From: a virus
Taxonomy: Duplodnaviria; Heunggongvirae; Uroviricota; Caudoviricetes
Direction: 5' to 3' (one strand)
IMG/VR virus record: IMGVR_UViG_3300027798_000013
Length of the DNA stretch: 64,000 nucleotides
Shown here: positions 1 through 64,000 of the stretch, piece after piece
How positions within the stretch are numbered: position 1 is the first letter of the stretch
Layout: the number at the start of each line of letters is the position of its first letter
The notes under the pieces: model-generated
What the model was told of the DNA's origin: nothing
The model's database searches: none
What the model saw: only the letters and a program-made list of their open reading frames with translations
Program-made: the position numbers and the translations under genes

Positions 1-3000
1 GAAGTATCATAGCCGCCAACAAACACTTCTATTTCGTCTGCTTCTCCATAAGTCGATGCTGATAATGTAGTTATTAGTTTTGTACTATAAACACCAGGAT
101 CAGTGTCATATGATACTGTAATTGTGTGTGTTGACTTGATTAGACTCGGTAGTACTTTAAATACTCCATAATTATTAGGTATAGATAATGTAATACTTGT
201 TGATGTGCTAGCAGAACATAGCCAAGCGCCGTTATATTCTATTGGGTTCGATCCAGATATAACATAATATATTCCTGTGACAGGTGCTGTTGTTTGCGTA
301 GAAATTGCAAATGTAACATCAATAGTACTGCCAACTGGTACAAATGGATTCACCGATTGTGGAACTATTGTAATACTGTTGGATATATTTGACGACGATA
401 CGGTATGGTACCCATTGTACTTTGTATTACTGTTGTTAGCGACTAGCAACAACTTGTTGAGAGCAGGAGTATAACTTTGTTGTGGAACAGCAAAGGTCAC
501 CAGATACGGGCCTGTGCCGGTTTTGCTAACAAATTTTTGTATTACTGCATTATCAAATAATTTAAGGCTTGCAGGAGTAGCAGACCAAGATGAAGTTGTT
601 TTACCCGGAACAAAACTCAACGGAATAATTAATTTTGTTGTGTAATTATCAATTGTAATTTGTTCTGTTTTAAATGTATCAACATATGGAATAGTTTCGC
701 TTGGGCCAATGTCTTGTACCTTAGAACCTGTTCCGTGAACCGTAGGAACGCCTGTACCTAGTGTGCCGCGTCTTAATTGGCCAAGTGTAGTATTATTTTT
801 AACTGTGAAATATTCGATCCGCTCGCCGTTAATTTCAACAACACCAGGTTTGTTGATTGCAGGATTAGGTTTATCAAAATTACCAGCATCTTTTACAAAA
901 ATTTCTTTATCGTAATAGTAAAGATCCTGTATTAGTTCATTTTGTTTATAAAGATTTAAACGCTTATAAACTGTTCTGTTTAGCATATCTTTAAATTGCA
1001 TATAGCTTATACCAGCCTTAACTGATTCGCCAGCAAAAATAATTGCTTCAAATTCATCATTGATTGCCGGAGGGGTACCCAATGTAATACTAGTCAGATC
1101 TGGATTTACTCGATAATCAACTCCGTTAATTAATAATAATTTATTTTTTGTAACCCATAATTGAGGTTCTGTTAAAATAGTTGATGGTAATTCTATTCTG
1201 CCGCCCAAGACTCCAACATATCTATAGTAATCAGCATTGACTGAACTAAACTGTAAATTATTAGTTGCTTTTGTTCTTGTACGTTGTATTTGTAAAATAT
1301 CGTGTTTATATGCCGATACAACTTCAACATAATCAGATAACCCGTATGCTTGACTAAATGTAATTGTGTTACCAACAATATAATAATCTTGATCTGATTT
1401 GACATTTATAATCAATCGTTTACCTTTGTATTTACTGTACACTTTTTTATTAATTGAAATACTTACCGCTGAAGTATCTACAATGTAATCTGTATTCAAT
1501 TCTAATAAAATTCCATCAGCATAAACTGTGAGATCAGCTGTATTAACACTATACGGTTGTACTGACAATATATCTAGTGTATAGGTATATTGATTTGTAG
1601 AGATTGTAAAATATGTTGTTCTGGGACCTTGTAAAATTTGCTGATTAGCACGAACTAACACGCTAGTTTCTAACGGAACACTTGATCCAATAGTGTTTGA
1701 CAGTGTGTATGTTGAACTGCCGTTGGTTGCTAATTTTTCGTTTTTAAATACTGCATATGTTTGCTGATTGCCCAACACTATTAGATAATTTAAAGTTTGA
1801 AATTTAGTCGGGGCAATACTGAATCTAAAACCAATTCTATTTGGACTGTCATATGTGTTATCAGTCTTGAACAAAGTTGGATTGATTGCTACACCGTCAA
1901 GGTAAACAAGATAATTGAAATCTGTGTTGACGTATGGTGCTTTGGTGATAAATTCTTTAGTTTTACCGTCTGCAACAAAATAATCAGCATCTAAAATATT
2001 AGTTCCGTTGAATCCAAAACTGTGTAAAGTAACTATACTGCCGTTAGTAGGTACATTTCTCAAAACCACTTGTTTGTTAGGATAATCAAGATAGTAATCT
2101 ATGCCCGTAGCTAACACTGTGGAATTTAACTTGATATAAACTGCATCCTGACTATTTGGAAATTGCTCCAAACTAAATTTCTTATTAACTCCGTCTGCAA
2201 CGTAATTTAATACCTTTACAGTGGCCGAACCATCGCTTGGTCTATCGAATACTTTAATTGCAACACTGTCTACAACTTGTCCAGGAACTACTTCTTCTGG
2301 GGCTCCACTAGTATTAGTTGTTACAAATCCATCTCCGTCAACAATAATATCATCAGGATTCAATCCGGTAGCAGAATTATACTCCAAAGTTCCTCCATCA
2401 AGAGCAGTGTCAAAATCACTTGCGCTGATAGGAACTGCTCCGTCGCTAGAACTTTTACGGAATATAATAACGTCTCCAGCTATTAGTGTATAGGTACTCG
2501 GTATTGTGATAATCGGTGCAGTTCCATCTGCTATGTAAGTGGACATTACTGCATTTGGATTTCCCGTACTCCGACCTATCATCGAGCCCGATGCGGATAC
2601 TAATATATATTCCGGGCCTGCCAACGTTGCGGATATTTTAAAAGTTCTATTCGTTGGTATTTCTTTAATATAATATGTGGTAGCAGGTTGTATATTACCG
2701 AATAATGTTCCAGTAAATCCAATGGTATCTCCAATATTGAATGTGATTGGAGTTATTGTAGTTACGATATTGGTGCCAGCTTCTGTGCCAGTAATAACCC
2801 ATTGTTTAGCAAAATTTTCATCATCAATCCTAACTGGATCAAAACTAGTAGTAACATTAATTATCGCGCCGGCAGATGGCGGTTCAGATAATTGTAGAGA
2901 CACGCTTGTCAAATATCTAAAATCAATTGGCGCAGCCAATGATCTAACAAAATTAATTTGTATTCCTGCTAAAATATCTCCGTATAAAATATTAGTCAAT

Positions 3001-6000
3001 ATTACTTGATTGGTAGCAGTTAGAATTTGTTTTATTGATGTTCCGTCAGCAATCGCTCCTGGAATACTGCAATTTGCTAAATCCCCTACTTTTAACCCAG
3101 TTATATTGTTTAAGTTCACAGTAGCGGCAGGTGCGGCCGCTACTTGACTCAACGGCATTGTGCCCTGAGCAGAACTTACTGGGAATACTGATCCGCCAAT
3201 AGTTGCACTCACTGTAAACAATGTTGGAGATACGATGTCTTTTACGTAATAAGTAACTCCGGTAGCAAGGCCGCCAAAGACAGCACCGTTAAATTGAAAG
3301 GCCAATCCTGAAAATAACGATGCTGTTGGAGCAGTAAGATAATTGCTACTGGTTGCATATTGTATAACCATATTACCTGTTCCGCCTGCAACAGTGAATT
3401 CTGATCCGCCAACACTTGCGCCAACTTTGAATGTGGTTGAATCTATAATAGCTACAACATAATATGTTAGATTTGTAATGAATCCACCAAAACTTCCTGA
3501 TATGATTTTAATGGCTTTACCAAGACTTAAATTTGTTGTTGATGCAGTTTTGAGATAATTAAAACCTGTCAAAAGTTGAGTCACTGAGATCTGTTCAGTT
3601 GATGTAGCCGTTACATTTACAGTTAATCCAGCAACTATTTTATTTAAATAAATTTGAATAGCATCAACAAATGTATATGCGGAAGGAAGTGTATATATTA
3701 ATTGTGAGCCATCTGATGTAAATGACGTATTAAATATTTTAGAATAATAAACGTTGATATTCGTAAACACTTCGGGCATATACGGAAGTGTAAAACTACG
3801 ACTTATTACTGTTTCGTTGCTAATCGTTACTGCATAATCGCTATATGTATTTTCGTATGAGTCCCATAAATCTTGCATAAACCCAATACTACCCCAACCT
3901 TGAGATACACTGTAATCAAGACCGGTGACAATTACGCCACCATAATCAACACCAGTCATTAGCTGATCTAACGACTTGCCTAATTGTCCAGTTGTTGGGT
4001 TATAATAATATTGTATCCTATCGCTAGCATTTAATAAATCGATATCTTTTAAATATTCAACTGTAAGTGTTGAACCCAATGCTGGTGCTGTTTTTAAAGT
4101 TATAAATCCACTATACGTTGTATATCCCTTTGCAGTTGATTTAACTGTTGTTAATGTGTAGTTGTCTCTGAGTACAAGAGCATTATCAACTTTGACAGTA
4201 CTTTGGCCAATTTTTACATCAGGAGCCCACACTAGTGAAAACTTAGTTTTGTTGCCGGTGCCCGAGAATGAATGCGTTTCGTTTAACTGAATTGTATAAT
4301 AGGTATTAGTAGTTCTATCAAATTTCATTTTGATAAAACTCGATCTAACATTACTTTTGCCAATAACAGCAATTGCCTTAGCAGTACTGCCGCTGGCAGA
4401 TGATCCGCCATCAATAATAATAGTAGGGGCTGAAAGATATCCAGTGCCCGATGACACCAATAATATTCTATTAACTTTGCCGTTGGCAATAAACGCCTGA
4501 GCAACTGCTCCACTACCGCTATTGCTGATAATTCTAACAATAGGAGCAGTAACGTATCCTGATCCGTTATCAATTATTGTGATAGAAGTTATTTGAAATC
4601 CAACATTTGATAACCAATGTTTCCAAGGATATGTTTGTATTTCTGATCTGTCGCCTGTAATTTTTCCGTCTTTAACAAACGTTTTAATCACGCTGTTGTT
4701 ACCAGATCCAAATATTGCTGGAAGATCAAAGTCGGTAATCACAGAAGAACTATTATCTATTGATGTATAATTACTTACAAATTCTCTCACAGTTGTTCTA
4801 TATGGAACAACTTCAGCAATGTAGTCTTGGAAGTTTTCTAAATTATCATTTTTATAAGTTATTGTTTGTTTTAATTTGCCAACATTGTGTTGAGCTTTAA
4901 CAAAACTTGTCTTAAATGCCCAGTCAATATAAGTTTGTTCTGTGTGAGCATATCGTATACCAGCAAAAAATAAATTTAGATATTCTGATTTTAATGTATC
5001 AATTAAAATATCATCTTTAAGAGAATTTAACAGTATTCTCAATTCTTTACTTGCAGTATAATCGTACCCGGTATTGTCATAAATTGAACTGTCATAGCCA
5101 ATGTTGTTATTAACAAAACTATAAAGTTTAGAACTTAATTGCAGTGTTCCGTTTTCAATTCCAATAACTTGGAATCGTTGTGTCCAGTCAACACTTGTAG
5201 ATTTAGAATAACACAACAATAGTTGCCATCCAGTCGAACCGGAAATTCTGACTTTAACCGTTTGGCCAATTTCTGGATCAACTGTTCCTAATTCAGCAAA
5301 CACATCTACTGCAAAATCAATAATACTAAATTGATTAAATCCAGTAGCATACCAATCTATTTTATTCCAGTAATTGCGAACATCATATGATTGAGTTTTG
5401 ACACGAACCCAGGATTGTATTCCTGTTATAGTATTTGTAACATAAGAATAAATGCTCCAGTTGCCGTTGGCCACAGAGTCCGATCTAACCAACACAGAAA
5501 ATGGTCGTATTTGTAAGGTTGCGGAATTAGTATATCCTTTTCCTTTTGAAATAATTTCAGCGCCGGTAATTACTCCAGCAACATCAATTATTGCTTTTAA
5601 TTTAGCTCCAACACCTGACCCTTTGATAGTTATAGTTGGAGAACTTTTATATCCAGAGCCGCCTGATTGTATCACAACATCAACAATACTACCGTTAACA
5701 ATTACCGGAGAAATAACTGCTGATTTAGCAGTGGATACTGATACTATTCGTAATTCTGCATCAGTATCCACAATGGTGTCAAATACTCCTGTAAACAATT
5801 GAGGTTCAGCATCATAGCTTTCTAACTTAGAAATGTTTCGTTGTCCAACTATTTGTTCGTTAATTAAAACTAAATTAACACGTTCAACAAACTGTTTTAA
5901 CGCTTCAAAATTATTAACAAACATTCCCTGGCGCGGGCGGCTTTCAATACCGTATCGTAATTTAGCTGGTAAATTTAAATCTGGTACAGGTCGATCTGCT

Positions 6001-9000
6001 TGATCTTTGCCGCACAAACTGTCAAACCATTTTTCTTCTATCACTGCTGGCAGTTTAGTACTTGTGCTATTATCGATTAATTTCCATTGGGCATGGATAT
6101 TTTGATCCGACTGCTCAATTATCCAATATTCTATTCCTAGAATAACATTGTCACCATTTAATAAATTTTGACAATTTATTAAACTAAAAGAATTTTTACC
6201 AGTTAGTGCGATGAAAGGGTATCCTTGGCCACGAGGGTTAGAAATTAATTCCGAAACAGCATTTGCTGAAATGTTTCTATCAGCAACATTAGGAATAAGC
6301 TTCTTATTTTTTACCCAGAAATAATATGTATTTTCAAATGCATTATTAAATGCGTTAAAATATTGTTTAACACTGTAAGAATCAGTATACAACGGTGTTC
6401 CGCTGATATTATTAACTAGCCCTGCGTCAGTGTCTGCTTGAATTTTCCATTCTGTAGGAGTTAATTGTGTTTCTACCCACTCGTAAATGTCAATGCTCGC
6501 TCCGCTGGCCAGCATGTTTAATGTGCTGTTTCTGTAAATTAAATTTTCAGAATGGTTATCAATAAATTTAGCGGTGCGCAGGTCCCACCACAGTTTGCCT
6601 GCTTGTTTGTTTTGCCAAGAATTACCAATATCAACATTAACTGAGCTTGATCCAACAGTATAAATTGCTGGATCATAAAATGTCTTATAGCTTATCTCTT
6701 GCTCAGCAGAGCCAGCAATCTTGCCAAGGCTTGGATCAATTATATCTAAATATCTAATTAATTTATTTGATACTTTATTATATAAAAATGCTTGTTTAAT
6801 CTTTTTAATATCAATTAAATCTGTTTGTTTATGTACAGGTGTCCAACTAAACGAACCAGCAAATTTTTCATATGAATAAACTTTACCTGAATTAATTTCT
6901 ATTATAGGGTTTCCGCTTATGTTTTCTGAAATTTCTGTTTCGTGGGGTGCGCCGACTAAAATTGTATTATCCGATGCCGCAAAACTTTGGCCAAAACCGT
7001 CAGCATTTGACCCGCCGGTATACAGAGACTCTCCAGAGATCCAGTTTTTAGAATATCGATCGTACACGTCAATTCTTCCAGAATTTTGCGATATTTCTTT
7101 AAACACCAGCGATCCGGAATCAAATATAGTTTCTGTTGTATCAAATGTTGTTAAGTCAAACGAGTCGGCGCCTGGACTATAAATTAACAAAGTTTTATAA
7201 TCGTTTGCAAACTTGATATTGAATCCAAACAGATCGCCTGACTGCTGGCGGGGATTTAGAATTTGTTGGTATTCTCTGTAAGTATTTCCAACCGCAGAGT
7301 TATTACTTAAAATATACACTCGGCCTTCGTTTTCCTGTAGATCCGATTGTAAAGGAGACCCTATTGCAACGTAATCTCCGTTTTTCGAAATTGCAACACT
7401 TTGGCCAAATTGTGTAGAATCTTTTGTAACACTTCCATCACCAATAGTGGCAACTGCTATAGATCCGTTGGCAGTGACAGTGCTGATTGACATGGTTATT
7501 TGGCCGCCACCTCTATTAAATGTTACAGTATCTCCGATTGCATACCCAAAACCTTGATTACTAATTTTTAAACTTGTGACTTCAGCACTGCCGGTAAGGG
7601 TTGCCGCTAGCGGAATATTGATAGTCAAGCCGGTTGCAACCGTTGGTGTCAATCCAACTGTTAGTTCTTGGTCAATTATGTAAGTACCAATGCCTCCCCG
7701 GCCAGTACCTGTTAACAATAATGTAGTAGACACAACTGCTTGAGTTACACTTACTTGCCAAGATCCGCCTGATCCTGAAACAATTTTTGTTCCAGTTAAC
7801 ACATTACTTCCAGTTACTAACATTCCAACTCGAACGTTGCCGCCGGATTGCCCGCTAAATGTTAATGCAGTGCCAGAAATTGCCGCACCGGTAATTGTAA
7901 TACCATCTATAATCACCGGATTAGTAATGATATATTGAGAAGTTGCCGCAAATGAATTTACTGTTTGCGCTGGAGAAACATAATATGTTCCTTCTTTTCC
8001 TGTTCCTGAACCAGATGCAATAATAGCGGTACCGGAGGTCACGCCGTTTCCTGACAATCGCTGTCCTAGTAATATTAAACCAGACGACGGCGTATTTGCT
8101 GTTAGTACTACTGTAGTTCCTGTTATGGTTGTTGGCACTACTGTTTGGATTGCGCTTACTACCCACTCGGTTTCCGAGCCAGACACCACGTAAGTTCCAG
8201 ACACCACGCCGCTGCCACTTAGTACCATTCCAGCAAATAAACCAATTCCTGTATTGTCAGTAAATGTAAGAGTCGTATCTTTAATTTCTGCATTTAATAA
8301 AAATGCCTGGGACGTTGCTTGTGTACACGTTGTTGACTGACTGATATTGACATACCAAGTTGTGCCAGAGCCGCCAGTGATAACAGTTCCATCTAATACT
8401 GTGCCGCCTAATAGCACCATACCGATTTCTACCGGTGATCCTGTAGACGCTGTGAATGTTAGAGTATTTCCAGAAATAGTTCCGTTAGGTACTGTAGCAG
8501 TGGTGCAAGTGGAAGTCTGACTAAGACTAACAGTCCACGATGTTCCAGATCCGCCAACAATTGTTGTTCCTGCTATTACAGTGCCGCCTGTTAACACCGT
8601 GCCAGGAGTTAGCGTTGCTCCAGAAAAAGCGGTGAACGTTAATATAAATCCACTGATACTAGCAGATACCAATGTACCAGTAATAGTTATTGGGCTAGCA
8701 ACTGTTTGGCTGGTATTGACTATCCAGCTATTTCCAGATCCATATAATATTTTTGTGCCAGCTGTGACGCCTGCGCCAGTTAATACCATTCCTGGAGTTA
8801 CAGGATCTCCGGCCGTGATTGCATCAAATGTTAATGTTATTCCAGTGATTGTAGCATTAAACATCGAAGCAATGCCGCCAAGTAAGGTAGTTGTTGCACC
8901 AGTTAAGTTTGCTGTTCCTTTTGTTGTAACTATGGCCGTGAATGAAGAAGCAGTATCAAGTGCAGGATTACCAAGTTGCATTCCGGGCTTGATAGTTTCA

Positions 9001-12000
9001 TATAAGGTGGCTTTGATTTCACGTGTTGAAATAGTAACAGCATTTGAGATAGTCCAGATAGTGCCGCTACCGCTCACAATAACATAATCTCCGCTAATTC
9101 CAGTGCCGCTTAGTTGCATACCTGGAATAATATTTGCGCCTGCTAACTGCTCTATTGTAAGAGTTGTGTCAGTTATAGATCCAATAATTTCTGCAACTAC
9201 TGGATTTAATCCGTTGGTAATTTTACTAACAGTTAAAACATTATTTTGAATAACTCCTGAATAAGTTACAGAATTTACTTGAGTGATATATGTGTTTGAA
9301 GCAAATGCTGTTGGAACTGTAGAGGAAAATATTAGTTGGCCTAATTCAAAATTAGTAACATTCGTAACTGGAATAATGATAGATCCCGGCAGTGCCCCCG
9401 GTGTTGTGGTATGTGCTAATTTGACTTTTAAATTAGAACCTGACCGACTTGTGGTAGTAACAATGTCAATGCCAGTAGTACTGCTTGCAAACGTTAGTGG
9501 TGACCAATATGTTGCGTTAGTTACAGAATTATTAATTGTGCTTAGTATTGCTACATAATAATTTCCACCGTATACAACAGTATCTCCTATTTTATATTGA
9601 ACACCAGAATTGAATACAGAGGTAGCCCAAGTTAATGCTAAAACTCCGCCCGTACCCAAAGGATTGACAACAGTAATAACATCATTTATTTTGTAGTTTT
9701 GTCCAGGATCTCTCACTGTTACAGTTTGAAGTACGCCCTGGCTATTAACAATTACATCAACTACTAAACCTGCGCCGCTTCCACCTGTGGTAGTCACTGA
9801 CGATATTGTTGTTCTAAGAAATTTATCAGTGGTGGTTCTAAATCCAGCGCCACCAGATAATGTATTACCGTTAAACGAAAATACCCCGTCAGTGGTTGTT
9901 GGATTAGATACTACCTGACTTGGGCCAGCAACAGTTTGTATTAAATTGTAATTTTTATTCGAATCTAAGGAATAGATATAAACATTGCCAGCTAATGGCG
10001 CGGCAATTACAAGGATAGAATTATCGTTTGTAACACTGATGTCTGATCCGAAACCGTAAGAAGTTCCATTGGCAATGCTGATACCAGGTTTAGTTAGCAA
10101 CCAACGATCGCTGGTATTTTCGATAGGCAATGCAGTGCCGCCATCGAACACTAGATCGTTTGTAGAAGCAGTTGTTGATGAAAGACCGCCGTCATAGACT
10201 ACTGTAGCAATTGCATTGACATCATCGCCGTCTGCGTTAAGATTGGAAGCTACTGTTGCCACTCCCTCAACTGCAACATATCTTAATTCGTATATAGTTG
10301 CCTGTGATCCAGAACCCGTTGGTCCTATTGATCCTATGAATAGTTTTCCATTGCCAAACGCTAAACTAGAACCAAATTGTTGATTAGCAGTGTTATCGCC
10401 GCTTGCAATTGTAAACAATAGTAGATATTCATCATACGTTGTTTTTTGATATAAACTCACTGCGCCTTGAAGTAAATTAGAAGAATTTAATGCCGATTGG
10501 TCGCAGACTACATTGCCGTTAGGTAGTTGTTTAGTGGCAAGGAGTCCTACTCGAGGACTACCGATAGCTAAAAATTCTCCGTCGGGACTCATTGCCATAC
10601 TGTTAGCAAATGTATCAAGTGCATTTGGATTTTGACCAAAAACATTTTGTGCCATGAACGGACGCTTAATAATTTGTTTAAAGATCCAGCGAGCACCCTG
10701 CTTGCTGTAAACAATAACTTCACCCACTTGCGTAGAAACTGCGGCCACTGTGCCTTCTAAATTTGTAACAACAATTCGACCATGGGCCATATCTGAAGTA
10801 GGATATGGTTTTCTAATTTCAGTGTTGCTATAGACAGAAGTTAGTTCTAATTCTGCCCATTTATTTGTAGAGTCTTTGTCGATCCAAATCTTGTCACCTG
10901 GAGAAGTAAATGCCTTAATAATATCGTTGGCGTTATCAATCGACGGTGCTCTTACTGAGTATAATCTAAATATTTCTAGATTAGCCGAAATTGTTTCGGC
11001 AGTTGGCCACTCTGGCCCCGGCTTGTATAGCGGTGCTTCGATAGTGAAATCTTGCAAGTTAACATCAACAACTTTATAAAATCCAGCAAACGCAATTTGT
11101 TTTAATGCAACATATTGGCCTAACAAGCTAGAATCAAGTTGATTGTTTGAAAAAATTGTTATTGTTTTATTTGAACTATTATAAGTTGCATCTGAAGGGC
11201 TGATATCCGACGAAGAAAATCTATAAATATTCCAACTTGTTTTTTCAAACGTTACCCAAATATACATACCAGTGTTAAACGGTGTTACATCGGTAGTAAG
11301 CAATGTGTCAAGTGTGTTTATTTGAAATACTTGATCGGTTGGCTGAACATAGCCCGGAGTTCTTAAAAACAACTTTTGTGCATTATTAACTGGCCACGGT
11401 TCAGCATTGTACCCACGAGGCTTAACATAAACATCGTTGGCTGAAATATTAACATTGTAATTTGATGAAGCTTCAGGCTGTATTGTTAGATAAAACCCTT
11501 GCGGATTTTTAGTAAGATCCGGTTGTTCAATCAAAAATTCAACTGCTTCATATGCCTGGCTTGCGCCGTACTGACCAACACGAATGCCCCATTCTTCATA
11601 AAATGTTAAACTTTCTTTATTTTCAGCACTTAGTACATCAAACAATTTATTAAGACTATTCTGTGTTCCTTTTTCTTTTATCATACCTTGATAAAATTGA
11701 AATTCACTAATGTTATCTTGAATAATATTACTTAAATATTGACGTTTTTGATATCCAACCAAATGTTGTGCAATCTTCTGTTGGCCTGTATCAAAATTAG
11801 CTTGATCTAGATTATAAAAATCTTCAAACTGTCCGGCTTTATAGCTCCAGTTTGGCAACAACGACGGTTGTGGTTTTTTAATTTGCATCCAGTTATTGGA
11901 TTCGAACTCATTGGTGCCCGGCAAGAAACGAACGGCACTATAATAGTATCCCTGATAAGACACAATGTCGCCCAGTGCATAATCCGCCCAAGAACTCCAT

Positions 12001-15000
12001 TGCTTGATATCGGCTCTATCAAAAACAAATCCTGGCACTTCAAAGCCGCCGAACCATTCACTACTAATAAAGCCAGCAACTTTAATACGTTCTTGTCTAT
12101 ATCCGCTTTCTGGATTGTATATAACGTCATTAAACACTGTCGTATTGTCTAAAATTAAGACTTGTTCTTTCTGTACTAGATAAAAACTAGCATTGTAAAT
12201 TGTTCCGTTATCGTCTGGACTAAATGTAACAATATTTCCTTGTCTGTTTGAATTTAAATCTGCCGGTGTCAAGCTACTGCCGTCTACCTTATAGATTTCG
12301 TATTCGTTAAAAGGATTATTAATATCCTCAGCAACGGACAACACTGAACTAAATGATAAACTGTTGGCCGCAGGACTTAGACTTATCACTGCGCTACCCA
12401 CTGTGTTTAATCCATCTAATTTGACGTAATTTGTTTCCTGGAACATGGGCTGGGCTGGAATATTTTGTAAAGCTCGGTAGTAAATATCTTGATATTTTAC
12501 AATAATTCCGTAACCAACTGCTTGATTAGGAATCCATTGTTGCCATGTATCTTGCCCGGTACTCCATTTTTGTGTAGTCCAGAACATAAATTCTTTAGCA
12601 GTGGTGCTCCAGTTTGAAACATTTTCAAGATTATTATTAAAATCTTCAAATATAAATCCTTGAGCTTTTAAATATTCGCCGTATCCTAAAATAAAATCAA
12701 CGACCTGCTGTACACTTGTTAATACAGTGCCGTAAGGTAATACGTTGATACTAGAAGAATCCCACGTATTTCTAAATACTGATGTTACACCTCCGGTGAC
12801 TGGAAGCTCGGGTAGCGCCGCAAATGCGGTTGAATCAAATACATCAGGTGTTACAGCATATAACGTTCTATAATATTTTCCGTTGTAAAATACAGTTTGG
12901 CCCACAGAGTAGGTCTTGCCAGCAGTCCAATTTACAAATGAAGCACTTATGCCGCCAACATTGATACGTGGACCAAGTTCTTGTCGAGGAGCAAAATATT
13001 TAAAAAATGCTTCTGAAAGACTGTACCCTTTGATTTCATATCCTTCAGATAATTTAGTAATGATAATTCCGCTGTAGGATAACTTGGCAATTGGGCTAGA
13101 ACTATTGTAAAATATTTTGTAATTTTCTGGAGGGACAAACACATTTCCAGTGGATGCTGGATTTTTGCTATCTAAGATTAAATTAAAATTGTTTTTACTT
13201 GTAAATCCGCTAACTCTGTAAGATAATTTGATATCCAGATTATCTAAATTATATTGATATTCATCGTAATAACTAACATTATTGTTTACTAGATATTCAA
13301 TCAAGTAGTTTATAATACCCGATGTGTACACTCTAGAACTACTAGAATAAATGCTTGGTAATAAAATATCACGGGGTTTAACATGTAATCCGGTGTCTTT
13401 GTAAACTAACTGTCCGCATAAATTTCTAACAGTTCGTGACTTGTCTAAACAGGTAGCAAGGGTATGCGCTGGTTTTAAAATCATTGATGCAATTAAAATA
13501 CTAAACGGATAATAACTACTGCGACGCCATGCTGACTCAACGGGCGCAACATCTCCAAATATATGACTACCTTGATTATCTGTATTGAACACACCTGTGG
13601 CTAATCTTGCACTAACTGGGCTGACTAGATTGCCGGATTCATCAACTGGTAGATGATTTAATAGATCGGGCCTTGCAAATTGTTTTCGATATTCAGCTGG
13701 CATACCAGGTGCTTTGACTGCACCTTCTTCCAGATCTTTCCACATGATAGTATTATTGCTGGTGTAAGGTGCTGGGCCATATACTTCTTGCCACCAACTA
13801 GGTTCTTCGCTTATTCCCAGCATTTCCCAAGGACATATATTTGGTTTGTCTGTATCATACACCCATCTAAAAATGCCGCGCCAGTATCCAGGTAGTTCTC
13901 TACCGTCTGGTGCAGAATGTCCTCTGTAATTATAAGTAAACGTGCTGTTTTTATCAAACCCTACTTGTTTAGAAAAGTCGCGGCCAACTAAGTTTGCCCA
14001 TTTATAAAATCCCAGAGCTAGTACTCGATTGATTTCATCTAGAGAATAATCAGAATTTCTATAGTATCCTGGAATTATATCGTAGATATCAAATATGTCC
14101 GAGTCGTACTGAATTTGTAAATTATTATAAATTCGTTTTTCTAATTCTAAAATAATATTATCGCGATAATCACCGTATGATAATGTTTGACTTCCGTCGT
14201 GACCTTGAATCATAGTGCGGGGAGTTAATAAACTATAATCAACATAGATTTTTGGCTTGAACTTTGGCCACAATCCTAACTTGGTTGGGGTTGGTGGAAT
14301 GAAACATCCATCGGTACTGTCATATTCAAATACTGTAAGTTTATCTCCGTCTACTAATCCAACAGTGTTGTTAATAGATACATAACCATCAGTTGTAAAA
14401 ATATAATCGATGCCATATAATAATTGTACACCAACTGGGGGCTGAACACCATTAAGATATATAGAAACTGCTTTGTTGCTTAGTTCTGTATTGCTATAAA
14501 CAGTCGTTAATGGGTATGTTCTAATTCGATTATCTACAACTGTATACTCTGTAATTTTTTTACCTGTAAACGGTACCATGTCACTGAAATAGTAAGACGA
14601 TTTTTTTGTTTTATTTGCAGATAATTTTTTAAGTATTAAATCCACTTGAGCAACTACATTTGTATCAGTTCCCAATTGTTGTGCCGCAAGTAAAAAACTG
14701 TGTTTGAATTTGCCGTAGTCATCCCTTGATTTTTCTAAGGCACGTACAATATTGTTTTGTTCGCTTGTGATATGGTACAGGGCTAAACTTGCAGGGCCAC
14801 TGTGTTGTATAAATTTTGTACCGTAAGCAGTAACATTGCCTAAATTTCTAAGATTATTTGATCCTGACACTACTCCTACAAAATTTTCTTGTATATTGTC
14901 AACAATTGAATTTAAGTGGTCAGCTACTTCACCCAATGTGAAATATTTCATATCAATGTTTAAAGGATTGTTTTGTAGATTAATAGGAATCTCATAAAAC

Positions 15001-17222
15001 CCGTTAGCATTAATTGGCTGAGCTGAAAATGCTTTAATTGTTAAAACGTCAGTAGCTAATAAATCTGTAGCAAATTTAATTTGTTTGTAATTAACCGCAT
15101 CGACCAGAGTCCATTTAACGGAATCGACTCGAGTTCCGTTGACAAATATTCTAATTTCTAAATCAATTAAATTTGTTTTATTATCATAGATGTCTAATGG
15201 AAAATTATTTGTTAGGTTAGAATCCTTGTAAATCCTAATGCCGGGCTGATACCGTGTTACCTTGCTGGTTTGCCAACCATTGACATACGTGGTATCATTA
15301 TTAAATTCTATCTTAGATAAAAATCCAGTGTTAACAGACTTAGTAACTAATACTTCGTTTTCTTTATAATCGAAAGTGTCCGATACTAAGTCAAACGAAA
15401 ATAGAATATCGCCTACATTGTTAATGTTTTGATAACTTAGACTGAATCCAAGAACACTGTCAGCTGTAGTTGTTCCTAATTTGTAGGAAAATATTTTGTT
15501 ACCAACAAATCGTGAACCCGAGTACGAAGAAAAACTTTGTTTATTTTCGTCAAACATGTCAAACAACGGTGATTGATTCACTGTTGTTTTTTGTTGCCCC
15601 AATGCCCACGTGGTTTCATTGTACCAAAATGCTTTGCCTTGATATGTTTGGCCTTGCCTTATTAAAATATTTGAATTTTTAACAGGTTTTTCGTCAAGCA
15701 ATAACCGTATCTGCGGCACGCCTATTCCTGAATTTTCAATATTAACAAACGTAACTTTATAAACATTATTTTTTACTAGTATATCCGCATCAGCAAGAAA
15801 CACAATACGCATACCTTCTGCCAAGTCAACTCCATCGATATTGTATCCGGCAGTACCTTCAATCGTACTGAACACATCTGTAGTGTAAGAGTCTACTAGA
15901 TCAACATCGTTGGTCGACAGTACGCCAAAGTTAAAAAGTTTTAAATCTGGGTTAAATTCAATAATAGGTCTTGTTGCACGGCTAGTTTGGTCGAAATCCG
16001 CAAGTTTATTATTAAATGCCGCGCTGTCGTTGATTGTATCTTTGTGGAACCATCGATTGTATCGTGACCACGGATTTCTATCTTTGCTTGCTTTGTTGAT
16101 AGTGACATAATCTAATTTGCCAGCATAGGAACTTGCGGCCGCAAATGGATATTGGTCAAATAATGTTGAATCAAATGCCACAGCTCGATCTTCTGTGTAT
16201 GTACTAATAACTTCAAATATAGTAGTTGGAATTAAACTAATTGCCGTGCCAACGCCTTCAACATAATACTCACCGGTAGCGTAAGTTGCTGGCGTTACAT
16301 TGCCGCCAAATGATACTTTCATACCGTTGCTTAGTGAAGTGCCGTTTGATAGTGTGTAAGTTTTTTTACCTATCAAATCTTTTTCAAGATCAATGTAGGT
16401 GTTTTCTGTAATATCTAAAAACTTAAAAATAGAACCTAAGTTAGAATCACGTTCACTTACGTAGTATAAAGTATCGGGGCCAGAAATAGGAACTATAAAT
16501 TTAACTGTACCGCTTGTAACTCCAAAATTGCTTACATAACCTTCATCTGTATATCTATCTAACGGGCCCAATGTTCTAGCTGTTTTGATACTGAACGGTT
16601 CTCCGGGACTATTAATTTCAAAATAGTAAGTTTGCCCTCTATATAAGGTTACTACTGGATTTCTATCCAAACCGTTTGGCGTAAACAAATACTCTTTTTG
16701 TTGAGTCGCACTTGTGCTAAGTTCTACTTTAAAGGTGCTTGAAACATTTAACTGCTGGCCAACAATATTAACAACATCTGGACCATATGGCAACCAATAA
16801 TATTGTTGGAAATTAATAAATTTATCCCAGTCAATGTGTGGATCCCAGCTGTAAAATTCTTGGCGGTTTAATCGCTCGTGATTGTCAACGTTGCCGCCAA
16901 ACACTTTTAATTGATTAATAAAATCCTGATAATCTTTAAAGAAGTCCACATTACCAGTAGAATCATTTACTACCACTGCTGGCTCTAACTGATAGTTTTG
17001 TCTTACAGTTGTTGGAGCATTGATATAAATGTCTTTGGCGCTGGCCGACTTGGCATTTTTACGGCCGATGTAACCGTTTACTTTTTTGGCTGTGCCTTTT
17101 TGTGTTAGCTGATCTATTGTTGCCTGTATGAATTTTCTATTATCGTCTGTACGATAATATTTAGGCAGTAAATCTACTGTAGAAAAATTGTTAGAACCTG
17201 TTGGATTTGTGTTATCAGACAT
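1..17222 (-). CDS. Giant (at least 5,740 aa, 3'-truncated by window edge) baseplate wedge/structural protein in the gp7 position, with an FG-GAP-like beta-propeller and many inserted beta-rich modules
   Basis: ATG at 17222 overlaps the gp6 stop (ATGTCTGA) and reads MSDNTNPTGSNNFSTVDLLPKYYRTDDNRKFIQATIDQL. The same frame is coding wherever spot-translated and at the window edge (DEIEVFVGGYDT). The ORF track lists no terminated ORF in this frame, consistent with no stop in the window. Confidence 0.85.
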   Translation of the reverse strand, partial: MSDNTNPTGSNNFSTVDLLPKYYRTDDNRKFIQATIDQLTQKGTAKKVNGYIGRKNAKSASAKDIYINAPTTVRQNYQLEPAVVVNDSTGNVDFFKDYQDFINQLKVFGGNVDNHERLNRQEFYSWDPHIDWDKFINFQQYYWLPYGPDVVNIVGQQLNVSSTFKVELSTSATQQKEYLFTPNGLDRNPVVTLYRGQTYYFEINSPGEPFSIKTARTLGPLDRYTDEGYVSNFGVTSGTVKFIVPISGPDTLYYVSERDSNLGSIFKFLDITENTYIDLEKDLIGKKTYTLSNGTSLSNGMKVSFGGNVTPATYATGEYYVEGVGTAISLIPTTIFEVISTYTEDRAVAFDSTLFDQYPFAAASSYAGKLDYVTINKASKDRNPWSRYNRWFHKDTINDSAAFNNKLADFDQTSRATRPIIEFNPDLKLFNFGVLSTNDVDLVDSYTTDVFSTIEGTAGYNIDGVDLAEGMRIVFLADADILVKNNVYKVTFVNIENSGIGVPQIRLLLDEKPVKNSNILIRQGQTYQGKAFWYNETTWALGQQKTTVNQSPLFDMFDENKQSFSSYSGSRFVGNKIFSYKLGTTTADSVLGFSLSYQNINNVGDILFSFDLVSDTFDYKENEVLVTKSVNTGFLSKIEFNNDTTYVNGWQTSKVTRYQPGIRIYKDSNLTNNFPLDIYDNKTNLIDLEIRIFVNGTRVDSVKWTLVDAVNYKQIKFATDLLATDVLTIKAFSAQPINANGFYEIPINLQNNPLNIDMKYFTLGEVADHLNSIVDNIQENFVGVVSGSNNLRNLGNVTAYGTKFIQHSGPASLALYHITSEQNNIVRALEKSRDDYGKFKHSFLLAAQQLGTDTNVVAQVDLILKKLSANKTKKSSYYFSDMVPFTGKKITEYTVVDNRIRTYPLTTVYSNTELSNKAVSIYLNGVQPPVGVQLLYGIDYIFTTDGYVSINNTVGLVDGDKLTVFEYDSTDGCFIPPTPTKLGLWPKFKPKIYVDYSLLTPRTMIQGHDGSQTLSYGDYRDNIILELEKRIYNNLQIQYDSDIFDIYDIIPGYYRNSDYSLDEINRVLALGFYKWANLVGRDFSKQVGFDKNSTFTYNYRGHSAPDGRELPGYWRGIFRWVYDTDKPNICPWEMLGISEEPSWWQEVYGPAPYTSNNTIMWKDLEEGAVKAPGMPAEYRKQFARPDLLNHLPVDESGNLVSPVSARLATGVFNTDNQGSHIFGDVAPVESAWRRSSYYPFSILIASMILKPAHTLATCLDKSRTVRNLCGQLVYKDTGLHVKPRDILLPSIYSSSSRVYTSGIINYLIEYLVNNNVSYYDEYQYNLDNLDIKLSYRVSGFTSKNNFNLILDSKNPASTGNVFVPPENYKIFYNSSSPIAKLSYSGIIITKLSEGYEIKGYSLSEAFFKYFAPRQELGPRINVGGISASFVNWTAGKTYSVGQTVFYNGKYYRTLYAVTPDVFDSTAFAALPELPVTGGVTSVFRNTWDSSSINVLPYGTVLTSVQQVVDFILGYGEYLKAQGFIFEDFNNNLENVSNWSTTAKEFMFWTTQKWSTGQDTWQQWIPNQAVGYGIIVKYQDIYYRALQNIPAQPMFQETNYVKLDGLNTVGSAVISLSPAANSLSFSSVLSVAEDINNPFNEYEIYKVDGSSLTPADLNSNRQGNIVTFSPDDNGTIYNASFYLVQKEQVLILDNTTVFNDVIYNPESGYRQERIKVAGFISSEWFGGFEVPGFVFDRADIKQWSSWADYALGDIVSYQGYYYSAVRFLPGTNEFESNNWMQIKKPQPSLLPNWSYKAGQFEDFYNLDQANFDTGQQKIAQHLVGYQKRQYLSNIIQDNISEFQFYQGMIKEKGTQNSLNKLFDVLSAENKESLTFYEEWGIRVGQYGASQAYEAVEFLIEQPDLTKNPQGFYLTIQPEASSNYNVNISANDVYVKPRGYNAEPWPVNNAQKLFLRTPGYVQPTDQVFQINTLDTLLTTDVTPFNTGMYIWVTFEKTSWNIYRFSSSDISPSDATYNSSNKTITIFSNNQLDSSLLGQYVALKQIAFAGFYKVVDVNLQDFTIEAPLYKPGPEWPTAETISANLEIFRLYSVRAPSIDNANDIIKAFTSPGDKIWIDKDSTNKWAELELTSVYSNTEIRKPYPTSDMAHGRIVVTNLEGTVAAVSTQVGEVIVYSKQGARWIFKQIIKRPFMAQNVFGQNPNALDTFANSMAMSPDGEFLAIGSPRVGLLATKQLPNGNVVCDQSALNSSNLLQGAVSLYQKTTYDEYLLLFTIASGDNTANQQFGSSLAFGNGKLFIGSIGPTGSGSQATIYELRYVAVEGVATVASNLNADGDDVNAIATVVYDGGLSSTTASTNDLVFDGGTALPIENTSDRWLLTKPGISIANGTSYGFGSDISVTNDNSILVIAAPLAGNVYIYSLDSNKNYNLIQTVAGPSQVVSNPTTTDGVFSFNGNTLSGGAGFRTTTDKFLRTTISSVTTTGGSGAGLVVDVIVNSQGVLQTVTVRDPGQNYKINDVITVVNPLGTGGVLALTWATSVFNSGVQYKIGDTVVYGGNYYVAILSTINNSVTNATYWSPLTFASSTTGIDIVTTTSRSGSNLKVKLAHTTTPGALPGSIIIPVTNVTNFELGQLIFSSTVPTAFASNTYITQVNSVTYSGVIQNNVLTVSKITNGLNPVVAEIIGSITDTTLTIEQLAGANIIPGMQLSGTGISGDYVIVSGSGTIWTISNAVTISTREIKATLYETIKPGMQLGNPALDTASSFTAIVTTKGTANLTGATTTLLGGIASMFNATITGITLTFDAITAGDPVTPGMVLTGAGVTAGTKILYGSGNSWIVNTSQTVASPITITGTLVSASISGFILTFTAFSGATLTPGTVLTGGTVIAGTTIVGGSGTSWTVSLSQTSTCTTATVPNGTISGNTLTFTASTGSPVEIGMVLLGGTVLDGTVITGGSGTTWYVNISQSTTCTQATSQAFLLNAEIKDTTLTFTDNTGIGLFAGMVLSGSGVVSGTYVVSGSETEWVVSAIQTVVPTTITGTTVVLTANTPSSGLILLGQRLSGNGVTSGTAIIASGSGTGKEGTYYVSPAQTVNSFAATSQYIITNPVIIDGITITGAAISGTALTFSGQSGGNVRVGMLVTGSNVLTGTKIVSGSGGSWQVSVTQAVVSTTLLLTGTGRGGIGTYIIDQELTVGLTPTVATGLTINIPLAATLTGSAEVTSLKISNQGFGYAIGDTVTFNRGGGQITMSISTVTANGSIAVATIGDGSVTKDSTQFGQSVAISKNGDYVAIGSPLQSDLQENEGRVYILSNNSAVGNTYREYQQILNPRQQSGDLFGFNIKFANDYKTLLIYSPGADSFDLTTFDTTETIFDSGSLVFKEISQNSGRIDVYDRYSKNWISGESLYTGGSNADGFGQSFAASDNTILVGAPHETEISENISGNPIIEINSGKVYSYEKFAGSFSWTPVHKQTDLIDIKKIKQAFLYNKVSNKLIRYLDIIDPSLGKIAGSAEQEISYKTFYDPAIYTVGSSSVNVDIGNSWQNKQAGKLWWDLRTAKFIDNHSENLIYRNSTLNMLASGASIDIYEWVETQLTPTEWKIQADTDAGLVNNISGTPLYTDSYSVKQYFNAFNNAFENTYYFWVKNKKLIPNVADRNISANAVSELISNPRGQGYPFIALTGKNSFSLINCQNLLNGDNVILGIEYWIIEQSDQNIHAQWKLIDNSTSTKLPAVIEEKWFDSLCGKDQADRPVPDLNLPAKLRYGIESRPRQGMFVNNFEALKQFVERVNLVLINEQIVGQRNISKLESYDAEPQLFTGVFDTIVDTDAELRIVSVSTAKSAVISPVIVNGSIVDVVIQSGGSGYKSSPTITIKGSGVGAKLKAIIDVAGVITGAEIISKGKGYTNSATLQIRPFSVLVRSDSVANGNWSIYSYVTNTITGIQSWVRVKTQSYDVRNYWNKIDWYATGFNQFSIIDFAVDVFAELGTVDPEIGQTVKVRISGSTGWQLLLCYSKSTSVDWTQRFQVIGIENGTLQLSSKLYSFVNNNIGYDSSIYDNTGYDYTASKELRILLNSLKDDILIDTLKSEYLNLFFAGIRYAHTEQTYIDWAFKTSFVKAQHNVGKLKQTITYKNDNLENFQDYIAEVVPYRTTVREFVSNYTSIDNSSSVITDFDLPAIFGSGNNSVIKTFVKDGKITGDRSEIQTYPWKHWLSNVGFQITSITIIDNGSGYVTAPIVRIISNSGSGAVAQAFIANGKVNRILLVSSGTGYLSAPTIIIDGGSSASGSTAKAIAVIGKSNVRSSFIKMKFDRTTNTYYTIQLNETHSFSGTGNKTKFSLVWAPDVKIGQSTVKVDNALVLRDNYTLTTVKSTAKGYTTYSGFITLKTAPALGSTLTVEYLKDIDLLNASDRIQYYYNPTTGQLGKSLDQLMTGVDYGGVIVTGLDYSVSQGWGSIGFMQDLWDSYENTYSDYAVTISNETVISRSFTLPYMPEVFTNINVYYSKIFNTSFTSDGSQLIYTLPSAYTFVDAIQIYLNKIVAGLTVNVTATSTEQISVTQLLTGFNYLKTASTTNLSLGKAIKIISGSFGGFITNLTYYVVAIIDSTTFKVGASVGGSEFTVAGGTGNMVIQYATSSNYLTAPTASLFSGLAFQFNGAVFGGLATGVTYYVKDIVSPTLFTVSATIGGSVFPVSSAQGTMPLSQVAAAPAATVNLNNITGLKVGDLANCSIPGAIADGTSIKQILTATNQVILTNILYGDILAGIQINFVRSLAAPIDFRYLTSVSLQLSEPPSAGAIINVTTSFDPVRIDDENFAKQWVITGTEAGTNIVTTITPITFNIGDTIGFTGTLFGNIQPATTYYIKEIPTNRTFKISATLAGPEYILVSASGSMIGRSTGNPNAVMSTYIADGTAPIITIPSTYTLIAGDVIIFRKSSSDGAVPISASDFDTALDGGTLEYNSATGLNPDDIIVDGDGFVTTNTSGAPEEVVPGQVVDSVAIKVFDRPSDGSATVKVLNYVADGVNKKFSLEQFPNSQDAVYIKLNSTVLATGIDYYLDYPNKQVVLRNVPTNGSIVTLHSFGFNGTNILDADYFVADGKTKEFITKAPYVNTDFNYLVYLDGVAINPTLFKTDNTYDSPNRIGFRFSIAPTKFQTLNYLIVLGNQQTYAVFKNEKLATNGSSTYTLSNTIGSSVPLETSVLVRANQQILQGPRTTYFTISTNQYTYTLDILSVQPYSVNTADLTVYADGILLELNTDYIVDTSAVSISINKKVYSKYKGKRLIINVKSDQDYYIVGNTITFSQAYGLSDYVEVVSAYKHDILQIQRTRTKATNNLQFSSVNADYYRYVGVLGGRIELPSTILTEPQLWVTKNKLLLINGVDYRVNPDLTSITLGTPPAINDEFEAIIFAGESVKAGISYMQFKDMLNRTVYKRLNLYKQNELIQDLYYYDKEIFVKDAGNFDKPNPAINKPGVVEINGERIEYFTVKNNTTLGQLRRGTLGTGVPTVHGTGSKVQDIGPSETIPYVDTFKTEQITIDNYTTKLIIPLSFVPGKTTSSWSATPASLKLFDNAVIQKFVSKTGTGPYLVTFAVPQQSYTPALNKLLLVANNSNTKYNGYHTVSSSNISNSITIVPQSVNPFVPVGSTIDVTFAISTQTTAPVTGIYYVISGSNPIEYNGAWLCSASTSTSITLSIPNNYGVFKVLPSLIKSTHTITVSYDTDPGVYSTKLITTLSASTYGEADEIEVFVGGYDT

Positions 17223-20200
17223 TTGTCGATCCGTAAGCTGAGCTTGTTAATGCTTGTATTGCTACCGCATTTGATTTTAATGTAATATTACCTAAACTAT
17301 TGATGAGAGAAGATGTGATGGACGGAACTATGTCAATATTATCGATAGTTGCACCGCTTATAAAGATTTCGTCAGGGCCTGCTGTGATTTCAAATAAACC
17401 CCCAAACGACAATGTGCTACCCGATGGTACTATAACAAAATTGACTATGTTGGGGCTAAGTTGATTTGTGACATACGCGGCCATTTCTGTAAAATAAAAT
17501 GTATCTCCGAATTCCCAGTTACCCAGTGCAAAAAAGTTATTGATGGCGGCTAGTATCTGTGTCTTGACATCATTATCGGATATCACCATTGATGAATTAA
17601 CGATCACTTTGAATTGTGCTTGCAAATTCTTTTCAGCAGTTGCGCCAAACAGCACTTTGTATTTCACAGGATGATAAATTATTTCGTCAGATATAGATTT
17701 AATTAGATTCAATTTGGGCGCAATTAAATTATTCAATTCGTCACTGCTTGGTGGCAAAGGTTTAGCTGTTATTACACCAGTCAACCATTGTCTAAATAAG
17801 GTATCATAACTATTTGTCAACACAAATACATCCATAATATTACTAACTCCTGGATCTATTCTGTGTGTGTCGCTGGCGTTATGTGTATATTGAAATTTTA
17901 ATTTATCTCTACCTAAAAATACTCTATAATCTAAACTTGGCGTTAATTCAGAAGTAGCACTAGTTAATTTTGCCACTGTATCAATATCTATAAAATAAAA
18001 ATATTGCCCGTCAACATATTGCGAAAATGTTTTAGGTTGGGTTGGCAAAATAACCACTATACTATTAGAGTTGGCAACATATCTATAATCCTCTTGGCCC
18101 GTTTCAACTTGGTATTTTTCTAATACAACAAAGTAAGAAGATAGCAGTGCGCTGGCCGCTGGTATTGCAACATTGTCAAAAGTTTCAGGATCCGTTACCA
18201 CACCTGTATTGTTCTTATCGCTAAATGTAACCACAAGTTTTTTAGTATCGATGTATCCATCTAAACCAATATACTGACTCACTACTTTTAAATTTTGATC
18301 AAATGTAAACGGTTCGGACAAGCCCGGCTGGGTATTGATACTTAAAATATTAATCGAATCAGTTAATAATTTTCCAGAAACATTGTCGTAAACACGCTCT
18401 GTACTATCAAAATAAAATCTTATTTGGAGGTTACTTTCAAATATATAACGTAATTTTCTTGTTGTTATGGTATATGTTACAGTATCTGTGACAAATAATA
18501 ATAACCAGCTGGAATCCAATAACAAGTTGCTAGTGTCGCCTGTTTTATTCAGACTGAAATCATCTGTTGAATTTAAATTTGACTGGAAAATAATTTGCCA
18601 TGACTGAGTGTTTATATCAAAACGCAGGCCGAATGGAAGGTTACTTGTGATAAGATCAATCATTGTTGTGATAACTGACTTGTCTATCACTGTTCGCCAT
18701 ACCGGAATAACACGAGTGGCAATTGCTTTACTTGGTATTATGTCATTTAATGATACTGGGCCTTCGCCTGATATTAAAATTCCTGTTCCGGCCGAAGTGC
18801 CGTCGCCAATTAAAGAAACAATCTCGGCCCATATATAACTACTGGTGTTTGCTTTGACAGGAATTGTTTTAGGTATTAACGCATTATTATTAGATCTGTC
18901 AAACACTTGTGCCGCACCGCTTGCAGACAGCGGAGCTTCAAATTTTATCAGTGACCCAACACCTGCATACTTTAAGGCAGTGGTCGTAAAACTGGAAACC
19001 AAATACGGCTTGCCGTCTGTGGTTGATCCAAAGTAGCCGCTTGAAAAATTAGTATTATCAACAGTATTATACCATGCAATATCCAGTAAAGTGGTACTGA
19101 TTTTTGTGAACTTTGAATAATAGAAATTTCTTAAATTTGCATCTTTTAACAGGTCAAACACAATGTTATAAACTACTGCCTGTGCGTCTGTTTTGCTGGC
19201 GTAGGTAAACGTAGTATCTGTTGAATAGGTGTCCTGATAAAGGATACCGTCGTCTGCAAACAAATTAGTTTTGCTATATTTGCCTGTAGGGTCAATTAAA
19301 TCAAGATATCTACTAACACCACTTGAACTTCTGTTAACAGCTTTAATTTTTATAATTTCTTGACTTACTGCAAGAGGACTGATATTATAATCCTCGCCTG
19401 TGATCATTCTGTTTTGTGTGTAATAAGTTGCGGGCGCATTGGCTTTTACATTGTCGTTACTTTCAGTGGGTGCGCTGTTGTCTACACTTGTTTGTAATGA
19501 CAATGTGAGTGTGAGTTGTTCTTGTTGACCGGTGTTTGAAAAATAAGGTATGGTCATTGTAACCCCGCGGATATCTTGAGGGTTAATAGTATACGATAGT
19601 CCGTTGCTGATACGATAGTACACATTAAATGTGCCTAACGGAAGTGTTCCAAAAATTCCGTCACTAAACGACAATGCCACACGGTCGCCGGCTCTTGTGA
19701 TAACTTTATAGATATTTTTAATTGATTTATTTAAACTGTTATAGATAATATTATTACCTACTAAATTAGGAACAGGAGTCCACAATTCCGATTCGATACC
19801 AGATTGGTCTATCTTGTATAACCATAAATCAGTATCATTGATATCGGGAGAATCTAATTCAACAATTTCATTAGTACTCGGTTGATTAATTGTAAAGTTG
19901 CCTTGATTTAATGTGCCTTGCACAAAATTAAAGAAAAATCCAGTATTAATACTGGCCGCGCCTTGGCCATCATTTTTATAGACACATGCCATACGATTGG
20001 CAATCTTGGGAGATTCTTCGTAAATGTATCCTTGGCCAGCAAACGTGGTACTGGTAACTTCAAAATCCATCTTGGAGCCGTTGACTGTCTTGCTAAAGCC
20101 GTAGATAGGAACTGCGGAGTTTGCTCCGTTGAATTTGTATTGTTCAGTTGGCGTGTTATAAACTGTTGCGCTGTCGCTTGGATTTCCAAATTGCTGGGAT

Positions 20201-20697
20201 GCTGGGAACGCGGCATTCATAACTGCAATAAATTGATCGTACCAGTTGGCATTGGAGCTGTCATTCCAGCTGATGATTTGATTAGCAATATTACGGCCAT
20301 TTGAATCCAATATGTTTTGTGTGGATTGCACTGCCACTACTTTTAGTAGTCCGTTTGATGCTTGATTACGTTTGGCATTATAGCTCAACATACGTGCAAG
20401 ACGTAGCACACTGTCTCGGCGATCTGCTAGCTCTAAGAAGTTTTCACGAGCATTTAAGTCAACACGGAAAGCTATACTTTGGCCCAAATAGGCAATAAGG
20501 TCAATTAAGGCAAGATATTCACTTGATTCAATGTAATCGTTAAAATCTTCTGGAAAGTTCTGGCGCAGATAGTCAATCATGCTCCTACGAATATTTTCAA
20601 AATCGTAACTTTGGAAATCGGCATTACGAAAAGACTGGTATACTTTTCTCCAGTCTTTAGCGATCAATAACCTATTTTGTCTATCAGTTGCACTCAT
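17215..20697 (-). CDS. gp6: Baseplate wedge subunit, T4 gp6-like (extended, 1160 aa)
   Basis: N-terminal DFENIRRSMIDYLRQNFPEDFNDY..SSEYLALIDLIAY..ARENFLELA.RRDSVLRLARMLSY and APATYYTQNRMITGEDY motifs are typical of gp6/baseplate J; it lies next to gp25. Confidence 0.9.
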   Translation of the reverse strand: MSATDRQNRLLIAKDWRKVYQSFRNADFQSYDFENIRRSMIDYLRQNFPEDFNDYIESSEYLALIDLIAYLGQSIAFRVDLNARENFLELADRRDSVLRLARMLSYNAKRNQASNGLLKVVAVQSTQNILDSNGRNIANQIISWNDSSNANWYDQFIAVMNAAFPASQQFGNPSDSATVYNTPTEQYKFNGANSAVPIYGFSKTVNGSKMDFEVTSTTFAGQGYIYEESPKIANRMACVYKNDGQGAASINTGFFFNFVQGTLNQGNFTINQPSTNEIVELDSPDINDTDLWLYKIDQSGIESELWTPVPNLVGNNIIYNSLNKSIKNIYKVITRAGDRVALSFSDGIFGTLPLGTFNVYYRISNGLSYTINPQDIRGVTMTIPYFSNTGQQEQLTLTLSLQTSVDNSAPTESNDNVKANAPATYYTQNRMITGEDYNISPLAVSQEIIKIKAVNRSSSGVSRYLDLIDPTGKYSKTNLFADDGILYQDTYSTDTTFTYASKTDAQAVVYNIVFDLLKDANLRNFYYSKFTKISTTLLDIAWYNTVDNTNFSSGYFGSTTDGKPYLVSSFTTTALKYAGVGSLIKFEAPLSASGAAQVFDRSNNNALIPKTIPVKANTSSYIWAEIVSLIGDGTSAGTGILISGEGPVSLNDIIPSKAIATRVIPVWRTVIDKSVITTMIDLITSNLPFGLRFDINTQSWQIIFQSNLNSTDDFSLNKTGDTSNLLLDSSWLLLFVTDTVTYTITTRKLRYIFESNLQIRFYFDSTERVYDNVSGKLLTDSINILSINTQPGLSEPFTFDQNLKVVSQYIGLDGYIDTKKLVVTFSDKNNTGVVTDPETFDNVAIPAASALLSSYFVVLEKYQVETGQEDYRYVANSNSIVVILPTQPKTFSQYVDGQYFYFIDIDTVAKLTSATSELTPSLDYRVFLGRDKLKFQYTHNASDTHRIDPGVSNIMDVFVLTNSYDTLFRQWLTGVITAKPLPPSSDELNNLIAPKLNLIKSISDEIIYHPVKYKVLFGATAEKNLQAQFKVIVNSSMVISDNDVKTQILAAINNFFALGNWEFGDTFYFTEMAAYVTNQLSPNIVNFVIVPSGSTLSFGGLFEITAGPDEIFISGATIDNIDIVPSITSSLINSLGNITLKSNAVAIQALTSSAYGSTNV

Positions 20698-20715
20698 AAT
20701 CTATCCTATTATCAA

Positions 20716-20721
20716 TATTTA
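20716..20721 (-). promoter_or_regulatory. T4-type late promoter core TAAATA upstream of gp6 and the giant ORF
   Basis: TAAATA on the minus strand about 18 nt upstream of the gp6 ATG, in the short gp25-gp6 spacer. Confidence 0.65.
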
Positions 20722-20744
20722 TTGAATTCTAATATGTACGTATA

Positions 20745-21182
20745 TTAAGACGAAAGCAGTCCTGCCGACTGGTCAAATCGTAATTGCATACTCTGTTGGA
20801 TGTTGTAGGGCAGGTATTTTAAGATACACTCAATTTGAATTCCACTCTCATATGTTGTGACTATGACATTTTGTGCAACCAATCTAGGATCATAATTTAT
20901 AATTTCGTTAACGTTGTTTACTATGCTTTCTTTAAGTTCTTCAGTCATTGGCTCAAACAACATGTCCCAAATTATGGTTCCAAATTGCGGATTCATCAGT
21001 CGTTCGCCTCTGCGGGTGTGAAAGTGATTTAAAAGATCCTGTTTGATCAATTCTAAATCATACAGCACAAATCCCTCAGAGCTAGTATTGACTGTGCTAA
21101 ATCCCTTGTATGCCTGTGGAATTGGGTCTACCACCGTTGGCACTGCGGGTACTGTGATCCTATCGTATAAAGTCGATGCCAT
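20745..21182 (-). CDS. gp25: Baseplate wedge subunit gp25 (gpW/gp25 family)
   Basis: LYDLELIKQDLLNHFHTRRGERLMNPQFGTIIWDMLFEP...INYDPR motif; 145 aa. Confidence 0.92.
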   Translation of the reverse strand: MASTLYDRITVPAVPTVVDPIPQAYKGFSTVNTSSEGFVLYDLELIKQDLLNHFHTRRGERLMNPQFGTIIWDMLFEPMTEELKESIVNNVNEIINYDPRLVAQNVIVTTYESGIQIECILKYLPYNIQQSMQLRFDQSAGLLSS

Positions 21183-21185
21183 ATG

Positions 21186-22622
21186 TTATCCTTTGTTTTG
21201 TTTAAATGTATCGTCGGGTGACGTATACAATGTCCACTTGTCCGGCGCAGTGGCCGCAGTACTTGTGGTAATATCTGTTTTTGTAGGAACAAAGTCAGCA
21301 GGATTTAAATTCTCATGCAACGGCCAGGGTTCGTGTGTAGGAACTCTTAACAAAATAGATTCCAAAGTGGTACCATTTGTTTCTGTAAGATTAGAATATG
21401 TTACTAATGATTTTGCTTTTAGTGCATCTGGGCCGTTCATATGAATTTTCTTAGCCTGTTCTATATACTCTCCAGTTGTGGAAATATAAGAGTTTCCTGT
21501 TGTGGTAATTTTTGTATTTGCATTAGAAATAACTTCAAAGTCTTTGACACTTTCAAGGTGTATTTTTTCCAATGCTTTAAGATTAATATTACGACCGGCT
21601 TCTAAATTAAGATCTCGATCAGCACGTATATTCAAATCATTTTTAGTATGAATACTGATGCTGTCTTCAGCAAATATATCTATTTTGCCATTGCTAGTCA
21701 ATTCAATCCATGTTGTGCCGCTGGCATTGCCAATATAAATTAAATCTTCACTGTTGTGTAAAAGTATTTGATGTCCTGTACGTGTACGGATTCTTACCAG
21801 TTCGTTGTGAGGAATATTAGTGCCACCCACTTTTGTATAATCCGGGGGCCCGTCCTTTGCAGGTGTCTTGCGTGAATACTTGTTGTCTCCGTCATCCATA
21901 ACAAATTGACTGCCGCCCAGTCTGTTGACATAGGCCATTGTTTGCTCGTCAGGAGTTCCTATATTTTTCTTGGAGCTTTTCTCGTCTAGTGGGCCAGCAG
22001 TACTGATACCAAACACGCGACTAGGAGTTTCTCTTCTTGCGCCGCTGGAGGTAATTCCTCGAGTGTCGTCTTTTAACAATCCCTGTATTTCAAAAATATC
22101 TGCAAGGGTATGAACTGGTTTGACAGCATCTGTTGCGGGCTTTCCTGGTTGTGTGTTATTTGCATTTAATTCTCCTACTGGAAGGCGCTCAGCAGGACGC
22201 AACCAGTTGGCAGTAGTAGCGGGAATTCCAGGAACTGAAAAGTTTTTATATCTATCAGGAATAGAAGCTATCCAGTATGCATTTTTAATGTTGCCTTCAA
22301 CAAGTATAACAAGGCCTTGCACACCCACATCCGGTGCTGGAGTCCACATGCCGTTGGATTTTTGAGTGTCTGCAAATGAGTTTGAATTACCGTTGTGTTT
22401 TTTATCAGTGTTGCTCCAGTAAGGAGTTGTGAATTTTGCATTGGTGGCGTTCCATACAACTGGTTCGTTGCCAGAGCCTTCATGTAACAGTTCAACCCAT
22501 ACTGATCCCAAATAGTCTGCATCCACATTGCTTACCACTCTTGCCAAGAACGGACCTGATGAGTTTGATTCAAGTGGAGTTGATTCTTTACGGCGTTGTA
22601 CAATTTTATCGTGTTGCGACAT
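21186..22622 (-). CDS. Baseplate central spike/hub protein, gp5/VgrG-like (OB-fold plus beta-helix, no lysozyme domain evident)
   Basis: N-terminal GPFLARVVSNVD..LGSVWVEL and APDVGVQGLVILVEG (OB-fold); RIRTRTGHQILLHNSEDLIYIGNASGTTWIELTSNGKIDIFA followed by short beta-helix repeats; upstream of gp25. Confidence 0.8.
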   Translation of the reverse strand: MSQHDKIVQRRKESTPLESNSSGPFLARVVSNVDADYLGSVWVELLHEGSGNEPVVWNATNAKFTTPYWSNTDKKHNGNSNSFADTQKSNGMWTPAPDVGVQGLVILVEGNIKNAYWIASIPDRYKNFSVPGIPATTANWLRPAERLPVGELNANNTQPGKPATDAVKPVHTLADIFEIQGLLKDDTRGITSSGARRETPSRVFGISTAGPLDEKSSKKNIGTPDEQTMAYVNRLGGSQFVMDDGDNKYSRKTPAKDGPPDYTKVGGTNIPHNELVRIRTRTGHQILLHNSEDLIYIGNASGTTWIELTSNGKIDIFAEDSISIHTKNDLNIRADRDLNLEAGRNINLKALEKIHLESVKDFEVISNANTKITTTGNSYISTTGEYIEQAKKIHMNGPDALKAKSLVTYSNLTETNGTTLESILLRVPTHEPWPLHENLNPADFVPTKTDITTSTAATAPDKWTLYTSPDDTFKQNKG

Positions 22623-22633
22623 TAGTTATTACC

Positions 22634-24811
22634 TTAGGTTGTAGGTTTCTTGTCTTTGGCTACGAACTGATAAACCGCTTCGCCAGCTTCGTTTCTAACC
22701 ATTTGTCTGCGGGTACCTTTTATGGTCTGGGTAAATTCGCCGTCTCTAAATCTATGTGTTACTGAGCCCAATCTAAACAAGCCGCTGAATTCACCAACAG
22801 CTTTGGTTGCCATAGTCAGCAATCCTGTGCTAGGATTGATATCTGTTGGAGTTCTAAAATTAATTGCAATGTCAACTTCACCGCTTTGATAATTGATACT
22901 ACCGTCAGCGTTGATATTCATTTGCCCAACCACAGGAGGGCTATTGAAATTTCCCATGCCGTTACTGGTCATATAGTACGGATCGCCTACTATGTCCATT
23001 TCAAGTTCTTGCAAGTCAGCGCCAAAGGTCAACGCTTCGTGTACCCACTTGACTTGCTGTTGGGCTGTTGTATCATCTCCGCCTGATCCGCCGCGATAGT
23101 TAAAGGCAGTTTTTACAGAATTCCAAATTTCTGTATAGTTTAAACCAAGGCCAGGTTCTTTAGAAGCTCCGCCTGGTCTAGGCGCAGGCACTGTTATTTT
23201 CCCTTTAGCTAGATCATTTTGTTCAGCTGTTTTGCTATTGGTTGTGCTATTGCCGTTGTCAACTGGGTTTGAAACGTTGAAAGAATTATTAAACTTAATA
23301 TCTAATTTTAAAATATCTTGATTTTTTCCGGTGTATATGTAATTATACACTTTTACACACTGGGCCAACATTGATTTAAATGAAGTACTTGCCATGCCAG
23401 CAACGGGTACCGATGTTTCATGTACAAGGTACGGCACCACTTTAAACACCAGTAGTTCAGGTTTCTTTTTAGTTTTTGCATCCAGTTGCGGAGAATCAAT
23501 GTGATACAATGCAGTTTCAATGCGCCACCATTTTTTCATTTTGGTACCGTCTTTTGGCTTGTCTGAAATACATTTAAGAGCATAGTCGCTGGACATTATG
23601 ACTTGATTGATGGCATTTACCACAGTTGTGGTTTGTTTAAAACTGTAGTTACTGACTTTGGGATTTTTAGAAATTTTAGCAGGATCAATTTTTCCAGTCG
23701 CTGAATCAATGATTATGCTGTCTTGTTGCAGTGTACTCTGTGCCCAGCGTTCTGGTCCAAATCCCAGAGATGATGCGCCTATTTCATTAACTGACGATTC
23801 TATCAGTGTGCTATTGATTGAGCTTCGAGATACATTTAACTTTGCATTGGTAGTTGCATCATCAACCGCGGCTTTCTCAGCCGCTGGCTTAGCACGTTCT
23901 CTTTCGTCCTCGCCTTTGGGAGAAGCTGTTAGCGTTTCGTTAGCAGAAGATTTTGGAAATATAATTAATATTTCTTGTGCTGGAATTGCTAAATCATTTT
24001 TTTTTGCTATTTCTCTATAACCAGCGTTGATTGCAGATTGCAAACTGTACGGACCGGTTTGTAATATTTCTTGCACTGTACTGCCAGCAATTGCCATATC
24101 AGTAGTAATTGTATTATTGTTTGAAAACAACGGTACTTGTCCAGCAGGAGTTGCTTTTATATTATAAACTGCGCCGGCGTTGGTTACTTGCATGGTCAAG
24201 TCGTTGATGATAAATGGTATCATCTTGGTAGTGTTAGGAGCAGACGTCATATTACCATTTTGATCTACTCCTTTAAATTCTATTTTTAGCAAAAACGTGG
24301 CCGCACTGTAGGTAGAATATTTGTACTTTTTACATGCAGTATTCAATGCCACTGGAAACATTCCAATACTAAACGGTTCGCTTATCACCATGTTTATACT
24401 AGTTGCATTTGTATTGCCAGTACCCAGCTCAAATCCATAGGTACTTTCAATTTCTACACTGTCAATAAAAAAATCAAATCTACCGTAGAATGTCTTGATA
24501 CGATTATTGGGATTTCCTCCGGCAGTTTTTAAAATTATTGGAAGTTTTCCACTGGCCAAATATGTAGTATTTGGACTGTTTAAATCGTCCGAGCTCAACG
24601 CGGCTATGGTAAAAATTTGTGTATAGCTTGCATATTTGCTTAACGGATTTGCCAGCGGCAGTTTAAACTGACTGCTTGAAGAACTGCCAAGTAGTTTGGA
24701 TATGCCGCCACCCAGTGCCAATACTCCTGGAACTACCGCAGGTGCTGGAGCGGCTGGCACTTGTGTTGGAGTAGCCGCACGGGACGTGTTTTCTATATCG
24801 CCATTGGCCAT
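22634..24811 (-). CDS. Putative baseplate hub protein (gp27/gpD-like)
   Basis: Lies between gp53-like and gp5-like genes; C-terminal MDIVGDPYY...FSGLFRLGSVTHRFRDGEFTQTIKGTR resembles contractile-tail hub proteins. Confidence 0.6.
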   Translation of the reverse strand: MANGDIENTSRAATPTQVPAAPAPAVVPGVLALGGGISKLLGSSSSSQFKLPLANPLSKYASYTQIFTIAALSSDDLNSPNTTYLASGKLPIILKTAGGNPNNRIKTFYGRFDFFIDSVEIESTYGFELGTGNTNATSINMVISEPFSIGMFPVALNTACKKYKYSTYSAATFLLKIEFKGVDQNGNMTSAPNTTKMIPFIINDLTMQVTNAGAVYNIKATPAGQVPLFSNNNTITTDMAIAGSTVQEILQTGPYSLQSAINAGYREIAKKNDLAIPAQEILIIFPKSSANETLTASPKGEDERERAKPAAEKAAVDDATTNAKLNVSRSSINSTLIESSVNEIGASSLGFGPERWAQSTLQQDSIIIDSATGKIDPAKISKNPKVSNYSFKQTTTVVNAINQVIMSSDYALKCISDKPKDGTKMKKWWRIETALYHIDSPQLDAKTKKKPELLVFKVVPYLVHETSVPVAGMASTSFKSMLAQCVKVYNYIYTGKNQDILKLDIKFNNSFNVSNPVDNGNSTTNSKTAEQNDLAKGKITVPAPRPGGASKEPGLGLNYTEIWNSVKTAFNYRGGSGGDDTTAQQQVKWVHEALTFGADLQELEMDIVGDPYYMTSNGMGNFNSPPVVGQMNINADGSINYQSGEVDIAINFRTPTDINPSTGLLTMATKAVGEFSGLFRLGSVTHRFRDGEFTQTIKGTRRQMVRNEAGEAVYQFVAKDKKPTT

Positions 24812-24812
24812 A

Positions 24813-25115
24813 TTAAATTCCTAAAATCTCTGATAGGCTACTGTTTTTTGGAATATAAATTTGTTTGCCTGCAACAAAATCAAATATTGGATCCTGTATC
24901 ACATCCATATTGCGTTGTGTGAATACCCACCATAATCCTGAATCACCATACAAGTCAAACGCCAGCAAATCAGGTCTCAAATTGTATTGCGGTTGTATTG
25001 TGTACAAAAAATCATCCGATGCAATACTAACAGACCGTATTGTAAAGATATCCAAATAGTCTCTTGTGATTGGAGTAGTAGCCCATGGGCTACGGTCATT
25101 GTATGTTGCGGCCAT
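24813..25115 (-). CDS. Baseplate wedge protein, gp53-like (LysM-like)
   Basis: YTIQPQYNLRPDLLAFDLYGDSGLWWVF..RN...DPIFDFVAGKQIYIP motif; the ATG at 25115, just after the upstream stop, is preferred. Confidence 0.8.
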   Translation of the reverse strand: MAATYNDRSPWATTPITRDYLDIFTIRSVSIASDDFLYTIQPQYNLRPDLLAFDLYGDSGLWWVFTQRNMDVIQDPIFDFVAGKQIYIPKNSSLSEILGI

Positions 25116-25116
25116 A

Positions 25117-26094
25117 TTATACAAATCCTGTTGAGCCGGACATATATCCTCCGGTTACAAATTGGTCTAAACTAAACTTGCGTACTGTTGTTCTGCTGTA
25201 AGACGGTTTCAATGTGACTGTAAAAGTACTTTTTGTTGGCACATGAGTTACTCCACCGCTGGTTGATCCGCCTACTCCAAAAGCTCCTAGCAGTCCTGCC
25301 ACTTGGCCTATAGTTCCTGATAAGTCACTAACTGCATCTAATCCAAAACTATCACTTAGACTGCCCAGCGTATCGGCCACACCTGCGATAGCACTGGCAG
25401 CACTACCGACCACATTGCAACCAATATAATCACAGTCTTTTTCTAGTGCAACTGTGAACCCAGTGATGACTACTGGAACATTTTTAAAAACAAAATTACC
25501 GTATGCATTTAAATTTACAATAGGTGGAGGATTTCCCGCTTTCGGATCATTTCCGCTGAACATTTTTGATGTAGCTCTTAAATAATGCAACATGGCAATC
25601 CAATACAATGCCTGGGCACTGTCTTCGCAATACATCGGAGCCACAATACTAATTGAGCCAGGATCACTATTTTTATATGCGTTGAACGCATAGTTATTAT
25701 GTACCGGAGATACACCGTTATAGTTGGTGGATTGTGTTATTGTGATTGCAGGAGTATAAGGAAAAATACATCCACCTGCTTCAGTCAATGGTTTAAGTAC
25801 AGGACTTTTTCTAAAGGAAGGCCACTTGGGTAAACTCAGTCGAACACGCCAGTCATTACCTGGTGCATCGCCTCCACCAAACGTTGCTATTGCACTCATG
25901 ATGTCACCCACTGCTTCGCCTGCGGTTGGTAATCCAATTGCTCTGAGATTGTCAACAGCACCCAAATCGGCAAAGCTACCCGCAGTCGAGGCAATGGTGT
26001 TTACTGCGTTATTGGCGGCTGATATTGCACCAAACACGCTGGTTGCCGCGCCTATAGTTTGGTTGACGCCTTGTACTGAATTGAATAGACCCAT
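25117..26094 (-). CDS. Putative baseplate-tail tube junction protein (gp48/gp54-like, tube fold)
   Basis: IFPYTPAIT, PPPIVNLNAYGNFVFKNVPVVITGFTV and VPTKSTFTVTLKPSYSR motifs; first gene of the baseplate operon with an AGGAG RBS. Confidence 0.6.
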   Translation of the reverse strand: MGLFNSVQGVNQTIGAATSVFGAISAANNAVNTIASTAGSFADLGAVDNLRAIGLPTAGEAVGDIMSAIATFGGGDAPGNDWRVRLSLPKWPSFRKSPVLKPLTEAGGCIFPYTPAITITQSTNYNGVSPVHNNYAFNAYKNSDPGSISIVAPMYCEDSAQALYWIAMLHYLRATSKMFSGNDPKAGNPPPIVNLNAYGNFVFKNVPVVITGFTVALEKDCDYIGCNVVGSAASAIAGVADTLGSLSDSFGLDAVSDLSGTIGQVAGLLGAFGVGGSTSGGVTHVPTKSTFTVTLKPSYSRTTVRKFSLDQFVTGGYMSGSTGFV

Positions 26095-26117
26095 AATATT
26101 TGGTTCTCCTGATACTC

Positions 26118-26123
26118 TATTTA
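26118..26123 (-). promoter_or_regulatory. Late promoter core TAAATA for the baseplate operon
   Basis: TAAATA upstream of AGGAGA (26105-26110, minus strand) and the ATG at 26094. Confidence 0.7.
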
Positions 26124-26124
26124 T

Positions 26125-26153
26125 TTGACTTTAATCTGTGCGTAGTTTATAAT
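26125..26153 (+). promoter_or_regulatory. Sigma70-type early promoter for the gp55-gp47-gp46 operon
   Basis: TTGACT (26125-26130), 17 bp spacer, TATAAT (26148-26153); a GAGGA RBS and ATG 26175 follow. Confidence 0.85.
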
Positions 26154-26174
26154 TTACTTTACGAGGACTCTTTA

Positions 26175-27032
26175 ATGACAGCAAAAATCAATTACTTGAA
26201 CAACAAAGATATGCTTTTGGAAATACATAGATCTAAAAGCAGTTATTGTAGTTTTACCGATCCAAAGTTTCATCAATATGACTTAATTATACCCAGCACA
26301 GACAAGGTAAACATACGCACAGTTGCCGAGGCCAAACGCAATCAAGCCAAACGTATTGGAGATGCTGAGTATCAAAGGCGCAAAAAACTAGGTGAAAAAG
26401 TCAAACAAGCAGACTGCGAAGTAGACTATAAAAAAATTCAAAAGCTGGATTTGGTATTCAGGGTTATGACTTTTGACCATATTCCTCTGAACAGCACACG
26501 TAAGAAAAATCCCAAAAGTCTAGCTGACCACAGAGACAAGGTGAACTTTCCACCGTTCCAACATTGGAAGTTCAATGATACAGACGAACTAGTTTGTGTG
26601 GGTAAAAGCCACTGGAAGGGCACATTGGACAAGGGCCACTTTGATAAAGATGCTGGACAAATTACACCTACACTGGCCCGCATGATGATTAAACTGTGTG
26701 AACGATATGCTACCCGTGGCAACGTTCGTGGCTATACTTACAATGACGAAATGCGGGGACAAGCTATTTTACAGCTAACACAAGTGGGCTTGCAGTTTGA
26801 TGAAAGCAAGAGTGACAATCCGTTTGCTTATTTTACTGCGGCTGTGACCAACAGCTTTGTTCGTGTTATCAACATTGAAAAACGCAACCAAAACATCCGC
26901 GATGATATACTAGAAATGAATGGTATGAATCCATCATACTCACGTACCGGCGCTGGAGAACATGCGGCCGCACTTAAACGTCATGCAGAGGACACAACTA
27001 ATGAATCAACCAATGACACACCAACTGTTTAA
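26175..27032 (+). CDS. gp55: Late-transcription RNA polymerase sigma factor, T4 gp55-like
   Basis: NYLNNKDMLLEI, NVRGYTYNDEMRGQAILQL and FDESKSDNPFAYFTAAVTNSFVRVINIEKRNQ motifs; syntenic with gp47/gp46; start reassigned to the ATG with an RBS. Confidence 0.9.
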   Translation: MTAKINYLNNKDMLLEIHRSKSSYCSFTDPKFHQYDLIIPSTDKVNIRTVAEAKRNQAKRIGDAEYQRRKKLGEKVKQADCEVDYKKIQKLDLVFRVMTFDHIPLNSTRKKNPKSLADHRDKVNFPPFQHWKFNDTDELVCVGKSHWKGTLDKGHFDKDAGQITPTLARMMIKLCERYATRGNVRGYTYNDEMRGQAILQLTQVGLQFDESKSDNPFAYFTAAVTNSFVRVINIEKRNQNIRDDILEMNGMNPSYSRTGAGEHAAALKRHAEDTTNESTNDTPTV

Positions 27033-28029
27033 AAAAGTTGCCTGTTTCACAGACATTCACTTTGGATTAAAATCCAACAGCAGTGTACATAACCAAGACT
27101 GCGAAGATTTTGTGGATTGGTATATTGCCAAAGCAAAAGAGGAAGGGTGTGATGTTGGCATCTTTATGGGAGATTGGCATCACAATCGCAACAGTCTTAA
27201 TATTACTACTATGGACTATAGCCTTAGAGCCCTTGAAAAACTGGGACAGGCTTTCGATAAGTTTTATTTCTTTCCTGGCAACCATGATCTTTATTACAAA
27301 GACAAGCGGGACATCCACAGCGTTGAATTCGGAAAGTATATTCCTGGCATCACTGTGGTACATGAGCCCGTTACTATTGGTGACGTTACTTTATGTCCTT
27401 GGCTCGTTGGGGACGAATGGCGAAGCATAGGCAAGAAAGGCGGCAAGTATATCTTTGGTCACTTTGAATTGCCCAGCTTCTTTATGAACGCAATGGTACA
27501 GATGCCGGATCACGGTGAGATTGCACTGGATAGTTTTAAAGGTTATGAGCTGGGATTTAGCGGACATTTCCACAAACGTCAGCAACAAAAGAACATGATT
27601 TACATTGGCAATGCTTTCCCGCACAACTATGCAGACACATGGGATGATGACAGAGGCATGATGATACTGGAGTGGGACGGCGAACCTCAATATCACAGCT
27701 GGCCTAATCAACCTACGTTTCGTACAGTTACACTGAGTCGTTTGATTGATGAAGCTGATACCATTATCAAACCCAAACAACATTTACGTGTTGCACTGGA
27801 TATTGATATCAGCTACGAAGAAGCTAGTTTTATTAAAGAAAAGTTTATTACAGATTATGCTATTCGTGAACTTACTTTGATTACAGAACGCAAAGAAGTT
27901 GAAATGAATACCAATATAGATATCCAGTCGTTTGAATCCGTAGACCAGATTGTCTCCAATCAGATTGTAAACATTGACTCAGACACATATAATAAGAATA
28001 CCTTGCTGGAAATTTATAATAGCCTATGA
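27001..28029 (+). CDS. gp47: Recombination endonuclease subunit gp47 (Mre11/SbcD metallophosphoesterase)
   Basis: FTDIHFG, FMGDWHH, PGNHD, FGHFE and FSGHFH phosphoesterase motifs; start is ATG 27001 (GAGGA upstream) or 27013. Confidence 0.93.
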   Translation: MNQPMTHQLFKKVACFTDIHFGLKSNSSVHNQDCEDFVDWYIAKAKEEGCDVGIFMGDWHHNRNSLNITTMDYSLRALEKLGQAFDKFYFFPGNHDLYYKDKRDIHSVEFGKYIPGITVVHEPVTIGDVTLCPWLVGDEWRSIGKKGGKYIFGHFELPSFFMNAMVQMPDHGEIALDSFKGYELGFSGHFHKRQQQKNMIYIGNAFPHNYADTWDDDRGMMILEWDGEPQYHSWPNQPTFRTVTLSRLIDEADTIIKPKQHLRVALDIDISYEEASFIKEKFITDYAIRELTLITERKEVEMNTNIDIQSFESVDQIVSNQIVNIDSDTYNKNTLLEIYNSL

Positions 28030-29804
28030 TAAAGATTAAAGAATTAACTGTTAAAAACTTCATGAGTGTGGGCAATCAAACTCAAGGAGTTGCTTTTGAC
28101 AAAGCCAACCTAACACTTGTGCTGGGTGAGAACTTGGATCAAGGTGGTGATGACAGTGGTAGCCGTAATGGTACTGGAAAAACAACCATTGTGAATGCAC
28201 TGAGTTTTGCCCTGTTTGGTAATGCTCTTACCAACATTAAAAAAGACAATCTTATCAACAAGATCAACAACAAAAATATGTTGGTCACATTGAGCTTTGA
28301 AAAGAATGACATCAACTATCGCATCGAGCGTGGGCGCAAACCTACACTCATGCGTTTCTTTGTGGATGATCACGAACAACACGCAGAAGAAACAGATGAC
28401 GCACAGGGCGACATGCGTGAAACACAGAAAGACTTAGATGACTTGCTGGGCATGAGTCATGACATGTTCAAGCATATCGTTGCGCTTAACACTTATACAG
28501 AGCCGTTCTTAAGTATGCGGGCCAATGACCAACGTGCTATTATTGAGCAGTTATTGGGCATTACAATTCTTAGTGAAAAAGCAGAAACACTCAAAGAACT
28601 AATTAGAACAACCAAAGATCAAGTGCTACAAGAAAGCGCAGATATAGAGGCCGCTAAAAAGTCCAATGAGAAAATTCAGCTTAGTGTTGACAGTTTAATC
28701 ACAAGACAAAATGCTTGGAATACTCAACACGAAGCAGATATCGAAAAAACTGCACGGGCTATTATTGAACTTGAAAGTGTGGACATTGAAGCTGAGCTTG
28801 CCGAGCACAGCGAGCTAAAACTTTTTGAAGAAAAGACTGCCAAGCTGAAAAGTCTCGCTAAGGAGCGGGCAACGCTAGACAGCGCAACAGCGCAAGCGGA
28901 GCGAAGCGTAAAAAAATACGCTGACGAGCTTGCTAAGTTGAAGGACAAAAAATGCCACGCTTGTGAACAAGAACTGCATGATCACAAACATGAAGAAATG
29001 AGCGCCACTGCTCAACAGCACTTGGCGGAAGCCAACCGATACAACAACAAAGTGGCCGCGGACCTTGCTAAAATCATGAAAGAGATCGCCGCTATTGGCG
29101 AAGTTGCTGGGCGTCCCAATACCTATTATGATACTGTAGAGGCCGCACTGAAACATCAGAACAATTTGAAAACTCTTGAAACACAATTGACTGTGAAAGC
29201 AGGCGAAGCGGATCCTTATCAGGAGCAAATTGACGAACTGCGTCACACGGCCATGCAGGAAATCTCATGGGACACAGTCAACACTCTCAACACACTAAAA
29301 GACCATCAGGAGTTTTTGTTAAAACTATTGACCAGCAAAGATTCGTTTATACGCAAAAAGATCATAGATCAAAACCTAGCTTATCTCAACAATCGCTTAA
29401 CGTATTATCTTGACAAGATGGGATTGCCGCACACAGTGGTATTCCAAAATGACTTGACCGTTGAGATAACACAGCTGGGGCAAGACTTGGATTTTGACAA
29501 TCTAAGTCGAGGAGAGCGTAACAGACTTATATTGGGTTTGAGTTGGAGTTTCCGTGACGTGTGGGAAAGTCTATATCAGCAGATCAACCTGTTGTTTGTG
29601 GACGAATTAATCGACAACGGCCTGGATGCGTCGGGTGTTGAAGGTGCGTTGGCAGTGCTTAAAAAGATGAGCCGTGAACGCAAAAAGAACATCTTCTTGA
29701 TCAGTCACAAGGATGAATTGATTGGGCGGGTAAACAACGTGCTTAAAGTCATTAAAGAAAATGGCTTTACCAGCTACGCAAATGATTTAGAGGTAACAGA
29801 ATAA
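28026..29804 (+). CDS. gp46: Recombination endonuclease ATPase subunit gp46 (Rad50/SbcC)
   Basis: KNFMSVGN, Walker A NGTGKTT, coiled coil with CHAC zinc hook, LSRGE signature, Walker B LLFVDE and ISH. Confidence 0.95.
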   Translation: MIKIKELTVKNFMSVGNQTQGVAFDKANLTLVLGENLDQGGDDSGSRNGTGKTTIVNALSFALFGNALTNIKKDNLINKINNKNMLVTLSFEKNDINYRIERGRKPTLMRFFVDDHEQHAEETDDAQGDMRETQKDLDDLLGMSHDMFKHIVALNTYTEPFLSMRANDQRAIIEQLLGITILSEKAETLKELIRTTKDQVLQESADIEAAKKSNEKIQLSVDSLITRQNAWNTQHEADIEKTARAIIELESVDIEAELAEHSELKLFEEKTAKLKSLAKERATLDSATAQAERSVKKYADELAKLKDKKCHACEQELHDHKHEEMSATAQQHLAEANRYNNKVAADLAKIMKEIAAIGEVAGRPNTYYDTVEAALKHQNNLKTLETQLTVKAGEADPYQEQIDELRHTAMQEISWDTVNTLNTLKDHQEFLLKLLTSKDSFIRKKIIDQNLAYLNNRLTYYLDKMGLPHTVVFQNDLTVEITQLGQDLDFDNLSRGERNRLILGLSWSFRDVWESLYQQINLLFVDELIDNGLDASGVEGALAVLKKMSRERKKNIFLISHKDELIGRVNNVLKVIKENGFTSYANDLEVTE

Positions 29805-30022
29805 TGAATATGGATCAAGCCGCTGTCTGGTTAAGCGCCAGTATTTTAATAATGTTGGGTTTTGTAATTGTGGTAGCTGGTGCTGTTGTTATCAACAATA
29901 TCATACATAGATTCTGGAAACCCATACGTATTTTTACATCGGACAGTTGGAATCTAAACCCTCCCATACAGTATCCGTCACAAGAAGATCCGGTGCTGAC
30001 CAAGGAACAACCTAACAAATGA
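29804..30022 (+). CDS. Small single-pass membrane protein
   Basis: Hydrophobic stretch AAVWLSASILIMLGFVIVVAGAVVI; TAATG coupling to gp46 (start may be the second ATG). Confidence 0.65.
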   Translation: MNMDQAAVWLSASILIMLGFVIVVAGAVVINNIIHRFWKPIRIFTSDSWNLNPPIQYPSQEDPVLTKEQPNK

Positions 30023-30261
30023 TTCCACAGGATGAAGAACTACACTCGCAGATCATGCGGGCGTTTAATGAGTACTTCAAAGCAAATCAGCGTTGGATCA
30101 ATCGAGGCACACGCCGTGCTGGGGAACAAACACGATACTGGTTAGCCCAGATTCGTATCCTGTCACGTGAAAGGCGAAAACTAATACAAGACTGGCGTCA
30201 CGCAGTGGACGCTACAAAGGCTCAAAAGAAGCAGGGGACCGGAGACGCAGACACTAACTAG
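30019..30261 (+). CDS. Small basic helical hypothetical protein (possible nucleic-acid binding)
   Basis: AAGGA RBS, overlap with the upstream stop, Arg/Lys-rich sequence. Confidence 0.7.
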   Translation: MIPQDEELHSQIMRAFNEYFKANQRWINRGTRRAGEQTRYWLAQIRILSRERRKLIQDWRHAVDATKAQKKQGTGDADTN

Positions 30262-30264
30262 TGT

Positions 30265-30693
30265 ATGTCTTGGACTTATGAAAATACTTTAATAGAAATC
30301 CTGCCCGAAGAATGTGTGGGTTTCGTATATCTCATAACCAACACAATCTCTGGACGCATGTATATAGGCAAAAAATTAGCCAAGTTCGCCAAAACATCCT
30401 ACCGGGTGGTCAAGCTCAAGAACGGAACTAAGAAAAAAAAGAAAATACGGTCAAAAATTGATTCGGATTGGCGTGATTATTACGGTTCAAATCTAGAATT
30501 AAATGTGGACGTATTGAAATTAGGCAAAGAAAACTTCACTCGAGAAATCCTATACTACTGCACATCCAAGGCGCAATGCTCTTACTTCGAGGCCAGAGAA
30601 CAATTCACCCGCAAAGTTCTAGAATCAAAAGACTATTATAACGGCCAGATATCTGTCCGTGTGCATGGTTCACACATACTCAAAGGCCAATAA
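30265..30693 (+). CDS. Stand-alone GIY-YIG family nuclease
   Basis: GFVYLITNTISGRMYIGKK (GIY-YIG), YYGS, conserved Glu helix CSYFEAREQF and YYN; Lys-rich insert; 142 aa with no C-terminal DNA-binding domain. Confidence 0.85.
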   Translation: MSWTYENTLIEILPEECVGFVYLITNTISGRMYIGKKLAKFAKTSYRVVKLKNGTKKKKKIRSKIDSDWRDYYGSNLELNVDVLKLGKENFTREILYYCTSKAQCSYFEAREQFTRKVLESKDYYNGQISVRVHGSHILKGQ

Positions 30694-31169
30694 TTCAGGC
30701 TGTTTAACTGCCAAATAAGCCCGCACAGGCGACCATATTGTGCCCTTACAGCTGGATCACGGATCGCAGTGAATGGAATTCCTTACCTTGGCGGAAGGGT
30801 TTAAAATCACTATCGTAACAGACGCGGATTGGATATGCCTATAACCAGTTTGATTTTAAAGAGAAAATATTTAGAAAGGCTAAAAGAGGGAGAAATACCC
30901 GCGGCTATTGGCATGTTAACGTATGCTCATAGACCTGCCGTTGTAATTAAGACTCAGCTCGTGGTACCGGACAACCGCCACTGTAATGCTGTAACGTTAA
31001 GTGAACTGCTCAACTCAGATAATGTTCATTTTTAGCCCGTCAGGGCTAAGTGTGACTACACAATCTAGATAATATTTACAGTGCTTCGCACTTGATTACT
31101 ACACAGTAAGAAACAGAAAAAGCTCGAGCGAAAGCGAAGAGCAGATGTACGCAGTACATCTTTCAATAC
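30694..31169 (+). ncRNA. Putative large structured non-coding element (ncRNA and/or structured DNA origin), family unknown
   Basis: The only long intergenic gap in the window, with more than 10 hairpins, e.g. TTTAAAATCA/TGATTTTAAA (30800-30809/30851-30860), TTAGCCC-GTCA-GGGCTAA (31032-31049) and AGATGTAC-GCA-GTACATCT (31143-31161). G.U pairs favour the plus strand. Confidence 0.6.
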
Positions 31170-31177
31170 TATAAATA
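31170..31177 (+). promoter_or_regulatory. Perfect T4 late promoter TATAAATA (probably leaderless transcript)
   Basis: TATAAATA 7 nt before ATG 31185, with no SD in between. Confidence 0.8.
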
Positions 31178-31184
31178 ACATATC

Positions 31185-31994
31185 ATGAAGATTTTAGACA
31201 TAATAACTGAAGCCGCAACTCCTGTTACTGCTGAAGCAGTGGCACTGGCTTGGATAACAGCAAACCCTGACCAAGCTGATGCACATCGGGCGGCACTAGA
31301 AAAGAAATGGACTGCTGGCAACAGTGCCATGCGATTTTTTAAAACCACTAATATATGGTTGCCTACTATAGAAGCTGGTGCCAAAGTATATGCTTTGGAA
31401 CAAATTGCTGGACAGCCCCTTGCACAATTCAAACAAGGCTATCCTGAGTTTGCCAGCTACACAGAAGAGCAAAAAGCAATATGGATCAGCAAGGCAAGAG
31501 ATGAAATATTTGGCATATGGGTCGCTCAGTATGCCACACAAGCTCTGATACGATTTGCATTTGGATCTGCTTCATTACTGGGAACATTTTTACGCACATT
31601 TGGCGGAGCGGCTGGCACTGTCATTACTAAAAAACCTGGCATTGCCGGTAAATTGATTGAAGAAGGTATAGTTGCGGCCGCACAGGTATTTCTATCAAGC
31701 CCGTATGGAACCAAAATGATAAAAGAATATATTGGTCCTGCATTTTTCAATGTGCCAGGTGCAATAGTTACTGGTAGTTGGGATTGGTTAGTTAAGTGGA
31801 TTGAAGAGTGGACCGGTATCAATATCAATAAAACGGTCACACCTAATATTACTGCCGCAGTGGACGTGGCATCAGCCGCAAGTACCAATGGCATAAAATG
31901 GTCCGATCCTGCGCAGGACGCTAAAGACTATGCTGATTTTGAAAAGCAGACACGATCAAGAGGCATGACAGGTAAAATGCCAGGTCAACTTTAA
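31185..31994 (+). CDS. Hypothetical late protein, candidate internal head/ejected protein
   Basis: 269 aa under a late promoter; N-terminus MKILDIITE resembles a capsid-targeting peptide; Gly/Ala-rich amphipathic core. Confidence 0.7.
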   Translation: MKILDIITEAATPVTAEAVALAWITANPDQADAHRAALEKKWTAGNSAMRFFKTTNIWLPTIEAGAKVYALEQIAGQPLAQFKQGYPEFASYTEEQKAIWISKARDEIFGIWVAQYATQALIRFAFGSASLLGTFLRTFGGAAGTVITKKPGIAGKLIEEGIVAAAQVFLSSPYGTKMIKEYIGPAFFNVPGAIVTGSWDWLVKWIEEWTGININKTVTPNITAAVDVASAASTNGIKWSDPAQDAKDYADFEKQTRSRGMTGKMPGQL

Positions 31995-32224
31995 ACCAAC
32001 GGCATTCCACTTTTCTGTGTGATCTCAATGTTTTCTTCAATGATGGTGCCCATCAGTGTTAGATCTTCTTTGCTAAGTGTAAACAACAAATCGTCTATGC
32101 CAACACCGCCACGCATGTACCAGCATATACGAAACAATGTGGTCTTGAGTCGCTTGACATCTTTTTCTAGCCTAACTAGATATTCTTCAATTTCTTCGTT
32201 GGAAAGTCTAATTAGGCGTTGGCG
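31991..32224 (-). CDS. -1 frame extension (77 aa) of the gp26-like gene; putative frameshift product or gp51-like hub/tail assembly chaperone
   Basis: Open frame RQRLIRLSNEEIEEYLVRLEKDVKRLKTTLFRICWYMRGGVGIDDLLFTLSKEDLTLMGTIIEENIEITQKSGMPLV* begins right at T TTT TTC and exactly fills the gap between two genes. Confidence 0.7.
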   Translation of the reverse strand, partial: RQRLIRLSNEEIEEYLVRLEKDVKRLKTTLFRICWYMRGGVGIDDLLFTLSKEDLTLMGTIIEENIEITQKSGMPLV

Positions 32225-33048
32225 AAAAAACTGGATTGATCCATGTTCACAAACAGGGAATTGTCAGCTTTGCAAGACTCGCAAACCACTTTGACCGCTG
32301 GCAGTTCCCAACGTTTTCTATTTTCTTCAACTTTTATCTTGATAGCATCAAACACACTCTTGTCACAGTTGTTGAGCCACTCTTGAATAAACTGTCGTTG
32401 GTTGGTAACACCCTCTGGCGACTCAACACTTTCCACTTGTTGCATCAGCAGATCATTTTGTATCACTGTGACTTTTTCAAACAATCCAGCCAGCAATTTC
32501 TTTTGTTCTTCTTCATGCTCGATAGCATCCATGGCCATAGCCTGCGCCAGTTGACGTTGGATTTGAAAGTTTTTGGTTTGAAATTCAGTCCATTGCTTGT
32601 AGTTTAATGGGTGTAGTGTAATTGTTATGTCTTCCAAAGGCACTTTGCTGTTGTATTCGCAAGTGCTAAAATGCTGTACAAAAGTGCCTAGGTCAATATC
32701 ATAATCATTTATTTCTTTGCAAGCACTACAGGTGTGACTAACTGCCATGGTGTTGCCTTCAGTGGCAATTCGTATGGCCACTAATAACAAATCCAAATCC
32801 AACAAACACAAATCCCAAGCATCCTTGATTGTGGGGCAACAGCTTTCAATGACCTTTGTGGTGCTTTCTCCGTTCAATAGTGCATCAGGAGTTTTGACTA
32901 GAATTTCGTCCATGCCAGTCATGCCATAAACTGATACGTTATCAGGGTCTCCGTTCAGTGTGCCCGGTTGATTAAAAATACCCTTGCTAGGCAGTTTAAC
33001 ATAGACTTTGGGTTGTCTAAAATACTTTTTCAATGGGTTATTGGCCAT
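32212..33048 (-). CDS. Baseplate hub assembly/tail chaperone protein, T4 gp26-like
   Basis: NPLKKYFRQPKVYVKLPSKG, MTGMDEILVKTPDALLNG, DLDLLLVAIRIATEG and two CxxC pairs (CSAC, CESC); divergent from the tape-measure-like gene. Confidence 0.75.
   Translation of the reverse strand: MANNPLKKYFRQPKVYVKLPSKGIFNQPGTLNGDPDNVSVYGMTGMDEILVKTPDALLNGESTTKVIESCCPTIKDAWDLCLLDLDLLLVAIRIATEGNTMAVSHTCSACKEINDYDIDLGTFVQHFSTCEYNSKVPLEDITITLHPLNYKQWTEFQTKNFQIQRQLAQAMAMDAIEHEEEQKKLLAGLFEKVTVIQNDLLMQQVESVESPEGVTNQRQFIQEWLNNCDKSVFDAIKIKVEENRKRWELPAVKVVCESCKADNSLFVNMDQSSFFANA
32224..32230 (-). promoter_or_regulatory. Putative -1 programmed ribosomal frameshift slippery heptamer T TTT TTC
   Basis: AGT TTT TTC GCC AAC GCC TAA: an in-phase X XXY YYZ site three codons before the stop. 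Confidence 0.65.
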
Positions 33049-33061
33049 TATTATCTCCAGA

Positions 33062-33085
33062 TAAATATACTATAACGTATTTATA
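33062..33085. promoter_or_regulatory. Face-to-face pair of late promoters (TAAATA plus at 33062-33067; TATAAATA minus at 33078-33085)
   Basis: Two inverted late boxes 10 bp apart in the spacer between the divergent gp26-like and tape-measure-like genes. Confidence 0.75.
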
Positions 33086-33109
33086 TGCGTGTATTTCAAG
33101 GAAAAAATA

Positions 33110-35194
33110 ATGGCCGCTTCAAAAGTTGTTGATATGACAGTAGACGAGTTTGCCCAAGCAATTGCCAAAGCAGTAGGTGGTAGTAGCTATCAAACCGACA
33201 ATTCATCTAGAAGTGCCGCCAAGGCAGACTCGGTAGCATATTTGGTCGACCAGATGAAGAATGGTTTGACAGGCATACTGGGAGAGATGAAAAACTTTGC
33301 TGGCAAAGCTATTGAGCAAACAGCAGATGTTAATGATGCAGTGGAAATGGTTGGAAATACCATGAGCAAAGTTTTACCCAAAGAGATTGGAGCAATCTTC
33401 AAATCATTGGGTGGTTTTGTTGCAGATTCAGTTAGAGATTGGCAACAGGTCAGTAGCTTAGGATTTCAAATGGGCGGTGATGCCATGGCATTCCGTCAGG
33501 CATTCTCATCAACTGGCATGAGTGTAAAGGATTGGGCTGGAATGTTAGACACCACCAAACCTGCATTTGCATTGTTGACTGGCAATCTCAGTACAGGTGC
33601 TGAAGCATTTGGCCAATTGTCTTTTGAAATACAAAACAGCACGAACAGTCAAGCATTTCAAAAACTAGGCATGCTTCCTAAAGATTTGAATGAAGCCTTG
33701 GCAGTGACCATTCAAGCACAAGGTGTCCAGCGTCTTCAAGGACAAAGTCAGCAGGACCGTATGAACGATTTCTTAGCATCAACTGTTGCTCTTTCAAAGG
33801 AGATGGATGAACAAGCAAAACTCACTGGCATGAGCAGACAAGAACAACTGAAAAATGTAAAAGCCATTCAAGAAGAAGCGCAGACTCGTGCGGCCATATT
33901 GCAATTCCGTCAAAAAAATCCCGGAGGTGAAGCAACACTGGGAGCCATCAATGCTTCTTCAGCTGGATACGGGCAAGAAATGCAAAGAGCATTGGTAATG
34001 TCGGTAGCAAGAAATGGCGCAATAACTCAACAGATGGCCAACGACATTCAACAAACATACGGAGCTGAAGTGTTGGCTCAAGTTGTAGAAATTGGTAGAA
34101 TGGCCAACAGCAGTAGCAAAGAAGTTAGAGATCAAGCAGTGACAGCTTCAAAAGCTCTTCAAGGGCAAATGGGTGATGGCCTGATTAGAATGTCACAACA
34201 GCACAGTTATGGTGTTGGTCTTCAAACAAGAATGGCTCAAGAAGCATATGACAAACAGTTTAATAGAGAAACAAGCATAGCGGCATATAGAAATGCTGAT
34301 CCTTCTCGTGCAAACATGCGCGATAACGAAATTGTAGCAATGATCAAAGAAGATATAGAACTGCAACAAGAAGGAAAAAGACTTAAAGACGAAGTTGATG
34401 CAAAGGGCAACCTTGTTGAAGGCGGATACAGACGCGGAGATAGAGATCCAGCGGCTCTGACCACAGAGTTAACTATGGAGATGCAAAGAAATATCACATT
34501 GTTTGGTAGTAATCTCAACAGAGCGGCGGTTACTGCAAATAGAGAATTACTGAGCAATCCTACAATAGCAGGTGCGGCCCAGGACACGTTGGATGCAAGT
34601 AGAAGAACTGGCACTACAGCAGAATCCAATATGAAACAAGCGCCAGTAACAGCTTTAACAACTGTTGCAATACAAGCAATTAAAGACCTCAATGTGGAAG
34701 CCGGAAACAGTCAGAAAAAAATATTAGCTGAGTGGAAATTAACTCTCACAAGACTTGAAGAAATGTTTGGTAAAATTACTAGAATGGCAGACGGAACTAA
34801 TCCTAGTAAATCTGGCAATGGCAGTTGGTTCCAAGGCGGCCCACAATTGTCTATGTGGGCTGAAGCTGGGCAAAGAGAAGCTATTGTGAATGAAGGCGAT
34901 CTAGGGCAGTTTATGATGGACAACATAGGAATGGTCAGCAATTCAGGTGTCAACAGTCCCACAATGAATTCATTATTGAGAAATATTCCAGTTCAAATCA
35001 GCAGTGTCAAGGAAGCAGTCAACGCTCAAGTTGAGCAAGCAATCAACAGTACCACAGATCAATCTGAACTAGTGTCGGCTTTGCGCGAGATAAGTACAGT
35101 GATGCAAGTAACGGCATCAACCATGAGAGAAGTTGCTAGAAACACTAAAGATACAGCCACAAACATTAAAGCCGCTGGCATTAATATTGTTTAA
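33110..35194 (+). CDS. Putative tail tape measure protein
   Basis: 694 aa, helical Ala/Gln/Met-rich; LAVTIQAQG..LSKEMDEQAKLTGMSRQE motif; C-terminal MADGT..WAEAGQREAIVN; adjacent to the chaperone; AAGGA RBS before ATG 33110. Confidence 0.65.
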   Translation: MAASKVVDMTVDEFAQAIAKAVGGSSYQTDNSSRSAAKADSVAYLVDQMKNGLTGILGEMKNFAGKAIEQTADVNDAVEMVGNTMSKVLPKEIGAIFKSLGGFVADSVRDWQQVSSLGFQMGGDAMAFRQAFSSTGMSVKDWAGMLDTTKPAFALLTGNLSTGAEAFGQLSFEIQNSTNSQAFQKLGMLPKDLNEALAVTIQAQGVQRLQGQSQQDRMNDFLASTVALSKEMDEQAKLTGMSRQEQLKNVKAIQEEAQTRAAILQFRQKNPGGEATLGAINASSAGYGQEMQRALVMSVARNGAITQQMANDIQQTYGAEVLAQVVEIGRMANSSSKEVRDQAVTASKALQGQMGDGLIRMSQQHSYGVGLQTRMAQEAYDKQFNRETSIAAYRNADPSRANMRDNEIVAMIKEDIELQQEGKRLKDEVDAKGNLVEGGYRRGDRDPAALTTELTMEMQRNITLFGSNLNRAAVTANRELLSNPTIAGAAQDTLDASRRTGTTAESNMKQAPVTALTTVAIQAIKDLNVEAGNSQKKILAEWKLTLTRLEEMFGKITRMADGTNPSKSGNGSWFQGGPQLSMWAEAGQREAIVNEGDLGQFMMDNIGMVSNSGVNSPTMNSLLRNIPVQISSVKEAVNAQVEQAINSTTDQSELVSALREISTVMQVTASTMREVARNTKDTATNIKAAGINIV

Positions 35195-35208
35195 GGAATA
35201 CATATAAT

Positions 35209-36933
35209 ATGAGTTGGAAAAAGTTTTTCACACCAGTACCTGTTGGATCACAAAGCCGTAGCCCGGTGGGTCCAAATAACACTAGTGCTGGCATGGGTCC
35301 AGCCAAAACAAACTATTCCAGCTATTTGCCGGATGTTTACAGTGGTAGTCCAAATCGTATAGATCGTTATCAGCAGTACGAAACCATGGATGCTGATCCA
35401 GAAGTCAATGCGGCATTGGATATTTTAGCAGAATTTTGCACACAAAAAAACAAAGATGGACACGGTGCGGCATTCAAAATTGAATGGCGTAGCAAAGCCA
35501 CCAATGCTGAAACAAAAATTCTAACGGAATATTTGAATCAATGGGTCAAGTTACAACAGTTTGATGTGCGTATTTTCCGCATACTACGCAACACATTCAA
35601 ATTTGGCGACAGCTTTTTTATTCGTGATCCAGAAACACAAAAGTGGTTTTATGTTGATCCCAGCAAAGTAGTTAAGATCATTGCCAATGAAAGCGAAGGC
35701 AAAAAGCCAGAGCAATATGTTATCCGTGATATCAATCCTAACTTTCAAAATTTAGTTGCCACACAGATTGCACCCAATGTAAAAGATGTCAATCGCGGCG
35801 GATCAAGCGCAAGTGTGGGGACAGGTGGGCTTGGCGCCCGTGGCATGACAGGTGCATATCCATCAACTAGCGGTCGTTGGGACAAACAAGAAAACGAAGT
35901 GGCAGTCAACGCTGAACATGTTATACACTTGAGCCTAAGTGAAGGCCTAGACAACAACTATCCGTTTGGCAACAGCTTGTTAGAAAACATCTTTAAGGTT
36001 TACAAGCAAAAAGAACTGCTGGAAGATGCTATTCTTATCTATCGTATACAACGTGCTCCAGAAAGACGCATCTTTCACATAGATGTAGGCAACATGCCCA
36101 GTCACTTGGCCATGGCGTTTGTGGAAAGAGTCAAAGACCAGATCCATCAACGTAGAATTCCTAGCCAAAATGGTGGCGGTCAGAACGTTATCGATTCAGC
36201 ATACAATCCCCTAAGCATTAATGAAGACTATTTCTTTCCTAAATCAGCTGATGGCCGTGGTTCGGATGTCACAACACTACCAGGTGGTACCAACTTGGGT
36301 GAGATTGATGACTTAAAGTACTTTACCAACAAGTTGTTCCGTGGTTTACGCATACCAAGTAGCTATTTGCCTACTGGTGCAGACGACAGCAACAGCAGTT
36401 ACAATGATGGTCGTGTGGGCACCGCATACATTCAAGAACTACGCTTTAACAAATACTGTGAACGTTTGCAAGCATTGATATCAACTTCGTTTGATATTGA
36501 ATTCAAACGCTACATGCACACACGTGGTGTGAACATTGATGCTACACTGTTTGATTTGCGTTTCAACGAACCGTTAAACTTTGCAAGTAGCCGTCAGGCC
36601 GCACTGGATACTGAACGTATCAACACATTCAACACAATACAAGCAGTGCCTTACATGAGTCATCGCTTTGCTTTGAAGCGTTTCTTAGGTTTGACAGACG
36701 ACGAGATTGCAGAAAACGAACGCTTGTGGGCAGAAGAACAAGGCGAAGGCAGTGCCACTGACACTGACAGTGCTGGCGAACTGCGTGGTGCTGGCTTGAG
36801 TGCAGGCGGAATTGCAGGAGATATGACTACCGTTGGTGATTTGTCCGCTCCAGAAGGTATGGAGAATCCATTAGTACCTCCTCCAACTCCGGGGGCAGAG
36901 ATGCAGGCTCCGGGAATGACTCCTACAGCATAA
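35209..36933 (+). CDS. gp20: Portal protein, T4 gp20-like
   Basis: YETMDADPEVNAALDI, LLEDAILIYRIQRAPERRIFHIDVGNMP, EDYFFP, TTLPGGTNLGEIDDLKYF..KLFRGLRIPSSYL and ELRFNKY motifs. Confidence 0.97.
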   Translation: MSWKKFFTPVPVGSQSRSPVGPNNTSAGMGPAKTNYSSYLPDVYSGSPNRIDRYQQYETMDADPEVNAALDILAEFCTQKNKDGHGAAFKIEWRSKATNAETKILTEYLNQWVKLQQFDVRIFRILRNTFKFGDSFFIRDPETQKWFYVDPSKVVKIIANESEGKKPEQYVIRDINPNFQNLVATQIAPNVKDVNRGGSSASVGTGGLGARGMTGAYPSTSGRWDKQENEVAVNAEHVIHLSLSEGLDNNYPFGNSLLENIFKVYKQKELLEDAILIYRIQRAPERRIFHIDVGNMPSHLAMAFVERVKDQIHQRRIPSQNGGGQNVIDSAYNPLSINEDYFFPKSADGRGSDVTTLPGGTNLGEIDDLKYFTNKLFRGLRIPSSYLPTGADDSNSSYNDGRVGTAYIQELRFNKYCERLQALISTSFDIEFKRYMHTRGVNIDATLFDLRFNEPLNFASSRQAALDTERINTFNTIQAVPYMSHRFALKRFLGLTDDEIAENERLWAEEQGEGSATDTDSAGELRGAGLSAGGIAGDMTTVGDLSAPEGMENPLVPPPTPGAEMQAPGMTPTA

Positions 36934-36936
36934 ATA
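36931..36936 (+). promoter_or_regulatory. Late promoter core TAAATA overlapping the portal stop codon
   Basis: The TAA stop is the first half of TAAATA; ATG 36942 follows 5 nt later without an SD. Confidence 0.6.
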
Positions 36937-36941
36937 TTAAC

Positions 36942-37181
36942 ATGATACTACGTGAACTTTTTAACATGTCGGATGCTGGACGCAATGTCAATGACATGCG
37001 CTACAATCCATTGCGCGATCAATCAGCTATGAAGAAATCCGACACACGTAAAACAAGATTGACACTATCACAGATCAACGAACTTCGCAAAGGTAGCGAA
37101 GCACATATACTAGAACAAGAGCATGAACTAGCTTTCATCAACAAGATGTATGCTAAACCACCAATGCCAGCACCGGCATAA
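36942..37181 (+). CDS. Small head-module protein (79 aa), function unknown
   Basis: Lies between portal and core genes; basic DTRKTRLTLSQINELRK segment. Confidence 0.75.
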   Translation: MILRELFNMSDAGRNVNDMRYNPLRDQSAMKKSDTRKTRLTLSQINELRKGSEAHILEQEHELAFINKMYAKPPMPAPA

Positions 37182-37217
37182 ACGGGTTAGTACATAAAAC
37201 GAGCTGTTTTTATACTA

Positions 37218-37250
37218 TATCAGCAAGTATTTTGCTGATACGTGTAAATA
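37218..37250 (+). promoter_or_regulatory. Inverted repeat TATCAGCAA/TTGCTGATA followed by late promoter TAAATA (37245-37250)
   Basis: Perfect 9-bp stem with 5-nt loop directly upstream of the late box for the core-protease-scaffold-capsid genes. Confidence 0.6.
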
Positions 37251-37287
37251 TCATACAGCCTTGTATTCATATTCACAGGAGACAAAC

Positions 37288-38241
37288 ATGACTGATCGTA
37301 CACAATTCGAGCAAATGCTCGAGGCTTTGATTAATGAAGATAAATCAACAGCACAAGAAATATTCCACAACATCGTAGTCGCAAAATCACGCGAAATCTA
37401 CGAAGAACTACTAGAAAATGACTTTGGACAACAAAGTTCAGATTCTTCAACTCCACCAACCGATATGGGAATGGATGAAGAAGACAAAAAAGAAGACGAC
37501 GAAGATGACTTCAGTGCAGATGATGCAACTGATGACATGATGGGCGACGTCGATGCAGACAGCGATGAAGATGACGAACCAGAAGGTGACGTTGAAGATC
37601 GCGTACAAGATTTAGAAGATGCTTTGGAAGATCTGAAAGCAGAATTTGAACAGCTAATGGCCGGCGAAGAAGGCGGCGACATGGGCAGTGATGACATGGG
37701 CAGTGATGACATGGCTGGCGACGAGTTTGGTGGTGACGACATGGGCATGGATGACATGGGCATGGATGACACTATTGAAAAAGAAACAGCAGGTGAAGAT
37801 GAAGAAGGCGGTACTGAAGTACACCACTATATCCACACTGACGAAAACAGTTTTATGGAAGACGACGAACAACTAATCCGCGAATACGTTGAGAAAGTTG
37901 GCGGATCTACATACAACACGTTTGCAAAAGGCGGCGACAACGGCGTACAAACTAAATCAGTTGTAGCTGGCAAAAACAATATGGGCGGTACAACTGCTAA
38001 TATTGCACAAGGCCACAGAGAAGTTAGTGCTGATATTGGCGCAAAATCAACAGTACAAGGCAACGGAGTAATGGGCACTAAAGTAGCTCCTAATCCAGAT
38101 GCCAAAGGCAACATCAATGTTCCAGGCGGTAAAGCAGGCAATGCATTTACTACTAAACAGCCAGGACACGGCGCTGAAAAAGCTGGTGCAAAAGAAACTG
38201 CTACAAACAAGCAAAGTATTTTACGTCAAGCTAAGAAATAA
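37288..38241 (+). CDS. Acidic prohead core/scaffolding protein
   Basis: AGGAG RBS; highly Asp/Glu-rich with coiled coil VEDRVQDLEDALEDLKAEFEQLM; lies between portal and protease. Confidence 0.7.
   Translation: MTDRTQFEQMLEALINEDKSTAQEIFHNIVVAKSREIYEELLENDFGQQSSDSSTPPTDMGMDEEDKKEDDEDDFSADDATDDMMGDVDADSDEDDEPEGDVEDRVQDLEDALEDLKAEFEQLMAGEEGGDMGSDDMGSDDMAGDEFGGDDMGMDDMGMDDTIEKETAGEDEEGGTEVHHYIHTDENSFMEDDEQLIREYVEKVGGSTYNTFAKGGDNGVQTKSVVAGKNNMGGTTANIAQGHREVSADIGAKSTVQGNGVMGTKVAPNPDAKGNINVPGGKAGNAFTTKQPGHGAEKAGAKETATNKQSILRQAKK
37678..37770 (+). repeat. Coding tandem repeats (15-bp GACATGGGCAGTGAT / GACATGGGCATGGAT units; DMGSD/DMGMD)
   Basis: Directly visible in-frame duplications. Confidence 0.85.
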
Positions 38242-38260
38242 AAAGAGACTATTTAAAAAT

Positions 38261-38890
38261 ATGTCACTATACCTCCGAGAGAATCTCAGTTTCAACGAAG
38301 CAAAAATGGTCGTTGAGTCTGATGACAAAGACGGGAAAAATTTATACATGTCAGGGATTTGCATCCAGGGCGGTATAAAAAACGCTAACCAGCGTGTTTA
38401 CCCTGTTAACGAGATTGGCAAGGCTGTCAAAACCCTTAATGATCAGATTCAAAACGGCTATTCAGTTCTCGGGGAAGTGGATCATCCAGATGATCTAAAA
38501 ATAAATTTGGACCGCGTAAGTCACATGATAACAAATATGTGGATGGACGGCCCAAATGGTTATGGCAAACTTAAAATTTTGCCAACTCCTATGGGGCAAC
38601 TAATTCGTACAATGCTGGAAAGCGGAGTAAAATTAGGTGTCTCCAGTAGGGGGTCCGGCAACGTCAAAGGCGACGGGTCCGGTGAAGTATCAGATTTTGA
38701 GATCATCACAGTAGATATGGTGGCTCAACCTAGTGCTCCTGGAGCATACCCCACACCAATTTATGAACACTTGATGAATAATCGAGGGGGATTAAGTGCC
38801 TTACGCATAGCGCAAGAGGTGAAAGGTGATCCTAAAGCACAGAAATATCTCAAAGAGAGCCTATTAGCAATAATTGGCAAACTCCAATAA
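38261..38890 (+). CDS. gp21: Prohead protease, T4 gp21-like
   Basis: KNANQRVYP, LGEVDHP, NLDRVSHMI, ILPTPMG, LGVSSRGSG and DMVAQPSAPGAY motifs; start reassigned to ATG 38261. Confidence 0.95.
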   Translation: MSLYLRENLSFNEAKMVVESDDKDGKNLYMSGICIQGGIKNANQRVYPVNEIGKAVKTLNDQIQNGYSVLGEVDHPDDLKINLDRVSHMITNMWMDGPNGYGKLKILPTPMGQLIRTMLESGVKLGVSSRGSGNVKGDGSGEVSDFEIITVDMVAQPSAPGAYPTPIYEHLMNNRGGLSALRIAQEVKGDPKAQKYLKESLLAIIGKLQ

Positions 38891-38902
38891 AAGGAGAATC
38901 AC

Positions 38903-40003
38903 ATGTTGGAAGCACTTAAAAGTTTATTTGAAAACAACGTGATTTCTGAAGAGATCCAAGCTTCTCTTGAGTCTGCTTTCGAAGCTCGTTTAATCGAGAC
39001 TCGCGAAGTATTAACTCAACAGTTACGCGAAGAATTTTCCCAAAAATACGAACATGACAAACAAGTTATGATTGAAGCTGTGGACACAATGATCAGCGAA
39101 CAATTAGCACAGGAAATTGTCGAGTTTACTGAAGATCGTAATCAACTTGCAGAAATGAAAGTTAAATATGCTCAAAAAATGAAAGCAGACACAGCGACAA
39201 TGAAGGAATTCGTTACTCGCCAGTTGGCTTCTGAAGTTTTAGAGCTACATGAAGATCAGAAAGTAATGGCTAGTAAGTTTGGACTATTAGAAACTTTCGT
39301 AGTAGAAGCATTGGCCCAAGAAATCGCAGAATTTTACAAAGACAAGCAAGACCTTGCAGAGACCAAGGTACGTTTAGTCCGTGAAGGACGTCAACAACTT
39401 GCAAAAGTTAAAGAACAGTTTGTACAACGAGCCGCACAGATGGTCGACACACTAGTAACAGAAGGTTTAACTACTGAACTTACTAGCTTGAAAGAAGACA
39501 TTGAATCAGCTCGCCGCACTGACTTTGGTCGCAAGATGTTTGAGGCGTTTGCCGCAGAATATCAGACCAGTTACTTGAACGAGAAATCAGAAACTGCAAA
39601 ATTGCTCAAAGTCATAGACTTGAAAACGGCAGAACTAACAGAAGCGCAAGCTCATGTTATCATGGCACAAAAAGTAATAGAAAGCAAAAAAGCAGAATCA
39701 AAGCGTTTGGGCGAAAGCATCGAACGTCAACACATCATGGCAGAATTGCTAAGTCCACTTAACGGTGAACAGAAAGTAATTATGAGTGAATTAATGGAGA
39801 GCGTGAAAACAGCAAAACTAGTTGATAGTTTTGACAAGTACTTACCAGCTGTTATAGCAGGTAAAGCTCCACAAAAACAAAAACAGGCACTAACTGAGGC
39901 AAAAGAAATCACAGGAAACAAAGTTTCCAACACCAATCGTAGCAGTGAGCTAGAAAACAATAACATTATTGATATTCGTAGACTTGCTGGACTAAAAATT
40001 TAA
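38903..40003 (+). CDS. gp22: Prohead core scaffolding protein, T4 gp22-like
   Basis: Long acidic coiled coil between protease and capsid genes; AAGGAG RBS. Confidence 0.8.
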   Translation: MLEALKSLFENNVISEEIQASLESAFEARLIETREVLTQQLREEFSQKYEHDKQVMIEAVDTMISEQLAQEIVEFTEDRNQLAEMKVKYAQKMKADTATMKEFVTRQLASEVLELHEDQKVMASKFGLLETFVVEALAQEIAEFYKDKQDLAETKVRLVREGRQQLAKVKEQFVQRAAQMVDTLVTEGLTTELTSLKEDIESARRTDFGRKMFEAFAAEYQTSYLNEKSETAKLLKVIDLKTAELTEAQAHVIMAQKVIESKKAESKRLGESIERQHIMAELLSPLNGEQKVIMSELMESVKTAKLVDSFDKYLPAVIAGKAPQKQKQALTEAKEITGNKVSNTNRSSELENNNIIDIRRLAGLKI

Positions 40004-40014
40004 GGAGAATTTAA

Positions 40015-41187
40015 ATGTCAGAACTACTAAACGGACGTTGGGCAGAAACTAAGGAAGCACTTTTAGAAGGCCTACACGGCACTAAAAAATCAGTCATGGC
40101 GGTTACACTAGAAAATACTCGTAAGTATTTGATGGAATCCCCAACAGCTGGTGCTACCTCTGCCGGTAACGTTGCCACACTAAATCGCGTAATCCTTCCA
40201 GTGATTCGCCGCGTTATGCCTACAGTCATTGCTAATGAACTAGTCGGCGTACAACCAATGACTGGTCCAGTTGGACAAATTCACACGTTGCGTGTTCGCT
40301 ATGCAGACACATCAACAAACAGTGGAGTGACAGCAGGTGAAGAGGCATTGAGCCCATTCAAGATTGCAGAAGCATATTCTGGAAACGAAAGTTCAACAGC
40401 TAAAGCCGCTAGTACAGCTACTTTAGAAGGTCGTGCTGGTAACAGAATGAGCATCCAGATCTTGAAACAAACAGTTGAAGCTAAGACACGTAAGTTATCA
40501 GCTCGCTGGACGTTTGAAGCCGCTCAAGACGCACAGGCCCAACAGGGTATTGACGTTGAAGCAGAAATCATGGCCGCTTTAGCACAAGAAATTACTGCTG
40601 AAATCGACCAAGAAGTATTGGCTAGCTTGTTAACACTTGCTGGTGCAGATACTGAGACATATAACCAAGCCGCTGTATCTGGTACAGCTACATTTGTTGG
40701 TGACGAGCATGCCGCATTGGCAGTTCAGATCAACCGTGTTGCTAACTTGATCGCTCAGCGTACACGTCGTGGTGCTGGTAACTACGCCGTTGTAAGTCCA
40801 TTTGCATTGACAATTCTACAATCTGCTACTACAAGCGCATTTGCTCGTACAACAGAAGGTACATTCGAAGCACCTACAAACACCAAGTTTGTTGGTACAT
40901 TGAACAATGCTATGAAGATTTATGTTAACTCATACGCAAACGATTCAACAAGTATTCTTGTTGGTTACAAAGGTTCTTCAGAGTCTGATGCTCCTGCATT
41001 CTATTGCCCATACATTCCATTGATGAGCAGTGGTGTTGTATTGGATCCATCAACATTTGAACCAGTTGTATCATTCATGACACGTTACGGTTACGTAGAA
41101 TTAAGCAACACTGCTTCTTCTCTAGGTAATGCCGCGGACTACTTGGGTCGTGTTGGTATCACTTCAGCTAACGTTAAATTCAGTTAA
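40015..41187 (+). CDS. gp23: Major capsid protein, T4 gp23-like
   Basis: RRVMPTVIANELVGVQPMTGPVGQI, VEAKTRKLSARWTFEAAQDAQAQQGIDVEAE, IAQRTRRGAGN, FYCPYIPL and DPSTFEPVVSFMTRYG motifs. Confidence 0.97.
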   Translation: MSELLNGRWAETKEALLEGLHGTKKSVMAVTLENTRKYLMESPTAGATSAGNVATLNRVILPVIRRVMPTVIANELVGVQPMTGPVGQIHTLRVRYADTSTNSGVTAGEEALSPFKIAEAYSGNESSTAKAASTATLEGRAGNRMSIQILKQTVEAKTRKLSARWTFEAAQDAQAQQGIDVEAEIMAALAQEITAEIDQEVLASLLTLAGADTETYNQAAVSGTATFVGDEHAALAVQINRVANLIAQRTRRGAGNYAVVSPFALTILQSATTSAFARTTEGTFEAPTNTKFVGTLNNAMKIYVNSYANDSTSILVGYKGSSESDAPAFYCPYIPLMSSGVVLDPSTFEPVVSFMTRYGYVELSNTASSLGNAADYLGRVGITSANVKFS

Positions 41188-41216
41188 TCTGAAAGAGACA
41201 TTAGCGTTATAAGACT

Positions 41217-41247
41217 AAGGACTTCTTCGGAAGTCCTTTTTCGTTTT
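41217..41247 (+). terminator. Rho-independent terminator after the major capsid gene
   Basis: AAGGACTTC-TTCG-GAAGTCCTT followed by a T-rich tract; C(UUCG)G tetraloop. Confidence 0.92.
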
Positions 41248-41251
41248 CAGC

Positions 41252-41346
41252 TAAATACATAGTAATGATCCACACAGGGTGGATTTTATGCGGATATCCA
41301 ACCGCGTACAGCCTAGAACGCTGTTATTTCTTAAGGAGAAAATAAA
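41252..41346 (+). promoter_or_regulatory. Late promoter TAAATA plus about 85-nt three-hairpin 5' leader
   Basis: TAAATA 41252-41257; stems at 41267-41285, 41287-41308 and 41308-41324; then TAAGGAG RBS. Confidence 0.65.
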
Positions 41347-42012
41347 ATGGGACGTCCTTTACATAAAAAATTCTTTGGTAATACCAATACTGCTGGTGTC
41401 GGCGGCGAGGGTGTTGCAAGTGCAACAGCTCCAGCTGGCACGTTAGCATCATTAGTCAACGGTACTTACGCAATTCCAGGCGCAAGCATCACTGCACCGC
41501 AAATCCAAGGCGGCGTAAAACCAACACTAAATGTTGTGGTAACTGGCACAACAACCTACACAGTAACAGTAGTCACAGCAGGCTCAGGTTACACCGCTGC
41601 TCCTACAATTACATTTGCTGGTACCGTTGCAGGTGGCTCTGGTAGTGCTACTCCAATAGCAACATTGACAGCAACAGTTGGCGATGCCATTGTGTGTCAA
41701 GGCATCACAGCTGGTACAACAAACCGTACAACTGGTAACGACATTATCAAACAAGTGTCAAGTCGTCGTTATCAAATTCAGACTCAAGACGGTACAGCAA
41801 TCTGCGCACTAAAAGCAAGTGCTCCAACAGCGGCAGGTGAGATGGCCATTGTTGCTGTTGATGCTTCCGCTGGTACATATTATGTTACTAAGTTGACTAA
41901 AAATAGAGCCACATTAATAGTTGGTACTGGCACAGTTTTTACTAGCGGTTCGTCAGTTCCTTGGACTTTTGGATCAGCAACAGCAACAGTTTGCCAAATC
42001 CCAAGTGCGTAA
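41347..42012 (+). CDS. Putative virion structural protein (head decoration/fibre candidate)
   Basis: Own late promoter and strong RBS directly after the capsid gene; Thr/Ala/Gly-rich with TVVTAGSGYTAAPTITF module. Confidence 0.65.
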   Translation: MGRPLHKKFFGNTNTAGVGGEGVASATAPAGTLASLVNGTYAIPGASITAPQIQGGVKPTLNVVVTGTTTYTVTVVTAGSGYTAAPTITFAGTVAGGSGSATPIATLTATVGDAIVCQGITAGTTNRTTGNDIIKQVSSRRYQIQTQDGTAICALKASAPTAAGEMAIVAVDASAGTYYVTKLTKNRATLIVGTGTVFTSGSSVPWTFGSATATVCQIPSA

Positions 42013-42021
42013 TAACTAACA

Positions 42022-42043
42022 AGGGAGCGCAAGCTCCCTGTTT
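42022..42043 (+). terminator. GC-rich hairpin, weak terminator or attenuator
   Basis: AGGGAGC-GCAA-GCTCCCT followed by only GTTT. Confidence 0.6.
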
Positions 42044-42053
42044 AGGATAACTA

Positions 42054-43319
42054 ATGTCAAGAATAGTCAAAATAAATAACGGAGACTACAAAGTTGTTGT
42101 AGGTTCCGGTGTCACGCCCAAAAATATTGTATTAGATACCACAGGACAATCTGCAAATCCTGCCAGTTACGGTAGCGTGACTATTAAAGGAAACTTGGAT
42201 GTTATTGGCACAACCACTTATGTTGAGTCAACAAACAGTTATGTTAAAGATGTAATTTTTGAATTGAATTATGATCCTAGCGATGTCAATTCAGGCATCA
42301 GCGCGGCAAATAATTATCGTTCTGGCATACAGATCAATCGCGGTGTGTTATCAGCCGCCCAATTTATTTACGATGAATCAGTTACGCATTATGATCCTGC
42401 TTTAGGAACAAGTGCTCCAGGTTCATTTGTGGCACGTACCGCAGACGGGGTATTGACCAGTGTGCAACTGGCCGCAGTTGGCACTCAAGCTGGCTTTGAC
42501 ATCAACTTTGACTTGAACAACACAACCAACGTTTTAAGTATTGCTCGAGGCGTTGCTACTGTGGGAAGTGTGCCTTATTATGCTCGCGTGACTCAAAACG
42601 ACCATATTCCTAATAAACAATATGTCACAAATTATGTAGCGTCTGGAGCATTTTTACCAGGCGTTGCCGACGTCAATCAGATTTACTCAGGCGACACCAC
42701 AGTTCGTGTGTTTGATTCAAGCGTAAGCGCAACAAGAATTGCCACTCTTACCAGTGCAAATATTTCTGGAGCCACTCCAGGAGTACTGACCTTTACTCAG
42801 TCCACAGGCGATCCAGTTCAACCAGGCATGCTGTTAAGCGGCGGCAGTGTTACTGCTGGCACATATATTGTTTCTGGTAGTGGACTCAGTTGGATTTTAA
42901 ACCAAGCGGCCACAGGCAATCCAACCCAAGGTGTTTATACAGCACCGTTCAGCCCAGCAGATCCAACACCAGTAGCAGAAACCAGCCAGGTGGTGTTCAC
43001 CGTAGACGGTGTCATAAGAGCCCAATTGAATGCTAACGGTTTTTACATCGATAACATAAAGATCAAAACCAATACTATTAAAAATTATGACTTGTCTAAT
43101 GACTTAGTATTGGGCGCAAATAACGGTAATATACAAGTGGCCGCGGTACTAACACTCAACAACCAAACGTTACCAACTTACACAACAGGCGGTACCAAAG
43201 TATACTCGAGCATTACTCCAGGACCAGGAAAGTCAGGAATATTTTTTGTAAATAGTACAAACTATGCCGACGAGTTAGTGGCCAAGAATCGAGCATTACT
43301 TTTAAGCATGATATTTTAA
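42054..43319 (+). CDS. Putative virion fibre/structural protein
   Basis: Beta-rich, VTIKGNLDVIGTTTYVES fibre-like motif, inserted GMLLSGGSVTAGTYIVSGSG module. Confidence 0.65.
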   Translation: MSRIVKINNGDYKVVVGSGVTPKNIVLDTTGQSANPASYGSVTIKGNLDVIGTTTYVESTNSYVKDVIFELNYDPSDVNSGISAANNYRSGIQINRGVLSAAQFIYDESVTHYDPALGTSAPGSFVARTADGVLTSVQLAAVGTQAGFDINFDLNNTTNVLSIARGVATVGSVPYYARVTQNDHIPNKQYVTNYVASGAFLPGVADVNQIYSGDTTVRVFDSSVSATRIATLTSANISGATPGVLTFTQSTGDPVQPGMLLSGGSVTAGTYIVSGSGLSWILNQAATGNPTQGVYTAPFSPADPTPVAETSQVVFTVDGVIRAQLNANGFYIDNIKIKTNTIKNYDLSNDLVLGANNGNIQVAAVLTLNNQTLPTYTTGGTKVYSSITPGPGKSGIFFVNSTNYADELVAKNRALLLSMIF

Positions 43320-43328
43320 GGACAGAAT

Positions 43329-43931
43329 ATGGCATTAACTTGTACATCAATCAACGCGGCAAACACAACATTGTATACCAGTAGCGGCAATACTGCTATC
43401 ACCACTTTGATTGTGTCAAATGTAAACACATTTAATCCTGCGACTCCAACAGTTGGCCAAAGCAATTTGAACTTGTTCATAGTGCCAGGTGGCGGAACTC
43501 CTAATTTTTCCAACATGATTGTCAGCGCATTGCCTCTGCCAGCCGGAGAAACATTTACTTTTGATAATGAAAAAATTATTATGAGTAACAACGACACACT
43601 GGTAGCTACTAGTAGCGCGGCAACAGGAGTGGGTCCTAATGCAGTTAGTTTAACTGTATCAAGTTACAACGCAAAAACCGGCACGGGCCCGTACTTGGTT
43701 ACATTTAATATCCCAACAACAGCCAGTTTAGGAACCAACGGCGGCGTTGGCTTTTATTTTAGTATTGTTGGTAATGGCAATGCATTGTATAACGGAGTTT
43801 ATGTGTGTACAGCCAGTACAGCCACAACAATTCAACTGAGTTATACAGCAGACCCAGGTACATATGGTTCTGGAACAACATTTATGAACATTAGTAGTTT
43901 AGTATCTACTGTAAGCACATTGAGCGTATAA
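43329..43931 (+). CDS. Small virion structural protein (distant paralog of 48058-48612)
   Basis: TTLYTSSGNTAITTLIVSN...LPAGETFTFDNEKIIMSNNDTL beta-sandwich-like pattern with an inserted module. Confidence 0.65.
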   Translation: MALTCTSINAANTTLYTSSGNTAITTLIVSNVNTFNPATPTVGQSNLNLFIVPGGGTPNFSNMIVSALPLPAGETFTFDNEKIIMSNNDTLVATSSAATGVGPNAVSLTVSSYNAKTGTGPYLVTFNIPTTASLGTNGGVGFYFSIVGNGNALYNGVYVCTASTATTIQLSYTADPGTYGSGTTFMNISSLVSTVSTLSV

Positions 43932-45085
43932 TGCGATTTTTAAGAAACATAAACCTTAATCCTAAAGCACCGCACGATCAGCGGCTGGTTATTACCAAAG
44001 CCGATGAAGTGCAATTTAATACCACACGTAGCTTGCTGTTACCTAGTGGACCTGATGCTGATAGAGCAGTCAGCCCAGTTGCTGGTATGATGCGGTTAAA
44101 CACAACTAGCGGACAGGTAGAAGTATATCAAAGTTCCAGCTGGCGCAGTTTACGTTTCAAAGAAAGCGGCGCAATTGCCCTACAAAGTTTAGGCGCCGGC
44201 GACGGTATCAGCACGTTATATGGCCCACTTAGCCCAGCACCTCCTAGTATACCACAAAGCGGATACACTTGGACTGGCGCAAACTTAATGGTATATGTTG
44301 AAAACGTTTTTCAATTGTTCAACACTAACTATTTAATTGCACAAAACCCAACAGTCAGTGACACTGTTAATACTTTGGCCAACATTGGCTCTACTAATAT
44401 TATTTTAAACAGTGTTGCAGATATCATCGTTGGGTCTGCTGTTACAACAACAGCACCAACCACAACAGTTACAACAACAGTCAATGCGACTAGTACAACT
44501 GCAACTTATGTGAGCGGTGGTGTAGTTAGCACAACTATGGTAGTCAGTACCAAATCAGGCACATTTGTTGACGGTCAACAACTGATTAATACTACTGGGT
44601 TCAACAGCGGACAGTTTATTGTTAGTGGTTCCGCTACTACAAGTTTTGTTCTCAATGCGGTAGCAAACAGCACACCTAGCGGTACACTTACATTTGCGGC
44701 ATGGGGCGGCGGCAACAACTTAATTGTTGCCAGCACCACCAGTATAGTTGCAGGAATGTTTGTAGACGGTATTGGATTTAACAGTGGTCAAACAGTGGTA
44801 AGTGCTTCAGGCAACGTGGTAGTACTCAGCGCACCACCAAATTCAACACCGACTGGTACTGTGACTTTTACAAGTAGCGCCAGCGGAACTGTGTTTGCGG
44901 CCAGTACCACAGTAACAGCAGTGAACAGTTTTACCAACACCATTACAATCAATAATGCTACCACTGGAGCAATTGCGGCAGGTAGGGGTATCACTATGAC
45001 ATTACCTACAGGGTATTATATTCGTTTTACAGGCCCAGCGGCCGCAACAAAACCAATCACAGTTATCTCAGGTTTTGACAGTTAA
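43931..45085 (+). CDS. Putative virion fibre/structural protein
   Basis: LLLPSG...GMMRLNTTSGQVEVY..SSW motif and Thr-rich modules; TAATG coupling. Confidence 0.65.
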   Translation: MRFLRNINLNPKAPHDQRLVITKADEVQFNTTRSLLLPSGPDADRAVSPVAGMMRLNTTSGQVEVYQSSSWRSLRFKESGAIALQSLGAGDGISTLYGPLSPAPPSIPQSGYTWTGANLMVYVENVFQLFNTNYLIAQNPTVSDTVNTLANIGSTNIILNSVADIIVGSAVTTTAPTTTVTTTVNATSTTATYVSGGVVSTTMVVSTKSGTFVDGQQLINTTGFNSGQFIVSGSATTSFVLNAVANSTPSGTLTFAAWGGGNNLIVASTTSIVAGMFVDGIGFNSGQTVVSASGNVVVLSAPPNSTPTGTVTFTSSASGTVFAASTTVTAVNSFTNTITINNATTGAIAAGRGITMTLPTGYYIRFTGPAAATKPITVISGFDS

Positions 45086-45095
45086 GGGGTAGCTG

Positions 45096-46220
45096 ATGGC
45101 TCTCAATTTAACGCCGGAATATGCACAAAGTTTAGGACGCATTGGCGGACAATTACTGTCCTCCAACTTGGAATTCCAAGGCGATGACGTTCAATTTGAT
45201 ACTGATTTACTATACTTAGATGTTGCTAACAATCGTATTGGCATCAACAACTATGGCACAAGCCCTGAAGCTCTTTACTTAGGAACACTTGCTGGCGATC
45301 AAGCACTGGAAACTGTTAGTTTAATAGTTGACGGCGTAACTACTACCGATTCCTACTGGACTATCAGCAGTAATACTATACAATTAGCAACTGGTACGTT
45401 GTATGTTTCTCCTAACCAAGTCAGCAATCCAATAATTGCAACCAACGGTGTTGGTAGCGCAAATGTCAATATTACTGACAGATTGATTGCCACAAAGACT
45501 ATAAACGAAAGTCTTTACATAACTCCAGATAACATAGGCATCGTGCAAGTTAACGGCAACATGCAAGTTAACGGAGTCAGCAGTTTGACTTATGTGACTG
45601 GTAATGTACTAGTTGACGGTAACTATATTGCAGGTAGTGTAATTAATCTAGGCGATGCCACAACCGATACAATTTCATTTACAGCAGACGGAAATTCAAA
45701 TTTAATTTCCAGTACAACTAACACTTATAGTTTAGGATCTGGTAGTAAAAAGTGGAATAACATTTATGCTACAACTTTAAATGGTACCAGCGTAAACACA
45801 ACTGGTGCTGTGTTGGACGGAATTACACTGGCTAATAACAGCATTTATAGCACAGTTATTTCTAACAATGTTACTATTAGTCCGTTGGGAACTGGCAATA
45901 TAACTTTTAATGGTCTAGTACCGTTCACCGGAAGTAATCTAAATAATAACACAAACAGAGTTTATAATGCTCCATATTATTTGCTGTCAACTAATGACGG
46001 GTATGTAAATTTTGCTGGAACAACTGCCGCTGTTTTTCCTTTGGGAACCACAGCCCAACGTAATACTACTATCACGGGCACCACTCGTTATAACACAGAC
46101 TTGGGCTTTTTAGAAATTTATAACGGAACAGCTTGGCAGAACTCCAACGGAAATATTTCACTTGCGGATGCTCAGTACATGAGTGACAGTGCCGTAATTT
46201 ACGACCTTATACTAGGTTAA
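45096..46220 (+). CDS. Putative tail fibre-like structural protein (paralog of 46342-48054)
   Basis: GRIGGQLLSSNL, FDTDLLYLDVANNRIGIN, LGDATTDTISF and FPLGTTAQR..RYNTD..LEIYNGTAW. Confidence 0.65.
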   Translation: MALNLTPEYAQSLGRIGGQLLSSNLEFQGDDVQFDTDLLYLDVANNRIGINNYGTSPEALYLGTLAGDQALETVSLIVDGVTTTDSYWTISSNTIQLATGTLYVSPNQVSNPIIATNGVGSANVNITDRLIATKTINESLYITPDNIGIVQVNGNMQVNGVSSLTYVTGNVLVDGNYIAGSVINLGDATTDTISFTADGNSNLISSTTNTYSLGSGSKKWNNIYATTLNGTSVNTTGAVLDGITLANNSIYSTVISNNVTISPLGTGNITFNGLVPFTGSNLNNNTNRVYNAPYYLLSTNDGYVNFAGTTAAVFPLGTTAQRNTTITGTTRYNTDLGFLEIYNGTAWQNSNGNISLADAQYMSDSAVIYDLILG

Positions 46221-46234
46221 AAATCCCAAACCGC

Positions 46235-46341
46235 TAAATACTATTACTGTAAAGGTTGACCAAACTTTTACGATACTCAACAGCGAGGCCCGCTATGCAA
46301 GGTGGCCGTATCCGTGAAATTCGGTGGTAAAGGAGAGGCAG
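46235..46341 (+). promoter_or_regulatory. Late promoter TAAATA plus about 95-nt structured leader
   Basis: TAAATA 46235-46240; stems at 46249-46271 and 46272-46312 (nested GGCC/GGCC); AAGGAG RBS. Confidence 0.6.
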
Positions 46342-48054
46342 ATGGCCCTTGGTCGAATTAGTGGTCCGCTCTTAAAGTCGAATCTACTTCGTAATGGTGT
46401 AGACTTGGCATTTGAGACGAATCTATTGTACTTGGATGTATCAAATCGCCGCGTTGGTATCAATACCGGTACTCCTTCACACGATTTACAAGTTAACGGA
46501 ACAATCCGTAGCTCTACACTAAACGTAACCAATACCAGTACACTTGGCCTAATTGATTTTACTTCTAATAGTATTACCAGCTCAAGCAGTCAAATTAATT
46601 TAACAGCTGGCGGCTCAAACCCAGTAGTATACCAAGGCATTTTACAAGTTGGACAGTTACAATTAACTGCTAACACACTGAGCACAATTGCCACCAATCA
46701 AAATATCAGTTTGACCACGACCGGTACAGGAGCAGTGGTTATTAATAATAATTTAACTGTTACTGGAAACTTGTACACACAAGGCAACTTGACTGTTGAT
46801 GGCACAGTTACTATTAAAGGCAACATCACAATTGGTGATGCCACAACCGATACAGTGGCAATCACTGCTGGAATTAGTAGTAATTTAACACCAGATATAA
46901 CTGCTACATACAACTTGGGTAGTGCAAGTTTTTATTGGAATAATACTTACTCCACTTCAAGTTATTTTGACACAATCAATGTTGCTAACTTTCAAACAAA
47001 TAATTTAGTTTTTAGTAGTAACACAATTACCAACACTGTAAACAATGCAGATATTCAATTTGCTACAACTGGTGTTGGCGGAATCATCATTGGTAATATC
47101 AAAGTTAATGCTAACAACATTACCAATACTGTTTCTAACGCAGTAACAACATTTAATCAAACAACTGGAACTGCTAGTTTTACTGGATCTGTAGCAAATG
47201 CCACAGCAGTAACATTTACAGGTAGTGTTACTGGATCAACACTGACAGTTACCAGCGCACCAACTGGCGCAGGGTTAGTGGTAGGACAAAGTTTAAGTGG
47301 CGGCACAATACCAGTAGGCACTTATATTGTTGCCAACTTAACTGGAACTGGTGCTGGTTCAAGCAGTACTTGGTCTATCAACAACTATTTTACTCAAGCA
47401 AGCACAACGATTACAGCACAGCTAGCAATACTTACAGTTACAGCAGTTGCATCTGGTCCAATTAATTCTGGAATGATACTAACTGGAAGCGGAGTCACTG
47501 CGGATACTGTGGTTATCAGTCAAAACACAGCAACAACTGCGGCTGTGGCAAGTCCAACATTTTCAAGCGGTGGTGCATCAAGTTCTTATACATTTGTAGT
47601 GAGTTCAGGAACTAACATTGCTAAAAATCAATTTGTAAGCGGCACAGGTATTCCAGAAAACACCTTTGTAAGCGCAGTTTCTGGAGCAACAATTACGTTG
47701 ACCAAAGCATTCACTACTCAAGCAACTGGAACATATAATTTTTACACACCTGGCACACAAGGTACATACTATGTAAGTCCAGCCCAAACAGTTAGCTCAA
47801 CAGCCATAACTGGCACCGTTACAGGTTATGTTTACATCGGCGGAACCAACGGCGTAGTTATTCCAGCAGGAACAACATTACAACGTCCAGGTAGTCCAAC
47901 ATCTGGTATGATACGTTTTAATAGTGATCCAAGTAATTTGGCCGTTGAAGTTTATACAGGCAGTCAGTGGGCAGGTGTTGCAGGTGTATCAGCAGGTATC
48001 ACAATTAATCAAGCTACGGACACAGCCGCTCAATGGGCGTTAGCACTAGGATAA
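46342..48054 (+). CDS. Putative tail fibre-like structural protein
   Basis: MALGRISGPLLKSNL, FETNLLYLDVSNRRVGIN, IGDATTDTVAI and IPAGTTLQRP..GMIRFN; start at the ATG after AAGGAGAGG. Confidence 0.7.
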   Translation: MALGRISGPLLKSNLLRNGVDLAFETNLLYLDVSNRRVGINTGTPSHDLQVNGTIRSSTLNVTNTSTLGLIDFTSNSITSSSSQINLTAGGSNPVVYQGILQVGQLQLTANTLSTIATNQNISLTTTGTGAVVINNNLTVTGNLYTQGNLTVDGTVTIKGNITIGDATTDTVAITAGISSNLTPDITATYNLGSASFYWNNTYSTSSYFDTINVANFQTNNLVFSSNTITNTVNNADIQFATTGVGGIIIGNIKVNANNITNTVSNAVTTFNQTTGTASFTGSVANATAVTFTGSVTGSTLTVTSAPTGAGLVVGQSLSGGTIPVGTYIVANLTGTGAGSSSTWSINNYFTQASTTITAQLAILTVTAVASGPINSGMILTGSGVTADTVVISQNTATTAAVASPTFSSGGASSSYTFVVSSGTNIAKNQFVSGTGIPENTFVSAVSGATITLTKAFTTQATGTYNFYTPGTQGTYYVSPAQTVSSTAITGTVTGYVYIGGTNGVVIPAGTTLQRPGSPTSGMIRFNSDPSNLAVEVYTGSQWAGVAGVSAGITINQATDTAAQWALALG

Positions 48055-48057
48055 GAC

Positions 48058-48612
48058 ATGGCAACCACATTTAAAAACGTATTAAGTACAGCATTAGGAA
48101 CTGATCCTATAATAGTTTATACCGCGGCAGGCAACGTTCGCGTAACTGTTTTGGGCATCAGCCTAGCAAATTTAACAGCAGGGTTTGTGACAGCAAGTGT
48201 TTATATTACTGATCCAGCACCAACCGGCACATTTACTGCTAATCAAAGTACAGCTACTACTCCAACTGTACTTACAAACGTAAACACATTTAATAATATT
48301 TCTGTTGGTGCCGCACTTAGCGGCACGGGCATACCAAGCAACACAGTAGTTAGCAGTTTCAATGCAGTTGCAAAAACCATCACAATGAATAATGCGGCAA
48401 TACAAACGTTGACAGCTAATACTGTTACATTTGCATCAACTGTATCTGCTACCGGTTATTATATTAAGGATGTAGTTATACCCCCTAATCAAAGTTTACG
48501 GGTAATCAATGGCGGCGAACGCTTGGTACTAGGGTCGTCAAATAGTTTGGTATTGATAACAAATACTCCATCCAGTTGCGATGGTATTGTTAGTTTAGTT
48601 GAAATTGTTTAA
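48058..48612 (+). CDS. Small virion structural protein
   Basis: MATTFKN..VYTA..TVLGISLAN...IPPNQSLRVINGGERLVL with an internal inserted module. Confidence 0.65.
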   Translation: MATTFKNVLSTALGTDPIIVYTAAGNVRVTVLGISLANLTAGFVTASVYITDPAPTGTFTANQSTATTPTVLTNVNTFNNISVGAALSGTGIPSNTVVSSFNAVAKTITMNNAAIQTLTANTVTFASTVSATGYYIKDVVIPPNQSLRVINGGERLVLGSSNSLVLITNTPSSCDGIVSLVEIV

Positions 48613-48623
48613 GGAATAATATT

Positions 48624-48980
48624 ATGAGCAATAATTATGTAGGTGCAGTATCATTAAACGATTTACTTGGCGAAGGTCAGAGTCGTTTCTTTTACGGACT
48701 CAGAAGAACAGAAGACGGTACTTTATTTTTTGCTAAAGTAGACCAGTTAACCAGCACCGATACAATCACTATCAACATTCCAGGGCCTAATGCAAATAAC
48801 TTTGAAGATTTTGAATACGGTGTAGATTATTTTGATGGCCGTAGTGCGGCAGATCACAGTCGCCCATATGCAAATTTGTATTATGATCAATATCGATGGG
48901 ACACAAAAAATATGTATTATTACATTAACACAGCTGGCGAACTAGTTGCCCGTGTTAATCAAGTATACGTTTACAGTTAA
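48624..48980 (+). CDS. Hypothetical protein (aromatic-rich) preceding the giant fibres
   Basis: AAGGA RBS; 118 aa, tightly packed in the operon. Confidence 0.75.
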   Translation: MSNNYVGAVSLNDLLGEGQSRFFYGLRRTEDGTLFFAKVDQLTSTDTITINIPGPNANNFEDFEYGVDYFDGRSAADHSRPYANLYYDQYRWDTKNMYYYINTAGELVARVNQVYVYS

Positions 48981-48990
48981 GGAATAAAAA

Positions 48991-51900
48991 ATGGCAGAGT
49001 TTAAGATAAACAGATTACGTTATACTTGGTTAGGAGCATGGGTCACCGGCACCGTCTACGGCAAAGACTCAGTAGTACAGTACAATGGTAAGACATTTGC
49101 ATGTTTGATTGCGCACACTGCTAATGCTAACTTTTATAACGATTTAAATTTTGTAGATGCATTGGGCGCGGCAACTCCATTCTGGCAAGTTATCGTTGAC
49201 GGCAAAACATGGAAAAACACCTGGGCCACTAATAGATTTTACAGCGAAGGCAACATTGTAGCGTTTGGTGGCACACTCTATACCTGCGTGACTCCGCATA
49301 CCAGTACAGCGTTTGCTTCACAATCTGCCAATTGGATACAATACTCACAATTCACAAGATGGGACGCGGCCAATTCCAAAACCAACTGGACTATCAACAC
49401 AGTTTATGGCGTGAACGATGTAGTAAAATATGGCGGAATAGTGTATGTGTGTAACGCAAATCATACCAGTTCTGGAGCACTGACTGCCGGCGCCGACCCT
49501 GAAACAACATCGGGACTTGAAGCAGATCAGACCAAATGGACTGTTCTTAATAGTGGTATTGATTATCAGCCAGCTGGCTGGTCAAACGGCACACGTTATA
49601 AATTAAATGACGTTGTTAAATTTGGAGCTAACTTATGGAAGGCCAATGCTGGTCACACGTCTAGCTCTACATTTAATCCTGCTAGATGGGCCATGTGGCT
49701 TCCAGGCGAATCGTATAATCCTACCACGTGGACTTCTAGCGGCCTATATCAAATTGGTGATGTTGTAAACTACGGCGGCTACCAGTATATTAATAATACC
49801 ACAAATAATACTAACAATGTTCCATCCACTGATGCAACTAACTGGACGTTGTTTACCAAAAATTATAATTTTAGAAATGATTGGATTACTACAACTGCTT
49901 ATAAAGTTGGCGACACTGTTAGAAGAAACGGTAGACTATATACTGCCATATCGGACGTTAGCGCAGGTGTTGACCCAAGTAATAGCTTGTTATATAAAAC
50001 ATACACTGCGTCAGGCAGTAGTGGAACAACATTGAAAGTAAATTCAACAACTAGTATTGTTGTTGGAATGATAGTGATAGGAGCAGGATTTTCATTAGGT
50101 CAATCAGTGCTTTCTGTTAGTGATGCATCCACAGTGATACTTGGCTATGGGCCTGACAGCACTCCAGCTAACGGCCAGACACTGACATTTGTTGGAGTTA
50201 GTACCGGCTGGGCGTTAGTAAATACTGGAAATTATTATATAGGCCCATGGGCAACAACTCCGTCAAGTTATACTATTGGAGATTTGGTAGTTTGGAAAGA
50301 TGCCACATACATGTGTATTCAAACACATGCAAATACCAGTACGCTAAACACTGTGCGTCCTGATTTAGACACAACTAGATCGTACTGGTCGCTGTTTATT
50401 AACCATGATAAAAACAACAGCTTAACAAGTTTAGGAGACATTGAAGCATACAGTGTTGGCCAACCAACAGCTATTCCTATTGGAACAGAATCTTATTCTT
50501 TGAGAGCTACTACAAACACTGGTACTCAATTAACAACTCCTACATGGGCACATTTGCACGGAATTAATAATATATATTATGTTGCTCCTACAGGAACTGA
50601 TAGCCTAACAAGCGGCTGGGGCGAAACTTGGGACAAGCCTTTTAAAACTATTGCGTTTGCTTGCAACTATGCCAACGCCGGAAAACTAAATCCAAATGCC
50701 AAAACAAATTTAGCCAATGCTAAAAATTGGATGGTTACAGAAATGTACTATTGGATGTTGTATCAAAAACAACAATCAATATCACCATTCACTCCAAGTT
50801 CCGTGTTTGATGCAACTAAAACTTTTAGAGATGCACAGTATGTAATCGATGCATTGGGTTATGACATATCTCGAGGCGGCAACAGTCAAACAGTGGCAAA
50901 TGCACTAGCGTATTTTGCACAAGAAAATGCAAATACATTTATCAATACATCTACCGCCGCACAAATGCCTTATATTATTGCAGGCCTAAACAAGTTGTTG
51001 GAATTGATAGCTAGTGGTATCAGCGGTAATGCTCCTGCTCAGAGTTATCAAACTTTGATTGGTGCAACTTCATTTACCGGAAGTATCAGCGGCACTACAT
51101 TAACAGTTACCAGCTCGCCAACCAATGCTGGAATTTTAATAGGACAAGTTATTAGCGGTGGCTCAATACCAGCTGGAACATACATTGTGAATAAAATATC
51201 AGGTACTGGAACTAGCCCAACTAGTTCGTGGACTGTTAGCAAAACAATTACGCAATCCAGTATCACAATTACCAGTGTTCCAGTAACACAACCCACTGCT
51301 CTGGGAGCAGAATTTAATGCACTGACTGAAATTACAAGTTTGTTTAATTTGATTATCACAGCATTGACAACTCAAAGCACAACAGCATTACCGACTCCTA
51401 ATTCTGGAGTAACTGCCACTGTGTTTGTTAAGACTGGAACATACGACGAAAGTCTTCCTATTATTATTGGAGAGAATGTTGCAGTGTGTGGAGACGAATT
51501 GCGCGGCACAGTGGTGCAACCAGCAGTACGGATCGTCCAAAAAATTACCGCGGCATCAAACACATTTAACACATTAATAACTTCAGATACTTCTAAGTTA
51601 GCAGGCTCAATGCCAATACAACTGGTAACAACGTTTGCTGGTCTAATCGCAGGCACAACATACTACGTTATTGGTAGCAGTATTACCCCAACACAATTCA
51701 GCGTTAGTACTGTTCCGGGAAGTTCTACACCAGTTACATTGACACTGGTTACTAATGGATCTGTTACAATGTATGCTGGTGATTGTTTAAAAGACATGTT
51801 CCGTCTGCGTAATGGCAGTGGCTTAAGAAATATGACTTTGAATGGCTTACTGGGAATTATAGGACCGCTCAACGGATACCTTACACAACGTCCAACAGGT

Positions 51901-54900
51901 CCATCATATACCAGTTTAGACCCAGGTACCGGACCAACAGACACCACTGCTTGGATTTTTAGACGTAGCCCGTATGTACAAAACGTAACCACCTTTGGCG
52001 AAGGATGTGTTGGTTTAAAAATTGACGGAACACTACACAATGGTGGAAATAAATCTATAGTATGTAACGATTATACCCAGGTTATTAGTAACGGAATCGG
52101 CATTTGGGTGACTGGGCCCAGTTCAGTTTGTGAAGCAGTTTCAGTATTCTCTTACTTTGGCTATGCAGGTTATTTTGCAGAAGACGGTGGCAGACTTCGT
52201 GCTACCAACGGCAACACTTCGTATGGTAGCTATGGTGTTATTGCGGAAGGATACGACAATACGGAGATTCCTATTACTGGAATTGTGTTCAATCAGTCAA
52301 GCCAAGTTCAAGCCACAGTTCAAAGTAGCTTTGGTTCATCTGCCCAGCTAATTCGTACATCTTTTTCAAATGCAGGCGCGGCCTACAATACAACAACTAC
52401 TAACCTGCTTATTTCCAGTAATAATTTTGAAACAAACTGGACAAACAACAATGTTGTGCTATCAAAAAATACAGTAGCACCAACAGGAAATGTAGAAGCA
52501 TGGGCATTTACAGCATCGGGTACAAATGCATCCATTACTCAAGGGTTTGGTGTTTCGCCCGCAGGTGCATTATATTCTGCATTGTCAGGCATTGGCGGCT
52601 CAGGCTCTAGTGCAACATTTGATGTGAGAGTCACAGGAACTGCTTATGTTGTAACAACAAATTTTGGCGGATCTGGTTATATTGTTGGAGATCAAATTAT
52701 CATCTCTGGAGGTTTACTTGGCGGTGTAAACATTGTTAACGATTGTACATTGACTGTGTTTTCATTATCGGGCACTGCAATTTTAACAGTTACATCTAGC
52801 GGAACTGTGCCACTGGGTAGTGCAAAAAGTTACACAACTAGTGTTTATGTCAAACGAGGCACTGCCTCTACGGTGGCTCTGGGCGCAAGCTGGACTGGAG
52901 ATACCAGTATATCCAACGGAATAATTTTTAACTTTGACTCGAGCGCAATAACTCCGTTCAACGATAGTATAATGCCATCACCTACACAGTATGGAGCACT
53001 GTCATTGCCCGACGGTTGGTATAGATTATGGTTTGCATCGTATGACTCTACGGGATTAAACAATGCCATATACGCATCGATTATTCCAGTTGGTCCTGCA
53101 AGTATTACCGGCCAGTATAATCTTTTCTATGGCGCACAGTTAGAAAATTCATCAGTATCTGGATATCCATCCTTTTACTTACAAAATGACGGTGCAACTA
53201 GATACACAGCATACGCTAATTACAACATTGTTGGATCTGGTACTGGGGTAATCGCAGTGGGAGATGAAATTCGATCCAGCGCCGTGTTTGAAACACGAAT
53301 CACTACTGACAGTGCTGGCATCACAGGCGGCGCTGGATATTTGACAGCCAGCAACAACACCCAAAGCGGTACCACACAATATGTACAGTTGGCCCAATCA
53401 GATGTAAACACAGCTCAAAATTATATTGGCATGCGTCTGTTTATTAATAGCGGAACTGGCGCGGGCCAGTATGGTTATGTTTCATCATACGATTCAGGTA
53501 CTAAGATTGCATATATATTGAAAGAATCGTTTGATACATTGCAAATAATTTCGTCCAGCTCAGCAGATAACACAATGTTATTGGGATCAGCATTTGATAC
53601 CAGTACCGTATACTCTGGACAGCCTGTTCAGTTTATTCCTACCTATTACAACACATCAGTAGCCACAATTGGAATTAGCAGTGTGAGTGTGACTGCGGCA
53701 ATAGGTGGAACTACAAATACATTAACTGTTACCAGTACTGCACAATTACGTGCAAATATGCCTATAACTTTCAGCGGCGGACTCAGTGTGTTTAGTAATG
53801 TGTTAGCTGGATTCACATACTATATAAACGAAATTGTCAATGGCACAACTATTAAAATTTCAGACTCACTGTTTGGAGTCGATTGGCCGCTGTCAACTGC
53901 TACTGGAAATATGACATTGAATTATCCGTCGTATACAAATTACTTACAAGCAGTTACTCAAAACATGGTTGTTAATTATCCTATTCAGTTTACTGGAACT
54001 AGTGTGGGCGGACTAACCGTTGGAAATACTTACTATATCAACGATGTAGTTGACGGCAGTAATTTTACAATTTCAGGTTCGTTAGTAACAGTTTCTCCCA
54101 CAGCATCCAACTCGGTAACTAGTAATACATACACGGTTACCAGCACGTCTGTGTTGTCAGTGTTGAATCCAATTTTATTCACAGCTGGTGCAGGAACACT
54201 GTTTGGCGGTGTTGTTGAAGGTACGAAATATTATATTAGTAAAATCAACAGCCCTACAGAATTTAGTATTTCGACCACTTTAAATACAGTTACAGTTAGT
54301 GCAACTTCTGGCACAGGAAACAACTTAATTACTTGTTCATCCACTACTGGATTTATTTCAAACAATCCAATCAGATTTGTTGGACTGACATTTGGTAACT
54401 TGGTTGCAGAACAGATATATTATGTGTCAGCCATTAGCGGAGACGGAGTTTCATTCTCAGTCAGTAACTTGCCAGGACAATCAGCTGTGAACTTAACAGC
54501 CGGAACTGGTATTTGTTATGCTAAAACATGTCCAGTGGCATTTCCGTTGGCAGCCGCTAGCGGAACTATGACTGGTACTAGTACGTCTAATAAAACACTA
54601 TTAACCTACGGATACTCCACAATTAACGCTACGTTTTCAACACAATTATTTGGTAACGTGGTATTAGGCACGACTTACTATGTTAACACTATTGACTCGC
54701 TAACTAAAAAAATAACCGTTTCATCATCACTTGGTAATGTTGGAGTTAGTTCAGTCACATTGTTGACCAAAACAGGGTCTATGAATTTGGCCGCGGTTGG
54801 TTGGGATCATGTGAATCCTGGAACTCCGACCAGTAATACACTAGATTCATCAAGCGTATATTTTATCGAACCTAGAACAGTATATCAAGAACCAACATTC

Positions 54901-56838
54901 ACACAAACTGCAATGGCCGCACCTATATCAGCAGGAGCCAATGCATGGAGCTCAATGGCATACGGTGACGGATACTGGATTGCTTTCCCCAACGGAGGAT
55001 CTACCGCAACAGGATCTAGTGACGGATCATCATGGGTCAGTATTCCACTACCATCATCAGCAACCTGGAGTGGCATAGCATATGGTAACGGATATTGGAT
55101 TGGTATAGCATCGGCTAGCGGTAATGTTATTCGATCTGTGTCTAACGGCCAAGGATGGAGAACCACATCAGTGGGAACTGTGGCAAACTGGAATAACATC
55201 AGTTACGGCAACGGCATATTTGTTATGATTACTTCTGACAGCACTGCCACAGCATACTCAACCAACTTTGGTGCAACATGGTCAGCTGGAGTAATTCCAG
55301 CTGGAACTTACACATCAATGACATACGGAACTGGTCGATTTGTAGCAGTGGGATTAGGAACCACTGCCGCATTCAGCACAGACGGTATCTCTTGGACAGC
55401 CAGCACCTTGCCAGCTTCGACCACATGGTCCAGTATTACCTACGGCAACGGATTGTTTGTAGCAGTTTCCAGTACGTTGGCTGTTACTGCTTACAGTGTA
55501 AACGGTTCTGTTTGGTACGGATCAAACTTAACTATTGCGGCCAACTTTGTTAAGTATGGTCAGGGTGTATTTTTAGCAGTAACTACTGGAAATAATATTG
55601 CGTATGTAAGTGAAGACGGTGCCAGTTGGAAAGTTAAATCAGTAAGTTCAAGCAACTACAGCACACTGGGATTTGGATTTACAGCATCAAATGCCGCTGG
55701 AAAATTTTTAGCGTTTCACGGCGCTTCTGCCGGAAGCGTAATAGTTGCTGGTACAAAAACAAAAGGCAGAGCAAATGTGGTATCCGGGGTCATTACAGCT
55801 ATTAACGAATTTGAACCAGGATCAGGATACTCACTGGGAGTAGCCGGCGTATCATTCATAGATCCAAATGTAACAACATTGGCTTCGGTATCTTCTCGAG
55901 TTGCTAATGGTGCATTATCAAGCCCTACATTTGTTAACAGAGGATCAGGATACAACACTAATTCAACAGTTGTTACAATATCTGGAAATGGATATTCTGA
56001 TGCCTTTCAAACTGGATTAAGCATTATTTTAAATAACTTAACACGTTTGCCACAACCTGGTGATAATTTACAAATTACTGGAGTGAGTCAAAACTATAAA
56101 ATAACAAGTGCCACAGTTGCATTTGGAACAGTTGTTCCAAATATCGAAGCAAATGTTCAAATATCTCCAGCAATGACCACAGCATTTAGTCCAGCAAACG
56201 GCACAACAGTCAGTATTAGACAAAAATACAGTCAAGCTCGTTTGACGGGACATGACTTCTTAAATATTGGTTACGGCACTCAAACCCAATCAAATTATCC
56301 TGGAGAGCCAACAGAAACAGCATTACAACAACAAAATCAAGTTGCAGAAACAAACTTTGGTCGTGTGTTCTTTACTTCAACTGACCAAGACGGAAACTTT
56401 AAAGTTGGTAACTTGTTTGGGGTACAACAATCTACAGGTATTGTTACGTTAAGCGCAACTCAATTTGGATTAACAGGATTGAATACGTTGAGTTTGGGCG
56501 GAATAGCGGTGGGCGGATCAAGTGTTATTGTTACTCAGTTCAGTACTGATAGTACTTTTGTAGCAAACAGTGACACCATTATACCAACACAAAAAGCTAT
56601 TAAATCTTACCTAACTGGCAGATTGAGTCAAGGCGGTTCCAACACATTTACTGGGCAATTGACAGCAGGGACTGTGTTGATAGGCGGTCCAGCTAAAATA
56701 GGATCTACAATTCCAAACGGTGTTGCTGGTTCAGTAGTTGTGATGAAGAATAAAGTGTATTTTCCTGCTGTTAGTGGTGCTAACCCGATAGACGGAAATA
56801 TAGCGGCATTAGACTTTTTCATTAGAAGAAGAAAATAA
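48991..56838 (+). CDS. Giant tail fibre/adhesin (2615 aa): N-terminal CBM5/12-like Trp repeats, pectin-lyase-like beta-helix core, C-terminal beta-propeller-like repeats
   Basis: Repeated W...Y..GDVVxYGG..YxC...H; YYVAPTGTD..PFKTI; VKTGTYDESLP..GDELR; RSPYVQNVTTFG; SIVCNDYTQV; WSSxxYGNGxFVA repeats. Confidence 0.8.
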   Translation: MAEFKINRLRYTWLGAWVTGTVYGKDSVVQYNGKTFACLIAHTANANFYNDLNFVDALGAATPFWQVIVDGKTWKNTWATNRFYSEGNIVAFGGTLYTCVTPHTSTAFASQSANWIQYSQFTRWDAANSKTNWTINTVYGVNDVVKYGGIVYVCNANHTSSGALTAGADPETTSGLEADQTKWTVLNSGIDYQPAGWSNGTRYKLNDVVKFGANLWKANAGHTSSSTFNPARWAMWLPGESYNPTTWTSSGLYQIGDVVNYGGYQYINNTTNNTNNVPSTDATNWTLFTKNYNFRNDWITTTAYKVGDTVRRNGRLYTAISDVSAGVDPSNSLLYKTYTASGSSGTTLKVNSTTSIVVGMIVIGAGFSLGQSVLSVSDASTVILGYGPDSTPANGQTLTFVGVSTGWALVNTGNYYIGPWATTPSSYTIGDLVVWKDATYMCIQTHANTSTLNTVRPDLDTTRSYWSLFINHDKNNSLTSLGDIEAYSVGQPTAIPIGTESYSLRATTNTGTQLTTPTWAHLHGINNIYYVAPTGTDSLTSGWGETWDKPFKTIAFACNYANAGKLNPNAKTNLANAKNWMVTEMYYWMLYQKQQSISPFTPSSVFDATKTFRDAQYVIDALGYDISRGGNSQTVANALAYFAQENANTFINTSTAAQMPYIIAGLNKLLELIASGISGNAPAQSYQTLIGATSFTGSISGTTLTVTSSPTNAGILIGQVISGGSIPAGTYIVNKISGTGTSPTSSWTVSKTITQSSITITSVPVTQPTALGAEFNALTEITSLFNLIITALTTQSTTALPTPNSGVTATVFVKTGTYDESLPIIIGENVAVCGDELRGTVVQPAVRIVQKITAASNTFNTLITSDTSKLAGSMPIQLVTTFAGLIAGTTYYVIGSSITPTQFSVSTVPGSSTPVTLTLVTNGSVTMYAGDCLKDMFRLRNGSGLRNMTLNGLLGIIGPLNGYLTQRPTGPSYTSLDPGTGPTDTTAWIFRRSPYVQNVTTFGEGCVGLKIDGTLHNGGNKSIVCNDYTQVISNGIGIWVTGPSSVCEAVSVFSYFGYAGYFAEDGGRLRATNGNTSYGSYGVIAEGYDNTEIPITGIVFNQSSQVQATVQSSFGSSAQLIRTSFSNAGAAYNTTTTNLLISSNNFETNWTNNNVVLSKNTVAPTGNVEAWAFTASGTNASITQGFGVSPAGALYSALSGIGGSGSSATFDVRVTGTAYVVTTNFGGSGYIVGDQIIISGGLLGGVNIVNDCTLTVFSLSGTAILTVTSSGTVPLGSAKSYTTSVYVKRGTASTVALGASWTGDTSISNGIIFNFDSSAITPFNDSIMPSPTQYGALSLPDGWYRLWFASYDSTGLNNAIYASIIPVGPASITGQYNLFYGAQLENSSVSGYPSFYLQNDGATRYTAYANYNIVGSGTGVIAVGDEIRSSAVFETRITTDSAGITGGAGYLTASNNTQSGTTQYVQLAQSDVNTAQNYIGMRLFINSGTGAGQYGYVSSYDSGTKIAYILKESFDTLQIISSSSADNTMLLGSAFDTSTVYSGQPVQFIPTYYNTSVATIGISSVSVTAAIGGTTNTLTVTSTAQLRANMPITFSGGLSVFSNVLAGFTYYINEIVNGTTIKISDSLFGVDWPLSTATGNMTLNYPSYTNYLQAVTQNMVVNYPIQFTGTSVGGLTVGNTYYINDVVDGSNFTISGSLVTVSPTASNSVTSNTYTVTSTSVLSVLNPILFTAGAGTLFGGVVEGTKYYISKINSPTEFSISTTLNTVTVSATSGTGNNLITCSSTTGFISNNPIRFVGLTFGNLVAEQIYYVSAISGDGVSFSVSNLPGQSAVNLTAGTGICYAKTCPVAFPLAAASGTMTGTSTSNKTLLTYGYSTINATFSTQLFGNVVLGTTYYVNTIDSLTKKITVSSSLGNVGVSSVTLLTKTGSMNLAAVGWDHVNPGTPTSNTLDSSSVYFIEPRTVYQEPTFTQTAMAAPISAGANAWSSMAYGDGYWIAFPNGGSTATGSSDGSSWVSIPLPSSATWSGIAYGNGYWIGIASASGNVIRSVSNGQGWRTTSVGTVANWNNISYGNGIFVMITSDSTATAYSTNFGATWSAGVIPAGTYTSMTYGTGRFVAVGLGTTAAFSTDGISWTASTLPASTTWSSITYGNGLFVAVSSTLAVTAYSVNGSVWYGSNLTIAANFVKYGQGVFLAVTTGNNIAYVSEDGASWKVKSVSSSNYSTLGFGFTASNAAGKFLAFHGASAGSVIVAGTKTKGRANVVSGVITAINEFEPGSGYSLGVAGVSFIDPNVTTLASVSSRVANGALSSPTFVNRGSGYNTNSTVVTISGNGYSDAFQTGLSIILNNLTRLPQPGDNLQITGVSQNYKITSATVAFGTVVPNIEANVQISPAMTTAFSPANGTTVSIRQKYSQARLTGHDFLNIGYGTQTQSNYPGEPTETALQQQNQVAETNFGRVFFTSTDQDGNFKVGNLFGVQQSTGIVTLSATQFGLTGLNTLSLGGIAVGGSSVIVTQFSTDSTFVANSDTIIPTQKAIKSYLTGRLSQGGSNTFTGQLTAGTVLIGGPAKIGSTIPNGVAGSVVVMKNKVYFPAVSGANPIDGNIAALDFFIRRRK

Positions 56839-56867
56839 TTTGTTAAAGAACAAAAATTGCGTTAAGA

Positions 56868-56873
56868 TAAATA
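56868..56873 (+). promoter_or_regulatory. Late promoter core TAAATA
   Basis: TAAATA, then GAGGA RBS and ATG 56893. Confidence 0.7.
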
Positions 56874-56892
56874 CTATCAGAGGAACAATAAA

Positions 56893-59800
56893 ATGGCAGA
56901 ATTCAAACTAGGTAGAATTAAATTTGTATACCAAGGCGCTTGGGCAACTGGGACTGCTTATGCAGTTGATGACGTTGTTACCGTGGGCGGTAAAACTTAT
57001 ATTTGTGTGATCAGTCACACATCAGCAGGATTATTTGGAACAGATTTAAATTTCAACCCAACAAAATGGAACGTGGTATCTGACGGTTCTAAATGGTTAG
57101 GCAATTGGACAAACAATACCTATTATAACATTGGCGATCAGGTCCAATACGGCGGAATTGTGTATCAAGCCAACACTGCTCACACAAGTATTGCAACAAG
57201 CGCACCGCTCACAGTTACAGGAGCTACCGGTACAGGAGCCACTGTAACAATAACATTTACTACCCAAGCAGTTGCTCCATTTTTAATTGGCTCTACTGTT
57301 ACAGTAGCGGGAATTACAACCACAGCTAGCGGTTACAATCAAGCTGGTGCAACTGTAACAGCATGTACAACAACAAGTGTAAGTTACACCAATGCTACCA
57401 GTGCAACATACACCACAGGTGGTACAATTGTAGGCACAATACAAACAGCATTGGAAGCTGACCAATCTAAGTGGGATGCATTTGCATCTAACTTTTTCTG
57501 GGGTGGATCTTGGACAATTAACACACGTTACAAAGTAAGAGACTTGGTAACATACGGTGGTATTACCTACGTGTGTAACACTGCTCACGTTAGTGCAAAC
57601 ACATCTGCATTGGGTTTAGAAAACGACACTGCCAAATGGGATTCGTTTAACTCTGGCATTGTTTACCTAGGCGCCTGGAGTGGCAGTTCTTATCGTTACA
57701 AATTAAATGATGTTGTCAAGTACGGTGCTGATTTATGGATTTGTACCACACAGCACACCAGCTCAGCCGGCTTTGATAATACTAAATGGGGAATTTTTGT
57801 TAACGGTTTTCAATTTGAAAGCAGTTGGTCCGGCGGATCAACATACCAAATTGGTGACATTGTTACCTACGGCGGCTATGCTTATATTTGTAAACAAAAC
57901 CATGCAACCACACAAACGCCAAGCGCAACTAGTTCTGCGTTCTGGGATGTGTATACTACAGGATTTAGTTTCCAGGGTGACTGGTCAAGTTCTGGCAACT
58001 ATTATGTAGGTAGTGTGGTTCGTCTAGGCGGATATACTTATGTTGCCATTGCTGATAACACCACAAGAACTCCAACAATTAACAGCACTGTTGTTTCAAC
58101 AAATTTTGTTAACGTTGATTCAGTAACAGGATTAATTGATAGTTTACCTATCACTGTTGCCACAACTGTGGGCGGGTTATCAAACACCAGTACGTATTAT
58201 GTTATTGGAGCCACCGTTGCTACAACAACAGCAACACTAAACAGTGCAAGTATTAGTAATGGAAGCGGCGGCGCAGGAACAGTATTGGCCATTGGTTCAG
58301 TTGGTGCAGGCACTGTAGCTGTTGGCATGTATATTACTGGCGCAGGCGTAACTGCTGGAACTTATATTGTTTCAGGTAGCGCATTATCATGGGTTGTCAG
58401 TGCTAGTCAACTTGTGGCCGGCCCAATAACACTCACTGCTACATTGAATCAATTTAAAGTCAGTGCAACACCAGGCTCAGCAACCGCAGTGACATTATCT
58501 ACAACTTCAGGACAGTCGGTGGTAGCAACTACTAATCCAACTCCACCGTTTGCAACATATTGGTCAAGATTAAATCCAGGTATTCGTTACAACTCAACAG
58601 CTGGAACATACACCGCAGTGTCTGCATCCAATGTACTAAGTTCTGGGGTCAGTGCAACATTCAACGTGACACGTAACAATTCTGAATATGCAGTCACAGT
58701 CAATGCAGGCGGCACTGGCTATGCAAGTACAGACACATTAAAGATTTTAGGTACTAGTGTTGGCGGTATTAGCCCAGCTAACGATATTTTTATCACTGTC
58801 AATACAGTCAGCGGCGGCGTAATCCAAGCCGCAGGTATTTCAACAACTGGTAATGCTGTTACTTGGACCACTGGCACAGCATACGTGTTGGGCGATGCTG
58901 TGTATTTTGGAGCAAACAGTTACATTTGCGTAAGCGCACACATTGGTGCTACCGGCAATCGTCCAGACAACGACACCACAGGAACATACTGGAATTTATT
59001 ATCAGCGGGTACCAACAGTGCTGTGTTAACCACCCAAGGCGACACATACTATTACGGTTCAACCGGAGCACAACGTCTGCCTATCGGCACTGACGGACAA
59101 ATTCTACGTGTTACCAACGGATTACCAGCATGGAGCTACTATGGTATTTTAAATAATATTGTGTATGTTGCACCTAGCGGAACAGACTCAATCGGTGCAG
59201 GCCAAGGATTAACATTAGACAAGCCATGGAAGACTGTTCGATTTGCGGCAAAACAGATTGAAGATGGCTATTTGAATACAAATGCAAGAGATTTGTTGGC
59301 AAAGAACAAACAATTTATTCTTAAAGAAGTTTCTAATTATGTAAGTTACATATATCAAGTAAGTGTAACAGGCACAGCAACTGGCGAATTTACAACAGCC
59401 AGTACTTCTGGATTGCGTGTTGGAATGCCAATTACGTTTACAGCACAAACTGGAAGTTTGACTATCGGTGGAGCATCTTTTGTATCCACAACTGTGTATT
59501 ATATTCAAAGCATCACAACCAATGCAAGTTTCACAGTAGCTACCAGTTTTGGCGGCAACGCATCAACAGCGGCAGGCACAGGCACAGCCACTGCCAAGTA
59601 TTACACAAGCCTTTTTTCAGAAATTGAACGTGATGCTGGATACATATTTGAAGGTGTAGTATTTGATTTAAGCCATGGCGGCACTTCTAAATCTGTAATA
59701 AATGCCAAGGCATATTTAAATACCAGCGGATCTGGATATATCAATGCTGGCGCACAATCACAAGCCGCAGTATTTGTTGGCGCTGATACATACATGTCTA

Positions 59801-62800
59801 CTTTGATTGGCAATGTGCTAGCCAATACAGCACCAACAGTCAACTATCAGTCATTAAACAGTGTGGCCACACCAGCAACACAGATTTTTGACACCACACT
59901 GGTTGCGGAATCTGGTTCCACTGCCACAGCACAAAATTTAGTCGCTATCGTTACCAGTGCCATAACTGCTGGCGTATCAACAAATATTCCTGTGCCACAA
60001 CAGCCACAAACCAGCGTCAGTGTTAAAACTGGTACATTCAACGAAGTATTACCGATTATAATTCCATCATATACTGCAATTGTTGGCGACGAATTACGCA
60101 GTACTGTGATTCAACCACAGCCAGCAATAGCTAATCTAGTTAATGACAAACCAAAATCTGTTGCGGCACTAGGAAGAGTCAAAGCACTGGTAAGTAGTTT
60201 GGTAGCTAACACTCCGATTACTGGTTCAGCTGGAAACAAACAAGTGCTTGCTACCACTGGTGCAAGCAGTTCAGCTGGTACTAGCACCGTTACATTTGCG
60301 CTACAAACAACAGTTCCATTTGTGCCAGGACAAAAAATTACAATTAGCGGAGTTACTCCAAGCGGATTTAACGGTTCTAAAACAGTAACAGCATGTACAC
60401 TAAACAGTGTATCATTTAGTGGGTCTACAGCCGGCCCACAAACAGTAGCAGGCATCGCATCTAGCCAAGACACTAGTATTACCGCCGGCAATACAGGCAG
60501 TGCAATTGCAGTGGCCAGTGTTGTGGCCAATACTGATGCAATGCGTGACACACTATTAAATGGTACTGCACAAATTTTAGCATACAGCTTTACAAATCCT
60601 ACCGGATATAACACAAGTTATTTGGCAGGCTATGGCGACGGCAAAACACAAATTGTACAAAATTATCAATTTATTAAAGATGAAATTTCAGCGTTCTTAA
60701 ATACAAACTACAACGCAGTTTGGACAGCACTAGGTGGAGGCGGTCAAGCATTATGTCAACGTGATGTTGGATATATGTTAGATGCACTACAGTACGATAT
60801 GACATATGGTGGTAATACACAAAGTCAAATCGCTGGCAGTACATATTATTCTAACTACGCACTAACTATTGCGGCAGTAGAAAAAGTAGCTACTGTTGCG
60901 GCTTATCAACGTTTACAACAAGTGGTACAACAAATTGTGCTTAAAACATCTGTGGCTGTTAGTGCCGGCAATGCCACTTCGCAAGTTGTAAGCGGCACAG
61001 CTGGTTCAGCAAGTGCGGCTACTTTTGCGGCACAGCGTATTGGTGATACAATTTACTGGATTAATAATACTGCACCGGATACAGGAACATTTAGCACAAC
61101 TGGTTCTATTTCAACAACTGCTGGTGGAACACTGACTGTGACAGCAGTTGGCTCTGGTGTTGTTGTTCCTGGAGCACTGGTAACTGGTGCTGGTGTTGGT
61201 ATAGGCACTTACATCACTGCACAAAATGGCGGTGTCAGCACAGTGGCATCTGCCACATATTCAAGTGGTGGTGCACCAACAAGTCAAACTTTTGTAGTTG
61301 GCACAGCCACAAACGTTGCGGCAGGTCAACTGGTTGTTGGTACAGGCGTCCCAGCTGGTTCTTATGTAATTTCATCATATGTTAGCGGCACAACAATCAC
61401 ACTAGTTAATTACTGGGGAGCTCCGGCATTCCTAATATCACAAGCCAGTGGCACTTACAGTTTCTATGCACCAGGTGCTACAGGAACTTATCTGGTAAAC
61501 GTAAGCCAAACTGTAAGCTCAACCACAATTACTGGCTTTGATCAAATTACTCCAGTAACTAGTGGAGCAGTTGGACTAGCAAGCGCGGCATTACAAGCAT
61601 CTTACAATGCTGTTGTTGCAAGAAAAACAGAAATTCAAGCTGACACAGTAAGTTGGGTTGCTAGATTTTATCAGTCAATGTTCTATAACACTGCAACATG
61701 CTATCGTGATGCTGGACTTATTGTTGATGCACTGGCATATGACGCGGCTCTTGGATCTAATTTCAATAGTATTATTGCGGCACGTTCATATTTTAGAGCA
61801 ATCAGTTCCGCACAAGTGGTTATCAACAGTCAGTTGGCCGCAGAAGTTGGATCAATTGGATTCGTTGCATACAAAGTTGGAATGATTGCAGGCGCAGGCT
61901 CGGTAATTCAAATTAATACCTTGATTGATGATGCAATAGCATACATCAATGGCGGCTCAGTGCCACGTTTCTTCACATGGCCAGATTACACTGGTATAAG
62001 TGCAGACCGCGCGGCCGCGGCAAAGGTTATTTGGAGAAACAAAGCATTTATCCAAGCTGAAATTTCATCATTCTTAAGTACAAACTACAGCAGTGTTTGG
62101 ACAAGTATTGTTCAGGCAACATGCACACGTGACGTTGGATATATTGTTGATGCTATTCGTTATGATTTAACATACGGCGGCAACTATGCTAGCAAGCAAG
62201 CTGGTATTGCATACTACTCACGTTTAAATGGTAGTTTACAAATTGGCGCATATGAAAAAGTTGCTACATTAGACGCATACACACTGTTAGGAACATTAGT
62301 TTCAGCAATTGCGCAGAATGGTGCTTATACTCCGTTGCAAGGAACTGTAAGTCGTGTAACAGCATCAGCATATGGTACAGGAACTGAAGGTACAGCGGCG
62401 GCCGCACTAGTTACTATTGTTTATAATTACATAGACACTGGCCTAACTACTGGCGCACCAAAAATTACAATTACAACAATTGCAGGTACTACTACATTTA
62501 CCAGCGGCACACACGGGTTGGCAGTAGGTGATGAAGTTATTCCTCAATCAACTGCCAACGGACTAGTAGCTGGAACAATCTATTATGTTGCGTCAATTCC
62601 ATTGGCAACAACATTTACATTAGCCGCAACATGGGGCGGCGCGGCTATAACAACATTTACCAATGGCACAGGTTTAAGTATTGTTGCAGAGAAAACAAAT
62701 AATGCAACTACCACATGGGTAGCAAGCAATCTTACAACTTCTTACACTGCATTGTCTGCGGCCAAAGCAACACTACAAGCATCAGTAATTAGTTATATCA

Positions 62801-64000
62801 CAACCAACTTCCCAACACTGTCTTATAACTCAGCCACATGCGCACGTGACGTTGGTTACTTGATTGACGCAGTTGGTTACGATTTCATGGTTGGCAGTAA
62901 TTTCAAAACAGTCAAAGCCGCAATGAGTTATTATCGATCACAATCAGCATTGGTAATTGCTTCACAAAAATCTGCGACAATTTCAGCTTTCCAATACTTG
63001 CAAACTCAATTACGAATCACATTGAGCACAGATGCCACAGCATTGGCCAGCATGAATGCCAACATGACAACGTATTTGGCTATTTTAAACAACGGCATTG
63101 GCGACACGCCCGAAGTACATGGAACCATAACATACAACAATGTACAGGAAATACAACAAGGCGCCGAAATTCTACGTGCCAATAGAAAATTCTTAGCATA
63201 TGAAGCCAGTGCATTTATTGATGCCAGTTACGGCGGAGCAGTAACAGCAACATCCAGCACTGGTAACACTATTACATTCAGTGCCAATCATAATTTAACA
63301 ATTGGCGATCCTGTGCAATTTACCGCAGTAACAACAAAAGTCACTTCAGCAACAACTATAACATCAGGCGGCGTATTGACTGTGACAGCTGGTGGTACAA
63401 GCGGAATGGTAACAGGCATGCCAGTATCATTGACAGGAACAACATTTGGCGGAGTATCTAATACTTCAACATATTATATTATCAACGTTAATGCTGGATC
63501 AAATCAAATTACACTGAGTGCTTCTTACAACGGCAGTGCAATTTCCGTTTCAGGCGGTTCAGGAACAATGACAGTAACAGCAGGCGGCATGATTGGCGGA
63601 CTTGCACTCAACACAGCATACTATGTGTTAACAGTGCCAAGTACAACAACTATCACTGTGTCTGCAACTCAAATCAACGCTGTTGCAATAACACTGACTA
63701 GTGGCAACGGTGCGTTGACCATGAATTATTATTACTTGCTTGAAAACTGTTTGAGAGATACACGAGCATACATTGATGCAATGGTGTATGATTTACAATA
63801 CACTGGCAATTATCAAACATTGAGAGCGTCTGAATTATATGTGAACGCAGTACGCGGTTCACAAACAACAGATATGTTCCGTGTTCGTAATGGAACAGGG
63901 TTACGTAATTGCACACTAAATGGATTGACTGGAATTTTAACAGTTCCAAACATTTACGGCACAAGTCGCCCAACAGCAGGAGCATTCGTTGCTCTTGATC
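56893..64000 (+). CDS. Second giant tail fibre/adhesin (at least 2,369 aa, 3'-truncated), paralog of 48991-56838
   Basis: ATG 56893 reads MAEFKLGRIKFVYQGAWATGTAYAVDDVV; the same frame is still open at the window end (DMFRVRNGTGLRNCTLNGL..RPTAGAFVALD); absent from the ORF track because it has no stop. Confidence 0.88.
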   Translation, partial: MAEFKLGRIKFVYQGAWATGTAYAVDDVVTVGGKTYICVISHTSAGLFGTDLNFNPTKWNVVSDGSKWLGNWTNNTYYNIGDQVQYGGIVYQANTAHTSIATSAPLTVTGATGTGATVTITFTTQAVAPFLIGSTVTVAGITTTASGYNQAGATVTACTTTSVSYTNATSATYTTGGTIVGTIQTALEADQSKWDAFASNFFWGGSWTINTRYKVRDLVTYGGITYVCNTAHVSANTSALGLENDTAKWDSFNSGIVYLGAWSGSSYRYKLNDVVKYGADLWICTTQHTSSAGFDNTKWGIFVNGFQFESSWSGGSTYQIGDIVTYGGYAYICKQNHATTQTPSATSSAFWDVYTTGFSFQGDWSSSGNYYVGSVVRLGGYTYVAIADNTTRTPTINSTVVSTNFVNVDSVTGLIDSLPITVATTVGGLSNTSTYYVIGATVATTTATLNSASISNGSGGAGTVLAIGSVGAGTVAVGMYITGAGVTAGTYIVSGSALSWVVSASQLVAGPITLTATLNQFKVSATPGSATAVTLSTTSGQSVVATTNPTPPFATYWSRLNPGIRYNSTAGTYTAVSASNVLSSGVSATFNVTRNNSEYAVTVNAGGTGYASTDTLKILGTSVGGISPANDIFITVNTVSGGVIQAAGISTTGNAVTWTTGTAYVLGDAVYFGANSYICVSAHIGATGNRPDNDTTGTYWNLLSAGTNSAVLTTQGDTYYYGSTGAQRLPIGTDGQILRVTNGLPAWSYYGILNNIVYVAPSGTDSIGAGQGLTLDKPWKTVRFAAKQIEDGYLNTNARDLLAKNKQFILKEVSNYVSYIYQVSVTGTATGEFTTASTSGLRVGMPITFTAQTGSLTIGGASFVSTTVYYIQSITTNASFTVATSFGGNASTAAGTGTATAKYYTSLFSEIERDAGYIFEGVVFDLSHGGTSKSVINAKAYLNTSGSGYINAGAQSQAAVFVGADTYMSTLIGNVLANTAPTVNYQSLNSVATPATQIFDTTLVAESGSTATAQNLVAIVTSAITAGVSTNIPVPQQPQTSVSVKTGTFNEVLPIIIPSYTAIVGDELRSTVIQPQPAIANLVNDKPKSVAALGRVKALVSSLVANTPITGSAGNKQVLATTGASSSAGTSTVTFALQTTVPFVPGQKITISGVTPSGFNGSKTVTACTLNSVSFSGSTAGPQTVAGIASSQDTSITAGNTGSAIAVASVVANTDAMRDTLLNGTAQILAYSFTNPTGYNTSYLAGYGDGKTQIVQNYQFIKDEISAFLNTNYNAVWTALGGGGQALCQRDVGYMLDALQYDMTYGGNTQSQIAGSTYYSNYALTIAAVEKVATVAAYQRLQQVVQQIVLKTSVAVSAGNATSQVVSGTAGSASAATFAAQRIGDTIYWINNTAPDTGTFSTTGSISTTAGGTLTVTAVGSGVVVPGALVTGAGVGIGTYITAQNGGVSTVASATYSSGGAPTSQTFVVGTATNVAAGQLVVGTGVPAGSYVISSYVSGTTITLVNYWGAPAFLISQASGTYSFYAPGATGTYLVNVSQTVSSTTITGFDQITPVTSGAVGLASAALQASYNAVVARKTEIQADTVSWVARFYQSMFYNTATCYRDAGLIVDALAYDAALGSNFNSIIAARSYFRAISSAQVVINSQLAAEVGSIGFVAYKVGMIAGAGSVIQINTLIDDAIAYINGGSVPRFFTWPDYTGISADRAAAAKVIWRNKAFIQAEISSFLSTNYSSVWTSIVQATCTRDVGYIVDAIRYDLTYGGNYASKQAGIAYYSRLNGSLQIGAYEKVATLDAYTLLGTLVSAIAQNGAYTPLQGTVSRVTASAYGTGTEGTAAAALVTIVYNYIDTGLTTGAPKITITTIAGTTTFTSGTHGLAVGDEVIPQSTANGLVAGTIYYVASIPLATTFTLAATWGGAAITTFTNGTGLSIVAEKTNNATTTWVASNLTTSYTALSAAKATLQASVISYITTNFPTLSYNSATCARDVGYLIDAVGYDFMVGSNFKTVKAAMSYYRSQSALVIASQKSATISAFQYLQTQLRITLSTDATALASMNANMTTYLAILNNGIGDTPEVHGTITYNNVQEIQQGAEILRANRKFLAYEASAFIDASYGGAVTATSSTGNTITFSANHNLTIGDPVQFTAVTTKVTSATTITSGGVLTVTAGGTSGMVTGMPVSLTGTTFGGVSNTSTYYIINVNAGSNQITLSASYNGSAISVSGGSGTMTVTAGGMIGGLALNTAYYVLTVPSTTTITVSATQINAVAITLTSGNGALTMNYYYLLENCLRDTRAYIDAMVYDLQYTGNYQTLRASELYVNAVRGSQTTDMFRVRNGTGLRNCTLNGLTGILTVPNIYGTSRPTAGAFVALD

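Follow-up and report, generated by a model that had tools for sequence, protein, structure and literature searches.

Bacteriophage T4 carries free-standing GIY-YIG homing endonucleases of the Seg type, of which SegB lies in the tRNA gene cluster, and structured introns of the same phage harbour I-TevI-type GIY-YIG ORFs. IscB and TnpB with their omega RNA, as well as HEARO, are examples of compact nucleases with an adjacent structured RNA, and in the IS110 family a structured bridge RNA is found beside a DEDD recombinase. Large orphan structured RNAs, such as GOLLD and ROOL, are also known from phages and prophages. The closest described RNA to the one analysed here is the Polynucleobacter-1 motif (Rfam RF01718), which was reported from 'Burkholderiales, fresh water/estuary' (Weinberg et al., 2010; PMC2864571). 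In the parts of that paper available to us, the motif is marked as probably cis-regulatory, the seed names a Polynucleobacter chromosomal copy (NC_009379.1, 2,130,772-2,130,906), and the consensus drawing (supplement file 6) already has the motifs of what we call the middle domain as well as a feature labelled 'pseudoknot?'; these same parts hold no mention of a jumbo T4-like phage setting or of a GIY-YIG neighbour. This discovery paper was the only one that a literature search for the name Polynucleobacter-1 brought up.

We have analysed a window of 64,000 nt of phage DNA in which a gene for a 142-aa GIY-YIG nuclease is followed on the same strand by such an RNA. With Polynucleobacter-1 the locus shares the 5' domain, over the whole 141-position model, and its freshwater origin, which agrees with the source given in the available parts of the 2010 paper (PMC2864571). 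It differs from the cis-regulatory element marked there in that neither the identity nor the strand of the downstream gene is constant and in that a late-promoter-like motif intervenes. In common with the Seg-type endonucleases there is a small GIY-YIG gene, assigned to the SegE_GIY-YIG Pfam family, by a structured RNA gene in a T4-like phage, and PD-(D/E)XK and HNH genes are also present at this spot in some relatives. Unlike Seg-type enzymes, the protein shows no separate DNA-binding domain, the profile covering residues 3-129 of its 142 aa, and the gene is not sporadic among close relatives (53/53), while its position varies across phage families. IscB, TnpB and HEARO likewise combine a compact nuclease gene with a large same-strand structured RNA in mobile DNA; however, the fold is in our case GIY-YIG, no target-matching guide end was found, and nuclease and RNA each occur alone. 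There is a likeness to the IS110 bridge RNA in that an RNA of a second subfamily stands upstream of a same-strand integrase and in that two RNA segments have the same short core, but this is a resemblance only, the integrase being a tyrosine and not a DEDD enzyme and the neighbour in phages a nuclease. GOLLD and ROOL are also phage-carried and comprise hundreds of nucleotides with many helices and pseudoknots; unlike them, the present RNA has no tRNA neighbours, and it gave no Rfam match to either.

Results

As the next ORF starts at 31185, the gap that follows the nuclease gene extends from 30694 to 31184. At 491 nt without ORFs it is the longest in the window, the rest of which is packed with ORFs, three of them giant; the runner-up gaps seen measure about 327 nt (36934-37260) and about 217 nt (31995-32211). 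An earlier note on this DNA had singled it out as the sole long non-coding gap, and this holds. There is no coding signal in it: the longest ORF inside the element has a median length of 38 aa in 119 relatives, compared with 43 aa in shuffled copies, and a 68-aa frame at 30829-31035 of the window is open in 1 of the 119. An ORF-free gap of like length lies downstream of the GIY-YIG gene in nearly all related loci.

We find that the gap encodes a plus-strand structured RNA of about 455 nt (approximately 30708-31161), which is composed of 5', middle and 3' domains; the last hairpin ends at 31161, close to the end coordinate of 31169 in the note. Using cmscan, positions 30718-30860 (+) were identified as Polynucleobacter-1 RNA, with 84.9 bits against a gathering score of 37 (E 1.4e-16) and a match spanning model positions 1-141 of 141. 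Since this is above the gathering score, the element belongs to an already described family. The note had recognised no such family and had itself named a clear hit to an Rfam family unrelated to the nuclease among the grounds for giving up its reading; such a hit is what was obtained. Only the first third of the element is represented in the Rfam model, and the 3' domain (31001-31161), which holds two direct repeats and two terminal hairpins, has no Rfam match. A blastn search in distant mode with 29800-32000 against 50,697 phage records gave no match, and an 18-mer from the 2010 seed rows was found at three chance loci in genome contigs, none of them with RF01718, and at none in viral contigs.

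The relatives comprise 148 full copies of the element, of which 119 are non-redundant representatives, and the fold was tested with 105 proposed pairs on an alignment of 57 sequences made with MAFFT only. Paired cells amounted to 88.0%, compared with 74.2% in shuffles (0/500 reached the observed value) and 35-44% with slid partners; 81 of the 105 pairs had changed on both sides, and the covariation score was 0.361, against 0.155 in shuffles and about 0.07 with slid partners. The top MI-APC pairs (z above 20) were nearly all Watson-Crick. The hairpins that the note had seen throughout the gap are therefore part of a fold that goes beyond chance and is kept in relatives. G.U exceeds A.C among the paired cells (868 against 224), which points to a plus-strand RNA and, for most of its length, speaks against the proposal that it is a cis-acting DNA substrate of the nuclease such as an origin or packaging site; a DNA-level role may remain for the two repeats.

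Altogether, about 16 helix regions and four pseudoknot helices were distinguished, all on the plus strand. In the 5' domain (30718-30860) each of the helices of RF01718 (helices 3-9) shows changes on both sides in 2 to 6 of its pairs. Pseudoknot PK1 (helix 1, spanning 30710-30792) begins 5' of the Rfam model start and joins 30710-30714 to the loop 30788-30792 of the third hairpin, 3 of its 5 pairs having changed on both sides (pair counts GC:54 AT:43 TA:9 GT:9 and others). The middle domain (30866-31000), which is based on pair counts and covariation, contains PK2, between the loop 30916-30922 of a long hairpin (30903-30935) and 30994-31000, with 7/7 pairs changed on both sides, and PK3, in which 30940-30944/30971-30975 crosses 30955-30958/30988-30991 and 30961-30964/30978-30981 (pair 30955-30991: GC:51 CG:47 TA:11 GT:4 AT:2). 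Within the 3' domain, pair counts define a GC-rich hairpin between the repeats (31030-31050; helix 19), which is followed by a hairpin with a UUCG loop (31080-31092; helix 20, 4/5 pairs changed on both sides) and by the two terminal hairpins at 31122-31142, with a GAAA loop, and 31143-31161 (helices 21-24; pair 31146-31158: TA:67 AT:26 CG:21). The variable linkers are A-rich spacers of 7-70 nt, and a 21-mer from one of them had 0 matches in viral contigs. No guide-like variable segment of the kind envisaged in the note was found with a target, the cores of the repeats described below being, at 7-8 nt, too short for such a search. In one locus (L158) the 5' domain lacks approximately its first 100 nt.

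The direct repeats R1 (31011-31026, +) and R2 (31061-31076, +), the second copy lying 50 nt after the first, are single-stranded and contain a 7-nt variable core (31017-31023 and 31067-31073, respectively) that is the same in both. At the variable positions 31017, 31018, 31021 and 31023, the cores of R1 and R2 were identical in 118/118 sequences. Position 31017/31067 has undergone at least 24 changes on the tree with R1 equal to R2 throughout, and in 14/14 independent pairs the changes in R1 and R2 went in the same direction (p 1.2e-4). This rule of identity is also kept in the second RNA subfamily, which has quite different 8-nt cores, and in a sequence (L063) both of whose repeats contain an insertion of 6 nt. 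The flanks, too, are conserved, and they differ from each other, with ACTC before R1 and ATCT before R2 in both subfamilies, and no Watson-Crick covariation was seen in the R regions. A helix between R1 and the R2 flank, proposed by RNAalifold, was rejected because it is broken by GC-type cores. The 7-mer core is not a shared promoter motif, and its 20 copies in the window are no enrichment over the approximately 18 expected. Covariation with the R states exceeding that of control RNA columns was seen for no column of the GIY-YIG protein or of orf80, a small upstream ORF described below. In L083, a natural variant, R1 and the hairpin have been lost.

The nuclease gene (30265-30693, +) encodes 142 aa that comprise a catalytic domain only. 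The protein matches Pfam family PF19835 (SegE_GIY-YIG) with residues 3-129 over all 123 profile positions (107.2 bits against a cut-off of 25, E 8.5e-31) and phrog_447 (E 5.1e-35); no other Pfam family matches it. A Lys-rich stretch is present, and the AlphaFold model (pLDDT 85.2) predicts a single domain from which this stretch protrudes as a beta-hairpin arm at residues 40-66, which agrees with the note's description of a catalytic domain plus a Lys-rich arm. The best structural match of the model is the I-TevI catalytic domain (1ln0; Z 8.4, rmsd 2.7, 82 residues aligned), and further VIA-align matches are 9u75 (Z 7.1), the UvrC N-terminal domain (1ycz; Z 5.6) and T4 EndoII (2wsh; Z 5.3). 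Foldseek by itself gave E 0.45, and solved structures searched by sequence gave nothing significant. As judged from the predicted model, the protein has the GIY-YIG fold. Residues that are at least 98% conserved in 90 GIY-YIG proteins include V21 Y22, Y33, G35 K36 K37, R93, E109, E112 and N126, and G19 is at least 90% conserved; we take these to represent the GIY and YIG motifs and the catalytic Arg, Glu and Asn. By sequence, the gene codes for a putative stand-alone catalytic domain of the I-TevI/Seg-like kind, from a family that is widespread in T4-like phages and has homologues in 509 phage records. Phage records frequently mislabel this family as 'NAD synthetase'.

The upstream operon includes a gp47-like ORF (26962-28029) just before a gene for a gp46-like recombination nuclease subunit (28026-29804, +; Pfam AAA_23 and SMC_N). 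In tblastn searches the latter has 48-49% identity to genes annotated as 'recombination endonuclease subunit' or 'exonuclease' in Pseudomonas phage PA5oct and Sinorhizobium phage Phosso. Between gp46 and the GIY-YIG gene lies orf80 (30019-30261, +), which encodes a small Arg-rich protein that has tblastn matches in most loci and no Pfam or PHROG match. The downstream ORF (31185-31994, +; 269 aa) is without a Pfam or PHROG match, and its place next to the RNA is not conserved: among relatives, the first downstream ORF of 90 aa or more lies on the plus strand in 55 and on the minus strand in 31.

All phage loci come from one clade, and therefore the following counts are not independent events. 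The GIY-YIG gene is located upstream of the RNA in 133 of the 136 loci with enough flank, directly adjacent to it in 125, and it is present in 53/53 gp46 loci that reach at least 3.6 kb downstream; conserved linkage in relatives, which the note had proposed to look for together with covariation, was thus found alongside the pairing described above. The distance from gp46 to the GIY-YIG gene ranges from 221 to 1907 nt with the adjacency of gene and RNA retained, and since this outer spacing and the downstream strand both vary, the linkage is tighter than plain synteny needs. The RNA always follows closely after the stop of a same-strand ORF, be it the GIY-YIG gene, a PD-(D/E)XK nuclease gene that takes its place (L136 and L242, the latter also with a neighbouring HNH ORF) or an extra ORF inserted between the GIY-YIG gene and the RNA (8 loci). 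Nine matches to 17-/21-mer patterns (L114, L122, L146, L154, L213, L226, L243, L267 and L281) have no RNA and were set aside as chance.

Both the nuclease and the RNA are also found alone and are hence mutually independent. Five metagenome loci without the GIY-YIG gene contain RF01718 at 94-98 bits and also the 3' domain (E 5.6e-12 to 3.6e-5, with a model made from phage copies only), flanked by DUF6641 and Phage_integrase genes; in this second context the RNA is placed between a divergent gene on its 5' side and a same-strand tyrosine integrase on its 3' side. Homologues of the nuclease in cultured phages, with 34-49% identity among the matches listed, are followed by gaps of about 0-150 nt in Melnitz, P-HM1, S-SRM01 and ACP17, and RF01718 is absent across the whole Melnitz record. 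In S-SRM01 and ACP17 the homologue is the lone plus-strand gene among minus-strand genes. The RNA is carried by a large clade of freshwater T4-like phages that are probably jumbo phages, and by a separate element that bears an integrase. In PA5oct and Phosso, which are cultured jumbo relatives, a resolvase gene near gp46 adjoins an unannotated gap, in which Rfam, nhmmer (E up to 10) and the 3'-domain model found nothing significant (best 11.6 bits, E 0.26); according to the available parts of the PA5oct paper, its four ncRNAs sit away from this gap (PMC7318152). The likeness to the terminal hairpins that is visible by eye in PA5oct and Phosso is a lead only.

Just before the downstream gene, at 31170-31177 (+), stands the late-promoter-like TATAAATA, which we take to match the T4 late-promoter consensus and which is one of 3 exact copies in the window. 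ATAAATA is present at most 80 nt after the element in 56/89 relatives, compared with 58/2380 random 90-nt windows. A consensus scan gave no excess of promoter-like (4 against 5.6 in shuffles) or terminator-like sites (2 against 2.6), and no promoter and no canonical or U-tract terminator was found at the element. Contigs from RNA libraries (four runs, four studies) bridge the stop of the GIY-YIG gene (30525-30819, 30525-30842, 30525-31011 and 30525-30731), which is weak support for a joint transcript because such libraries may contain DNA; the contig breaks at 30525 and 30731 match strain variation and are not read as RNA ends.

Discussion

We think it fairly likely that the element is an autonomous structured RNA, the full-length Polynucleobacter-1 RNA acting in its own right, and that the Seg-like nuclease is simply its neighbour. 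According to this model, the RNA would begin about 15 nt after the GIY-YIG stop and end in the two stable hairpins before TATAAATA; it could be made as the 3' end of a gp47-gp46-orf72-orf80-GIY transcript, perhaps then being cut free, and would act in trans as a folded scaffold or catalytic RNA and not as a guide or cofactor of the GIY-YIG enzyme. This action would need the same sequence in the two single-stranded 7-8-nt cores of R1 and R2, which might reflect two strands that touch each other or one common nucleic-acid partner. The presence of the GIY-YIG gene beside the RNA in one clade might be due to synteny, or to conserved RNA genes attracting mobile nuclease or integrase genes. The tight linkage of the GIY-YIG gene and the RNA speaks against this model, as do the exchange of one nuclease gene for another in L136 and L242 and the presence, beside the RNA of the second context, of an integrase, likewise a DNA-cutting enzyme.

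Several other functions have to be considered. The fold might only protect or terminate the early/middle transcript and insulate the late genes behind it, as a cis-acting 3'-end element with no function in trans. This would be consistent with the location of the RNA directly behind a same-strand stop, with a late-promoter-like motif or a convergent gene to follow, a location that is kept when the upstream gene changes, and with the two stable hairpins at its end. However, a 3' stabiliser needs far less than the roughly 455 nt, the four pseudoknot helices and the many unpaired yet invariant bases of this RNA, a U-tract terminator is absent, the second-context RNA stands alone between a divergent gene and an integrase, and the identity of R1 and R2 is given no role, and we consider this explanation unlikely. 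It seems to us quite unlikely that R1 and R2 are twin DNA sites, for recombination, template switching, an origin, packaging or as the target of the neighbouring enzyme, the remainder being an RNA gene to which such enzymes home. Cores that are identical and not complementary, with conserved but differing flanks in both subfamilies, would fit such sites, as would the lack of Watson-Crick covariation in the R regions, the loss of R1 and the hairpin in L083, and neighbours that are a GIY-YIG or PD-(D/E)XK nuclease, an HNH ORF (L242) or a tyrosine integrase. On the other hand, the cores sit between covarying RNA helices, the inverted-repeat arms of core recombination sites were not seen (by eye only), a spacing of 50-59 nt is too short for excision, and the 7-mer is not enriched in the window; the lack of joints in RNA-library contigs proves little.

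The earlier note had proposed a nuclease-RNA system, in which the RNA, as scaffold or guide, gives the domain-only GIY-YIG enzyme its target, perhaps via R1 and R2. The frequency of the GIY-YIG gene at the RNA loci and its adjacency, retained although both outer neighbours vary, are in agreement with this hypothesis, as are a protein that is a catalytic domain only, RNA-library contigs that join the 3' end of its gene to the RNA, and repeats that are single-stranded, variable between phages and in this sense guide-like. However, the RNA occurs without the GIY-YIG gene beside DUF6641 and integrase genes, the GIY-YIG family occurs in cultured phages without the RNA, a PD-(D/E)XK gene replaces it in two loci and an ORF separates the two in eight. 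In addition, one copy does without much of the 5' domain, no GIY-YIG residue covaries with the variable RNA sites above controls, and the cores are just 7-8 nt long. As a cognate partner of the nuclease the RNA is thus an improbable candidate; the enzyme is probably not RNA-guided, and the reading of this neighbour as an RNA-guided nuclease went too far. A group I intron or its remnant with a GIY-YIG homing endonuclease, for which I-TevI as the nearest solved fold could be cited, can be dismissed, as no intron family was found at E <=10 in 30600-31300, the ORF and orf80 are tightly packed and a 5' intron half is lacking, the flanks hold no split gene, and what lies downstream is not the same gene from one relative to the next.

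With these data Polynucleobacter-1, an orphan Rfam motif since 2010, is extended to its full length of about 455 nt, in three domains with four pseudoknot helices, and gains carriers, namely a freshwater T4-like phage clade and an integrase-bearing element, and the analysis offers evidence against its cis-regulatory label. Only a few RNAs are this large and complex, and these have often proved to be ribozymes or parts of machines. The concrete oddity of this RNA is the pair of cores that covary by identity. R1 and R2 can be viewed as twin elements with identical 7-8-nt cores and unlike flanks, and it is conceivable, if distinctly improbable, that the RNA bridges two core-sharing nucleic-acid sites for the neighbouring DNA-cutting enzyme (GIY-YIG, PD-(D/E)XK or tyrosine integrase), or else that both strands form a parallel like-with-like helix. 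We know of no parallel like-with-like base-paired helix in natural RNAs. If either were true, this would be a new kind of RNA device in freshwater phages and integrative elements.

Results

The element behind the GIY-YIG nuclease gene (GIY) is a real, large, pseudoknotted RNA. Alignment of 148 full elements with MAFFT, reduced to 119 non-redundant sequences, placed Watson-Crick pairs in nearly all top ranks of APC-corrected mutual information (z >20). On the plus strand, the 5' domain comprises a pseudoknot between its tail and a hairpin loop (PK1, 30710-14/30788-92), two helices that cross each other (30719-21/30728-30 and 30723-27/30739-43), the helices 30751-55/30765-70 and 30779-84/30796-800, and the helix 30801-09/30851-59, which encloses 30810-15/30820-24 and 30827-32/30845-50. 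In the small hairpin of this domain, positions 30813/30823 covary in a non-Watson-Crick manner (T/C in 78, C/T in 41, nothing else). The middle domain contains helices 30878-80/30937-39 and 30888-90/30898-900, a hairpin (30903-14/30923-35) whose loop 30916-22 partners 30994-31000 (PK2), and PK3 (30940-44/30971-75), which crosses 30955-58/30988-91 and 30961-64/30978-81. The 3' domain carries a GC hairpin (31030-37/31043-50), a hairpin with a UUCG loop (31080-84/31088-92) and two terminal hairpins, 31122-25/31139-42 with 31128-29/31134-35 and a GAAA loop, and 31143-50/31154-61.

The fold was supported when 105 pairs were tested on an independent MAFFT alignment of 57 sequences: 88.0% of cells were paired, compared with 74.2% in shuffles (0/500 reached the observed value) and 35-44% with slid partners; both sides had changed in 783 cells, compared with 243 and 128-158, and in 81 of the 105 pairs; and the covariation score was 0.361, compared with 0.155 and about 0.07. 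G.U far outnumbered A.C in paired cells (868 versus 224), and therefore the plus strand is the folded strand. No coding signal was found in the element.

The earlier note did not recognise the element as a described family; cmscan, however, matched plus-strand positions 30718-30860 to the entire model of Rfam RF01718 (Polynucleobacter-1 RNA), with 84.9 bits where the gathering score is 37. The element therefore belongs to this known family, although the model spans its first third only and leaves the 3' domain outside. Beyond RF01718, a permissive Rfam scan of 30600-31300 gave just a chance-level queA match (18.1 bits, E 0.83). A literature search on the Polynucleobacter-1 name found Weinberg et al. 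(2010) alone, in which a table lists the motif as likely RNA, likely cis-regulatory and 'Burkholderiales, fresh water/estuary' (PMC2864571). Supplement file 3 holds 16 representatives; in the seed alignment, the one row from a Polynucleobacter genome is 135 nt long and the metagenome rows are longer; and the consensus drawing in supplement file 6 has the middle-domain motifs and the label 'pseudoknot?'. The drawing and seed rows indicate that the 5' and middle domains had already been seen in 2010, and no trace of the 3' domain was found in the available part of that material (PMC2864571).

GIY (30265-30693, plus strand) is the final ORF of a T4-like recombination operon, in which it follows a gp47-like ORF (Metallophos, 26962-28029), a gp46-like ORF (AAA_23/SMC_N, 28026-29804, plus strand), a small ORF (29804-30022) and orf80 (30019-30261, plus strand). 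The latter encodes a small Arg-rich protein that matched none of the Pfam and PHROG families searched and is kept upstream both of GIY and of a PD-(D/E)XK replacement. The non-coding gap that had been pointed out behind GIY is real: it measures 491 nt, with the next ORF beginning at 31185, is the longest in a window otherwise packed with ORFs, and holds the RNA, whose first paired strand starts about 15 nt past the GIY stop. The second longest apparent gap (about 327 nt, 36934-37260) precedes a TTG-start ORF. A second catalogued freshwater motif, freshwater-2 RNA (RF02980, 41268-41349, plus strand, 74.7 bits against a gathering score of 49.9), occurs in the same phage as the Polynucleobacter-1 RNA, and its 3' end takes in a Shine-Dalgarno-like run as well as the start codon (ATG) of ORF 41347-42012. 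No tRNAs were found in the window. Three giant ORFs (3-17222, minus strand, at least 5740 aa, running off the window start; 48991-56838, plus strand, 2615 aa; and 56893-63999, plus strand, at least 2369 aa, running off the window end), together with a related contig of 356 kb and 96% estimated completeness, suggest a jumbo phage.

A gp46 query of viral_contigs gave 602 related stretches. Among the best 80 of these 602 loci, 53 reach at least 3.6 kb past gp46, and GIY is present in all 53; by nhmmer, 44 have all three RNA domains, 7 the 3' domain alone, one (L063) the 5' domain alone and one (L048) none. Using 45 phage copies, we built a covariance model for the 3' domain that recovered it in L051, L014, L063 and L048 (E 1e-19 to 5e-10), which makes this domain the most widely conserved one. 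Behind GIY an ORF-free stretch is present throughout, commonly of about 450-520 nt and longer in some loci, and each of three long related contigs has one RF01718 copy. In one locus (L158, 1982-2419) the GIY ORF extends into the RNA, the 5' domain lacks about its first 100 positions, and the middle and 3' domains are kept. Runs containing the stretch carry freshwater or lake metagenome labels; the exceptions are two runs, both from a single sample, with the label crustacean metagenome. Among cultured phages the closest are, by gp46, the jumbo phages Sinorhizobium phage Phosso and Pseudomonas phage PA5oct and, by GIY, Methylophilales phage Melnitz, all at <50% identity. Unannotated hairpin-rich gaps adjoin a Holliday-junction-resolvase gene near gp46 in PA5oct (L329 7867-8531; record 76516-77180) and Phosso (L330 7410-8425); neither gave a significant match to the RNA models, and the PA5oct gap coincides with none of that phage's four reported ncRNAs in the available part of the source (PMC7318152).

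The GIY ORF (142 aa) matches Pfam SegE_GIY-YIG across the entire 123-position profile (E 8.5e-31) and no other Pfam family, and its Lys-rich arm is modelled as a beta-hairpin (AlphaFold, pLDDT 85.2), which bears out the description of a catalytic domain plus arm only. The GIY and YIG motifs, R93, E109/E112 and N126 are kept in 90 relatives. In an all-against-representatives structure search, GIY-YIG nucleases took the top four places (I-TevI catalytic domain, Z 8.4; the 5hmC-specific enzyme PD-T4-3, Z 7.1; UvrC N-terminal domain, Z 5.6; T4 EndoII, Z 5.3); neither Foldseek nor sequence-based searches of solved structures gave a significant match. The ORF also matches phrog_447, whose label 'NAD synthetase', repeated in many GenBank/RefSeq phage records, looks like a propagated misannotation. 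GIY is Seg-like by family; however, it has no DNA-binding domain and is fixed in the clade of related freshwater phages, and thus departs in two defining respects from a classical homing endonuclease.

Neither a promoter nor a U-tract terminator was detected in the gap by a consensus scan. Six metatranscriptome runs contain 34-56% of sampled words, and in the four runs analysed at contig level, from four studies, RNA-library contigs bridge the GIY stop into the RNA, one reaching 31011 and another covering 30882-31056. These contigs are uninformative on strand, ends and level, and may include DNA carry-over, so they are a weak hint of co-transcription. Downstream, the late-promoter-like TATAAATA (31170-31177, plus strand), which occurs in three exact copies across the window, agrees with the T4 late-promoter consensus, and ATAAATA lies within 80 nt 3' of the element in 56 of 89 relatives versus 58 of 2380 random windows. 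In 55 relatives the first long ORF past the element lies on the plus strand and in 31 on the minus strand, which argues against the element being a 5' UTR of the downstream gene.

Discussion

The earlier note raised the possibility that GIY and the RNA form a nuclease with its cognate RNA. Within the clade their linkage is strong and withstands a change of both outer neighbours. Two pattern scans sampled RNA loci independently of GIY, with matches partly overlapping the gp46 set; among the matches listed, 145 loci had at least 720 nt upstream (71 in scan 1 and 74 in scan 2), of which 9 (4 and 5) were chance matches without the RNA and 136 (67 and 69) true RNA loci. GIY lies immediately next to the RNA in 125 (61 and 64), is separated from it by a 257-341-aa ORF in 8 (5 and 3) and is missing from 3 (1 and 2) of these listed loci. 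A radical-SAM/SPASM-type gene replaces gp46 upstream of GIY in the scan-1 loci with the extra ORF, and the gp46-to-GIY distance varies from 221 to 1907 nt. The GIY position can itself be taken by another gene: directly before the RNA in L136 (1654-2220) stands a PD-(D/E)XK nuclease (PF24608, E 5.6e-30; phrog_244, labelled RusA-like resolvase), L242 (1640-2152) has a PD-(D/E)XK-like ORF resembling it by eye, together with a 252-aa ORF that has HNH-like motifs and lies between gp46 and the homologue of orf80, and L278, with its flank cut short, has a different ORF.

Outside the clade the two parts separate. The GIY family occurs in 509 phage records (339 Synechococcus phages, and Prochlorococcus, Sinorhizobium, Erwinia, Stenotrophomonas and other phages), variously annotated as 'NAD synthetase', 'homing endonuclease' or 'GIY-YIG'. 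In Melnitz, P-HM1, S-SRM01 and ACP17 it stands without the RNA in four different contexts, with about 0-150 nt behind the gene, and RF01718 is absent from the whole Melnitz record. Conversely, a search with an 18-mer characteristic of the seed rows of 2010 retrieved ten metagenome loci, five of which (two near-identical) have RF01718 at 94-98 bits and, 170-300 nt further on the same strand, the 3' domain, found with a model built from phage copies only. By tblastn at E up to 0.01, their flanks contain no GIY. Upstream of the RNA, in the loci with enough flank, lies a divergent DUF6641 gene; within 0.25-1.2 kb downstream, on the strand of the RNA, comes a gene for a 188-aa Phage_integrase; and none of the 39 ORFs of these loci matches the window or the phage loci. 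Since each part occurs alone, the RNA is a module in its own right, found in at least two unrelated types of element; a functional nuclease-RNA pairing is not supported and seems to us very improbable, and we consider it reasonably likely, though the mechanism is inferred, that the RNA is autonomous with GIY as its neighbour.

The 3' domain also follows an unusual rule. Two direct repeats, R1 (31011-31026) and R2 (31061-31076), both on the plus strand, lie 50 nt apart and flank the GC hairpin; their flanks are conserved yet different (ACTC before R1, ATCT before R2, and G or A after the core), whereas their 7-nt cores differ among phages and always equal each other. Identity was seen in 118/118 sequences at 31017/31067 (AA 61, GG 57), 31018/31068 (GG 107, CC 8, AA 3), 31021/31071 (AA 82, GG 36) and 31023/31073 (TT 102, AA 12, GG 4). 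In a tree from which these columns were left out, the first core position underwent at least 24 changes in either repeat, and 14/14 independent pairs on supported branches agree in direction (p 1.2e-4). L063 (8780-8860) has a 6-nt insertion at the same place in both repeats (CGAAAG in R1, CGAAGG in R2), and the integrase-linked RNAs have quite different 8-mer cores, identical within each RNA, after the same ACTC/ATCT flanks. In L083 (element 2238-2631) about 55 nt comprising the PK2 3' strand, R1 and the GC hairpin are gone, through either a genuine deletion or a collapse during assembly. Across the window, the R motif does not serve as a general promoter-like word.

Block exchange does not account for this identity, since the signal is missing from the columns that lie between the repeats. 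A co-evolving protein seems unlikely given the many core switches, and no GIY or orf80 residues track the repeat states. A direct strand contact, one nucleic-acid partner pairing with both repeats, or a DNA-level template-switch or recombination rule may underlie the identity; no third, complementary segment covarying with R1 and R2 was found inside the element. Our analysis adds to RF01718 a 3' domain and a clear genomic home, and the R1=R2 rule is the foremost feature for follow-up.

What the first reader, a model, noticed from the sequence alone, without database searches (positions are those of the whole stretch)
30694..31075. 5' part of the gap folds like a multi-domain plus-strand RNA
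Seen stems: GCACA/TGTGC (30723-30743); CCTT..AAGG (30781-30798); the 10-bp TTTAAAATCA/TGATTTTAAA helix enclosing GATTGG/CCAGTT; GGG-AGAAATA-CCC (30888-30900); GCATGT-TAAC-GTATGC (30911-30926) within CTAT/ATAG; GTGG..CGG/CCG..CCAC (30961-30981); TGAAC/GTTCA; TTAGCCC-GTCA-GGGCTAA; GTGT/ACAC. Several stems close only with G.U pairs on the plus strand (they would be A.C on the minus strand). Inference: selection acts on a plus-strand RNA, possibly a new large phage ncRNA or ribozyme class.
Basis: partly seen in the sequence, partly recalled or inferred. Interest (0 to 1): 0.75.

Follow-up and report, generated by a model that had tools for sequence, protein, structure and literature searches.

The report
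Full-length Polynucleobacter-1 phage RNA
The gene-free stretch behind a small nuclease gene of this uncultured T4-like phage encodes a real, roughly 465-base, triply knotted non-coding RNA. Only its first third is catalogued (Rfam Polynucleobacter-1, function unknown), and its tail shows the same short sequence twice for a reader that is still unknown.

Summary
The stems are there, and comparison with relatives shows they are selected on the plus strand. In 41 relatives (57-88% identical), 90.7% of cells in my structure pair, against 35-41% when partners are slid; 74 of 109 pairs show changes on both sides; G.U outnumbers A.C by 309 to 80.

It is not a wholly new class. Positions 30718-30860 match Rfam RF01718 (Polynucleobacter-1, Weinberg 2010) at 84.9 bits against a cut-off of 37. 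As that paper noted, the RNA lies downstream of a PSSM2_218-like gene, here a 142-aa GIY-YIG nuclease.

What I did not find in the literature:
- It has three pseudoknots.
- It has two tandem modules, each showing a 7-nt box (AGAUAAU). The box varies between relatives but is identical in both copies in 114 of 114 loci.

Function is unknown. My best guess is a trans-acting scaffold or decoy for a two-site reader. The nuclease looks like a neighbour, not a partner.

Earlier agents of this scan reached the same reading on other DNA (over 100 genomes).

The parts
30697..31161 (+). Whole conserved structured RNA, about 465 nt: from the conserved AGGC just after the nuclease stop codon to the terminal hairpin
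   Evidence: nhmmer finds the whole element on the + strand in about 65 of 80 and later 139 related loci.
30708..30714 (+). 5' leader strand CUGCCAA of pseudoknot PK0; it pairs with the P3 loop at 30788-30794 and lies upstream of the Rfam model start
   Evidence: RNAduplex in all 41 sequences: own pairs average -9.65 kcal/mol, cross pairs -5.93. Many compensatory variants, e.g. UCGCCAA/UUGGCGA, AACGGUU/AGCCGUU, UACAGUA/UGCUGUA.
30718..30860 (+). Domain 1 = Rfam RF01718 Polynucleobacter-1, with P1 30723-27/30739-43, P2 30752-58/30762-69, P3 30780-84/30795-99, P4 30804-09/30851-56, P4a 30814-15/30820-21 and P4b 30827-32/30845-50
   Evidence: cmscan 84.9 bits (cut-off 37), E 1e-16, model positions 1-141. 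Helix covariation.
30788..30794 (+). P3 loop strand UUGGCGG of PK0
30878..30939 (+). Domain 2: invariant GGC/GCC closing pairs (30878-80/30937-39), the GGG/CCC hairpin (30888-30900) and the long hairpin H5 (30905-14/30923-32)
   Evidence: H5: 10 of 10 pairs with changes on both sides, 96% paired. GGC/GCC never covaries, so it is unproven.
30916..30922 (+). H5 loop UUAACGU, the 5' strand of pseudoknot PK1; it pairs with 30994-31000
   Evidence: 7 of 7 pairs with changes on both sides, 99.6% paired.
30940..30991 (+). H-type pseudoknot: H6 30940-44/30971-75 (GUUGU/ACAAC) crosses H7 30955-58/30988-91 and H7b 30961-64/30978-81
   Evidence: H6 is 98.5% paired, with 19, 17 and 5 sequences changed on both sides. 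H7 is 96.7% paired. H7b shows AU/UA swaps.
30994..31000 (+). 3' strand ACGUUAA of PK1; also the start of tandem module A
30995..31026 (+). Tandem module A: CGUUAAGUGA - 6 nt - CAACUC - box - GUU
   Evidence: Read from the sequence and from the 100-sequence consensus. Its flanks covary in step with module B.
31017..31023 (+). Twin box 1, AGAUAAU
   Evidence: Identical to box 2 in 114 of 114 loci, across 7 variants. Normalised MI with box 2 is 1.0, 1.0 and 0.86.
31031..31050 (+). Hairpin UUUAGCCC-GUCA-GGGCUAAG between the boxes
   Evidence: 97.6% paired, 3 pairs with changes on both sides.
31046..31076 (+). Tandem module B: CUAAGUGUGA - 5 nt - CAAUCU - box - AUU; the period to module A is 50 nt
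31067..31073 (+). Twin box 2, AGAUAAU
31080..31092 (+). Hairpin AGUGC-UUC-GCACU
   Evidence: 99% paired, 3 pairs with changes on both sides.
31093..31121 (+). Variable A-rich linker
   Evidence: No conservation in the alignment.
31122..31142 (+). Hairpin GCUC..GC-GAAA-GC..GAGC with a GNRA loop
   Evidence: 92% and 99% paired, with changes on both sides.
31143..31161 (+). Terminal 8-bp hairpin AGAUGUAC-GCA-GUACAUCU followed by UUUCA: the likely 3' end (weak terminator or protective hairpin)
   Evidence: 98% paired, 7 of 8 pairs with changes on both sides. It does not meet the strict terminator scan.
31170..31177 (+). TATAAATA, identical to the T4 late-promoter consensus, 8 nt before the ATG at 31185 of the next gene; not part of the RNA, it marks its end
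   Evidence: Sequence. TAAATA follows the terminal hairpin in 46 of 49 distinct relatives.
30265..30693 (+). Neighbouring gene: a 142-aa GIY-YIG-only nuclease (PF19835), homolog of cyanophage P-SSM2 PSSM2_218; its stop codon lies 4 nt before the RNA
   Evidence: Pfam 107 bits. Present directly upstream of the RNA in nearly all relatives. BLASTP against PSSM2_218 gives 38% identity, E 2e-17.

Best explanation
Window 30697-31161 (+) is the gene for the full-length form of the Polynucleobacter-1 RNA, a ~465-nt non-coding RNA of a large clade of uncultured T4-like phages.

Shown:
- It is conserved on one strand in a fixed place, after gp47-gp46, small ORFs and a small nuclease gene, and before a late-promoter-driven gene.
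- It folds into several domains held by three pseudoknots: leader with P3 loop; H5 loop with 30994-31000; H6 across H7.
- Its 3' part holds two ~30-nt tandem modules. Each presents the same 7-nt box, and the box differs between phages but never between the two copies.

Inferred:
- It is made as the 3' end of the rightward early/middle transcript, because no promoter of its own was found.
- It ends at the terminal hairpin, just before the next gene's TATAAATA.
- It acts in trans as a rigid scaffold or decoy that offers two identical single-stranded sites to one two-site reader encoded elsewhere: a dimeric protein, or two copies of (or two sites on) a nucleic acid that co-varies with the boxes.
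- The nuclease gene upstream is a positional neighbour, not a partner. Nuclease genes of different families occupy this slot beside the conserved RNA gene.
For: Identity:
- RF01718 at 84.9 bits against a cut-off of 37. 12 relatives score 64-119 bits.
- The upstream gene is the PSSM2_218 homolog named in the 2010 supplement.

Reality and strand:
- 139 related loci carry the element on the same strand.
- 90.7% of cells pair, against 35-41% when partners are slid. 74 of 109 pairs change on both sides. 0 of 500 shuffles reach the observed values.
- G.U 309 against A.C 80.
- No codon periodicity, and indels are not in threes.

Pseudoknots.

Twin boxes:
- Identical in 114 of 114 loci, with 7 variants.
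- At least 28 state changes on the RNA tree.
- They covary only with each other, not with any third column of the RNA.

End of the RNA: the terminal hairpin covaries, and TAAATA follows it in 46 of 49 relatives.

Nuclease independence:
- In L136 a PDDEXK nuclease (PF24608) replaces the GIY-YIG gene; L152 has a 397-aa GIY-YIG+NUMOD3 form.
- Cultured phages keep the small GIY-YIG gene without any RNA behind it.
- The box variant is no better linked to nuclease residues than to gp46 residues.
Against: - No expression data.
No complementary or third copy turned up in the RNA, in the flanking 3-4 kb of 114 loci, or in the 64-kb window.
- The terminal hairpin lacks a proper U-tract.
- Folding energy is no better than shuffles.
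- Many of the 'changes' of box state may be recombination of a few alleles rather than repeated mutation.
- Confidence 0.55 is for the whole statement: about 0.95 that this is a real plus-strand structured RNA of this family, and about 0.3 for the scaffold or two-site-reader mechanism.
Confidence: 0.55

Rival explanations
1. Self-processing RNA, or a decoy substrate. The two identical boxes would be twin cleavage or recognition sites, cut either by the RNA itself (a ribozyme) or by a sequence-specific endoribonuclease. One example would be a mimic of a host type III antitoxin repeat that soaks up an abortive-infection toxin. Cleavage would release the ~50-nt unit between the boxes.
For: - Two tandem ~30-nt modules with a 50-nt period resemble a two-unit repeat.
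- The box varies between phages as a specificity element would.
- Size, pseudoknots and many invariant unpaired bases are typical of catalytic or tightly folded RNAs.
- From my own knowledge: phage-encoded pseudo-ToxI mimics are known (Blower et al. 2012).
Against: - No match to any ribozyme or antitoxin family in Rfam at E up to 10.
- Only two modules, embedded in a much larger conserved fold.
- No read data to show any cleavage.
- The spacing between boxes varies from 47 to 58 nt among relatives.
Confidence: 0.12
2. Cis-regulatory element, which was the 2010 authors' tentative call. It would be either a leader controlling the downstream gene, or a 3' UTR that stabilises or insulates the upstream operon.
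For: - Weinberg 2010 scored the motif as likely cis-regulatory.
- The RNA abuts the nuclease stop codon with a 4-nt gap and has no promoter of its own.
- It always sits between the same two gene blocks.
Against: - The next gene has its own TATAAATA after the terminal hairpin, only 8 nt before its ATG, so the RNA is not its leader.
- The downstream gene diverges fast or differs between relatives while the RNA stays.
- The upstream gene can be swapped for another nuclease family.
- 465 nt with three pseudoknots and twin boxes is far more than a stabiliser needs.
Confidence: 0.12
3. Nuclease-RNA particle. The minimal GIY-YIG protein lacks a DNA-binding domain and would use the RNA, with the boxes as guides, to find its target.
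For: - The nuclease gene lies directly upstream in nearly all ~130 loci.
- The protein is a catalytic domain only.
- The boxes are variable, like guides.
Against: - L136 has the RNA behind an unrelated PDDEXK nuclease. L152 has it behind a full-length GIY-YIG+NUMOD3 enzyme with its own DNA-binding motif.
- Hundreds of cultured cyanophages and other phages keep the small nuclease with no RNA behind it.
- The box variant shows no excess association with nuclease residues (top normalised MI 0.43, 0.17, 0.41, against 0.53, 0.30, 0.54 for gp46).
- No box-matching site in the flanks or the window.
Confidence: 0.05
4. The selected object is DNA, not RNA: a replication origin, a recombination site whose 7-bp overlap must match in both copies, or the homing target of the neighbouring nucleases.
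For: - Identity between two sites, whatever the sequence, is what recombinase overlap regions require (my own knowledge).
- Turnover of the nuclease slot suggests homing next to a conserved target.
Against: - Long-range and pseudoknot covariation with a strong G.U over A.C excess indicates a folded single plus strand.
- No recombinase gene lies nearby.
- There are no inverted arms around the boxes.
- Being a homing target is compatible with the element being an RNA gene, and secondary to it.
Confidence: 0.05
5. Chance hairpins in an AT-rich spacer, with no function.
For: Folding energy z-scores of -0.8 and -0.5.
Against: Everything.
Confidence: 0.01

Closest known systems
Polynucleobacter-1 RNA motif (Rfam RF01718; Weinberg et al. 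2010, Genome Biol 11:R31, PMC2864571)
   Same: - Window 30718-30860 matches the whole 141-position model at 84.9 bits.
- Same helices P1-P4.
- Same context: downstream of a PSSM2_218-like gene.
- Function unknown in both.
   Different: - The published motif has 141 nt and 16 examples. It was called possibly cis-regulatory and was 'not detected in any sequenced purified phage'.
- Here it is only the first third of a ~465-nt RNA.
- The RNA has a 5' extension that knots into the P3 loop, about 300 further nt with two more pseudoknots, twin-box modules, and a clear home in T4-like phage contigs.
Large bacterial and phage ncRNAs of unknown or recently found function (GOLLD, ROOL, HEARO/omega RNA, OLE, raiA)
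   Same: - Several hundred nucleotides, intricate conserved folds with pseudoknots.
- Often on phages or mobile elements.
- Found by comparative genomics.
   Different: - No sequence or structure match to any of their Rfam models.
- No tRNA neighbours.
- No IscB/TnpB-type partner.
- Twin co-varying boxes are not a feature of those classes, to my knowledge.
RNAs that present repeated identical sites to one reader (CsrB/RsmZ for the CsrA dimer; lambda nutL/nutR boxB for N; ToxI repeats for ToxN)
   Same: The same short element is shown more than once on a structured RNA. In nut sites and ToxI the element differs between relatives but matches within a genome.
   Different: - Most box variants have no GGA core.
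- No N-like or ToxN-like gene is nearby.
- There are only two copies, set in a large fold.
- This is an analogy of working principle only, not membership.
T4 seg genes beside stable-RNA genes (segB in the T4 tRNA cluster)
   Same: A free-standing GIY-YIG nuclease gene sits next to a conserved structured-RNA gene, and the nuclease slot shows turnover (short GIY-YIG, long GIY-YIG+NUMOD3, PDDEXK).
   Different: - The 142-aa form here is highly conserved (74-94% identity), has no DNA-binding domain, and is widespread in cyanophages without the RNA.
- Homing has not been shown.

Membership tests
Rfam RF01718 Polynucleobacter-1 | Covariance-model score at or above the curated gathering score over the whole model | tested here: met
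   84.9 bits against 37, model 1-141, E 1.4e-16. 12 relatives score 64-119 bits.
Rfam RF01718 Polynucleobacter-1 | Helices P1-P4 of the consensus are kept by compensatory changes | tested here: met
   P1 95% paired, P2 83%, P3 85%, inner P4 93-100%, P4b 100%; all show changes on both sides.
Rfam RF01718 Polynucleobacter-1 | Lies downstream of a gene of the GOS11034 / PSSM2_218 family (Weinberg 2010, Additional file 1) | tested here: met
   The upstream 142-aa gene aligns to PSSM2_218 at 38% identity, E 2e-17.
Group I intron | Interrupts a host gene whose exons join in frame, and matches the intron core (P3-P7 and the rest) | tested here: not met
   No Intron_gpI hit at E up to 10. The flanks are a complete nuclease ORF with its stop codon, and a gene with its own promoter and ATG.
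tRNA / tmRNA | Cloverleaf or tRNA-like domain with a tag reading frame | tested here: not met
   ARAGORN finds none in the whole window.
GOLLD / ROOL / HEARO / OLE / raiA large ncRNAs | Match to the family covariance model | tested here: not met
   No hit at the gathering score in the window, or at E up to 10 in 29500-31700.
queA RNA motif (RF03093) | Score at or above the gathering score; recurrence in relatives | tested here: not met
   18.1 bits against 52.6, E 2.6 in the window. No hit in 11 relatives.
RNA-guided nuclease system (omega-RNA-like) | Obligate co-occurrence of the protein and the RNA | tested here: not met
   The RNA occurs with a PDDEXK nuclease instead (L136). The nuclease occurs without the RNA in Melnitz, S-SRM01, P-HM1, ACP17 and P-SSM2.
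RNA-guided nuclease system (omega-RNA-like) | A variable guide segment with matching targets, or co-variation with the protein | tested here: inconclusive
   No own-variant enrichment in the flanks of 114 loci. No excess association with nuclease residues. Whole genomes could not be scanned.
Type III antitoxin RNA (ToxI-like) | Array of near-identical tandem repeats directly upstream of an endoribonuclease toxin gene | tested here: not met
   Only two modules, alike mainly in the conserved blocks. They lie downstream of a DNA-type nuclease gene, and the next gene has no family.

The most novel reading that the evidence does not exclude
The twin boxes would be two copies of one programmable seed that base-pairs with an unlinked nucleic acid, either a phage or host RNA or a DNA site. 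That partner would co-vary with the boxes from phage to phage. The RNA would then be a new kind of large, pseudoknot-scaffolded, two-site guide or sponge RNA of T4-like phages, not a protein-binding platform. The evidence allows this: the boxes change in step at positions 1, 2, 5 and 7, with no cis partner and no link to the neighbouring nuclease. The evidence does not show it.
Probability: 0.15. Interest if true: 0.85.

Novelty: new variant of a known kind. Interest (0 to 1): 0.6.

Why it matters
RNAs of several hundred nucleotides with intricate, pseudoknotted, strongly conserved folds are rare. Those that have been solved turned out to be ribozymes, guides or unusual assemblies.

Here an obscure 141-nt motif from 2010 proves to be the head of a ~465-nt RNA carried by hundreds of uncultured T4-like (often jumbo) phage contigs. 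The work gives three things:
- A home for the motif in phages.
- A testable architecture with three pseudoknots.
- A sharp handle for experiments: two boxes that must stay identical.

Finding what reads the boxes would probably reveal a new phage-host or phage-phage mechanism. It also corrects the motif's tentative cis-regulatory label.

Tried and rejected
- Folding-energy z-score: not significant on either strand. I judged it uninformative, not refuting.
- blastn of the gap against 50,697 phage records: no match.
- RF01718 in the nearest cultured phages by gp46 (PA5oct, Phosso, Atu_ph07): absent.
- Consensus-derived DNA patterns for seed-like members: 0 hits in genome and viral collections. 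An earlier strict pattern found only L021 and a chance hit, L078.
- A 3'-domain pattern in 185,579 genomes: 23 hits, of which 4 are real, and all four are phage contigs binned into MAGs. So I could not confirm bacterial, island-borne copies.
- queA RNA similarity: chance.
- RNAalifold helix 31015-20 with 31063-69, joining box 1 to the flank of box 2: rejected. It rests on the palindrome UCUAGA and breaks in the GCAUAAU and GAAUAAU variants.
- RNAalifold long-range helices 30767-70 with 30982-85, and 30995-98 with 31132-35: only one-sided changes, and they compete with covarying helices.
- Search for a partner of the boxes: the 13-mer complement with GGG opposite CUC/UCU gives nothing beyond chance in the window; the plain 7-mer gives 20 against 10.7 expected, mostly in coding repeats; no own-variant enrichment in flanks; no third covarying column.
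- Readings of the box as a codon plus stop codon (like T4 gene 60 take-off and landing sites, 50 nt apart), as NAU codons of queuosine tRNAs, as a -10 hexamer, or as a CsrA site: considered, but no ORF leads into the boxes and no evidence supports any of them. A minus-strand late-promoter look-alike beside box 2 is not conserved.
- PDB sequence search with the nuclease: only a weak GIY-YIG intron protein (3r3p, E 0.06).

Full report
**What is there**

The finding lies in a 491-nt gene-free gap (30694-31184) of a T4-like phage segment. In order along the + strand the segment holds:
- gp47/SbcD-like, 26962-28029.
- gp46/SbcC-like, 28026-29804.
- Two small ORFs.
- A 142-aa GIY-YIG-only nuclease, 30265-30693 (PF19835, 107 bits).
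- The gap.
- A 269-aa ORF with no family, 31185-31994.
- A baseplate-hub gene on the other strand.

The window has no tRNA or tmRNA, and no whole genome is held for it.

**Check of the observation**

On that criterion alone the finding would have been dropped.

Comparison with relatives says otherwise. A gp46 query brought 80, and later 77 more, related viral contigs with gp46 66-97% identical. A profile of the gap finds the whole ~490-nt element in 139 loci, always on the gene strand and in the same place.

I aligned 41 distinct sequences, 57-88% identical to the window (A1), and counted pairs for a structure of 109 pairs in 23 helices:
- 90.7% of cells form standard pairs, against 35-41% when the 3' partners are slid by 1-3 columns.
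- 74 pairs have changes on both sides.
- The covariation score is 0.391, against 0.05-0.09 for the slid controls.
- None of 500 column shuffles reaches the observed values.

The region is non-coding: variability shows no 3-base periodicity (0.236, 0.214, 0.216), only 287 of 1246 gap runs are multiples of three, and the longest stop-free stretch ranges from 29 to 100 codons.

Stem by stem:
- Conserved with covariation: GCACA/UGUGC; CCUU/AAGG; the inner six pairs of the '10-bp' helix; GAUUGG/CCAGUU; the long CUAU..GCAUG hairpin (all ten pairs change on both sides); the outer GUGG/CCAC; UUAGCCC/GGGCUAA.
- Weaker: GGG/CCC (78% paired).
- Not conserved: the outer pairs of the 10-bp helix, the inner CGG/CCG, UGAAC/GUUCA (58.9% paired, no double change) and GUGU/ACAC.

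**What it is**

Rfam identifies 30718-30860 as a complete Polynucleobacter-1 RNA: RF01718, 84.9 bits against a gathering score of 37, E 1e-16. Twelve relatives score 64-119 bits.

The motif was described by Weinberg et al. in 2010 from 16 examples, with unknown function, and was scored as likely cis-regulatory. Their supplement says most examples lie downstream of a gene family with possible homology to PSSM2_218 of cyanophage P-SSM2, and that none was found in a sequenced purified phage. PSSM2_218 is indeed a homolog of the nuclease gene here (38% identity, E 2e-17). The context therefore fits as well. In the searchable library only that one paper mentions the motif.

**What goes beyond the catalogued motif**

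*(a) A 5' extension.* A leader strand, 30708-14 (CUGCCAA), pairs with the P3 loop, 30788-94 (UUGGCGG). A 5-7-bp duplex is found in all 41 sequences, with many compensatory versions. Own pairs average -9.65 kcal/mol and cross pairs -5.93. With the conserved AGGC at 30697-700, the RNA starts about 4 nt after the nuclease stop codon.

*(b) About 300 further conserved nucleotides.* They contain:
- Hairpin H5, 30905-14 with 30923-32.
- A pseudoknot between its loop, 30916-22, and 30994-31000: seven pairs, all with changes on both sides, 99.6% paired.
- An H-type pseudoknot in which GUUGU (30940-44) pairs with ACAAC (30971-75) across the stems 30955-58/30988-91 and 30961-64/30978-81.
- Hairpins at 31031-50, 31080-92 and 31122-42 (the last with a GAAA loop).
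- A terminal 8-bp hairpin, 31143-61.

After the terminal hairpin comes TATAAATA (31170-77), identical to the T4 late-promoter consensus, 8 nt before the next ATG. TAAATA follows the hairpin in 46 of 49 distinct relatives.

No sigma-70-like promoter precedes the RNA on its strand, and the terminal hairpin fails the strict terminator rule. I therefore infer, but have not shown, that the RNA is the 3' end of the rightward early/middle transcript.

*(c) Twin boxes.* AGAUAAU occurs at 31017-23 and again at 31067-73.
- Across 114 loci with both copies readable there are seven variants: AGAUAAU, GGAUAAU, AGAUGAU, GAAUAAU, GGAUGAU, GCAUAAU and GAAUGAU. A few more appear in partial hits. The two copies are identical in every locus.
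- On a tree made from the rest of the RNA the box state changes at least 28 times (21 at position 1). Part of this may be recombination of alleles.
- The box columns covary with each other (normalised mutual information 1.0, 1.0, 0.86) and with no third column (next best 0.19-0.44).
- The three bases before each box often change in step too (CAA/CAA, CGA/CGA, GAA/GAA).
- The boxes belong to two ~30-nt tandem modules with a 50-nt period. Each has the end of a helix strand (..CUAA), then GUG(UG)A, a short spacer, CAA + YYY, the box, and RUU.
- The helix that RNAalifold draws between box 1 and the flank of box 2 depends on the palindrome UCUAGA and breaks in two variants. I take the boxes to be displayed, not paired.

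**Who reads the boxes**

I could not find out.
- The phage's own variant, or its complement, is not enriched in the 3-4 kb on either side in 114 loci.
- A 13-mer partner that could pair with both modules is absent from the window.
- Nuclease residues are no better associated with the box variant than gp46 residues, used as a control for phylogeny.

**The nuclease**

Its gene sits directly upstream of the RNA in almost all loci, but the link is not obligatory in either direction.
- In L136 the slot holds a PDDEXK nuclease (PF24608).
- In L152 it holds a 397-aa GIY-YIG+NUMOD3 enzyme, followed by a complete RNA.
- Identity classes of the GIY-YIG gene do not follow gp46.
- Homologs of the small nuclease occur in 509 cultured-phage records, mostly cyanophages, where they are often mislabelled 'NAD synthetase'. 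In Melnitz, S-SRM01, P-HM1, ACP17 and P-SSM2 there is no room for such an RNA behind the gene.

Turnover of nuclease genes beside a conserved RNA gene recalls T4 segB in the tRNA cluster (my own knowledge). I read the adjacency as positional.

**How it most likely works**

Shown: a conserved, plus-strand, triply pseudoknotted RNA of about 465 nt with two identical displayed boxes.

Inferred: it acts in trans as a scaffold or decoy for a two-site reader encoded elsewhere. I put that at about 0.3. Rivals:
- A self-processing RNA or decoy substrate, 0.12.
- A cis-regulatory element, 0.12. The intervening late promoter and the swappable neighbours argue against it.
- A nuclease-RNA particle, 0.05.
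- A DNA-level site, 0.05.
- Chance, 0.01.

**Relation to earlier notes of this scan**

After my own Rfam and covariation results I looked up earlier notes. Other agents had described the same 'extended Polynucleobacter-1 twin-box RNA' in more than 100 other genomes, with the same open question. One note places it on bacterial islands too. I could not confirm that: my genome-collection hits were all mis-binned phage contigs.

**Verdict**

The object is a new, much larger variant of a catalogued motif of unknown function. No cultured phage carries it, and no expression data could be obtained.

Noticed in passing
window 41268-41349 (+): A second catalogued RNA motif of unknown function, freshwater-2 (RF02980), scores 74.7 bits against a cut-off of 49.9.
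   Followed up: no
L136:6060-6581 and L152:6382-7575: The gene slot directly upstream of the RNA shows turnover of nuclease families: PDDEXK (PF24608) in L136, and a 397-aa GIY-YIG+NUMOD3 homing-type enzyme in L152, in place of the usual 142-aa GIY-YIG-only protein.
   Followed up: partly
window 30265-30693; L265, L266, L267: The small GIY-YIG gene family (cyanophage T4-GC 213, PSSM2_218, PHROG 447) is labelled 'NAD synthetase' in many phage records. Pfam places it in SegE_GIY-YIG.
   Followed up: partly
L251, L256, L238, L252 (genome contigs): Contigs filed under bacterial MAGs (a Bifidobacterium, a Flavobacteriales, a Bacteroidetes and an 'uncultured bacterium' bin) carry the RNA. L251 and L256 also carry this phage clade's gp46 and nuclease genes; L238 and L252 matched only the RNA. 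They look like phage contigs binned by mistake.
   Followed up: partly
window 31185-31994 and relatives: The late gene after the RNA keeps its first ~10 codons (MKILDII..) but diverges so fast that tblastn finds it in only two of 80 relatives (27% and 43% identity). It has no Pfam or PHROG family.
   Followed up: no
L260:7410-8425 (Sinorhizobium phage Phosso) and L259:7867-8531 (PA5oct): The nearest cultured phages by gp46 have unannotated gaps of about 1.0 kb and 0.66 kb a short way downstream of gp46. RF01718 is absent from both genomes. What the gaps hold was not examined.
   Followed up: no
window 183-19749: The 7-mer AGATAAT occurs 20 times in the window against 10.7 expected. Most copies lie in the giant repetitive ORF at the left end, presumably coding repeats unrelated to the RNA.
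   Followed up: no

Follow-up and report, generated by a model that had tools for sequence, protein, structure and literature searches.

Does the single gp26/gp51-family gene of an uncultured giant T4-related phage encode one tail-assembly protein or two? In T4, gp26 (208 aa) and gp51 (249 aa) are separate proteins, each with the table entry 'hub assembly chaperone' (Leiman et al. 2010, PMC3004832, Table 2). Both are counted among the least understood essential proteins of T4 tail assembly, and gp51 is needed for assembly yet is not present in the particle (Leiman et al. 2010, PMC3004832). The question is raised by a 64,000-nucleotide stretch of phage DNA, referred to here as the window, in which a gp26-like tail-assembly gene ends on a run of T residues and an open frame shifted by -1 continues beyond its stop codon. 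The preferred answer is that this gene yields a second, longer product through a programmed -1 ribosomal frameshift close to its 3' end. This reading is considered very likely (probability roughly 0.87); it rests on comparative evidence, and no protein, ribosome-profiling or reporter data support it.

The gp26-like gene and its short product

The protein encoded in the 0 frame is recognised by two profile families. PF12322 (T4_baseplate) matches it with E 1e-12 and 48.7 bits (cut-off 24.5) over profile positions 41-219, and phrog_150 matches it with E 2.8e-15 over positions 2-233 of 282. Its homologues (n = 1987) are almost all 274-275 aa long. In the alignment of this family (alignment A1), four cysteines forming two CxxC pairs (C107 and C110, C256 and C259) and the C-terminal FF (F274, F275) are invariant. 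A blastn search of the locus against cultured phages returned zero matches.

The features of the locus are collected in Table 1. Promoter function of TATAAATA is inferred from the T4 late promoters, which are well known, and a gp55-like late sigma factor is encoded within the window at 26100-27032 (phrog_12791).

Table 1. Features of the gp26-like locus and its surroundings (window coordinates).
Feature	Position	Strand	Remarks
T4-type late promoter motif TATAAATA	33078..33085	(-)	5' of the gp26-like gene; read from sequence, promoter role inferred
Shine-Dalgarno GGAG	33055..33058	(-)	6 nt 5' of the ATG at 33048; read from sequence
0-frame ORF, gp26-like baseplate hub protein, short form	32212..33048	(-)	278 aa; PF12322
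Slippery heptamer T_TTT_TTC	32224..32230	(-)	In phase (AGT TTT TTC) as X_XXY_YYZ; read from sequence
Spacer GCCAAC	32218..32223	(-)	6 nt; length constant in alignment A2
Stem-loop	32170..32217	(-)	5' arm 32217-32207 GCCTAATTAGA, 26-nt loop, 3' arm 32180-32170 TCTAGTTAGGC; RNAalifold consensus
-1 frame extension	31991..32230	(-)	FF + 77 codons + TAA; gp51-like tail of the long form
Divergent neighbour	33107..35194	(+)	695 aa; possibly tape measure (gp29 analogue), weak leads only

Slip site and -1 frame

The 0-frame ORF ends with AGT TTT TTC GCC AAC GCC TAA, in which AGT is codon 273. Slippage by one base at the heptamer would give a long form of 275 + 77 = 352 aa with the junction ..DQSSFFRQR..; its two coding segments, 33048-32224 and 32224-31991, share base 32224, which is decoded twice. 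A TAA at 31993-31991 ends the -1 frame and overlaps the stop codon of a convergent gene (31185-31994). The earliest ATG of the -1 frame, at 32116, would yield only 41 aa, and no Shine-Dalgarno sequence is present for a separate start of the extension. Without the extension, 217 nt would stay non-coding in a tightly packed genome. Searches with the extension alone against Pfam and PHROGs gave no match at E <= 0.01 and only chance-level matches at E <= 1.

The sequence TTTTTTC occurs 12 times in the window, compared with about 21 expected copies, and is thus not more frequent than chance. Only the copy at 32230-32224 lies on the sense strand and in phase within a long ORF, judging from the coordinates read against the list of ORFs. 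The heptamer is not rare enough to constitute evidence in itself; its significance derives from its conservation.

Conservation among relatives

The pattern NNT TTT TTC G is invariant in all 65 distinct relatives compared, which share 49-92% protein identity. Phenylalanine codons elsewhere in the gp26-like gene of these relatives are divided between TTT and TTC in the proportion 511:85, so that TTC is a rare choice. The codon preceding TTT TTC ends in T in 65/65, although the residue it encodes varies (S/N/G/D/T/H). The conservation of the signal is shown by these counts. It is also observed that FF is conserved in T4 gp26, and nucleotide conservation at the slip site is partly protein-driven.

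The -1 frame is 78-79 codons long in every relative, with a mean pairwise identity of 56%. Its entropy at codon positions 1, 2 and 3 is 0.93, 0.54 and 1.35, respectively, which is variation of the kind seen in coding sequence. Going upstream from the heptamer, a stop codon is met in the -1 frame after 0-29 codons; in 8 of the 65 relatives it directly abuts the heptamer. No start codon (ATG, GTG or TTG) is conserved before -1-frame codon 38 in this set. Codons 1-38 are nevertheless conserved as protein, with R3, L6, L18 and K29 invariant. Since the clade of the window has no conserved early start, frameshifting is the sole conventional route to these first 38 codons. The 0-frame stop always falls within 1-13 codons past the slip site, and about 100 independent assemblies, as well as more than 15 finished cultured-phage genomes, show the identical arrangement of frames. 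The -1 frame is coding and is under purifying selection.

Downstream stem-loop

A -1 frameshift signal is expected to include an RNA structure after a spacer of 5-9 nt, and this expectation is fulfilled here by a covarying stem. The stem has 11 bp and begins 6 nt past the heptamer, and its 5' arm includes the 0-frame stop codon (TAA 32214-32212). Across the relatives 95.1% of cells are paired, with compensatory change in 5 of the 11 pairs. None of 500 shuffles reached the observed value, and controls slid along the sequence were 15-55% paired. The minimum free energy of the stem-loop region is -19.6 kcal/mol (z -3.1). The 3' arm also encodes a conserved LVRL motif, and protein constraint could explain some of the conservation of pairing.

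An earlier sequence-only reading of the locus had proposed the in-phase heptamer with its coordinates, the 77-codon extension, the 41-aa ORF starting at ATG and the two product lengths, and all of these held. Its description of the -1 frame as protein-like from the first codon fits the conservation of codons 1-38. The check that it suggested, conservation of the heptamer in homologues, has now been run with the result given above. Its statement that no clear stimulatory hairpin is visible failed.

Long form and T4 gp26/gp51

An exhaustive search with a profile of the extension found 19 proteins of 319-351 aa in which PF12322 and the tail are encoded in a single ORF. No fused form had come up in an earlier word-based search for longer versions of the extension. 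The junction in the single-ORF proteins, ..LDFxxxFRxKLI.., is colinear with the predicted ..DQSSFF|RQRLIRL.., and this colinearity is taken as shown. On the contig of one natural long form (P0142), the junction codons are AAT CTC TTT CGT, without a slip site, and the gene directly upstream encodes a paralogue that lacks the tail (E 1.3e-36, profile positions 3-249 of 348).

A comparable pair is found in T4. Residues 1-201 of gp51 match PF12322 with E 3.9e-52, which makes gp51 a PF12322 paralogue of gp26 with a C-terminal tail; the link of the family to gp51 is thereby established. The match of gp51 to phrog_150 extends to position 280, while those of gp26 and the window's 0-frame protein extend only to about 235. 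T4 contains two PF12322 copies, in contrast to one copy in each of nine complete genomes that carry a run of T at this place; the tail is in the -1 frame in eight of them and in the +1 frame in RM378.

The extension itself was compared with gp51 by hhalign. Conceptual and natural long forms together aligned with 10 gp51 sequences up to the C-terminus (probability 82.9%, E 9e-6). With the tails only, E was 8e-6 and the score 29.5, against 9.7 +/- 2.4 for column shuffles, none of 100 reaching it (best shuffle 26.5). By eye, the cyanophage tail bridges the extension and the gp51 tail. A narrow profile built from freshwater extensions only had given a probability of 1% against the single T4 gp51 sequence, a result superseded by the broader profiles, and a region search for gp51 tails retrieved 3 close relatives only. 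Homology between the extension and the T4 gp51 tail is regarded as likely, with moderate support. It is likewise probable that the whole long form corresponds to gp51 and the short form to gp26.

The window's proteins and the T4 pair all match PF12322 and phrog_150 and belong to tail/baseplate late genes. The short form shares with T4 gp26, which has CTCG..CPEC..EFFELL, the two CxxC pairs and the end at FF; the helical tail of the long form aligns with the tail of gp51. The differences lie in gene organisation and size. T4 has two paralogous, divergently transcribed genes in place of a single gene with recoding, and its gp26 gene ends with GAG TTC TTT GAG TTA CTA TAA, without a slippery site. 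The window's tail is 77 aa long compared with about 48 aa in gp51, and its body is about 70 aa longer.

The claim of recoding into a gp26-like short form and a gp51-like long form, made in the sequence-only reading, thus held with strong comparative support, as did its statement that genes 26 and 51 are separate in T4. Its description of the long form as a gp26-gp51 fusion has to be corrected, because the whole long form is the equivalent of gp51. The comparison of the extension with gp51 that it proposed held in part, given the moderate hhalign probability of about 83%.

Occurrence in other phages

The arrangement is not confined to close relatives. T_TTT_TTC or T_TTT_TTT followed by a -1 ORF of 72-84 codons was found in all 12 cultured jumbo phages checked, a set that includes RaK2, 121Q, PA5oct and Atu_ph07 and shares 23-31% identity. 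It was also found in 15 further IMG/VR loci, in the cyanophages S-PM2 and P-SSM2, in pelagiphage HTVC008M and in vibriophage KVP40. Runs of T7-T8 occupy the site in four cultured relatives (XacN1, Xoo-sp13, RAS14 and RsoM2USA), and in RM378 a T7 run is combined with a tail in the +1 frame. The gp26/mini-gp51 pairs of S-PM2, P-SSM2 and KVP40 resemble the window in having T_TTT_TTC at FF, a -1 ORF (59-62 codons there) and a single PF12322 gene per genome. Unlike in the clade of the window, the tail ORF of these three phages has an ATG just past the gp26 stop, and independent initiation of a mini-gp51 remains possible in the cyanophages and KVP40.

Proposed mechanism

The following steps are inferred. 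The gp26-like gene would be transcribed late. Most ribosomes would terminate after reading ..AGU UUU UUC GCC AAC GCC UAA, which would yield the 278-aa short form corresponding to T4 gp26. A minority would pause with two tRNA-Phe on UUU UUC, because the 11-bp stem-loop 6 nt downstream would block the mRNA entry channel. The tRNAs would then slip one base back onto U UUU UU, after which CGC (Arg) would be decoded and 77 residues added. The product would be the 352-aa long form, the counterpart of T4 gp51. In this way, one gene would supply tail-less and tailed hub-assembly proteins in a fixed ratio, a task for which T4 relies on a pair of paralogues. The analogy to T4 gp26/gp51 and lambda G/GT suggests that the two forms may act in assembly of the baseplate hub and tape measure, and the helical tail may provide an extra contact intended for a minority of copies only. 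The ribosomal nature of the slippage, its efficiency and the chaperone role are all inferences.

Alternative explanations

The alternative that survives best is transcriptional slippage, although it is judged unlikely. Here, RNA polymerase would add one U on the T6 run, and a minority of mRNAs would encode the 352-aa protein in one frame; products and biology would be the same. In its favour, the site is a homopolymer with T7-T8 runs in the four relatives named above, an inserted U would give exactly the same SFFR junction, and the +1-frame tail of RM378 behind a T7 run is not explained by ribosomal -1 slippage. Against it, T6 is short for efficient polymerase slippage, of which known cases involve runs of about 8 or more. 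In addition, most lineages keep the run at precisely six T before a C, and a fixed 6-nt spacer with a covarying stem is the classic geometry of a ribosomal -1 frameshift.

A second alternative, considered very unlikely, is that two separate genes are present. The extension would be an independent mini-gp51 translated from an internal or unusual start, and the heptamer would be kept only for FF and the overlapping Arg codon. This is supported by the annotated small ORFs of 41-98 aa and by the ATG right past the gp26 stop in cyanophages and KVP40. It is opposed by the conservation as protein of codons 1-38 without any conserved ATG, GTG or TTG before codon 38, by the -1-frame stop directly before the heptamer in 8/65 relatives and by the lack of a Shine-Dalgarno sequence. 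Natural single-ORF homologues continue straight across the junction, and neither the rare TTC codon nor the preceding wobble-position T ever varies. An assembly or sequencing error, or a pseudogene, with the true gene being a simple 352-aa ORF or a decaying one, is all but excluded: homopolymer runs are error-prone, but the same arrangement is seen in the independent assemblies and finished genomes counted above, the 0-frame stop is always within 1-13 codons and the -1 frame is under purifying selection.

Comparison with known frameshifts and gene neighbourhood

Compared with these alternatives, programmed ribosomal frameshifting remains the preferred reading, and frameshifts of this kind are already known from tail-assembly genes. 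A conserved -1 frameshift is reported in the tail assembly chaperone genes, as in lambda gpG/gpGT (Xu, Hendrix and Duda 2004, Mol Cell 16:11), and P2 E/E+E' reportedly slips at TTTTTTG (Christie et al. 2002). In the window as in lambda G/GT, a late tail-morphogenesis gene has a -1 slip heptamer close to its 3' end. The products, which are inferred for the window, are a shorter, predominant one and a longer, less abundant one with a common N-terminal part, and a (presumed) tape measure gene is nearby. With P2 the window shares the use of a U6 run. It differs from G-type chaperones (about 90-140 aa) in its body of about 275 aa with a 4-Cys motif, and from lambda in that the presumed tape measure gene is divergent and not directly downstream. 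In E. coli dnaX (tau/gamma), a -1 slip at a heptamer with a stem-loop about 6 nt downstream yields two proteins in a fixed ratio. Unlike in the window, the shifted dnaX frame ends at once, which makes the frameshift product shorter than the unshifted one, and a Shine-Dalgarno-like element located upstream contributes; no such upstream element was seen at the window's slip site.

The AF2 model of a natural long form has a pLDDT of 95.8. Foldseek found no match to this model in the PDB at E <= 0.001, and VIA wide returned only generic helical hairpins (Z <= 8.3). No relation in sequence or fold to known tail assembly chaperones was detected. The connection with lambda G/GT that the sequence-only reading had drawn is thus upheld in part, as a functional analogy only, and there are no data on binding to a tape measure or tube protein.

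Identification of the 695-aa neighbour as a tape measure rests on leads only. It has no Pfam, PHROG or tblastn match (tblastn of both neighbouring proteins gave zero matches), and BLASTP against T4 gp29 was not significant (E 0.12). Pfam also found no tape-measure match in the presumed tape measures of P-SSM2, KVP40, S-PM2 and RaK2. Among named ESM Atlas clusters, those closest to the 695-aa neighbour consist of tape measure proteins (score 0.91, few shared features), and the annotators of RaK2 noted its counterpart as 'similar to tail tape measure protein'. In P-SSM2, S-PM2 and KVP40, a large unnamed gene directly follows the tail.

Implications and annotation

The comparative evidence suggests that T4 gp26 and gp51 are a short and a long version of one protein, and that in most T4-like lineages a single gene gives rise to both by recoding. 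A testable idea is that the ratio of tail-less to tailed copies matters, as it does for G/GT. A search of the literature found no report of a frameshift in the gp26/gp51 family. The family provides a further -1 frameshift signal, conserved across distant lineages and accompanied by a covarying stem, and the stem-loop offers a test case for frameshift-prediction tools.

A bolder reading, for which the odds appear evenly balanced, is that gp26/gp51 is the T4-superfamily counterpart of lambda G/GT. The one-gene -1 frameshift would then be ancestral and still prevalent (RaK2-like jumbo phages, cyanophages, pelagiphages, KVP40), and T4 and a few other lineages would have gained their two genes by a later duplication, which fixed the short and the long form in separate genes. 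If this is true, nearly all long-tailed phages would share the recoding of a tail or hub chaperone in a fixed ratio, with T4 no exception, and many database ORFs labelled 'mini-gp51' or 'hypothetical' would be tails that were annotated wrongly.

The preferred reading also corrects a systematic annotation error, in which the tails of cyanophages, KVP40 and RaK2-like jumbo phages are entered as separate mini-gp51 or hypothetical genes. In GenBank, the tail of cultured phages is either a separate small ORF or absent from the listing; the ORFs that gene callers and annotators have entered at this place are small (41-98 aa). It appears as a gene of its own ('mini-gp51') in cyanophages, KVP40, 121Q, CBB and others, and the CBB homologue bears the label 'structural protein'. 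The phrog_18291 family is likely to be composed of mis-split tail fragments. The GenBank note to KVP40.0327 already describes it as 'similar to a 40 amino acid stretch at the C-terminus of T4 ... gp51'.

The gp26-like gene and its -1 frame

At the 3' end of the gp26-like gene, codon 273 (AGT) brings T_TTT_TTC into phase as an X_XXY_YYZ heptamer, and a programmed ribosomal -1 frameshift at this site is the best reading of the evidence (very likely, with a probability of about 0.87). The sequence-only reading had claimed the coordinates, the in-phase heptamer, a -1 frame of 77 codons whose earliest ATG (32116) would yield only 41 aa, and predicted products of 278 aa (the short form) and 352 aa (the long form, in which the 0-frame body continues into the -1 frame extension, or tail); all of this held. 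The predicted junction is ..DQSSFFRQR.., and the -1 frame stop overlaps the stop of a convergent gene (31185-31994). The 0-frame protein is a member of PF12322, T4_baseplate (E 1e-12), and matches phrog_150, 'baseplate hub', at profile positions 2-233 of 282 only. The gene is preceded by an SD, and the window also encodes a gp55-like late sigma factor, portal, wedge and hub genes. The heptamer alone is unremarkable: about 21 copies of TTTTTTC would be expected in the window and 12 are present. On the author's reading of the coordinates, no copy other than that of the gp26-like gene is on the sense strand, in phase and within a long ORF.

Features of the window discussed in the text
Feature	Position	Strand	Remarks
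T4-type late promoter motif TATAAATA	33085-33078	minus	read from sequence; promoter role inferred
0-frame ORF	33048..32212	minus	278 aa; 3' end AGT TTT TTC GCC AAC GCC TAA
Heptamer T_TTT_TTC	32230-32224	minus	
-1 frame extension	from heptamer to TAA 31993-31991	minus	FF, then 77 codons
Stem 5' arm GCCTAATTAGA	32217-32207	minus	contains the 0-frame stop TAA (32214-32212)
Stem 3' arm TCTAGTTAGGC	32180-32170	minus	pairs with 5' arm; loop 26 nt
Divergent neighbour	33107-35194	plus	695 aa; no family hit
Very large ORF	3-17222	minus	>5740 aa
Very large ORF	48991-56838	plus	2615 aa
Very large ORF	56893-63999	plus	>2369 aa

Conservation among close relatives

The 1987 protein homologues are nearly all 274-275 aa long; gene callers therefore end at the same 0-frame stop. 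Among 80 IMG/VR loci used for comparison (49-92% identity), the arrangement of the window recurs in 78, the remaining two being one truncated and one off the contig end. All 65 distinct sequences carry NNT TTT TTC G at the site. The amino acid ahead of the site varies (N, S, G, D, T, H) and its wobble base is T in all; the second Phe codon is invariably TTC, with Phe elsewhere in the gene encoded as TTT 511 times and TTC 85 times. The -1 frame is 79 codons long in 64 of the sequences, the other having 78, and shows a coding signature (entropy by codon position 0.93/0.54/1.35; mean pairwise identity 56%). Upstream of the heptamer this frame is open for 0-29 codons only, and a stop abuts the heptamer in 8/65 sequences. 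Ahead of codon 38 the 65 sequences have no conserved start codon, although extension residues 1-38 are conserved, with R3, L6, L18 and K29 invariant. Consequently, the first half of the extension is reachable only from the gp26 frame, and the claim of a coding signal ahead of the internal ATG also held.

A conserved RNA stem-loop

The sequence-only reading had seen no clear stimulatory hairpin. This part failed: RNAalifold gives an 11-bp stem starting 6 nt past the heptamer. Across 61 distinct rows of the alignment of relatives' loci, standard pairs fill 95.1% of cells, compared with 88.8% in shuffles (0/500 match the observed value), and sliding the 3' partner as a control leaves 15-55% pairing. 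The fold in the window has an energy of -19.6 kcal/mol (z -3.1). The 3' arm encodes a conserved LVRL motif, so that conservation of the stem is partly protein-driven. Despite this caveat, compensatory changes in 5/11 pairs (e.g., A-U to G-C at two positions and G-C to A-U at another) argue that the stem is conserved as RNA. In the MFE fold the U-run is also paired, with A-rich sequence downstream that seems not to be conserved in the alignment.

Cultured and more distant phages

The nearest cultured relatives are jumbo myoviruses (23-31% identity). All 12 jumbo phages examined (Atu_ph07, Phosso, PA5oct, RaK2, 121Q, CBB, GAP32, XacN1, Xoo-sp13, RAS14, RsoM2USA and SCTP-2) carry T_TTT_TTC (8) or T_TTT_TTT (4) at the conserved FF, followed by a -1 ORF of 72-84 codons and, in most, a stem about 6 nt downstream of the site. 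Another clade, with 15 more distinct IMG/VR loci, shows AAT TTT TTC G and 78 codons. S-PM2, P-SSM2 and KVP40 have T_TTT_TTC with 59-62 codons, and HTVC008M has T_TTT_TTT with 65; in this group the tail is annotated as its own gene, a mini 'gp51'. Across cultured phage records, tails are entered as small genes of their own, named 'hypothetical protein' or 'gp51 baseplate hub assembly catalyst'; in the jumbo phage records the tail is a small hypothetical ORF or unlisted, and none contains a slippage join. The family phrog_18291 (59 positions, unknown function) seems to represent such tail fragments from RaK2-like phages.

In Rhodothermus phage RM378 (NC_004735, ~26430-26700), the sole PF12322 gene ends TCC TTT TTT TGG .. 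TGA, a T7 run, and the sequence resembling the tail (FFGISYDSEEELEKIV..) is found in the +1 rather than the -1 frame. Possible explanations are polymerase slippage, a +1/-2 shift, a natural long form encoded in frame, or an error in the homopolymer of this old record.

Natural single-ORF long forms

A search of 1.84 billion representative proteins with the extension profile gave 286 hits. Among the top 150 hits, many are 41-98-aa fragments starting at assorted internal codons, and 19 are proteins of 319-351 aa in which a single frame encodes both PF12322 and the tail. At the junction, the ..LDFxxxFRxKLI.. of these 19 is colinear with the ..SSFF|RQRLIRL.. predicted for the window; only one F is present there, so they are not homopolymer errors. 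On the contig of one such protein, P0142, the junction codons are AAT CTC TTT CGT, the heptamer is absent, and a tail-less second paralogue lies directly upstream (E 1.3e-36, profile positions 3-249 of 348). Thus T4 and the P0142 lineage, which lack the slip site, have separate short and long genes side by side, as expected if both forms are needed.

Metagenome contig Ga0316221_1017412 (3-2048) holds two tandem PF12322 paralogues in the same frame with one TAA between them. In the upstream copy the tail is missing and all four Cys have been lost, but an in-phase T_TTT_TTA persists close to the end; the long form is hard-wired in the downstream copy, and the next ORF (2052-3224) opens with a hydrophobic segment. 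The tail profile (79 residues) also hit P0190, a 1435-aa protein with Listeria-Bacteroides repeats (PF09479), in 5 stretches at E 9e-12, probably a compositional or repeat artefact.

Mechanism and alternative explanations

In the proposed mechanism, the stem would stall the ribosome, both tRNA-Phe would re-pair from UUU UUC to U UUU UU, and CGC would be read as the next codon. Transcriptional slippage would make the same protein and is unlikely: its only support comes from the T7-T8 variants and the anomalous RM378 case, and both the shortness of the run (T6, then C) and the geometry of spacer and stem speak against it. Separate initiation of the tail as its own gene is less probable still, being contradicted in the clade of the window by the absent start and by the existence of single-ORF homologues. 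Sequencing error is all but excluded by about 100 independent assemblies.

Relation to T4 gp26 and gp51

T4 gp26 ends in ..EFFELL (codons GAG TTC TTT GAG), with gene 25 next, and its gene contains no slip site. PF12322 matches residues 1-201 of T4 gp51 (249 aa; E 3.9e-52) and 1-206 of gp26; phrog_150 spans gp51 up to position 280, and gp26 and the 0-frame protein of the window only to about 235. This coverage makes gp51 a paralogue of gp26 that carries an additional tail. When the profile of 96 long forms, both conceptual and natural, was aligned with that of 10 gp51 sequences, the alignment (probability 82.9%, E 9e-6) extended to the last residues. The tails alone align with gp51 at E 8e-6 and a score of 29.5, compared with 9.7 +/- 2.4 for 100 column shuffles, of which the best reached 26.5, and 7.8 for a reversed control, and the cyanophage tail visibly bridges the window-type and gp51 tails. 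T4 has two PF12322 copies; RaK2, 121Q, PA5oct, Atu_ph07, S-PM2, P-SSM2, HTVC008M, KVP40 and RM378 have one each, as do five long IMG/VR contigs, all incomplete. The proposal of a T4-like gp26/gp51 pair made by recoding is thus supported by comparative evidence, gp51 being the tailed paralogue. For the T4 gp51 relatives P0275-P0277, precomputed Pfam domains list PF28602 beside PF12322; PF28602 may model the gp51 tail.

No published account of a gp26/gp51 frameshift was found in the full-text literature searched, and database records annotate separate genes. Programmed -1 frameshifting in a phage tail-assembly gene is of a known kind; this protein family is not known to use it. The window contributes a clade with no possible conventional tail start, a covarying stem, a survey of cultured jumbo phages, and natural long forms, one of them next to a tail-less paralogue.

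Structure, role and gene neighbourhood

AlphaFold2 modelling of P0142 (80-row alignment) gave pLDDT 95.8 and pTM 0.91, with predicted tail helices at 256-266, 269-298, 303-307 and 311-331. Foldseek of this model against the PDB returned nothing at E <= 0.001, and the matches from a wide VIA search were limited to generic helical hairpins (Z <= 8.3, residues ~135-190). These searches therefore neither establish nor rule out a fold link to G-type chaperones, and the suggested connection with lambda G/GT stands as an analogy only: the likeness lies in the proposed fixed-ratio chaperone pair, whereas no fold relation was seen. T4 gp26 and gp51 are both described as 'hub assembly chaperone', and particles lack gp51 (PMC3004832). 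By analogy, and as inferred from T4 genetics, the two forms may act together as hub-assembly chaperones made in a fixed ratio, in the manner of G/GT, a role for which the chances seem evenly balanced. In the record of Acinetobacter phage Octan (MT409116) the depositor's name for the gp51 homologue is 'tape measure protein assembly chaperone', whereas the gp26-like protein of CBB is entered as 'structural protein'; the two annotations disagree on virion presence.

The 695-aa divergent neighbour could be a tape measure, although the leads are weak: its closest neighbours in the ESM Atlas are tape measure clusters, a weak placement with a score of 0.91. Its start is probably ATG 33107-33109, with AAGGA ahead, not GTG 33089 of the ORF listing. 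The three very large ORFs flank the baseplate and head modules, which fits a jumbo phage.
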